NCBI GenBank assembly: GCA_963741205.1
Contig: CAVUHW010000037.1
Span: forward strand, 1-19,659
DNA length: 19,659 bases
Source: Nitrospirota bacterium
Lineage (GTDB): Bacteria; Nitrospirota; UBA9217
Reading direction: 5' to 3'
Shown: piece by piece, positions 1-19,659 of the stretch
How the letters are laid out: the number at the start of each line of letters is the position of its first letter
Numbering within the stretch: the stretch's first letter is position 1
Made by a program: the position numbers and the translations under genes
The notes under the pieces: generated by a model
What the model was told of the DNA's origin: nothing
The model's database searches: none
What the model saw: only the letters and a program-made list of their open reading frames with translations

Positions 1-516
1 GAAGGGGGCCCGTATCACGGAGTAGTCCTGCCGTACGCTTACGTCCGAGGTAGCCGCCCGGAGCTGCGACTTCACTACCGCATGGGCCCTGCGCACCGCG
101 TCCAGGTCCTGCTGCGAGATCATGCCTTTTGCGAAAAGGTCTTCTGAACGTCTCAGATTTTTTTCCGCTTCCTCGAAGGTCGCCTTGCTCTGGGCAAGCG
201 CGCTATCGCTCTGAACTGATTCCTCCGTAAGGTCAAGCCGCGCGATCAAAGCGCCCGATTTGACGAGGTCGCCTTCCGTGACCGGCAGACTCACGACCCT
301 GCCCATGCGCTGGGCCGAGAGTATTACCTCGGTCTCTGATTTTACCGTTGAGGTCGTCGTCGCGTTGACGATGACGCGGAGCTCGCCCGGTTTGAGCTCG
401 GCTATCCTGACCATCACCGGTTTTTTAAGGGTCACCGCGAACAGCACGGCGGCCACGACGGCGCAGAGGACAAGCCAGGCGATCTTGCTTTTTACGAGTC
501 TGCCAATGAACGACAT
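1..516 (-). CDS. Efflux transporter periplasmic adaptor (membrane fusion protein, HlyD/AcrA/MacA-like); 3' end runs off the window
   Basis: Not in the ORF track; translated by hand from ATG at 516: MSFIGRLVKSKIAWLVLCAVVAAVLFAVTLKKP...VILSAQRMGRVVSLPVTEGDLVKSGALIARLD...AEKNLRRSEDLFAKGMISQQDLD...YSVIRAPF. Shows an N-terminal membrane anchor, a lipoyl half-motif and an alpha-hairpin; lies downstream of tolC. Confidence 0.9.
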   Translation of the reverse strand, partial: MSFIGRLVKSKIAWLVLCAVVAAVLFAVTLKKPVMVRIAELKPGELRVIVNATTTSTVKSETEVILSAQRMGRVVSLPVTEGDLVKSGALIARLDLTEESVQSDSALAQSKATFEEAEKNLRRSEDLFAKGMISQQDLDAVRRAHAVVKSQLRAATSDVSVRQDYSVIRAPF

Positions 517-517
517 A

Positions 518-977
518 TTACGATTCCTTCGGGTCCTTCTTCGCGTTATATTCAAGCCGCGCCTTGATGTTCTTCATGAAGGACCTGCACACCTCGCCCA
601 GTTTCTCCGAAACGACCATGTCCTGAAGAAAGGTGAAGTGGCCGGTGACGTGACCTTCGAGATGGTAGGTGATCTCGGTCACGTCCTCTGAAACCTTGCG
701 GAACGTAACGACGCCCGAAGTGAGCAGATGTTCATGAGTCGCGGTCCACGACATCCGCTTCTGCTCCTCCAACTCCGTCGTATGCGCCTTCATCTCGATT
801 GTCCGGCTGAAAGGTCCCAGCGACATCCTGATCGTCCAGATGGAGTCCAGATCGTTCAGGATCTTGACCCCTTTGCAACCGGGGAAACAGGCAGCCCACT
901 TCGGGGCGGTCCGTCATGAAGGACCAGACGCTTTTAACGGGCAGATTAATGGTGAACGTGACTTCTTTTGATGGCAT
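518..977 (-). CDS. SRPBCC/CoxG (START-fold) family protein, about 153 aa, one apparent frameshift near 880-885
   Basis: Joining ORFs 732..977 and 518..826 across the ccgggg run gives MPSKEVTFTINLPVKSVWSFMTDRPEVGCLFPGCKGVKILNDLDSIWTIRMSLGPFSRTIEM...; the 'VW.F.TD...V..C.PGC' pattern is typical of CoxG. GGAG lies upstream. Confidence 0.75.
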
Positions 978-1036
978 TTTTTCTCCTGCTTCCTGTGGTT
1001 TTCAACTCCAAACCGTGAACGCAGATCTCCAAACTG

Positions 1037-2377
1037 CTATTCTTCGCCCCTTCCCATTGCCTTCATAAGCCGTGCGGCGGAAAGGTAATAGTCATAGAGG
1101 GCCTGCACATGATCCGTTTCCGCCCTGAAGTTCGCGAGCCGTGCATCGGTGACCTCGAGTGAAGGTCCTACGCCGGCCTGGTACCTTCCCTCGGCAAGTT
1201 CGAGGTTATCTTTCGCATTTTTCTCAGAAATCTCCATCACGGAAATCCGGGCCGCGGCTGTATCGAGGTCGGCATAGGCCTGGTTAACCTCGAGCAGGAT
1301 CGACTGTCTGAGCCCGTCCCGCTGCGCTTCGAGCGCGCGAAGGTTTGCCCGGGCCTCGCTCACCCTTCCCTTCGTCAAACCTCCCTCGAAGATCGGCATC
1401 GAGAGCAAAACGCCGGCATTCCAGCTGTTCCTGATGTCGCTTTGAAACGTGGCGGACCCCAGTGTGCTGACCGGAATGGTCGCCTCCGAAGTTCCATGCG
1501 CCCAATTATACGATCCGTTCGCGGAGAGTGTCGGAAGATAATTCGACTCGGCCGTCCTGACCCGCGCCTTCGCGGCCTCGATATCTGCAGCTGCCTTTTG
1601 CATTTCAGGCCGATTATTCAGGGCCTCCGTCTGGATCTGGTCCAGAGCCGGCACCGCAGGCGGCTGGGGGAGTTTTTTTTCGATTTCGAGATCGCCGCGC
1701 GGGTCGATTCCCATTGCGTTGCACAGCGCGATGGTTCGAAGTCGGACATCGTTTTTGGCGTTGATCACGCCGAGACGTGCCGAATTCACATCGACCTCTG
1801 CGCGTGTCACATCGAAGCGAGGCTTTGAGCCGGCCCGAAAAAAAGCCTCTGCCTGCCGCATGTGGCCCTCGGTCTGATCAAGCGTCTGTTGAGCCACCAT
1901 CAGCAGCTTGTTTGCCTGAAGCAGCGCATAGTAGGCCTGTTTTACATTCAGGATCACTTCCTGCTTTACGCGGTCGGCATCCGACGCAGCTGACTCAACT
2001 GCCGAGCGGGCGGCATCAAGGCCGCCGCCGGTCTTCCCGAAGTCGTAGATGACCTGGTTCACCGACAGCGTCGTGGTATAGCTCTTCGTGACGCTCTCTC
2101 CCAGTTGCAGCGCTGATCCGAGGGAGCGGCTTTCGGCGTAACCGGTGCTCGCCTGCACCTGAGGCAGATAGGGAGAACTTGCCTGGGTCACCCGTGCCTT
2201 TCCCGCGTTGAGACCTTCTTGCGCAGACCTCAGGGCCGGATGATTCGCCAGTGCCGTGTCGAGGCAGTCGCGAAGGGTCAGCCTCGCCGCCGCGTCTGCG
2301 AGACCCGCGGCTATCGCCATGATCAGCAGCAGGGCGACCGCGGCGCGCATGATCATGTTCATCTTCACCTGCTCCAC
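1037..2377 (-). CDS. TolC-family outer membrane efflux protein
   Basis: 446 aa with a signal peptide, 'LTLRDCLDTALANHPAL', two OEP repeats (YLPQV / YLPTLS) and C-terminal 'LAEGRYQAGVGPSLEVTDA'. True start may be a slightly later Met. Confidence 0.95.
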   Translation of the reverse strand: MEQVKMNMIMRAAVALLLIMAIAAGLADAAARLTLRDCLDTALANHPALRSAQEGLNAGKARVTQASSPYLPQVQASTGYAESRSLGSALQLGESVTKSYTTTLSVNQVIYDFGKTGGGLDAARSAVESAASDADRVKQEVILNVKQAYYALLQANKLLMVAQQTLDQTEGHMRQAEAFFRAGSKPRFDVTRAEVDVNSARLGVINAKNDVRLRTIALCNAMGIDPRGDLEIEKKLPQPPAVPALDQIQTEALNNRPEMQKAAADIEAAKARVRTAESNYLPTLSANGSYNWAHGTSEATIPVSTLGSATFQSDIRNSWNAGVLLSMPIFEGGLTKGRVSEARANLRALEAQRDGLRQSILLEVNQAYADLDTAAARISVMEISEKNAKDNLELAEGRYQAGVGPSLEVTDARLANFRAETDHVQALYDYYLSAARLMKAMGRGEE

Positions 2378-2949
2378 CGGAGTGCAAATTCCATCGCTGC
2401 CCCGGCTATAAGAGGGATGGTGAGATTATCGTTGAGGGGGAGCGGCAGGAGTTCGACTCCGGCCGCGACAAGGGCGCCGAGAATCATGACCCCGGAAGAG
2501 ATTCCCAGTTCCGCGAAGGACAGGAGGTATCCGCCAAAAAGTGCGGCAATGACAAACGCAACGGTACCTTCCAGACTCTTGTTCCCTATTTTCATCCTTC
2601 CGAACCGTTGTCCTATCGTTGTTGCCGCCACATCTCCGAAGGCGAGAAAACAAATGGCTGTGGATGCCGCCGGAGCTGAAAAGGCCCATAACGAGAGGCC
2701 TACGCCGAGGATATAGGGCACGGTGCCGGTCAGCCTGCGTTCTTCGTTCTCCCGGACGAAACTCCTGAAATATGTATAGAGAAAACGGTTCCAGGCGGGG
2801 ATCTTGAGCCGCGCGATTTCAACGGCAAGAACAAGGACAGCGAGCATTCCGTAAAGTTGCAGCGCCGTCTTCCTGCCCGAAGCATAATAGAGCGACAGGA
2901 GCCCGAGTCCGCCGAAAAAATGAAAGAGTTTACGTCCGAGATGATTCAT
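2365..2949 (-). CDS. Polyprenol/phytol/dolichol kinase-like membrane protein (CTP-dependent, cytidylyltransferase superfamily)
   Basis: From Met at 2949: 'RKLFH', 'LAFGDVAATTIGQRFG', 'KSLEG' and 'DNLTIP', the signature motifs of SEC59/VTE5-like kinases; hydrophobic throughout. Confidence 0.85.
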   Translation of the reverse strand: MNHLGRKLFHFFGGLGLLSLYYASGRKTALQLYGMLAVLVLAVEIARLKIPAWNRFLYTYFRSFVRENEERRLTGTVPYILGVGLSLWAFSAPAASTAICFLAFGDVAATTIGQRFGRMKIGNKSLEGTVAFVIAALFGGYLLSFAELGISSGVMILGALVAAGVELLPLPLNDNLTIPLIAGAAMEFALRWSR

Positions 2950-2980
2950 GCGTTTTCGGTCCCGCCAATCCCTGACGCCG

Positions 2981-3988
2981 TCATTCCCGCTTTCCGCGCG
3001 CATAACTCGGCAGGCTGCAGACCTGCCCCGATTCACACTTGTCGCACTCGAGCTGGATCGTACTGTGAAGAACGTTGAATTTCTCTGACAACATATCTTT
3101 GATTTCTTCGATGATGTCCTTGCTCCCGCTTACCATCTGGTCGTCGATGAGCACGTGGGCGCTCATGGCATAGACGCCCGACGTGATCGTCCAGGCATGG
3201 ATATGATAGGCTTCGCGTACGCCCCTGATCTTCGCCATCTCCGCTGCTACATTGTCGATATCGATGTGGCCGGGCACGGCCTCCAGAAGAATATTCACGG
3301 ACTCCTTCACGAGCGCCCATGAACCGTAGATGATGACCAGGGAGATCATCATGCTCAGGATCGGGTCGATCAGGTACCAGCCGGTATACAGGATGATGAT
3401 GCCGCCGATGATGACGCCGACGGACGAGAGCGCGTCGCCGACGATATGGAGAAACGCGCCCCGGATATTGAGGTTGGTGTCCCGGTGCCTGATAAGGATG
3501 AAAGCGCCGGCGATGTTGGCAACAAGACCGATGACCGCGATGATCAGCATCAGCATGCCCTGTACGGGCTGCGGATGCAGCATCCGCAGATAGGCCTCAT
3601 ACATGATGTAGAGCGACAGGAGGACGAGGACGATGCCGTTCAGTAGGGCCGCCAGGATCTCGAGGCGGTAAAAGCCCCAGGTCTTTCGCTCCGTTGCCGG
3701 CAGGGTGGCGAATTTCATCGCGAAAAAGGAAAGCAGGAGGGCGAGGTTGTCCGTCAGCATGTGGCCGGCATCGGACAAAAGGGCCAGGCTGTTCGAGAGC
3801 AGGCCGCCGATCACTTCGGCCACCATCATGAGAACGGTGATCGACAGGGCGATCAGAAGGTCGCGTTTGCCTTCGGCAGGGGCCTGGCGCGGCCCCTCTT
3901 CGAGCGCATGGTCGTGACCATGGTGATCATGGCCGTCGTGCCCGTGGTCATGAGGACGATGTTCGCTATGCGAATGAAACAAAGACAT
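2981..3988 (-). CDS. czcD: Cation diffusion facilitator (CzcD/ZitB-type Zn/Co/Cd exporter)
   Basis: 'SLALLSDAGHMLTD', 'GFYRLEILAALLN', 'NIRGAFLHIVGD', 'HIHAWTIT', 'HSTIQLE' and a His-rich N-terminus; AGGAG upstream of ATG 3988. Confidence 0.93.
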   Translation of the reverse strand: MSLFHSHSEHRPHDHGHDGHDHHGHDHALEEGPRQAPAEGKRDLLIALSITVLMMVAEVIGGLLSNSLALLSDAGHMLTDNLALLLSFFAMKFATLPATERKTWGFYRLEILAALLNGIVLVLLSLYIMYEAYLRMLHPQPVQGMLMLIIAVIGLVANIAGAFILIRHRDTNLNIRGAFLHIVGDALSSVGVIIGGIIILYTGWYLIDPILSMMISLVIIYGSWALVKESVNILLEAVPGHIDIDNVAAEMAKIRGVREAYHIHAWTITSGVYAMSAHVLIDDQMVSGSKDIIEEIKDMLSEKFNVLHSTIQLECDKCESGQVCSLPSYARGKRE

Positions 3989-4041
3989 GATGCAAGACGC
4001 TCTCCTCAGTCCTTTGACCAAAACCGCAGATCCGTCACCGC

Positions 4042-4824
4042 TTAAATCGCGCCGATCTCCGCGGCGTAGCCGTAAAAAGTCAGCAGGCCTTTTCGCTCCT
4101 CCTCGCCGAAACCGTAGCTGAACAATTTCCAGTATTCAAAGAGAACCTCCGCAGGCAGGTTGAACCGGCCTTGTTCCGCGTCAGCAATCTCCCCGAGATG
4201 CGACAGCCCATAGTTCCGGGACTCCATGAGTATATCATACAGCCGTTCAAGCTCCTTGTGAATGTTTTTCCGGTCGTTCACCTGCCAGAGCGCGAATACA
4301 AAGGGCAGGCCGGTGAAATCATGCCAGAGCCGGCCCAGATCATAATGGTAGGCGTATTTCGATGCCATGGACTTCTTGATCGCCAGATCCCCGATCGTGA
4401 GCAAGGCGTCGGCCTGCTTCGAAGGGTCTTCCGCGCCCTGCTCATAGAGTATATAGCCGGGATTCACGCCATACCGGATTTCGAGAAGGATGCGGAGCAG
4501 GACGACCGACGTGGCCGATGCGGTGGTCAGGGCAACGACCCGGTTATTCAGTTCCTCGATTGGGAACTTGCTTTCGAAGAGGATGCTCATGACCCTGCTC
4601 TTCGAGGTAATCGAGAGGTCCGGCATGAGGAGGTAACGGCCCGGGTTCATGGCATACTCGATGGACGACGAAGGCGACACATCCACGAAGCCCTCGTAGA
4701 GCAGCCGGTTCAACTGCGTCGGGATGCCTTCCACCAGTTTAAACGGAAAGGCGACCTTCCGCGTTACGATCCCGGCGTGAGGAGGGAAACAGTTTGAATA
4801 GATGATATGGCCGAGTTTGAGCAT
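4042..4824 (-). CDS. mqnA: Menaquinone biosynthesis protein, chorismate dehydratase (futalosine pathway, MqnA/MqnD family)
   Basis: 'LGHIIYSNCFP', 'P..LNRLL..G.VD.SP.SS.EY', 'SATSVVLL', 'LTIGDLA' and 'DLG..W...TGLPFVFALW' are characteristic of MqnA. Confidence 0.88.
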   Translation of the reverse strand: MLKLGHIIYSNCFPPHAGIVTRKVAFPFKLVEGIPTQLNRLLYEGFVDVSPSSSIEYAMNPGRYLLMPDLSITSKSRVMSILFESKFPIEELNNRVVALTTASATSVVLLRILLEIRYGVNPGYILYEQGAEDPSKQADALLTIGDLAIKKSMASKYAYHYDLGRLWHDFTGLPFVFALWQVNDRKNIHKELERLYDILMESRNYGLSHLGEIADAEQGRFNLPAEVLFEYWKLFSYGFGEEERKGLLTFYGYAAEIGAI

Positions 4825-4859
4825 TGTGCAATCGCCTGGCACAACCACGATGAACCCGC

Positions 4860-5055
4860 AACTCCTGATTGATAACAGCGTTTATCCACGCGGTAGTTCG
4901 ACTGTGAAACATCCTGTTCGGCGATCTTGATGCCTCGTTGCTGCCGAGAGCGGCCTGGTAAGCTCGTCGAGCGTAGTATACCTTCCGCGACCACGCCGGC
5001 GGAGCGGCCATCCGATAAGGACCATGACAATGATGAGTGCCCGCAGTGTTCTCAT
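4860..5055 (-). pseudogene. Truncated N-terminal fragment of a probable TolC-like protein
   Basis: AGGAG upstream of ATG 5055. Across frames it reads signal peptide MRTLRALIIVMVLIGW..., then 'TLDELTR..ALGSN.GIKIAEQDVSQSNYRVDK', resembling the first TolC helix, and then breaks off just before mqnA. Confidence 0.5.
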
Positions 5056-5095
5056 GAGGTTGGGATCCTGTTCTCCTGGTTGCAATCTGCGCGGG

Positions 5096-5753
5096 TCATT
5101 TTTCGGACGCCAGACCGTTGAAAAAGAGCTCCGTAACAAAGGCGCCGAATCTCCGGGGACAGATTTACGCTTTTCCCGTGAACGTATTCAGCCATGGGCT
5201 GAAGGATGAAATTATGAATGATGACGCCGATCAGCGACGCCGCAGCCAGCGAAGGATCGAACTTCTTCAGTTCTCCTTTTCGCATGCCTTCCTTGAAGAA
5301 TTCCGTAAGGCGTGCATAGTTTTCCGAGAAATACTTTTCACAGATCCATGTGCTGTTGCCTCCGCTTGCCGCAAACTCCATGGCCATGATCCGGCGCAAG
5401 TCTTCATTGTTCTGGTGAAATCGGATGGCCCCTTCGACGTACCGTTGTATCTTCAGACGGACCGGGGCCGAGGACTTGAAAATCTCGTTTTCCCAAATGG
5501 CCTTAAGCGCCGAAAATGAATCCGCAAGGACGGATCGGTAAAGGTCGTCCTTGTCCTTGAAGTGGTAATAGATCATCGCGTTATTGACCTTGGCCGCTTC
5601 GGCGACCTCCCTGACCGACGTGCCGTCGAGGCCCCGCTCGGCGAACACGCACCGCGCCGCCGCGAGGATCGCGCCGCGGGTGTCGCCTTCCGTCCGTCCC
5701 GTTTTCGGGCGGCGCCCCGGCGTGCTCTTGTGGTCTTTTGATAATCGTTTCAT
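5096..5753 (-). CDS. TetR/AcrR-family transcriptional regulator (probable frameshift near 5155; uncorrected ORF reads to 5052)
   Basis: HTH 'TRGAILAAARCVFAERGLDGTSVREVAEAAKVNNAMIYYHFKDKDDLY'. The alternative frame gives the typical ending 'FGAFVTELFFNGLASEK*' with TGA at 5096-5098. Confidence 0.92.
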
Positions 5754-5762
5754 GGCATTTAT

Positions 5763-5819
5763 TTAACTAATCGGTTAATTAATTAATACAAACGATACCT
5801 GCTTGCATATATTTGTCAA
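5763..5819 (-). promoter_or_regulatory. Sigma70-type promoter and candidate TetR operator
   Basis: Minus strand TTGACA (5819-5814), 16 nt, TATCGT (5797-5792); inverted repeat TTAAC-N6-GTTAA at 5763-5778 between the promoter and the ATG. Confidence 0.6.
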
Positions 5820-5903
5820 GCGTATTTTGTCCGATGGCGGTGGTGCTATTGCCCTTTACAGGGTCGGGTAAATCGGGAAACGAGGTGGACCGGCGGCTCA
5901 CCG

Positions 5904-6941
5904 TCATATCTCCAGTCCCCGTTCAGTCCGTGCCGGATAAATAAACACCGCCTCCTGTTCGATACGGATCTCCTGCGAGGAGACATTCTCCAGGATGAAA
6001 CGCAGCTGCGTATTGCGATAGGTTAGATTTTTTTTATAGGCCCGGACATAGACCTTCATCTTTGCCGCGCTGTTGGGCTGCAGGACAAAGGGGTTCTGGC
6101 TCATGATGAGCTCCGCGTCCTTGATTCCCGCGATTCTCAGGCGGAATACTTCAGGATCGAGACTCCGGTTTTCCACGATCAGGGAATAGGCATTTATCGT
6201 GTCGTCTTTTTTCCCCGCCTGTGTGTAAGGCTGGGGGTCATCGCGGGATACCCAGAAATCCAGCGGCACCCGCACATAGAGCTGATAGGCAAACAGGACG
6301 GCGATGAATGCGAATGCCGTTGAGAGACCGAGGACACGAAGCCGGGGCCGATGCATCGCGGTCGTCGAAGAAGGCAGTCCGCAAACTTCGCATAGGGACA
6401 GATCTGACGCGCAAGATCTCCGGCGCACGAAGGAGATATTCAGATAGATGAGAACGGTGATGAAGACCCAGGACAGGAATGTCCAGGGGCCAAGGTTGAG
6501 CATGAAGAGGTCGGCCGCCATCTCCCAGGGCGGGACGAAATACCAGATAAGGTTTGCCGCTACAATCATGGACAGGATCAGGAGAAGTGTCCGAGACGAC
6601 GCGAAGCCTGCAAGCCGGCGGCCGCCGAACCTGGTGGACAGTTGATCGATCTTTCTCGTAAAATCGGAGAGGACGGTCTGCGGGCACACCCATCCGCACC
6701 AGGCGCGGCCGTAGAGAACGGTAAAGAGCAGAACGCCGCTCAGGAAGAGGAGAAAGACAAGCAGGAAGAAATACTTCTCGCTGACCCAGATGACGGCGCC
6801 GAAAAAATAGAGTTTAAGCGACGGGATATCGAAACGGAGGGCGCTTTCGCCGTGGACCCGTATAAAAGGAAGGGTAAGCATGACCGCCGCCACCAGCCAC
6901 GCGGAGACCCGGCGTTGGGTTCGAAATATCGTTTTTTCCAT
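5904..6941 (-). CDS. CcoG/FixG-like membrane Fe-S protein; central ferredoxin segment apparently missing
   Basis: 'GRAWCGWVCPQT' motif, TM helices and a C-terminal FixG Ig-like domain ('INAYSLIVENRS...FRLRIAG'). The second motif (C...CPY...FFD) is scrambled by frameshifts and no CxxCxxCxxxCP motifs are present. Confidence 0.8.
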   Translation of the reverse strand: MEKTIFRTQRRVSAWLVAAVMLTLPFIRVHGESALRFDIPSLKLYFFGAVIWVSEKYFFLLVFLLFLSGVLLFTVLYGRAWCGWVCPQTVLSDFTRKIDQLSTRFGGRRLAGFASSRTLLLILSMIVAANLIWYFVPPWEMAADLFMLNLGPWTFLSWVFITVLIYLNISFVRRRSCASDLSLCEVCGLPSSTTAMHRPRLRVLGLSTAFAFIAVLFAYQLYVRVPLDFWVSRDDPQPYTQAGKKDDTINAYSLIVENRSLDPEVFRLRIAGIKDAELIMSQNPFVLQPNSAAKMKVYVRAYKKNLTYRNTQLRFILENVSSQEIRIEQEAVFIYPARTERGLEI

Positions 6942-7028
6942 TTGAAACTATCCCCTCTCCCCCGCCTTTCCCCACCCGACAGGAGCATTCGAGGACAGGC
7001 TCCTGGGAGAGAATCAGGGACGGCTGCA

Positions 7029-7537
7029 TTATGAACTCGCCAATTGCCCTCTGATCTCGCCTGCAGGGAAGATCTGGGTGTGTATCTGGACGTACAGTCC
7101 GCCGGCTTGAAGGGCGTTGAGCTGAGCAGCTGTCAACACCGTGCCCGCGGGCACAGTCCATGTTCCACTCGTCAATCCTATCCCACCGGTAAGGGGAATG
7201 ATGATCAGCCCGTTTACTCCCGCCGCGCCCTCATGGATATGAGCGGCTGTAGCAACGCTCGACAAGCCGGAGAAACTCACCGTGCCGCTGAGCGCGCCTG
7301 TGGCGAAGTTGACCGAAAGGACCGCGCTGCCGGTCCCGGCCGTGGCAACCGGCGGAACTTCCTGAGCGCCGCTCAGGGAGGCTGTCACAGGCAACCAGTG
7401 ATGCAGCAACCGGCATCGAGGCGGCTGTTCCCGAGGGGACTCCACCGCCTCCGCACGATGCGGCAATGACCGCCAGAAGAAAAAAACCACCGGAAATGAG
7501 GTGTAATGTATCATGGTTTATATTGTATCTTCATCAT
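7029..7537 (-). CDS. CHRD domain lipoprotein (single CHRD; frameshifts in N-terminal part; start 7537 or 7514)
   Basis: CHRD motifs 'LSGAQEVPPVATAGTG', 'TAAHIHEGAAGVNG' and 'GGLYVQIHTQIFPAGEIRGQL'. Adding one T to the T7 run restores FFLLAVIAASC-GGGG (lipobox-like Cys at 7453-7455). AGGAGGGAGG RBS upstream. Confidence 0.85.
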
Positions 7538-7939
7538 CAGGAGCACCTCCCTCCTTGCTCACTTTGCTAATGGATACCATAATGGCTCTCTATTTCAAGT
7601 TAATCGTATTTATACCGGGTGTCAATATAGGGCTGACAATACCAAACGCAGAACTGTTATTTGCTCAATCGTGCACGATATTAATTGCCTGCTTTACAGG
7701 AAGCGTTTGACATCTTGAAATCATCCGTGCGAACCACACGGAAGAAATAATGATTGTGAAGCCGACAATATACTTCTTCAGAATCCCTCTCTATAGCATA
7801 AATCTTTTTTATGACAAATTACGGCTTTAGTATTATTGCGTATCTTCGCAACTCGTGTTATCCTCAAAACTAAAGGCGTCAAGACGCCATGGCTGAAATT
7901 CAACCTATGTCCGAAAGGAACAGGAGGGAGGAAACAACC

Positions 7940-8857
7940 ATGATACACCGTAGACATTTTCTCTGGTCAATCATATTGCTGGTCGGGGTGATCGCTTTGT
8001 CAGTTGCGGTAGTAGCAGCAGATAACAACGCCGACTCCAACGCCAACACCAACAGCTACAGTCACAAAATTTGCAACTCTTGACGGCACCCAGGAAAGCT
8101 ACGCCCGTTACCACGACCGCGAACGGCGCGGGAAGCCTTACAGTTGATACAGGAACGGGAGCTGTGAGCGGTTCCCTGACAATACTGTCGGCCCCTGCAA
8201 CAACGGTCAACAGCGGCGCATGTGCATGACGGGGCAGCGGGCAACGCAGTCATTATTCCCCTGAGCGACTCGGGAGGCGGTGTGTGGAGCGTTCCAGCGA
8301 CCGCTCACGCCGCTGACCGCGGCACAGATAGCCTCGTTCACGGCCGGCACCCTGTATTTTAATGTCCATACGACCGCTAACGCAGGTGGTGAGATACGCG
8401 GAAATATCAATAAAACCACTGCAACTCTGTACGCTCGGATCTGGACGGCGCCCAGGAAAGCCCGCCCGTTACCACCAGCGCAGCCGGCACGGGAATCCTG
8501 ACGGTGAACGCAGCACACGGGAGCTGTGACTGGCTCCCTGAACGGTACTCCAGTTCTCAACCGGCTGAGCGCGTACAGCGGTTCACTGGACGCATTACAT
8601 ACGTAGCGGCGCCTGGCGTGACTACATACGGGCAGCTCGATGTGGTCACGCACGCTGCGACGTCGGGTAACGCTGTGTAGTGCATGGAGCGTTCCGGCAC
8701 ACACACTGGGCGGCGGCGTGTGGAGCGTTCCCGCAAACACGGTGCTGACTCGGCCCAGATAGCCTCGTTCATCAGCGGGAACCTCTATTACAACGTGCAT
8801 ACGACCGCCAATCCAGGCGGCGAGATCCGCGGAAATATCATCCTGATCGCGCCGTAG
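7940..8857 (+). CDS. Tandem (2x) CHRD domain probable lipoprotein with Pro/Thr linker; multiple frameshifts
   Basis: AGGAGGGAGG RBS. Hydrophobic signal MIHRRHFLWSIILLVGVIAL, then 'SCGSSS' and 'TTPTPTPTPTAT' in shifted frames. Two copies of LDG.QE..PVTT...G.G.LTV...GVWSVP...AQIASF..G.LY.NVHTTAN.GGEIRGNI. TAG at 8855-8857. Confidence 0.82.
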
Positions 8858-8889
8858 TCAGTTGAAGGATAAATTGATCCAGTCTCTTC

Positions 8890-8942
8890 ACGCCGTCCGA
8901 TGCGGAAAGCATTCGCTTCCGCTTCGGGCGGCGTTTTTTTTT
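8890..8942 (+). terminator. Rho-independent terminator after the tandem CHRD gene
   Basis: ACGCCGTCCGA-TGCGGAA...TTCCGC-TTCGGGCGGCGT hairpin followed by a T run. Confidence 0.8.
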
Positions 8943-9094
8943 AGAAAGTTCTGATTCAATACCTGAATCCCTGCATTCCTCAAGGTCCGTTCAATCTTCA
9001 CTTACGGGAGGCATTCACCGGAATAGGTATTCCCCCTGACTTAATGCGATTCCAAGAGGGGACAATGAGGAAGTTCAATGGAGGTATGAGGAGA

Positions 9095-9848
9095 TTATAA
9101 AACAGGCGCAATCGACGCCGTTATGGCAACTGGAACATGCGGGCGCAAACCCTGTGCCGCTCGCAGACGATACTGCCTTTCAGATCAAGGCCGTGGCAAG
9201 TCGTGCAGCCGGCAACGAAGTCTCGTCCGTAGGTGCCGTGGAAACCGACGGGATCGTCAGTCGCTGTCAACCATCCTGACGGATGTCCGATGTTGCCGTC
9301 GGGCCCGTTATGGCAGGCAAAGCAGCTCACCTCGTGCGATGCCGCCGTCCAGGTTCGCTCCGTGGCACTGGCTGCACAGGGACGTATCTCTCACCTCTGA
9401 AACAGGTGCTGCGCCGCCTATCAGGCTGGAAAGATAGCCTGCGATGTCCCGGATTTCCTCCTGGCTTAAGACGGCCTGTCCCCGCATGAGCGGGACCCCA
9501 TTGATGGTGCCTGTTATGTTGGCCGGGATGTCCGTCGAAAATTGTAAAATGGCGAGGATGTTTGGGCCGACCTTTCCCTTGGCGGTGCTGCTGTGGCAGG
9601 GAGCGCAGTGCCGTATGAACAGCGCGGCTCCATTGCCGGCGGTTTGTTCCGGCGAGACTGATGTGACCGGGGTAGCGTGGAAGTCCTGCGTGCCGATCGC
9701 AAGCGGACTTGCCCACTGGCTCGGGATGGCCTGTTACCGGAACAAAGACTTTGCCGCGAATCGGTGCCCTTTGCAGGCACGCAGCCATAAGAACGATATC
9801 GCGAGGAGTGCGAGGCCGGATTCGTTATTCTTCCTATTTGATGGACAT
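9095..9848 (-). CDS. Multiheme cytochrome c, probable lipoprotein, 5 CxxCH motifs (frameshifted; start uncertain)
   Basis: CxxCH codons read directly: CAPCH 9593-9607, CSQCH 9362-9376, CFACH 9310-9324, CTTCH 9193-9207, CSSCH 9123-9137. Hydrophobic 'GLALLAISFLWL..AC-KG' N-terminus; ends PVL-TAA at 9095. Confidence 0.8.
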
Positions 9849-10315
9849 TGTTTGCATAGCCTGTTGTTCTGGGTCCCGTGACACCGGTAACAGCTCGTCG
9901 GGTCGAGCCTTCCGTCGATCCTGTGCTGGAAGAGGTAGTCGCCCCGGTGGGGCAGCCACCGCTCGGGAGAACCCGAATATTTTTCACTCGGCTTCAATTC
10001 GTCCTTATACGCGTGGCAATCCGTGCAAAATGAGACCTTGTGGCAGGCATTGCACAACCGGGACGACTGCGAGGCGTAAAACCGGTGGCCGCTGATGAAA
10101 TCGGCGCTGTGGTTGAACGTGGCAATCGGTTTAAGGGCAACGCCCGTGTCTTCCGTATGGCATTCCGTACAGCGAGGCATCGCGGTGAGCTCGATGGGAT
10201 GACTGTCCGGGATTTTCCGTTCGAGCGCGGAACTCAATTCCGGCGACGCGGCGAACAGGATCAGCAGAGATGCCACGAGATAAATTGCACTCGGTATTTT
10301 TTTCTCCTCCATCAT
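9834..10315 (-). CDS. Secreted (probably periplasmic) multiheme cytochrome c; 4 intact CxxCH plus a fifth broken by a frameshift
   Basis: Signal peptide (…ILFAASPELSSA), CTECH, CNACH, CTDCH, CYRCH and terminal CKQC followed by out-of-frame CAT; extra His ligands (SHP, NH, GH, PH, QH). ATG sits right after the porin stop. Confidence 0.88.
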
Positions 10316-10316
10316 G

Positions 10317-11561
10317 TCATCTCCCGCTCTTGAAATTGTATACAAGGTTCAGCAACACCGTGGTGTTATGAAGAAAATCCGGGGTCTTACTATAGTCAAC
10401 GCTCAAATTGGACGTCAACGAGTCGCTGATCGTGTACCGGACAGTTCCGTTCAGTGAATAGGCATCGCTGACGCCGTTAAAAGGCACATCGTAATGATGA
10501 TTGATGGCATCGAAGGAAAACCTCCAGCCTTCCATGTCCTCGGCGACGTAGACCCGTGCCTCGCGGTATCTGAGCTTATCCACGGCGCCCTCCATCCTGT
10601 GGATACGAGGCACCTGCGGAGGTTTTGGAAATTGCCACGATAATTCCGGCGCCGTAATATGCGGCTTCTCCCATGGTCTTGTACGAATAGTTCGTGTAGT
10701 CGACGACTCCCCTGATGCCGTCTCTGAACCGGTATTCCGCCATGCCGCCCAATTTTCGTCAGCGTCTCGCCTCTCCGAGAAAATCCGGAGAGAACACGCT
10801 AAGCGTCCGCGTTGCAAATGCGTCATCATAGTCTGTCCTGGTATACAGACCCGAAAGGATCAGTTTGTTCATGGGAATATCTTGAGGGTATAAGCAGTGT
10901 TCTCCCCATCCTTCCGTTATATTGTTGTAGTACGAATGCCCCTTAAGCTCAACCTTCCGGTAAGGAAGGAGCCAGACATCGACTCCGGTTTCTTCGCGAA
11001 AGCGGGCCTTGTCGTTGGTTTCGTAGAGCAGAGACAACCCGATCTCCGCCCGGTTAGAGAACCGCTGGTACACCCTGCCGCCGTACGCGGCATCGCCTCC
11101 GCGGGTGTCGAACGCCGTCACGACCGGCGACCCGCCGAACAGGGAAAGGCCGTTGGATGGCGTCGCCTCCCAGCGCGACGAGACACCGTCGACTTGCTCC
11201 GTGGCGACACCCTCGAAGATGTAGTGTCTTCCCGCATACAAGAGCAGCCGTTTGTCCTGATAGGGTGAATAGCGCAGATAGGCATAGGTAAGTTCGTCCC
11301 GGGTTTTGTCTCCGAACTCCACGGTCTTGAAGTCATGCGCCCCCCACGCGGAAACGTGAAAGTCCCACTGTCCCTGCTTCTGGTCCCTGCCGTCCAGTTC
11401 CACATATTCATTCAGGGGGGCGTATTGCTGGTCCCGCGCATCATGAAAGAACCTGAGATAGGTTTTCGAGGTCACGTCTGATTTCAGCGGGAGAACTTCG
11501 GGGAAATACGATGGGCGCAGAAGACGGCAAGCAGTAACGATGTTCGGGCTGTGAATGTCAT
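10317..11561 (-). CDS. Outer-membrane beta-barrel porin, probable porin subunit of a porin-cytochrome complex (about 410 aa, frameshifted)
   Basis: Signal peptide MTFTARTSLLLAVFCA from ATG 11561. ORFs 10759..11631 and 10317..10829 give amphipathic, aromatic-rich strands (APLNEYVELD, LLYAGRHYIFEGVATEQVDG, YGGRVYQRF, REETGVDVWL) and end 'LLNLVYNF'. Directly upstream of two multiheme cytochromes. Confidence 0.78.
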
Positions 11562-11602
11562 CCAAGTACTCACTTCGTGGTCTGAATGATATCTGATAAT
11601 GG

Positions 11603-12010
11603 TCAGGTCTTCTGACGCGCCATGTCTTCAAAATTCGCTTTTTTCAGCATGTCCGAAACTTTGGCCTGCACGTTAAACCACAGGGCGTGAGAGGGGCACT
11701 GCTTGGAAAAACTGCATTTTTTCTTGTCGGTAATGCAGATATTCATCGCGAGTTTTCCTTCGATGGCCTCGAGCACTTCAAGGACGGAAATCTCGCGCGC
11801 CTGCCGGGCAAGTGAAAATCCGCCCTTGACGCCGCGGTACGACCGTACGATCTTCGCCTTCACCAGCTTCTGGAGGATCTTGGCCAGAAAACTCCTCGGG
11901 ATCTTGTATTCCTCCGATATTTCGTTGACGAAACTGACTTTTTTAAAAGGCTGGCGGGCAAGATACAAGACGCTGCGTATGCCGTAATCACCTTCCCGTG
12001 TCAGTTGCAT
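11603..12010 (-). CDS. Rrf2-family transcriptional regulator with Fe-S ligands
   Basis: 'LTREGDYGIR', 'FLAKILQKLVKAKIVRSYRGVKGGFSLAR', 'ISVLEVLEAIEG' and Cys triad CITDKKKCSFSKQCPSH. Confidence 0.95.
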   Translation of the reverse strand: MQLTREGDYGIRSVLYLARQPFKKVSFVNEISEEYKIPRSFLAKILQKLVKAKIVRSYRGVKGGFSLARQAREISVLEVLEAIEGKLAMNICITDKKKCSFSKQCPSHALWFNVQAKVSDMLKKANFEDMARQKT

Positions 12011-12044
12011 GGTCTTAGTATATCGAACCCTCTGTCATTGTCAA
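12011..12044 (-). promoter_or_regulatory. Near-consensus sigma70 promoter of the rrf2-porin-cytochrome cluster (probably leaderless)
   Basis: TTGACA (12044-12039), 16 nt, TATACT (12022-12017), 6 nt, ATG (12010); no SD sequence. Confidence 0.7.
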
Positions 12045-12136
12045 GCCGGGCCAAGAGCTTTTTTGTCCGGGTCTCTGATCCATTCTGATTCAAGAAAACC
12101 AGGTACTGTGATATAATGAGCCCATCAGGAGGCCGC

Positions 12137-12792
12137 ATGAAATCTGCGTGCATCATTGTTTTCGTTGCAAGCATTCTCCTTCTTCCTGCCGCGACGCCGG
12201 CGCAAATCCTCGGCACGGCCGGACTCTCCGGGGTTGTTTATCCGGCGGGCGCGTCAGTTACGCTGCTCTCCGGAAAGCGGACAGAGGGCTGACGTTGACC
12301 ACTGCTTCCGACGGGAGATATGATTTTGGCTCCCTTGCCGAAGGGAAGTATGTTCTTCAGGCTTCCTCCCCGGGGTACGCGGGTGATGCGGTCGAGGTCC
12401 GACTTTCCGGGGAACGGCATGCCGTTCAAAACATGAGGCTCCTCTATATCTCCCCGATCGACGGAATAGACTGGTCAAAAGGGATCATTCGCGCCAAAGG
12501 ACGGGGCATGTATCCGTCGGACGCGTCAAACCGGCCTGCCGCGCGTGAAATGGCAAAACGCGCCGCTCTTTCCGAAGCCGAGCGAAATCTCTTGCGGATC
12601 GTCGAGCAGATCAAGCTCGGCCCGAAGCAGGAACTCACTTCTCTGCCTGCCCGTAGTTACATCACGAGAATCCACGGCTATCTCCAGGGCTTCCGCGTCG
12701 TTGGCGAGCGGGAAACGGACGCCGGCGTTGAAGTGGAGCTGGAGCTTCCCTTGACCGGACAGAGCGGCTTGACGAGATATATTTCAGATTAA
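12137..12792 (+). CDS. Secreted protein with carboxypeptidase-regulatory-like domain and C-terminal LPP20-like domain (frameshift near the N-terminus)
   Basis: AGGAGG, then ATG 12137 with signal-like MKSACIIVFVASILLLPAATPA; 'TTASDGRYDFGSLAEGKYVLQASSPGY'; 'IDWSKGIIRAKGRG...MAKRAALSEAERNLL'. Confidence 0.65.
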
Positions 12793-12816
12793 GGTCTATA
12801 TCATCCCGGAGTCATA

Positions 12817-13371
12817 ATGGGGCACATACATAGACCTCTGCCGGTCAAGCTGTTCATCGGTATGCTGTCTCCGGAACTTGATCTGTTCGGCGCCTGCTCT
12901 GAAATTCTGCAAAAGGAATTCGGTCCAATCAAGAGCGGCAGCGAATGCATGCCCTGGGACAGGTCGGATTACTACCAGGAAGAGATGGGGCGGAATATTT
13001 TCCGGAAGTTTCTGTTCTTCGAACGGTCAACGGACCCGGGAAAATTGTCCTCCATAAAAAGGTTCACCAACGATCTTGAAAATGACTATGCCGTCAAGAG
13101 CGGCCAGCATCTACGACGAAGGATCAACCTCGACCCCGGGTATGTCACGGAAGCCAAAGTCGTTCTCGCATCGGCCAAGGACTTTGCGCACCGCGTCTAT
13201 ATCGGAGACGGCATCTATGCTGAGGTTACTTTGAAGTACAACACGAAGGATCGAAGTTTTGTCCCCTGCGAGCACACCTATCCCGATTTCAGGACGGCGT
13301 CCTATCTGGCACTGTTTAACAACGTCCGGGAGGATCTTCGGACGGAATTGCGCAAAACCCGCCACTCCTGA
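12817..13371 (+). CDS. DUF4416 family protein
   Basis: 'PLPVKLFIGML', 'DYYQEEMG', 'RRINLDPGYV...VVLASAKDFAHRVYIGDGIYAEVTL' and 'HTYPDF'. Confidence 0.85.
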   Translation: MGHIHRPLPVKLFIGMLSPELDLFGACSEILQKEFGPIKSGSECMPWDRSDYYQEEMGRNIFRKFLFFERSTDPGKLSSIKRFTNDLENDYAVKSGQHLRRRINLDPGYVTEAKVVLASAKDFAHRVYIGDGIYAEVTLKYNTKDRSFVPCEHTYPDFRTASYLALFNNVREDLRTELRKTRHS

Positions 13372-13567
13372 TCTGTCGGAACATCGTGTCGCTGTCATGG
13401 CTTTAGGGATTGACAACCCCATTCAATCATAAAAATCCAGGGGTATCAAATCCGACTCATTTTTTTGCTGGCTAAGGAAATCGCATCCCGCGACCTTCAT
13501 AGGGAGACGAATGGATGTGCATCAGCGGTGATCTCGGTGGGAGAAGCGGATTTCGCCGTCATCAGGG

Positions 13568-13969
13568 TCATGAAGGTTCGGCCCCTTGAGTTAAAGCAGT
13601 TCCACCGGCGCTTTCCAATGCCGCTTCGACAATCCTGCCTAGTTCTTTCGCCTTGATGGGTTTGTTGATATATTCGAATACACCAAGACTGAGCGACTTC
13701 AAATACGTCTCGATGGCTCCATAACCCGTAAGGATGACCACTGGGACCTCGGGAAGAAATTGTTTCAACTGGACGAGAAACTCCAGGCCGTCCATTCCCG
13801 GCATGCGGTAATCCGTTATCACGAGATCCACAGGGGCGCCTTCTTGAATCACCGACAGAGCGGATGGGGCGTCCGGCTTGGTTATGACATTGTAGCCGAA
13901 ACGGTTCAAGATCTCACCAAGACTTCTCCGGATCTCCAGTTCATCGTCCACCAGAAGCAGTGTTTTCAT
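13568..13969 (-). CDS. Single-domain response regulator receiver (CheY-like)
   Basis: 'LLVDDE', 'DLVITDYRMPGMDG', 'ILTGYG' and 'YINKP'; no output domain. Confidence 0.92.
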   Translation of the reverse strand: MKTLLLVDDELEIRRSLGEILNRFGYNVITKPDAPSALSVIQEGAPVDLVITDYRMPGMDGLEFLVQLKQFLPEVPVVILTGYGAIETYLKSLSLGVFEYINKPIKAKELGRIVEAALESAGGTALTQGAEPS

Positions 13970-14596
13970 TGGTTCTGATCTCCGTAGATTATAGCAGGTA
14001 TATTCGGGACACCTTTGTTATTTGTTATTCACACCCGGACCATGAAAAAGCCTGAACACGAGCAAAATGCCATGCACTTTTATACCTCTTCGATAATAGC
14101 ATAAATAACTGTTTCATACTACCGAAGTCGTAAAAAACATAAAATATATAGTAAAATCAAGCTAATATACTATATAGTTTCTGCTTTATTGACGTAGCTG
14201 CGAACGACTTTCTCTTTTTTTCCAGTGTATTATCTACGGAATTTTATCGTCATAAATTAATTAAAACTTTAGTTTTAGTTTAACCATTAAAATCCTTTGT
14301 AAATCAATATATTGTATAAAATATACCAACGCAGAAAGCATTTCTGCTGGAAAAATATTCCGAACGCCCTTCACTCACGCCAGACACTCGTAATCGATGG
14401 GAACAGACAGTCGGAAATAAGTGGACACACTGTGCATCACTAAAAGGAATGCCTATGGGTCTCGCTTCTGGTCTTCGCCGTACTAGTATTTTAAACAAAT
14501 GAAAAAATCAGTAAGCCGTTATTTCTCGGGCAAAAAGGCATTGATTAAGCTATACTTATTTTCACGACCCTATAATAACTCACAAAGGAGATTCCT

Positions 14597-15433
14597 ATGA
14601 CCACTGACGCGTGTCCCATCACAAAATTGGACAAGATTCTATTGGCAACCGACGGGACCGCTTACAGCGAAGGAGCGATACGGGAAGGGATAAAATTCGC
14701 CGCTAAATGTTCGAGTAGGATTTACGCCTGCATGACGATTGAGACGAACCCCGAATATGAAACGATCGGGTCCAGCGCCATGGCAAAAGAGGAAGAAGAG
14801 GCGACTGCACACCTGAAGACCATCAAGGCCAGGGCGGAAAAAGAAGGAGTGACCTGCGAGACTATTTTTCATGAATCGATGGAAGCCTCGCAGGCCATCG
14901 TCGATGACGCCGCTGACAGGATGATGGACATGATCGTTATCGGCAGGCACGGATACAAAGGCCTGGTTAAGGCCTTGATGGGTGAAACTGCCGCAAAAGT
15001 CATCGCCCATGCCCCCTGCAAGGTCCTCGTTGTTCCGAAGGCCGCCCAGATAGAATACAAAAACATACTGGTCGCTACCGATGGCTCGGCTCACGGCAAT
15101 GCGGCAGTCAGTGAAGCGATCACCATCGCCAAGCGTTGCGGAAGCCACGTCATCGCGCTTTCGGCAATGCGCGATGAACGCGAACGGGATGAGGCAAACA
15201 CCTTATCAAGCACTGCCGTTGAACTGGCGCGAAAGGAGGGAGTTTCGGCGGAGGCGGTGACTCCCATGGGGAGATCGTACGACGTAATCGTCGAAACGGC
15301 AGGCGGCAGAGGGGTCGATCTCATCGTGATGGGGGCCTACGGGAAAACAGGCGTTAAGAAGCTCTTGATGGGAAGTGCGACGGAAAAGGTCATCGGGTCA
15401 GCCGGCTGCGCCGTGCTCGTGGCCAAGGCATAG
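14597..15433 (+). CDS. Universal stress protein, two tandem USP domains
   Basis: Two 'IL.ATDG' starts, 'IVIGRHG...MGETA' and 'IVMGAYG...MGSATEKV'; AAGGAG RBS. Confidence 0.95.
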   Translation: MTTDACPITKLDKILLATDGTAYSEGAIREGIKFAAKCSSRIYACMTIETNPEYETIGSSAMAKEEEEATAHLKTIKARAEKEGVTCETIFHESMEASQAIVDDAADRMMDMIVIGRHGYKGLVKALMGETAAKVIAHAPCKVLVVPKAAQIEYKNILVATDGSAHGNAAVSEAITIAKRCGSHVIALSAMRDERERDEANTLSSTAVELARKEGVSAEAVTPMGRSYDVIVETAGGRGVDLIVMGAYGKTGVKKLLMGSATEKVIGSAGCAVLVAKA

Positions 15434-15454
15434 CAACGCTTGACGGGAAAATAG

Positions 15455-15480
15455 CTACGGCCTCCGCGAGGAGGCCGTAG
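15455..15480. terminator. Hairpin between convergent usp and bfr, likely a bidirectional terminator
   Basis: Perfect 11-bp stem CTACGGCCTCC-GCGA-GGAGGCCGTAG; U-tracts are weak. Confidence 0.7.
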
Positions 15481-15516
15481 TAATAGTTATTGCGTTAGCT
15501 GCAGAATCACACTCCA

Positions 15517-15985
15517 TCAGTCCAATTGTTCCACCAGGTAGTTCTGCGGACCCATCTGTTTGATCTGGTCGAGCTGGGCCTCGAGCCAGTCGATGTGGTC
15601 CTCCTCTTCTTTCAAGATCGATTCAAACAGTTCTCGGGTGCCGTTGTCCCCCACCTCAACAGCCAGGCGGATGCTCTCATTGTAGCCCTTGATGGCCCCT
15701 TCCTCTGCGCCCCGGTCGTTCTGGTGCATCTGCCGGCACCTCGGCGCCGATGTACATTTTTCTCAGATCGCTGACGATGGGGCGACCTTCGAGAAAGAGG
15801 ATCCGGGCGATGAGCTTTTCGGCGTGCTTCATCTCGTCGATGGCCCGCTTCTCTATCATCTTGTGCAGCTTTCCGTAATTCCAGTTGTCGCACATCTCGG
15901 CGTGGACCATATACTGGTTGATGGCGGTCAACTCCTCGGCCAGCCGCGCGTTCAGGTGCTCGATGATCTTTTCGTTCCCTTTCAT
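15517..15985 (-). CDS. bfr: Bacterioferritin (single frameshift near 15733)
   Basis: N-half 'MKGNEKIIEHLN..LAEELTAINQY.VH...IDEMKHAEKLIARILFLEG.P' and C-half 'EEGAIKGYN...ILKEEEDHIDWLEAQL..I..MG.QNYL'; ferroxidase residues and heme Met present; GAGGA RBS. Confidence 0.93.
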
Positions 15986-16050
15986 TTCGTATCCTCCTCT
16001 ATTCCTTAGATGTCGAACCGGACTTTCCGAACCAAGAGCGGCGTCCGAGG

Positions 16051-16092
16051 TTACAACTTGTAAGAGTATAGCAAGGTTCCAGAAAAAATCAA
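16051..16092 (-). promoter_or_regulatory. bfr promoter with overlapping palindrome
   Basis: TTGATT (16092-16087), 16 nt, extended -10 TGcTATACT (16073-16065); TTACAA-C-TTGTAA at 16051-16063. Confidence 0.55.
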
Positions 16093-16116
16093 GGTTTCGA
16101 ACGACGAGCGAGCGAG

Positions 16117-16149
16117 AAAAAAAGCGGAGCAGACTAAAGCCCGCTCCGC
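16117..16149 (-). terminator. Rho-independent terminator after the outer-membrane barrel gene
   Basis: Minus strand GCGGAGCGGGC-TTTA-GTCTGCTCCGC followed by T7. Confidence 0.8.
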
Positions 16150-16251
16150 ATCGGGTTCATATCTGGCACTTTCTCATGACTGCAAATGATATAAACGAAA
16201 CCTGCCCACCGCCGGGGAAAAAAGCATCTGCCATATTCGTAGTCGTTTCTC

Positions 16252-17031
16252 CTAGAACCTGACGGTCACACCAGCGCGAACCGACTGGTCTACTTCCGTG
16301 TCATTGCGTCCGAACAGGAATCCCGCACTCAGATCCAGCGAGTCCTGTGGAGAATAGATGAGACCGATCTGAGCGAAGACGGGATAACTGCTGTCTGTGG
16401 AATCAGCATTTCTGGTTGCACCGATTTCTCCCACGATCTTCCACCGTTCAGCCATTGCAAATCGACTGGCAAGCGAACCGAGCCATATATTGGTGCGATT
16501 CCCCGATGAGTTCGGGAGATACAGATAGCCGAGATTCACATCGAAGGACCAGGGTTCAGCATCAACGGTCGAGATCAAGGATGCTGAATAGTCAACGTGA
16601 CCAGATCCCAGACCCTTGTCCGCATCGCCCGTGGGAATGATTATGCCGGGTTTGATCGCCAGACTGAGTTTTTGCTTGTCGAAGAATCGCCATTTTGCCT
16701 CAATAGCGGTATCGAAAAGTCCGTGATTTCTCGTAATCGTTCCTGATTCTTTTGTGTCAGTCCATACATAGGGCACAGTAACCATCACATCCATGGTCTC
16801 GGCAATTCCTGCGGTCAATACGACCGTGGCAATGGAATTAAGCTCTCTCACTCCCTCGCCACCCTCGTTTTTCTTGTCGGTAAGCCAGGTGCCCGATGCT
16901 TCGAGTTGATACTTTCCGGTCCCCTGCGTCCCCGTATCATCCGTAACAAGCGGATGCGCCGCCCATGATGCCGCCGGTATTACCAAAACCGCACAAAGCG
17001 TAAATATTCCGGCCAGCTTCTTCAAATACAC
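16252..17031 (-). CDS. Outer-membrane beta-barrel 'transporter' (Phenol_MetA_deg/COG4313-like)
   Basis: GTG start after GGGGAGG; signal peptide ending ASWA; 'HPLVTDDTGTQG', 'AKWRFF', 'PTGD..KGLGSG..D'; C-terminal Phe (VTVRF). Confidence 0.8.
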   Translation of the reverse strand: MYLKKLAGIFTLCAVLVIPAASWAAHPLVTDDTGTQGTGKYQLEASGTWLTDKKNEGGEGVRELNSIATVVLTAGIAETMDVMVTVPYVWTDTKESGTITRNHGLFDTAIEAKWRFFDKQKLSLAIKPGIIIPTGDADKGLGSGHVDYSASLISTVDAEPWSFDVNLGYLYLPNSSGNRTNIWLGSLASRFAMAERWKIVGEIGATRNADSTDSSYPVFAQIGLIYSPQDSLDLSAGFLFGRNDTEVDQSVRAGVTVRF

Positions 17032-17175
17032 CGATCGATCTCCTCCCCATCTTGGTTCATAGATACTCTTAAAACATCATTACGTGCCTGTCTTTCATGG
17101 TATCAATACATGATTCATCAACAACGTAAATATCGTCATGACCTTAATTGTTCTGTCTTGACTTGATACACATTT

Positions 17176-17922
<747 letters not shown>

Positions 17923-18082
17923 CTCCACCTCCGCATTCCCCTTTGCCAAGGTTCCATCATTCCTCAGTCCAGACATAATTTCGCTAGTCTACTTCTCCCA
18001 CTTCCGTTTCCAAACCAGACCATAATCAACATCATCACCGTATTGTAAAATTACTTTTCCTTACTGCTGGCGCCTCCTTTTT

Positions 18083-18101
18083 GATATTGATAATCATTTT
18101 C
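18083..18101. promoter_or_regulatory. Fur box
   Basis: GATATTGATAATCATTTTC matches the consensus GATAATGATAATCATTATC at 17/19; just upstream of a minus-strand AAGGAGG RBS; iron genes on both sides. Confidence 0.85.
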
Positions 18102-18113
18102 ATATTATTTATC

Positions 18114-18148
18114 AAAAAAATAACCCTTGTTTAGATGCAAGGGTTATT
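18114..18148 (-). terminator. Terminator of the feoB-regulator transcript
   Basis: AATAACCCTTG-N8-CAAGGGTTATT inverted repeat followed by a T run on the minus strand, about 20 nt after the regulator stop. Confidence 0.7.
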
Positions 18149-18169
18149 AATCTTCTGACGCCAATACGA

Positions 18170-18867
18170 CTACATTTTTTTTACAAAGATCTCCTTCTAA
18201 TGTCCTTGTCAACAGCTATCATGGTCTCTCCAGCCGGATGACGTACGAGGTTTTTTCTGATGGAGCTTGACCATGCTGCCGGGAGTCAGGCCCATGGCGG
18301 AAAGACGGTCCAGCCGCGAATGCGACTCTGGCGTAATAAACACAATCTTGGCCGTCGCCCGGCAGGAGGTCGCGAGGGGCGCCACGAGAGGCTTCATCTC
18401 TTGCCGGAACATGGAGCAGCACGCCCCGCGCGGAATAGGCTTTCCGTCAGGACAATTGGGCGGTGACCGAGCAGGGTGCATACACTGTCAGTCACTTCAG
18501 GATAAAAATAGACTCAAATTTGCACGCCTCTGCCTCGGCGCCGTCAAAGTAAAAGACCATAGAACATCCAAAGCGACAACCGGCGCCTGCGAACCAGTTC
18601 TTTTGCGGGCTTTTCCCCTTTCGGCATAAGTTCGATGGTTTCGCCCTTCATGTCGATCCAGCCGTTCTTCGCAAGTTCCTTAAGGATGCTGTCGCATCCT
18701 TCGATGCTGCAATTCTCAACTACGTCTCCGCGGGAAAACTTGCCGTCCTCCCGAAGCGTCCACATGATCTCGAAGAGTTCGTCTTCCTTCTCTATCTCCG
18801 GCAGGACGCAGAGCGCCGGGTGTCCGGCTTTTCCTTCGATGGTGTCGATTCGCTTATGTTCTGACAT
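18170..18867 (-). CDS. DtxR/MntR-family metal-dependent regulator with C-terminal FeoA (SH3) domain; frameshifted
   Basis: Across frames: 'PKGEK.AKELVRRRRL', 'EACKFE', 'DSVCTLLGH.PNCPDGKPIPRG.CC', 'RLSAMGLTPGSMVKLHQKK.SYVIRL..T.IAVDKDI..EIFV'; stop at 18170. Confidence 0.82.
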
Positions 18868-18964
18868 TGTCTCACCTCAGATCGATTTTGCGATTTGGCT
18901 TTCCTATAAATCTGCGCCCTCTGCTTTGCAATTAATTTGGTCCGCACTCCGCGTTCATCAATTC

Positions 18965-19659
18965 TCAGAACGCCACCTTAAACGTCCTCAGTATCCAATT
19001 CGACGCCCCGCCTACGGCAAAAGCAAAGGGGAAGATGAAAGCCACCATATAAAGGCCGGCCTTCATACCCTGTTCCTTCACCATCATGAAGAAGTTCGCG
19101 ATACCGCGAACGAACAGGGATAACCGCGAGGCTCACGACAACCTGGATTGGGTCGAGCAATCCCTGCTTCTGCATCACGAAGAGTCCAGCCGCGCCATAA
19201 TCTCTCCGCAGGAAGCCTATCAGAAAGGCCTCCGCTGCCTTGCTGGAAGATCCAGGATGCCGACAACGAGCGGATCGGGCCGCAACTGGATAGATCCAAG
19301 CGCCCCGACTGGCGTCCCAGGAACAGGACCAACGTCCCGAGGAAAAGATAAGTACCGCCTCCTTCAGATACCACTCGAGCCGGGCTAACGTTAAATCACA
19401 ATGTTCATGAGCTGCGGTACCCGAATCGGAGGCAGTTCGAGGATAAAATCCGAACTGTTTACCGGGGAGGCCTCGCCGCCAAAAACCCCACAAGGAGCAG
19501 GACCCCGACAACCGTCCCAAACCATAGACGGTGGCAAAACCAGAGACGCCGGAGACAGCCGAGAAACACCGAGCTGCGCGGAACAGGGCACCCCGAGCGC
19601 CAGGAGCAGCGTGACGAGCACCCGCTCCTTCCTGGTTTCAAGAATGCGCGTCGTGAGCG
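18965..19659 (-). CDS. feoB: Ferrous iron transporter B, C-terminal part (5' end outside the window; many frameshifts)
   Basis: 'TTRILETRKER', 'LALGVPCSAQLGV', 'FILELPPIRVP', 'FLIGFLRRDYGAAGL', 'IANFFMMVKEQG'; ends 'FKVAF*'. Confidence 0.88.

Follow-up and report, generated by a model that had tools for sequence, protein, structure and literature searches.

Does the gene cluster at 9095-12044 of a Nitrospirota contig encode a route for electrons across the outer membrane and, if so, with which partners and in which direction would it work? The window (the whole 19.7-kb stretch of DNA that was analysed) carries here, all on the minus strand, four genes for an Rrf2-family regulator, a β-barrel and two multiheme cytochromes (termed cytochromes A and B below), which is the co-oriented arrangement that an initial annotation of the sequence had described. 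Six-frame translation of the whole window found nine intact CxxCH motifs, every one on the minus strand between 9123 and 10171, whilst 200 shuffles of 9095-10348 gave a mean of 0.09 such motifs and a maximum of 1; the cluster as first observed is confirmed to be present, beyond chance. The motif tallies were also borne out, with four intact motifs and one broken in the signal-peptide cytochrome and five in the lipoprotein cytochrome. Rfam and tRNA scans found no RNA genes in the window. No published account of such a cluster in Nitrospirota was found in a literature search that covered few subscription journals, and this is hence weak evidence of absence. The cluster is probably an outer-membrane porin–cytochrome module that is preceded by its own Rrf2 regulator and has an ExtB–ExtC-like core.

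Frameshifts across the region

The genes are unreadable in the contig as they stand, and frameshift-aware alignment to intact homologues located the frameshifts that had been reported within the cluster: seven frame changes in the barrel gene (near 11513, 11479, 10896, 10871, 10773, 10756 and 10602), one in the gene for cytochrome A and at least eight in that for cytochrome B. In total at least 21 frameshifts were found, clustered at approximately 8100-12280 regardless of gene, including at least four in a plus-strand CHRD gene and one in a CarboxypepD_reg gene, with none in the genes for Rrf2, DUF4416, a response regulator and a minus-strand CHRD protein. These shifts are probably assembly errors. 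Were they real, the cluster would be decaying and the conduit lost in this organism, and it is in keeping with such decay that the tested genes either side of the affected region have no frame changes, that long open reading frames run uninterrupted at 1037-7514 and match Pfam models almost in full, and that the barrel gene contains an in-frame TGA (10759-10761). However, all of the breaks are one- or two-base shifts for which no long gap is needed, and the TGA, the sole stop codon, sits inside a compensating pair of shifts; the barrel gene has three such pairs, 17-35 nt apart, between which the other frame matches the homologue. Once corrected, the genes are 86-87% identical to their orthologues and have kept all heme motifs but one. 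Breaks are also found in differently transcribed neighbours on both sides, and the contig carries a 746-nt poly-T run, itself an artefact. Taken with these points, decay of the cluster is unlikely.

The barrel and the pentaheme cytochrome

The broken barrel gene (10317-11561, minus strand) encodes an ExtB/ExtE-like protein of approximately 413 aa. It can be aligned over its full length with P0002, an intact homologue of 413 aa (residues 1-413 covered, 358 of 411 positions identical, or 87%, by frameshift-aware alignment), and a fragment of it has 43 homologous matches, including intact proteins of 413-414 aa that are up to 85% identical and come mostly from Nitrospirota. The fold was modelled on P0002, standing in for the broken gene of the window. 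The AF2 model has 22 strands (pLDDT 84.2, pTM 0.72) and retrieves outer-membrane barrels in Foldseek, with OccAB4 as the best match (1e-10) alongside the FimD/PapC usher pores (TMq 0.51-0.55); the product is thus predicted to be a barrel, as the initial annotation had it. Scans of Pfam and NCBIfam with an E limit as loose as 1 gave no family for the protein, and among PDB sequences its profile finds chance-level matches only (best E 0.051). At its N-terminus a signal peptide is followed by the barrel without a fused cytochrome, and it is here that the relatives L002, L003, P0031, P0033, P0097 and P0098 carry a fused class I cytochrome c domain.

A search based on the closer set of barrel homologues placed the barrel family at 52 genome loci. 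A homologous pentaheme cytochrome is encoded directly downstream of the barrel in 48 of the 49 loci whose DNA extends far enough (L051 is the exception that has no pentaheme; L003, L012 and L034 end too early and were left out of this count), and the genes are therefore co-conserved in relatives. In 18 loci of Geobacter type, a cytochrome of 290-330 aa with 12 heme motifs is encoded upstream, followed by the barrel, a five-heme lipoprotein and a further lipoprotein cytochrome. This gene order and these heme counts are those of ExtA to ExtD, and of the Geobacter conduits ExtABCD alone is essential for electrode reduction (both according to an excerpt of PMC6148476). The barrel of the window is 27-32% identical to the Geobacter-type barrels (tblastn E 1e-30 to 4e-43), and the pentaheme of L001, the closest genome relative, is 38-53% identical to the Geobacter-type pentahemes. 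Because the same two families occur in the 18 Geobacter-type loci with the extABCD order, barrel and pentaheme appear to form an ExtB–ExtC-like core, an assignment made through gene order and heme counts in Geobacter-type genomes other than that of GSU2642-2645 and at a barrel identity of 27-32%. The Nitrospirota barrels form a separate clade (SH-aLRT 97) on a long branch apart from the Geobacter-type barrels; a recent transfer from Geobacter is rejected, given that they split off deeply as a clade of their own. The ExtB–ExtC pair would be a two-gene core, conserved as far as Nitrospirota, whose partners have been swapped at both ends.

In both ExtABCD (GSU2645-2642) and the window, the barrel is followed directly by a pentaheme of about 155 aa and then by a lipoprotein cytochrome. 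The window differs in that the 12-heme periplasmic ExtA is missing, the pentaheme is without a lipobox Cys, a lipoprotein of 248 aa that carries a class I His/Met heme stands in the place of ExtD, and an Rrf2 regulator and CHRD genes are added. Indeed no CxxCH motif lies in the window outside 9123-10171, so an ExtA-type dodecaheme is absent, in agreement with the earlier remark that the cluster has no large deca- or dodecaheme subunit. In the eight Nitrospirota loci, likewise, the approximately 600 nt upstream of the barrel contain no gene for a multiheme cytochrome.

Cytochrome A (approximately 9834-10315, minus strand, with the 3′ end inferred from homologues) is an ExtC-like pentaheme c-type cytochrome of about 160 aa with a signal peptide, no lipobox Cys and four intact CxxCH motifs; the fifth is broken by an indel after C-x-x-C near 9845, where the homologues end in C-x-x-C-H. 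It is 76% identical to the pentaheme of L001, whose barrel is 55% identical to that of the window. The family has five CxxCH motifs and five invariant extra His, which is consistent with bis-His ligation, and a lipobox Cys that is kept in 43 of 46 homologues and missing in L001, L002, L005 and the window protein. A search of PDB by sequence gave no matches to the pentaheme.

The initial annotation had anticipated that a cytochrome docks in the barrel, and co-folding of the L001 proteins (barrel residues 29-417, pentaheme residues 39-167 and four of the five hemes) agrees: the pentaheme was placed inside the barrel with a score of 0.89, against 0.00 for the best of three controls. At least 93% of contacts agree between runs, the pLDDT of the partner is at least 83, and the contacts on the barrel are alternating, lumen-facing residues on nearly every strand. 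The passing mark, which 116 of 157 solved complexes and 2 of 215 mismatched pairs attain, is calibrated only roughly here (L001 proteins, custom alignments, four of five hemes). A pass means that the pair resembles solved complexes of the sheath-and-wire type, MtrAB among them, and is not proof of binding. On this model the pentaheme would fill the barrel lumen as a heme wire in an insulating sheath, and electrons would pass the outer membrane along its five hemes. Published work classes the small pentaheme as an extracellular lipoprotein; the model would make it the wire within the barrel, a structural hypothesis that bears on ExtBC itself.

Two further comparisons are with MtrCAB and Cyc2. 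MtrCAB, whose sheath-and-wire complex is PDB entry 6R2Q, has in MtrB a barrel of 26 strands and in MtrA a cytochrome of 10 hemes, as opposed to 22 strands in the P0002 barrel model and five hemes in the window cytochrome. No sequence kinship to MtrCAB was found, either as an MtrB/PioB match in Pfam or as a PDB match by sequence, and the DmsE-family model reaches 0.0038, on a Geobacter homologue only and far under its cut-off. Membership of the MtrB family is rejected on the lack of a Pfam or NCBIfam match and on the presence of a pentaheme instead of the decaheme MtrA. A cytochrome enclosed by a large barrel, together with a lipoprotein cytochrome, is nevertheless common to Shewanella oneidensis MtrCAB and the window in the model (excerpt of PMC6148476). 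The same excerpt gives general criteria for porin–cytochrome systems, and both a predicted outer-membrane barrel and a redox lipoprotein are present in the window, whilst cytochrome A, with its signal peptide and heme motifs, may be the multiheme periplasmic c-type cytochrome that they also call for. Cyc2 of Fe(II) oxidisers has a barrel of 16 strands (excerpt of PMC13647500), and its N-terminal fusion to a monoheme cytochrome c has a counterpart only in the relatives, where a complete class I domain plus a linker precedes the barrel. The window barrel, predicted from its homologue P0002 to have 22 strands and lacking a fused cytochrome, is rejected as a member of the Cyc2 family.

Cytochrome B, the regulator and the CHRD genes

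The gene for cytochrome B (9095-9848, minus strand) encodes a lipoprotein pentaheme cytochrome of about 248 aa (Cytochrome_CBB3, 1.5e-10) that is 86% identical to the intact 248-aa homologue P0064 when its frame changes are aligned across. Besides a lipobox Cys it has a single heme domain of class I (His/Met) and CxxCH motifs at four other places. Across 48 sequences of the family, the lipobox Cys, Met119 and four extra His are invariant, as are four of the five CxxCH motifs, the fifth being nearly so. There were 53 homologous matches, and the family was found here in Nitrospirota-type loci only; 10 ‘longest contig’ lengths occur both in its match list and in that of the barrel, and the two are probably co-located in these. 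PgcA of Geobacter is an extracellular cytochrome, and the class I domain of cytochrome B finds its domains in PDB (8qjg, 3.4e-7), alongside CcoP (1.8e-11) and actinobacterial bc1 cytochrome c subunits (approximately 1e-7). The PgcA domains of 8qjg are deposited as ‘lipoprotein cytochrome c’. Whilst the class I domain is alike in all of these proteins, cytochrome B adds four heme sites in one lipoprotein, and its gene stands behind a barrel gene. The model of cytochrome B has an overall pLDDT of 74.3 and is reliable in the class I domain alone; Foldseek gave no matches to it at E <= 0.001, with class I domains as the best non-significant ones. Its likeness to the downstream cytochromes of the Geobacter-type loci is weak and at the level of motifs (E 1e-4 to 1e-8). 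The label ExtBCD-like, which the initial annotation had given to the cluster, thus holds for B and C, as families common to the 18 Geobacter-type loci, but not for D: ExtD is a dodecaheme lipoprotein, whereas cytochrome B has five hemes, including a class I His/Met domain, and belongs to a Nitrospirota-type family. Cytochrome B may dock at one mouth of the barrel and pass the electrons on.

The Rrf2-family regulator (11603-12010, minus strand) is an intact protein of 135 aa (Pfam Rrf2, E 3.4e-35) that is spanned by its domain, residues 3-132 corresponding to positions 1-131 of the 132 in the Pfam model. It scores 125.6 bits against TIGR00738 (rrf2_super; 1.1e-36, cut-off 73.3) and lies under the NCBIfam cut-offs for IscR, the SUF regulator, RirA, NsrR and CymR. 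It thus clearly has the Rrf2 fold in common with IscR, NsrR and RirA, and differs from them in staying below the equivalog cut-offs and in the x6/x5 spacing of its Cys. Its pattern is C-x6-C-x5-C-x2-H, in which the last (third) Cys and the His align with positions 104 and 107 of E. coli IscR; going by this Cys/His pattern, the protein may hold an Fe–S cluster through three Cys and one His and be the Fe–S sensor that the initial annotation had named. The Rrf2 proteins of the window and L001 are 82% identical, with zero frameshifts. The description of the cluster as Rrf2-led applies to the window's own lineage only, given that Rrf2 is adjacent to the cluster in 1 of the 52 barrel loci.

A strong promoter had been claimed ahead of these genes, and a promoter-like site with the pattern TTGACA-16-TATACT does lie upstream of Rrf2 (12017-12044, minus strand), matching the consensus at 11 of 12 positions. 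L001 has the same two hexamers at an unchanged distance from the Rrf2 ATG, with a different spacer. The region has three promoter-like sites, which is not above shuffles (1.7 +/- 1.3). With 6 nt between the −10 hexamer and the ATG, the Rrf2 mRNA is possibly leaderless. Rrf2 would set the expression of the cluster.

Two CHRD genes lie outside 9095-12044 and probably belong to the conduit system. One (7940-8857, plus strand), convergent with cytochrome B, encodes a two-domain CHRD protein with a signal peptide and is heavily frameshifted, its fragments falling in several frames with at least four frame changes relative to the L001 CHRD protein (CHRD 5.1e-10 for the last fragment). The other (7029-7514, minus strand) encodes an intact CHRD-domain protein of 161 aa (CHRD 2.6e-34) without a frameshift. 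In L001 a CHRD gene is likewise convergent and placed after cytochrome B, and the cytochrome B homologues of L006, L007, L008, P0242 and P0243 carry CHRD as a fusion. The CHRD proteins could be further partners, seeing that the domain forms one chain with cytochrome B in three relatives and has its genes close by in the window. To our knowledge the CHRD domain, long unexplained, has no known role in bacteria, and a search covering few subscription journals found no link between bacterial CHRD and cytochromes, which is weak evidence of absence; the fusions to a conduit cytochrome would be a first functional lead. Other neighbours concern metals: L002 and L005 have cupredoxin genes on the flanks of the cluster, a MopE-like Cu-binding neighbour is found in L008, and the window itself also carries FixG-like, CDF transporter and OEP- and HlyD-like efflux genes.

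Direction of electron flow and alternative roles

Outward flow is what the initial annotation had implied. The cluster would then be a stripped-down ExtBC conduit through which an anaerobic member of the Nitrospirota reduces Fe(III), Mn(IV), humics or a partner cell, and this is possible, if on balance doubtful. The homology of barrel and pentaheme to the Geobacter-type ext-like loci speaks for it, coupled with the role of ExtABCD in electrode reduction noted above (excerpt of PMC6148476), as do the five invariant extra His of the pentaheme and the resemblance of the class I domain of cytochrome B to those of PgcA. Ca. Sulfobium, Thermodesulfovibrionales and fracture-water MAGs are the sources of the related loci, and a FeGenie survey reports potential for Fe reduction in Nitrospirota MAGs (excerpt of PMC12740246). 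Against outward flow stand the lack of a multiheme cytochrome gene within approximately 600 nt upstream of the barrel in all eight Nitrospirota loci, the invariant His/Met heme of cytochrome B, the class I domains fused to the barrel N-terminus in relatives and the cupredoxin genes that flank the cluster in L002 and L005. Class I heme domains and, in relatives, cupredoxins stand in place of the low-potential 12-heme ExtA, and for this reason we slightly favour coupling to high-potential carriers (electron uptake or the oxidation of Fe(II) or Mn(II)), with evidence both ways. A fuller version, which we put forward tentatively and consider somewhat unlikely as a whole, is that an ExtBC-type core has been rewired to a His/Met heme lipoprotein, cupredoxins and CHRD proteins for lithotrophic electron uptake in Thermodesulfovibrionia-like anaerobes, for example by oxidation of Fe(II) or Mn(II) or from minerals or partner cells, with CHRD as a redox or metal-binding end module. 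The Nitrospirota variant, with its class I heme and its CHRD or cupredoxin partners, is a candidate mineral electron exchanger in groundwater and in subsurface relatives of sulfate reducers, which would bear on models of Fe and Mn cycling.

The alternative to a conduit would be redox work on copper or some other metal at the surface or in the periplasm (for example detoxification or metal delivery), carried out with CHRD and cupredoxin. The association of both with the cluster, the MopE-like neighbour in L008 and the metal and efflux genes of the window would suit such a task. The metal genes at 1-7000, however, are not conserved beside the cluster in L001, the conserved core is the barrel–pentaheme pair, most loci hold large multiheme cytochromes, and the model runs the heme chain through the barrel; a metal-directed role of this kind is very improbable.

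The cluster and its reading frames

The cluster occupies 9095–12044 on the minus strand, where open reading frame calling (table 11) leaves a single intact gene, that of the 135-aa Rrf2 regulator (11603–12010, minus strand; Pfam Rrf2, E-value 3.4e-35), with the remainder spread across several frames. The three further genes, all on the minus strand, were restored by frameshift-aware alignment against intact homologues. The barrel gene (10317–11561) matches residues 1–413 of P0002, an intact 413-aa homologue, at 87% identity (358/411) with seven frame changes. Cytochrome A (about 9834–10315) is 76% identical to the pentaheme protein of L001, the locus of the closest genome relative, and is unbroken until the C-x-x-C of the fifth heme motif, where its one frame change falls. 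Cytochrome B (9095–9848) matches P0064, an intact 248-aa homologue, at 86% identity (209/244) with eight frame changes. The genes are tightly packed, with 41 nt between Rrf2 and the barrel, 1 nt between the barrel and cytochrome A, and an overlap between the two cytochrome genes. Six-frame translation of the whole window found nine intact CxxCH motifs, every one of them on the minus strand at 9123–10171, and 200 shuffles of this region gave a mean of 0.09 motifs and a maximum of one. The restored genes and the confinement of these motifs thus bear out the initial annotation, which had described a barrel of about 410 aa and two cytochromes with four intact plus one frameshifted and with five heme motifs.

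The broken frames are probably the product of a stretch of poor consensus sequence. At least 21 frame changes are packed into 4.2 kb (about 8100–12280) across four transcription units, including at least four in a plus-strand CHRD gene and one in a CarboxypepD_reg gene. The genes tested on either side have none, and none was found in Rrf2, a minus-strand CHRD gene, DUF4416 or the response regulator; at 1037–7514 long reading frames are open and Pfam matches near-complete. This concentration across several transcription units, with clean genes on both sides, points to a locally unreliable consensus, perhaps where coverage is low or strains vary. Every break is a shift of one or two bases, and we read them as single-base indels. 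The barrel gene contains three compensating pairs of shifts, 17–35 nt apart, and the stretch that each pair encloses, read in the other frame, keeps its match to the homologue. Real decay of the cluster is the less likely reading. Elsewhere on the contig, an uninterrupted 746-nt poly-T run at 17178–17923 (GC 0.10 in 17001–18000) is almost certainly artefactual, from the assembly or the reads, and stands as a warning on contig quality.

The barrel, the pentaheme and Geobacter ext loci

The barrel fragments matched no Pfam or NCBIfam family in family scans. A protein search recovered 43 relatives, the majority of 413–414 aa and annotated as ‘hypothetical proteins’, among which the named organisms are Nitrospirota. 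Among 1.84 billion representatives searched with a profile, 559 proteins matched at E ≤ 1e-3, of which 330 reached 1e-10 or lower and 143 reached 1e-30 or lower, and in the ESM Atlas the barrel falls in unnamed or ‘beta-barrel porin 2’ clusters that are commonest in Thermodesulfobacteriota, Nitrospirota and Zixiibacteriota. The AF2 model of P0002, built from a 34-sequence alignment, has 22 beta-strands behind a signal helix (pLDDT 84.2, pTM 0.72), and Foldseek matched it in the PDB to outer-membrane barrels, including OccAB4 (1e-10) and the usher pores FimD and PapC (TMq 0.51–0.55). In a maximum-likelihood tree, from which L003, L034, L043, L049 and L051 were left out as truncated or mis-delimited, the Nitrospirota barrels all lie on one side of a branch (SH-aLRT 97), and a Desulfuromonadales clade (SH-aLRT 100) is set off from them by a long branch (1.22). 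In several relatives the barrel is preceded, at the N-terminus, by a class I monoheme cytochrome c domain (L002:9494–11188, L003:9527–10802, and the proteins P0031, P0033, P0097 and P0098), a fusion similar in architecture to Cyc2 but with a different barrel that is larger than that of Cyc2. Two other homologues, P0108 and P0111, have long C-terminal extensions finishing in a tetraheme, c3-like segment, to which P0111 adds a class I heme motif.

When one genome per species was scanned, the barrel was located in 52 loci, eight of them in Nitrospirota and the others mainly in Geobacter and Desulfuromonadales. A cytochrome A homologue lies directly 3′ of the barrel in 48 of the 49 loci with room for one; in three loci the sequence runs out no more than 244 nt from the barrel, and L051 has the room without the gene. 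These downstream proteins are about 150 aa long, with five CxxCH motifs and 38–67% identity to the L001 protein. At L038:7995–8483, some 2 kb 5′ of the barrel of that locus, lies a second pentaheme gene, a paralogue with 42% identity to the L001 pentaheme. Eighteen Geobacter-type loci have a cytochrome of 290–330 aa with 12 heme motifs 5′ of the barrel and an additional lipoprotein cytochrome 3′ of the pentaheme. This is the order described for extABCD, where a periplasmic dodecaheme (ExtA) is followed by the barrel (ExtB), a lipoprotein with five hemes (ExtC) and a lipoprotein cytochrome (ExtD) (PMC6148476). The link to ExtB and ExtC thus goes through the order of the genes and the heme numbers seen in Geobacter-type genomes other than that of G. 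sulfurreducens. The same paper records extBCD loci without a nearby extA and frequent swapping of the outer lipoprotein (PMC6148476), and Arbour et al. place ExtB and ExtE in a single porin family found in an Acidobacterium (PMC7399161).

Across 46 aligned pentahemes the five CxxCH motifs are invariant or nearly so and are accompanied by five more invariant histidines, a sequence pattern that would fit five bis-His hemes. A lipobox cysteine is present in 43 of the 46, missing from the closest genome relatives (L001, L002 and L005), and absent also from the window's own pentaheme. PDB sequence searches returned no solved relative of either the barrel or the pentaheme family. When L001 barrel residues 29–417 were co-folded with L001 pentaheme residues 39–167 and four hemes, the pair scored 0.89 and the best of three controls 0.00, with contact agreement of at least 93% between runs and partner pLDDT of at least 83. 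Of 157 solved complexes 116 attain the pass mark, as do 2 of 215 mismatched pairs; these counts are only a rough calibration here since our own alignments were used and a ligand was included, and the tool warns that a pass may reflect likeness to solved complexes. The contacts fall on every other barrel residue along nearly all strands, and the pentaheme is therefore modelled within the lumen. Strands 13 and 14 are joined by a conserved 22-residue loop that has low confidence in the monomer model and makes some of the best-defined contacts in the co-fold. A sheath-and-wire core of barrel and pentaheme is well supported.

Cytochrome B, CHRD domains and the direction of electron flow

The cytochrome B family comprises 53 matches, about 47 of them close relatives, of 220–294 aa. 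Its match list has 10 ‘longest contig’ values in common with that of the barrel, which suggests that homologues of the two share contigs; among the genome loci, full-length forms were found in Nitrospirota only (L001, L002 and L005–L008). Common to 48 sequences are an invariant lipobox cysteine, four invariant CxxCH motifs and one nearly invariant, an invariant methionine in a class I domain and four additional invariant histidines. For the class I domain the matches are CcoP (1.8e-11), bc1 cytochrome c subunits and PgcA domains (3.4e-7). Only this part of the AF2 model is predicted with confidence, and Foldseek returned no significant match for the model. Cytochrome B is not meaningfully homologous to ExtD.

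Cytochrome B homologues are also found with C-terminal CHRD stretches, three in L006 (2732–4600), two in L007 (10799–12271) and one in L008 (11624–13411); two more fused forms, P0242 and P0243, came from the protein collection, and P0243 may be identical with the L007 protein. In L001 a convergent CHRD lipoprotein gene lies beyond cytochrome B; in the window, one CHRD gene is intact (7029–7514, minus strand) and another, two-domain and frameshifted, is convergent with cytochrome B (about 7940–8857, plus strand). The literature searched yielded no paper on a bacterial CHRD–cytochrome link or on bacterial CHRD function. Cupredoxin genes of the plastocyanin/azurin family flank the cluster on both sides in L002 (8977–9510 and 12454–13254) and downstream in L005 (12434–13210), and L008 has an upstream gene for a MopE-like Cu-binding protein with six CxxCH motifs (7109–9376).

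The direction of electron flow is less firmly based than the sheath-and-wire core, and neither reading is well supported. Outward flow would agree with homology to a Geobacter conduit required for electrode reduction, with invariant pentaheme histidines compatible with bis-His ligation, with the anaerobic habit of the hosts and with the Fe-reduction potential that FeGenie reports for Nitrospirota MAGs (PMC12740246). Flow inward, or a coupling to carriers of high potential, would agree with ExtA having been lost, with the His/Met heme that is invariant in cytochrome B, and, in relatives, with the class I domains fused to the barrel N-terminus and the flanking cupredoxins; a working Cyc2 Fe(II) oxidase is also reported in Thermodesulfovibrionia (PMC13647500).

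The flanking regions and the putative Rrf2 promoter

The first 7 kb of the window (1–7000) is a minus-strand neighbourhood of metal-handling flavour, comprising an HlyD-like fragment, an OEP outer-membrane factor (1037–2377), a CDF cation efflux gene (2981–4021), an MqnA-like VitK2_biosynth gene (4042–4848), a TetR gene (5052–5753) and a FixG-like 4Fe-4S protein gene (5904–6941), none of which is kept beside the cluster in L001. On the other side, between the response-regulator and tandem-Usp genes, GC falls to 0.42–0.43 at 13500–14600, where scans found no Rfam family and no tRNA.

Rrf2 adjoins the barrel in one of the 52 loci, L001 (81% identity). The protein falls below every NCBIfam equivalog cut-off, and its C-x6-C-x5-C-x2-H pattern aligns with the IscR ligand positions. 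Divergent from it, at 12138 on the plus strand, lies a CarboxypepD_reg-like gene with a signal peptide; its perfect TATAAT and its AGGAGG ribosome site are kept in L001 too. The two promoters face away from each other within a 127-nt spacer (window 12011–12140). Ahead of Rrf2, 6 nt separate a TTGACA-16-TATACT site from the ATG; in L001 both hexamers and the distance to the ATG are identical and the spacer is different. The closeness of this conserved, promoter-like site to the ATG suggests that the Rrf2 transcript may be leaderless.

What the first reader, a model, noticed from the sequence alone, without database searches (positions are those of the whole stretch)
9095..9730. Class I monoheme cytochrome c domain nested inside a diheme repeat of the lipoprotein cytochrome
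Seen: the protein has two units of GHP..W......FH....CxxCHG..L.G....CxxCH. Unit 2 is contiguous (GHPSGW..FHGT..CTTCHGLDLKG..CSSCH). In unit 1, about 85 aa sit between 'DFHAT' and 'CSQCHGANLDGG', in one continuous frame: 'GAALFIRHCAPCHSSTAKGKVGPNI...GVPLMRG..LSQEEIRDIAGYL'. Known: G..LF...CxxCH...G..GP.....M....LS.EEI..IA.YL is the class I (c6/c553/cbb3-III-like) fold, which uses His/Met ligation and usually has a higher potential. Inference: a His/Met heme is grafted onto a bis-His wire, which could set the direction or partner of electron flow. I do not recognise this architecture from characterised conduits.
Basis: partly seen in the sequence, partly recalled or inferred. Interest (0 to 1): 0.78.

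Follow-up and report, generated by a model that had tools for sequence, protein, structure and literature searches.

The report
Five-haem lipoprotein cytochrome, nested class I domain
This is a broken copy of an uncharacterised five-haem lipoprotein cytochrome in which a small single-haem domain of the ordinary "class I" type sits inside one of two two-haem repeats; it lies in a gene cluster that looks like an outer-membrane electron conduit, so it is a real, moderately unusual design and not a one-off.

Summary
On the minus strand (about 9857 to 9095) lies a roughly 250-residue cytochrome c with five CxxCH motifs. It has two tandem dihaem units, GHP..W..FH..CxxCHG..L.G..CxxCH. A Pfam-significant class I domain sits between the FH and the first CxxCH of unit 1 (Cytochrome_CBB3, 41.7 bits against a cutoff of 27; 9431-9640).

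The Met at 9485-9487 is invariant in 46 aligned sequences. It aligns with a Met at the corresponding position of CcoP and SorU; that this Met is their axial ligand is recalled.

As given, the gene has 9 frame breaks, but none between 9332 and 9721. Intact homologues of 80-90% identity show it is one gene. An approximately 745-base poly-T run elsewhere on the contig points to sequencing error as the cause of the breaks, not gene decay.

One homologue (P0190) has the same scaffold without the insert. Repeat-only proteins (P0071, P0067) carry uninterrupted units.

The gene ends a cluster of Rrf2 regulator, beta-barrel, periplasmic pentahaem cytochrome and this lipoprotein, whose parts co-occur repeatedly elsewhere. 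The closest named relatives are from Nitrospirota. CHRD genes flank the cluster, and CHRD domains are fused to the same module in other proteins.

His/Met ligation is inferred. Haem potentials, membrane topology and the direction of electron flow are all untested. The family is uncharacterised, and I rate it a new variant of a known kind.

The parts
9095..9857 (-). Pentahaem lipoprotein cytochrome c gene. The start is Met 9857-9855 or 9848-9846 and the stop is 9097-9095. It is interrupted by 9 frame breaks.
   Evidence: Frameshift-aware alignment to P0176, P0181 and P0173: 228 of 267 columns are identical to P0176, with no in-frame stops.
9777..9814 (-). Signal peptide and lipobox remnants. 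LALLA and IVLMAAC lie in two different frames; the lipid-anchor Cys is at 9779-9777.
   Evidence: Cys23 is near-invariant in family alignment A1.
9671..9731 (-). N half of dihaem unit 1 (GHP..W..FHAT). It carries two conserved His residues that are presumed distal ligands.
   Evidence: H39, W43, F54 and H55 are near-invariant in A1. The same half precedes the paired CxxCH directly in P0190 and in the units of P0071.
9431..9640 (-). Nested class I monohaem cytochrome c domain. CAPCH is at 9607-9593 and the candidate axial Met at 9487-9485.
   Evidence: Pfam PF13442 41.7 bits and PF00034 33.3 bits. AF2 pLDDT is 89-98 over this part. All listed Foldseek matches are c-type cytochromes, almost all of class I type, with best E 0.015. 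The Met is invariant and aligns to a Met of SorU and CcoP.
9310..9376 (-). C half of dihaem unit 1 (CSQCHGANLDGG....CFACH), with a frame break at 9331 between the two motifs.
   Evidence: A unit HMM built from P0071 matches here: window piece iE 3e-6, and 48 of 49 family proteins at iE below 1e-5.
9123..9288 (-). Dihaem unit 2 (GHPSGW..FHGTYG..CTTCHGLDLKG....CSSCH), with a frame break at 9165.
   Evidence: The unit HMM matches positions 2-42 at iE 7.3e-4 on the window piece.
9838..10315 (-). Upstream pentahaem cytochrome c of about 159 aa with a signal peptide. Its fifth motif, CKQC(H), is cut by the frame break at about 9844.
   Evidence: 141 of 160 columns are identical to P0194. In A6, five CxxCH motifs plus five further His residues are invariant or near-invariant.
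10320..11561 (-). Outer-membrane beta-barrel gene of about 413 aa, with 7 frame breaks.
   Evidence: 358 of 417 columns are identical to P0315. The Atlas nearest cluster is 'Beta-barrel porin 2 family' at 0.99. There is no Pfam or NCBIfam match.
11603..12010 (-). Rrf2-family regulator at the head of the cluster, preceded by a promoter-like site at 12044-12017.
   Evidence: Pfam Rrf2 E 3.4e-35. The promoter-like site matches 11 of 12 positions, but 3 sites were found against 1.7 expected by chance, so this is weak evidence.
7029..7514 (-). CHRD-domain protein gene next to the cluster.
   Evidence: Pfam CHRD E 2.6e-34.
7889..8857 (+). Convergent multi-CHRD gene with a signal peptide. It is broken across three frames.
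   Evidence: tblastn of the CHRD part of P0002 hits frames +1, +3 and +2. Three-frame view.

Best explanation
The region encodes the last gene of a cluster of Rrf2 regulator, beta-barrel, periplasmic pentahaem cytochrome and lipoprotein pentahaem cytochrome, in a bacterium whose nearest named relatives are Nitrospirota.

The lipoprotein is built from two tandem dihaem units. In each unit an N half (GHP..W..FH) supplies two distal His residues, and a C half (CxxCHG..L.G....CxxCH) binds two haems. In unit 1 a self-contained class I monohaem domain is nested between the two halves. It has its own CxxCH and an invariant Met.

The result is four bis-His haems plus one His/Met haem in about 230 mature residues.

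I infer that the class I fold tolerates nesting because its N- and C-terminal helices pack together. I also infer that its haem is the peripheral end of the five-haem chain, acting as the entry or exit site that meets a soluble partner or substrate with a ligand set and potential distinct from the wire.

I further infer that the barrel, the small pentahaem protein and the lipoprotein form a compact porin-cytochrome-type conduit. The direction of electron flow is unknown.

The nine frame breaks are most likely sequencing or assembly errors.
For: Shown by tool results:
- Class I domain: Pfam above cutoff. A PDB profile search hits CcoP at E 1.7e-12 and PgcA domain 2 at E 7.3e-6. The AF2 model of the window's own piece has mean pLDDT 84.2, and 89-98 over the domain. 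All listed Foldseek matches are c-type cytochromes, almost all of class I type: PgcA domain 1 TM 0.76 normalised to the target, c554 0.66, c6 0.62.
- Met ligand candidate: invariant in A1 (46 rows) and A3 (49 rows), with no conserved His inside the domain. It aligns with a Met at the corresponding position of SorU 4pw9_B and CcoP 3mk7_C.
- Bis-His count: five CxxCH motifs plus H39, H55, H186 and H201 are near-invariant.
- Nesting: an HMM from 15 uninterrupted units of P0071 finds the C half just after the class I domain in 48 of 49 family proteins.
- Nesting, census: among the 359 proteins held, 64 units have a gap of 10-29 aa with no CxxCH inside, 46 units have a gap of 80-109 aa with exactly one CxxCH inside, and none fall between.
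- Insert-less form: P0190 has the same lipobox, N half and both units but lacks the roughly 85 residues of the domain.
- One gene: all 46 hits to P0014 are single proteins of 185-367 aa, about 44 of them with this architecture. The closest are 80-91% identical to the window piece.
- Cluster: barrel, pentahaem and lipoprotein homologues share identical 'longest contig' lengths many times, for example 116226, 5152, 53962, 24514, 4020, 5840, 14355 and 28665. That they lie on the same contigs is inferred from this.
- Taxon: barrel hits named Nitrospirota bacterium at 78-79% identity.
- Error origin of the breaks: no in-frame stops, 85% identity to intact homologues, and an approximately 745-base poly-T run at about 17177-17923.
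Against: - No coordinates or haems were available, so the Met-to-iron geometry and the position of the class I haem in the chain are untested.
- No Foldseek hit reached E <= 0.001.
- The multihaem parts of the full-length model are low confidence, pLDDT 50-70.
- A sixth conserved His (H78, just before the class I CxxCH) is unexplained, though it is not His in the CHRD-fused and other distant members.
- The barrel and both multihaem proteins match no curated Mtr or Pcc family.
- Lipoproteins face the periplasm by default, and surface exposure is not shown.
- Frame breaks are oddly clustered, 6 within 120 bases at the 5' end, and other genes of the contig are intact. A decaying gene is therefore not excluded.
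- Only one insert-less sequence exists, and it comes from a 954-base contig.
Confidence: 0.6

Rival explanations
1. The lipoprotein faces the periplasm, not the cell surface. Its class I domain docks with periplasmic class I-type partners such as soluble cytochromes, a cbb3 oxidase or bc-type complexes. In this reading it collects electrons that the barrel-embedded pentahaem protein brings in from outside, which would be Fe(II)/Mn(II)-type oxidation.
For: - The class I domain's closest sequence relatives are periplasmic electron-transfer domains: CcoP, actinobacterial QcrC and SorU.
- Relatives of the barrel (P0344, P0345) carry an N-terminal class I monohaem domain, the layout of Cyc2-type iron oxidases (Cyc2 described in PMC9040806, passages).
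- Cyc2 homologues are reported to be common in Nitrospirota (PMC9040806, passages).
Against: - The best structural matches include PgcA, an extracellular lipoprotein cytochrome.
- The gene order barrel, periplasmic cytochrome, lipoprotein mirrors the Geobacter Pcc cluster, where the lipoprotein is outside (recalled).
- CHRD fusions do not help decide topology.
- Nothing here measures topology.
Confidence: 0.25
2. The gene, and the whole cluster, is a pseudogene in this organism. On this view the nine frame breaks, and seven more in the barrel, are real.
For: - There are 16 distinct breaks within 9098-11561, while genes at 1037-6941 are intact.
- Six breaks crowd into 9722-9841.
- The breaks are not in long homopolymers.
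Against: - There are no in-frame stop codons, and identity to intact homologues is 85-86% in every frame piece. Old pseudogenes accumulate both stops and substitutions.
- The contig carries an obvious artefact, an approximately 745-base poly-T run.
- The convergent CHRD gene is broken as well, which suggests a locally poor consensus.
Confidence: 0.15
3. The domain is not an insertion. Instead the class I domain's CxxCHG occupies the place of the first CxxCH of unit 1, and the following CxxCHG....CxxCH is an extra paired-CxxCH half unit. That would make the architecture a fusion or duplication product. Alternatively, the ancestor already had the domain and P0190 lost it.
For: - The unit HMM aligned positions 2-42 across GHP..FH plus the class I CxxCHG in 5 of 49 proteins, best iE 1.5e-3.
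- At the junction P0190 keeps an 'LTEAEI' that resembles the family's 'LSQEEI' helix, as a deletion scar might.
- The ratio is 46 units with the domain to 1 without it in this family.
Against: - Those alignments are weak, and CxxCHG..G is generic to class I cytochromes.
- The C half after the domain matches the unit HMM strongly in 48 of 49 proteins.
- Gap lengths are cleanly bimodal.
- The functional architecture is the same under either history.
Confidence: 0.15
4. Assembly chimera: two separate genes, a class I cytochrome and a multihaem cytochrome, were joined by a bad read.
For: The contig has gross artefacts, namely the poly-T run and many indels.
Against: - The same architecture is found in about 44 independent single proteins from several sources.
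- It is also found in 568-, 610- and 367-residue fusions.
- The junctions on both sides of the domain lie inside one unbroken 390-base frame.
Confidence: 0.02

Closest known systems
PgcA of Geobacter sulfurreducens (extracellular lipoprotein trihaem cytochrome; PDB 8qj6, 8qjg)
   Same: It is a lipoprotein cytochrome carrying small class I-like monohaem domains with His-Met ligation next to a bis-His haem (PMC11520253, passages). Its domains are among the best structural matches to the window's model and match the family profile at E 7.3e-6.
   Different: The haem domains of PgcA are separate beads on flexible Pro-Thr linkers. Here the class I domain is nested inside a packed dihaem unit, with four further haems. 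There is no overall homology.
OmcF of Geobacter sulfurreducens
   Same: It is a lipid-anchored, c6-like class I monohaem cytochrome with His-Met ligation, associated with the outer membrane (PMC6971198, passages).
   Different: OmcF is a 104-residue stand-alone monohaem protein. I did not compare the sequences directly.
Porin-cytochrome conduits (Geobacter OmbB-OmaB-OmcB; Shewanella MtrCAB)
   Same: The gene set is the same: a beta-barrel, a periplasmic multihaem cytochrome with a signal peptide, and a multihaem lipoprotein. The order is the same as ombB-omaB-omcB, with a regulator upstream (order recalled). Barrel and cytochrome homologues co-occur repeatedly.
   Different: There are only 5+5 haems, against 8+12 or 10+10. 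No curated Mtr or Pcc model is matched: MtrC-MtrF_II-IV scores 14-16 bits against a cutoff of 30. A class I His/Met domain is not part of the described conduits as far as my searches show.
Cyc2 (fused monohaem cytochrome-porin of iron oxidisers)
   Same: Relatives of the window's barrel at 50-55% identity (P0344, P0345) have an N-terminal class I monohaem cytochrome fused to the barrel. That is the Cyc2 layout as described in PMC9040806 (passages).
   Different: The window's barrel has no haem motif, and here the class I haem is on the lipoprotein. The fused domains are of the PF00034 type, whereas the nested one is of the PF13442 type. Homology of this barrel to Cyc2 itself was not tested because I held no reference sequence.
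Paired_CXXCH_1 (PF09699 / TIGR01905) and long dihaem-repeat proteins such as P0071 and P0067
   Same: The C half of each unit is a doubled CxxCH motif. P0071 carries 16 uninterrupted units of HPxGW..FLHA..CxxCHGxDYxGG..CxxCH.
   Different: Those proteins have no class I domain. No solved structure matches P0071.

Membership tests
Class I cytochrome c (Pfam PF13442 Cytochrome_CBB3 / PF00034 Cytochrom_C) | Profile score above the curated cutoff | tested here: met
   PF13442 scores 41.7 bits against a cutoff of 27. PF00034 scores 33.3 bits against 21.3. Both were scored on window:9311-9733:-.
Class I cytochrome c | A single N-terminal CxxCH and a conserved Met about 35-50 residues later as sixth ligand | tested here: met
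   CAPCH lies at 9607-9593 and the Met at 9487-9485. The Met is invariant in 46 rows and aligns with a Met at the corresponding position of SorU and CcoP. That this Met is the axial ligand in those structures is recalled.
Class I cytochrome c | Actual His/Met ligation of the haem iron | not testable with these tools
   The models carry no haem and their coordinates are not returned.
Class I cytochrome c | Three-to-four-helix class I fold | tested here: inconclusive
   The AF2 model has pLDDT 89-98 over the domain. All listed Foldseek matches are c-type cytochromes, almost all of class I type (probability up to 0.99, TM up to 0.76 normalised to the target), but the best E-value is 0.015 and none reaches 0.001.
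Paired_CXXCH_1 (PF09699) | Profile score above the curated cutoff | tested here: inconclusive
   The window piece scores 14.5 bits, below the 20.6 cutoff. The intact homologue P0181 scores 24.8 bits for the whole protein, but no single stretch passes.
Porin-cytochrome conduit (Mtr/Pcc type) | Adjacent genes for an outer-membrane beta-barrel, a periplasmic multihaem cytochrome and a multihaem lipoprotein | tested here: met
   The barrel's nearest Atlas cluster is 'Beta-barrel porin 2' at 0.99. The pentahaem protein has a signal peptide. Lipobox Cys23 is near-invariant.
Porin-cytochrome conduit (Mtr/Pcc type) | Sequence homology to MtrA/B/C or OmaB/OmbB/OmcB | tested here: not met
   No curated model reaches its cutoff. 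MtrC-MtrF_II-IV scores 14-16 bits against 30, and there are no NCBIfam hits for the barrel or the pentahaem protein. OmbB, OmaB and OmcB themselves were not compared.
Porin-cytochrome conduit (Mtr/Pcc type) | Physical trans-membrane complex that carries electrons | not testable with these tools
   This needs purification or a structure.
Cyc2 fused cytochrome-porin | Haem-binding domain fused to the N terminus of the barrel | tested here: not met
   The window's barrel and its close homologues P0315 and P0331 have no CxxCH. Only the more distant P0344 and P0345 have one.

The most novel reading that the evidence does not exclude
A previously undescribed, minimal (5+5 haem) porin-cytochrome conduit class centred on Nitrospirota-like bacteria. 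In it, a class I His/Met haem forms the substrate- or partner-facing redox site. That haem is either nested in the lipoprotein wire, as here, or fused to the barrel, as in the relatives P0344 and P0345. CHRD domains, fused or adjacent, would act as a metal- or mineral-binding accessory. If so, this is a new route for Fe(II)/Mn(II) oxidation or mineral respiration.
Probability: 0.2. Interest if true: 0.8.

Novelty: new variant of a known kind. Interest (0 to 1): 0.55.

Why it matters
Multihaem wires in outer-membrane conduits are almost always bis-His. A conserved family that nests a self-contained His/Met class I haem inside a dihaem repeat would be a natural example of module grafting in cytochromes. 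It would offer a small, roughly 25-kDa model for how one differently ligated haem is wired into a chain.

The conserved three-gene cluster, the Rrf2 regulator, the barrel relatives with a Cyc2-like layout and the recurring CHRD link give testable leads for extracellular electron transfer in a poorly studied lineage. They also give a first functional hint for bacterial CHRD domains.

Against that, the family is already in databases under generic names. Atlas leads (scores 0.87 or lower) also suggest that other clusters mix class I and c7/c3-type domains. So the surprise is moderate.

Tried and rejected
- Complex prediction on barrel (A5), pentahaem protein (A6) and lipoprotein (A7, as partner) gave no verdict: score 0.01 against a mark of 0.32. 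This is not evidence either way.
- The search for related loci in genome contigs returned 9 loci. I inspected L003 and L009. L003 is a chance match in a phosphatase-like ORF, and L009 is an ordinary class I cytochrome. The other seven loci were not opened. I obtained no genomic context for the family.
Accessions and organisms of the family members therefore stayed unchecked.
Gene order in other organisms rests only on matching contig lengths.
- phmmer of P0071 against the PDB found no hit at E <= 0.1, so there is no solved relative of the dihaem repeat.
- The full-length AF2 model of P0181 has low-confidence multihaem parts, pLDDT 50-70, and was not used for haem geometry.
- Neither Foldseek search gave a hit at E <= 0.001.
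- Paper searches found no description of this architecture or of a CHRD-cytochrome link. They were: CHRD with cytochrome and multihaem, CHRD with bacteria, Nitrospirota/Cyc2/porin, and class I/multihaem/His-Met/domain insertion.
- The Desulfuromonadia cytochrome survey (PMC11492766, term search only) had nothing relevant.
- The peat preprint 10.64898/2026.05.27.727921 (abstract and section 9 read) describes other, larger conduits of 8-13 haems.
- The terminator-like and promoter-like counts were not clearly above chance.
Full report
WHAT IS THERE

The feature lies on the minus strand. Three-frame translation of 9050-9850 and motif mapping give the gene from Met 9857-9855 or 9848-9846 to the stop at 9097-9095. 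It has five CxxCH motifs: CAPCH 9607-9593, CSQCH 9376-9362, CFACH 9324-9310, CTTCH 9207-9193 and CSSCH 9137-9123.

Both GHP..W..FH halves are present: 9731-9671 and 9288-9226. The stretch 9721-9332 (130 codons) is one unbroken frame. It holds DFHAT, the whole inserted domain and CSQCHGANLDGG.

THE GENE IS BROKEN AS GIVEN

I wrote a frameshift-aware alignment and ran it against intact homologues (P0176, P0181, P0173). It places nine frame breaks at about 9841, 9824, 9798, 9775, 9756, 9722, 9331, 9165 and 9113. There are no in-frame stops, and 228 of 267 columns are identical to P0176.

The two upstream genes are affected in the same way:
- the barrel has 7 breaks and 358 of 417 columns identical to P0315;
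- the pentahaem gene has 1 break, shared with the lipoprotein's start region, and 141 of 160 columns identical to P0194.

The convergent CHRD gene also changes frame. Genes at 1037-6941 look intact.

The contig carries an approximately 745-base poly-T run at about 17177-17923. The window appears to be the whole contig, since P0314 has a longest contig of 19659. I read the breaks as local consensus errors of a poorly polished assembly. A real pseudogene is not excluded, because 6 of the 9 breaks crowd into 120 bases.

THE CLASS I DOMAIN IS REAL

Sequence evidence:
- Pfam Cytochrome_CBB3 gives E 1.5e-10 and 41.7 bits (cutoff 27). Cytochrom_C gives 33.3 bits (cutoff 21.3). Both cover 9431-9640.
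- phmmer against PDB chains finds the CcoP subunits of cbb3 oxidases (3mk7_C, E 1.7e-5), SorU (4pw9_B, E 5e-5) and actinobacterial QcrC.
- A profile of the family raises CcoP to E 1.7e-12 and also finds PgcA domain 2, deposited as 'Lipoprotein cytochrome c' 8qjg_A, at E 7.3e-6.

Structural evidence:
- AlphaFold2 on the window's own 130-residue piece with a 49-row alignment gives mean pLDDT 84.2 and pTM 0.79. The domain itself scores 89-98.
- A full-length homologue (P0181) gives 83-98 over the domain but only 50-70 over the multihaem parts.
- In Foldseek against the PDB, all listed matches are c-type cytochromes, almost all of class I type: PgcA domains 1 and 2, c554, c6, c-556 and the c domain of cd1 nitrite reductase. 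TM normalised to the target reaches 0.76 and probability 0.99.
- However, no match reaches E <= 0.001; the best is 0.015.

LIGANDS

In the 46-row family alignment A1, three columns are invariant: M119 (the Met of VPLMRG), G121 and L125.

Near-invariant positions are the lipobox Cys, the five CxxCH motifs, and His39, His55, His78, His186 and His201. No His is conserved inside the class I domain, so the Met is the only conserved candidate for the sixth ligand.

In the HMMER alignments this Met pairs with the Met of 'GPM' in SorU and of 'AAM' in CcoP. That this Met is their axial ligand is recalled.

Four His residues (the GHP and FH of each unit) match the four non-class I haems. The uninterrupted units of P0071 have the same ratio of two His per two haems.

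His78 is an extra. It is not His in the CHRD-fused and other distant members.

Ligation itself could not be checked, because the models have no haem and no coordinates are returned.

NESTING

P0071 has 16 tandem units of HPxGW..FLHA..CxxCHGxDYxGG..CxxCH, and P0067 is similar. I built an HMM from 15 of these units; the sixteenth is truncated and was left out.

Results of the unit HMM:
- It matches the C half immediately after the class I domain in 48 of 49 family proteins at iE below 1e-5. The miss, P0030, ends before that point.
- It matches the window's own piece at iE 3e-6.
- It matches a whole second unit in 13 of 49 proteins at iE below 1e-3.
- In 5 of 49 proteins it instead aligned the N half plus the class I CxxCHG, with best iE 1.5e-3. 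This is the basis of a weaker alternative reading.

It found 46 units with 80-109 residues and exactly one CxxCH, and none in between. The patterns miss some proteins, for example P0017 and P0192.

P0190 (185 aa, from a 954-base contig) has the same lipobox, 'SGEVFVP', N half and both dihaem units, but lacks the domain. Its uninterrupted unit 1 aligns to unit 2 of P0014 at E 4e-5. So forms with and without the insert both exist. Which is ancestral is open.

DISTRIBUTION

The exhaustive representative search found 411 proteins at E <= 0.001 and 55 at E <= 1e-10. Most hits are arrays of class I domains.

Those spanning the whole query (the flanks as well as the domain) include P0002, P0007, P0014, P0015, P0017, P0035 and P0042.

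A search with P0014 found 46 proteins. About 44 of them share the architecture and are about 200-370 residues long. The remaining few are P0190, which lacks the insert, and three weak partial multihaem matches. The only names given are 'hypothetical protein' or 'mono/diheme cytochrome c family protein'. The closest relatives are 80-91% identical to the window piece.

Fused forms also exist:
- P0002 has two whole modules plus a CHRD domain.
- P0007 has one module plus several CHRD domains; Pfam reports three matched stretches.
- P0015 has one module plus one CHRD domain.

CONTEXT

Upstream on the same strand lie three genes:
- A pentahaem cytochrome of about 159 aa with a signal peptide. It has five CxxCH motifs and five further conserved His residues.
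- A roughly 413-aa protein with no Pfam or NCBIfam match. Its nearest Atlas clusters are 'Beta-barrel porin 2 family' and a mainly Nitrospirota cluster, both at 0.99.
- An Rrf2-family regulator, preceded by a promoter-like site (weak evidence).

Homologues of the three structural genes repeatedly report the same longest-contig length: 116226, 5152, 53962, 24514, 4020, 5840, 14355, 28665, 9998, 47374, 2697 and 2203. I take this as indirect evidence of a conserved cluster. The contigs themselves could not be fetched.

Two close barrel hits are named Nitrospirota bacterium, at 78-79% identity.

Two more distant barrel relatives, P0344 and P0345, carry an N-terminal class I monohaem cytochrome. 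That is the layout described for Cyc2 (PMC9040806, passages).

CHRD genes lie just downstream, at 7029-7514 on the minus strand and 7889-8857 on the plus strand.

HOW IT LIKELY WORKS

Shown:
- the architecture;
- conservation of the ligand candidates;
- the gene neighbourhood.

Inferred:
- four bis-His haems form a short wire;
- the class I haem, with His/Met ligation, is a peripheral entry or exit site;
- the barrel, the pentahaem protein and the lipoprotein form a compact porin-cytochrome-type conduit.

The potential of the His/Met haem need not be high. The His-Met domains of PgcA sit at -48 and -65 mV, against -106 mV for its bis-His domain, while OmcF is at +180 mV (PMC10570954, passages; OmcF lipid anchor and His-Met ligation in PMC6971198, passages). 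Direction, topology and substrate are all unknown.

COMPARISON AND NOVELTY

The pieces are known kinds: the class I cytochrome, the doubled CxxCH motif and porin-cytochrome gene sets. Their combination is not described in the papers I could search, and no curated family covers it.

Atlas leads at scores of 0.87 or lower suggest other uncharacterised clusters that mix PF13442 with c7/c3-type domains. So the general idea of mixing classes is not unique.

I rate this a new variant of a known kind, with moderate interest.

Noticed in passing
window 17177-17923: An uninterrupted poly-T run of about 745 bases gives GC 0.10 for 17001-18000. It is almost certainly a sequencing or assembly artefact, and it abuts the 5' end of the Phenol_MetA_deg-like gene at 16252-17031.
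   Followed up: partly
window 9098-11561, also 7889-8857: There are 16 distinct frame breaks in three consecutive genes, and further frame changes in the convergent CHRD gene. Genes at 1037-6941 and 12148-15433 look intact. Consensus quality is therefore very uneven along the contig.
   Followed up: partly
window 7029-7514 (-) and 7889-8857 (+); proteins P0002, P0007, P0015: CHRD-domain genes sit next to the cytochrome cluster. In other organisms CHRD domains are fused to the C terminus of the same cytochrome module. This is a recurring link that could hint at a function for bacterial CHRD domains. I found no paper linking CHRD to cytochromes.
   Followed up: partly
proteins P0344 (399 aa) and P0345 (318 aa), relatives of window 10320-11561: These homologues of the barrel carry an N-terminal class I monohaem cytochrome (PF00034 above cutoff), which is a Cyc2-like fused cytochrome-porin layout. 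P0345 shares its contig length (572014) with the pentahaem homologue P0230.
   Followed up: partly
protein P0190: In the insert-less homologue, the first haem motif of unit 2 reads CAGFCH (a CxxxCH spacing). It also keeps 'LTEAEI' at the junction, which may be a remnant of the class I C-terminal helix.
   Followed up: no
family alignment A1, position 78 of P0181 (window about 9610-9608): A His directly before the class I CxxCH is at least 90% conserved in the core family but is not His in distant or CHRD-fused members. It is a sixth potential ligand for only five haems, and I cannot explain it.
   Followed up: no
window 5904-6941 (-): A FixG-like protein (Fer4_5 plus FixG_C domains) lies just beyond the CHRD gene. 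Further on are a TetR regulator, an MqnA/MqnD-type menaquinone (futalosine pathway) gene, a CDF cation-efflux gene and an outer-membrane efflux protein.
   Followed up: no
window 9836-9848: The stop of the pentahaem gene and the start of the lipoprotein gene overlap around the frame break at about 9841-9844. A single break therefore damages both the fifth haem motif of one gene and the N terminus of the next.
   Followed up: yes
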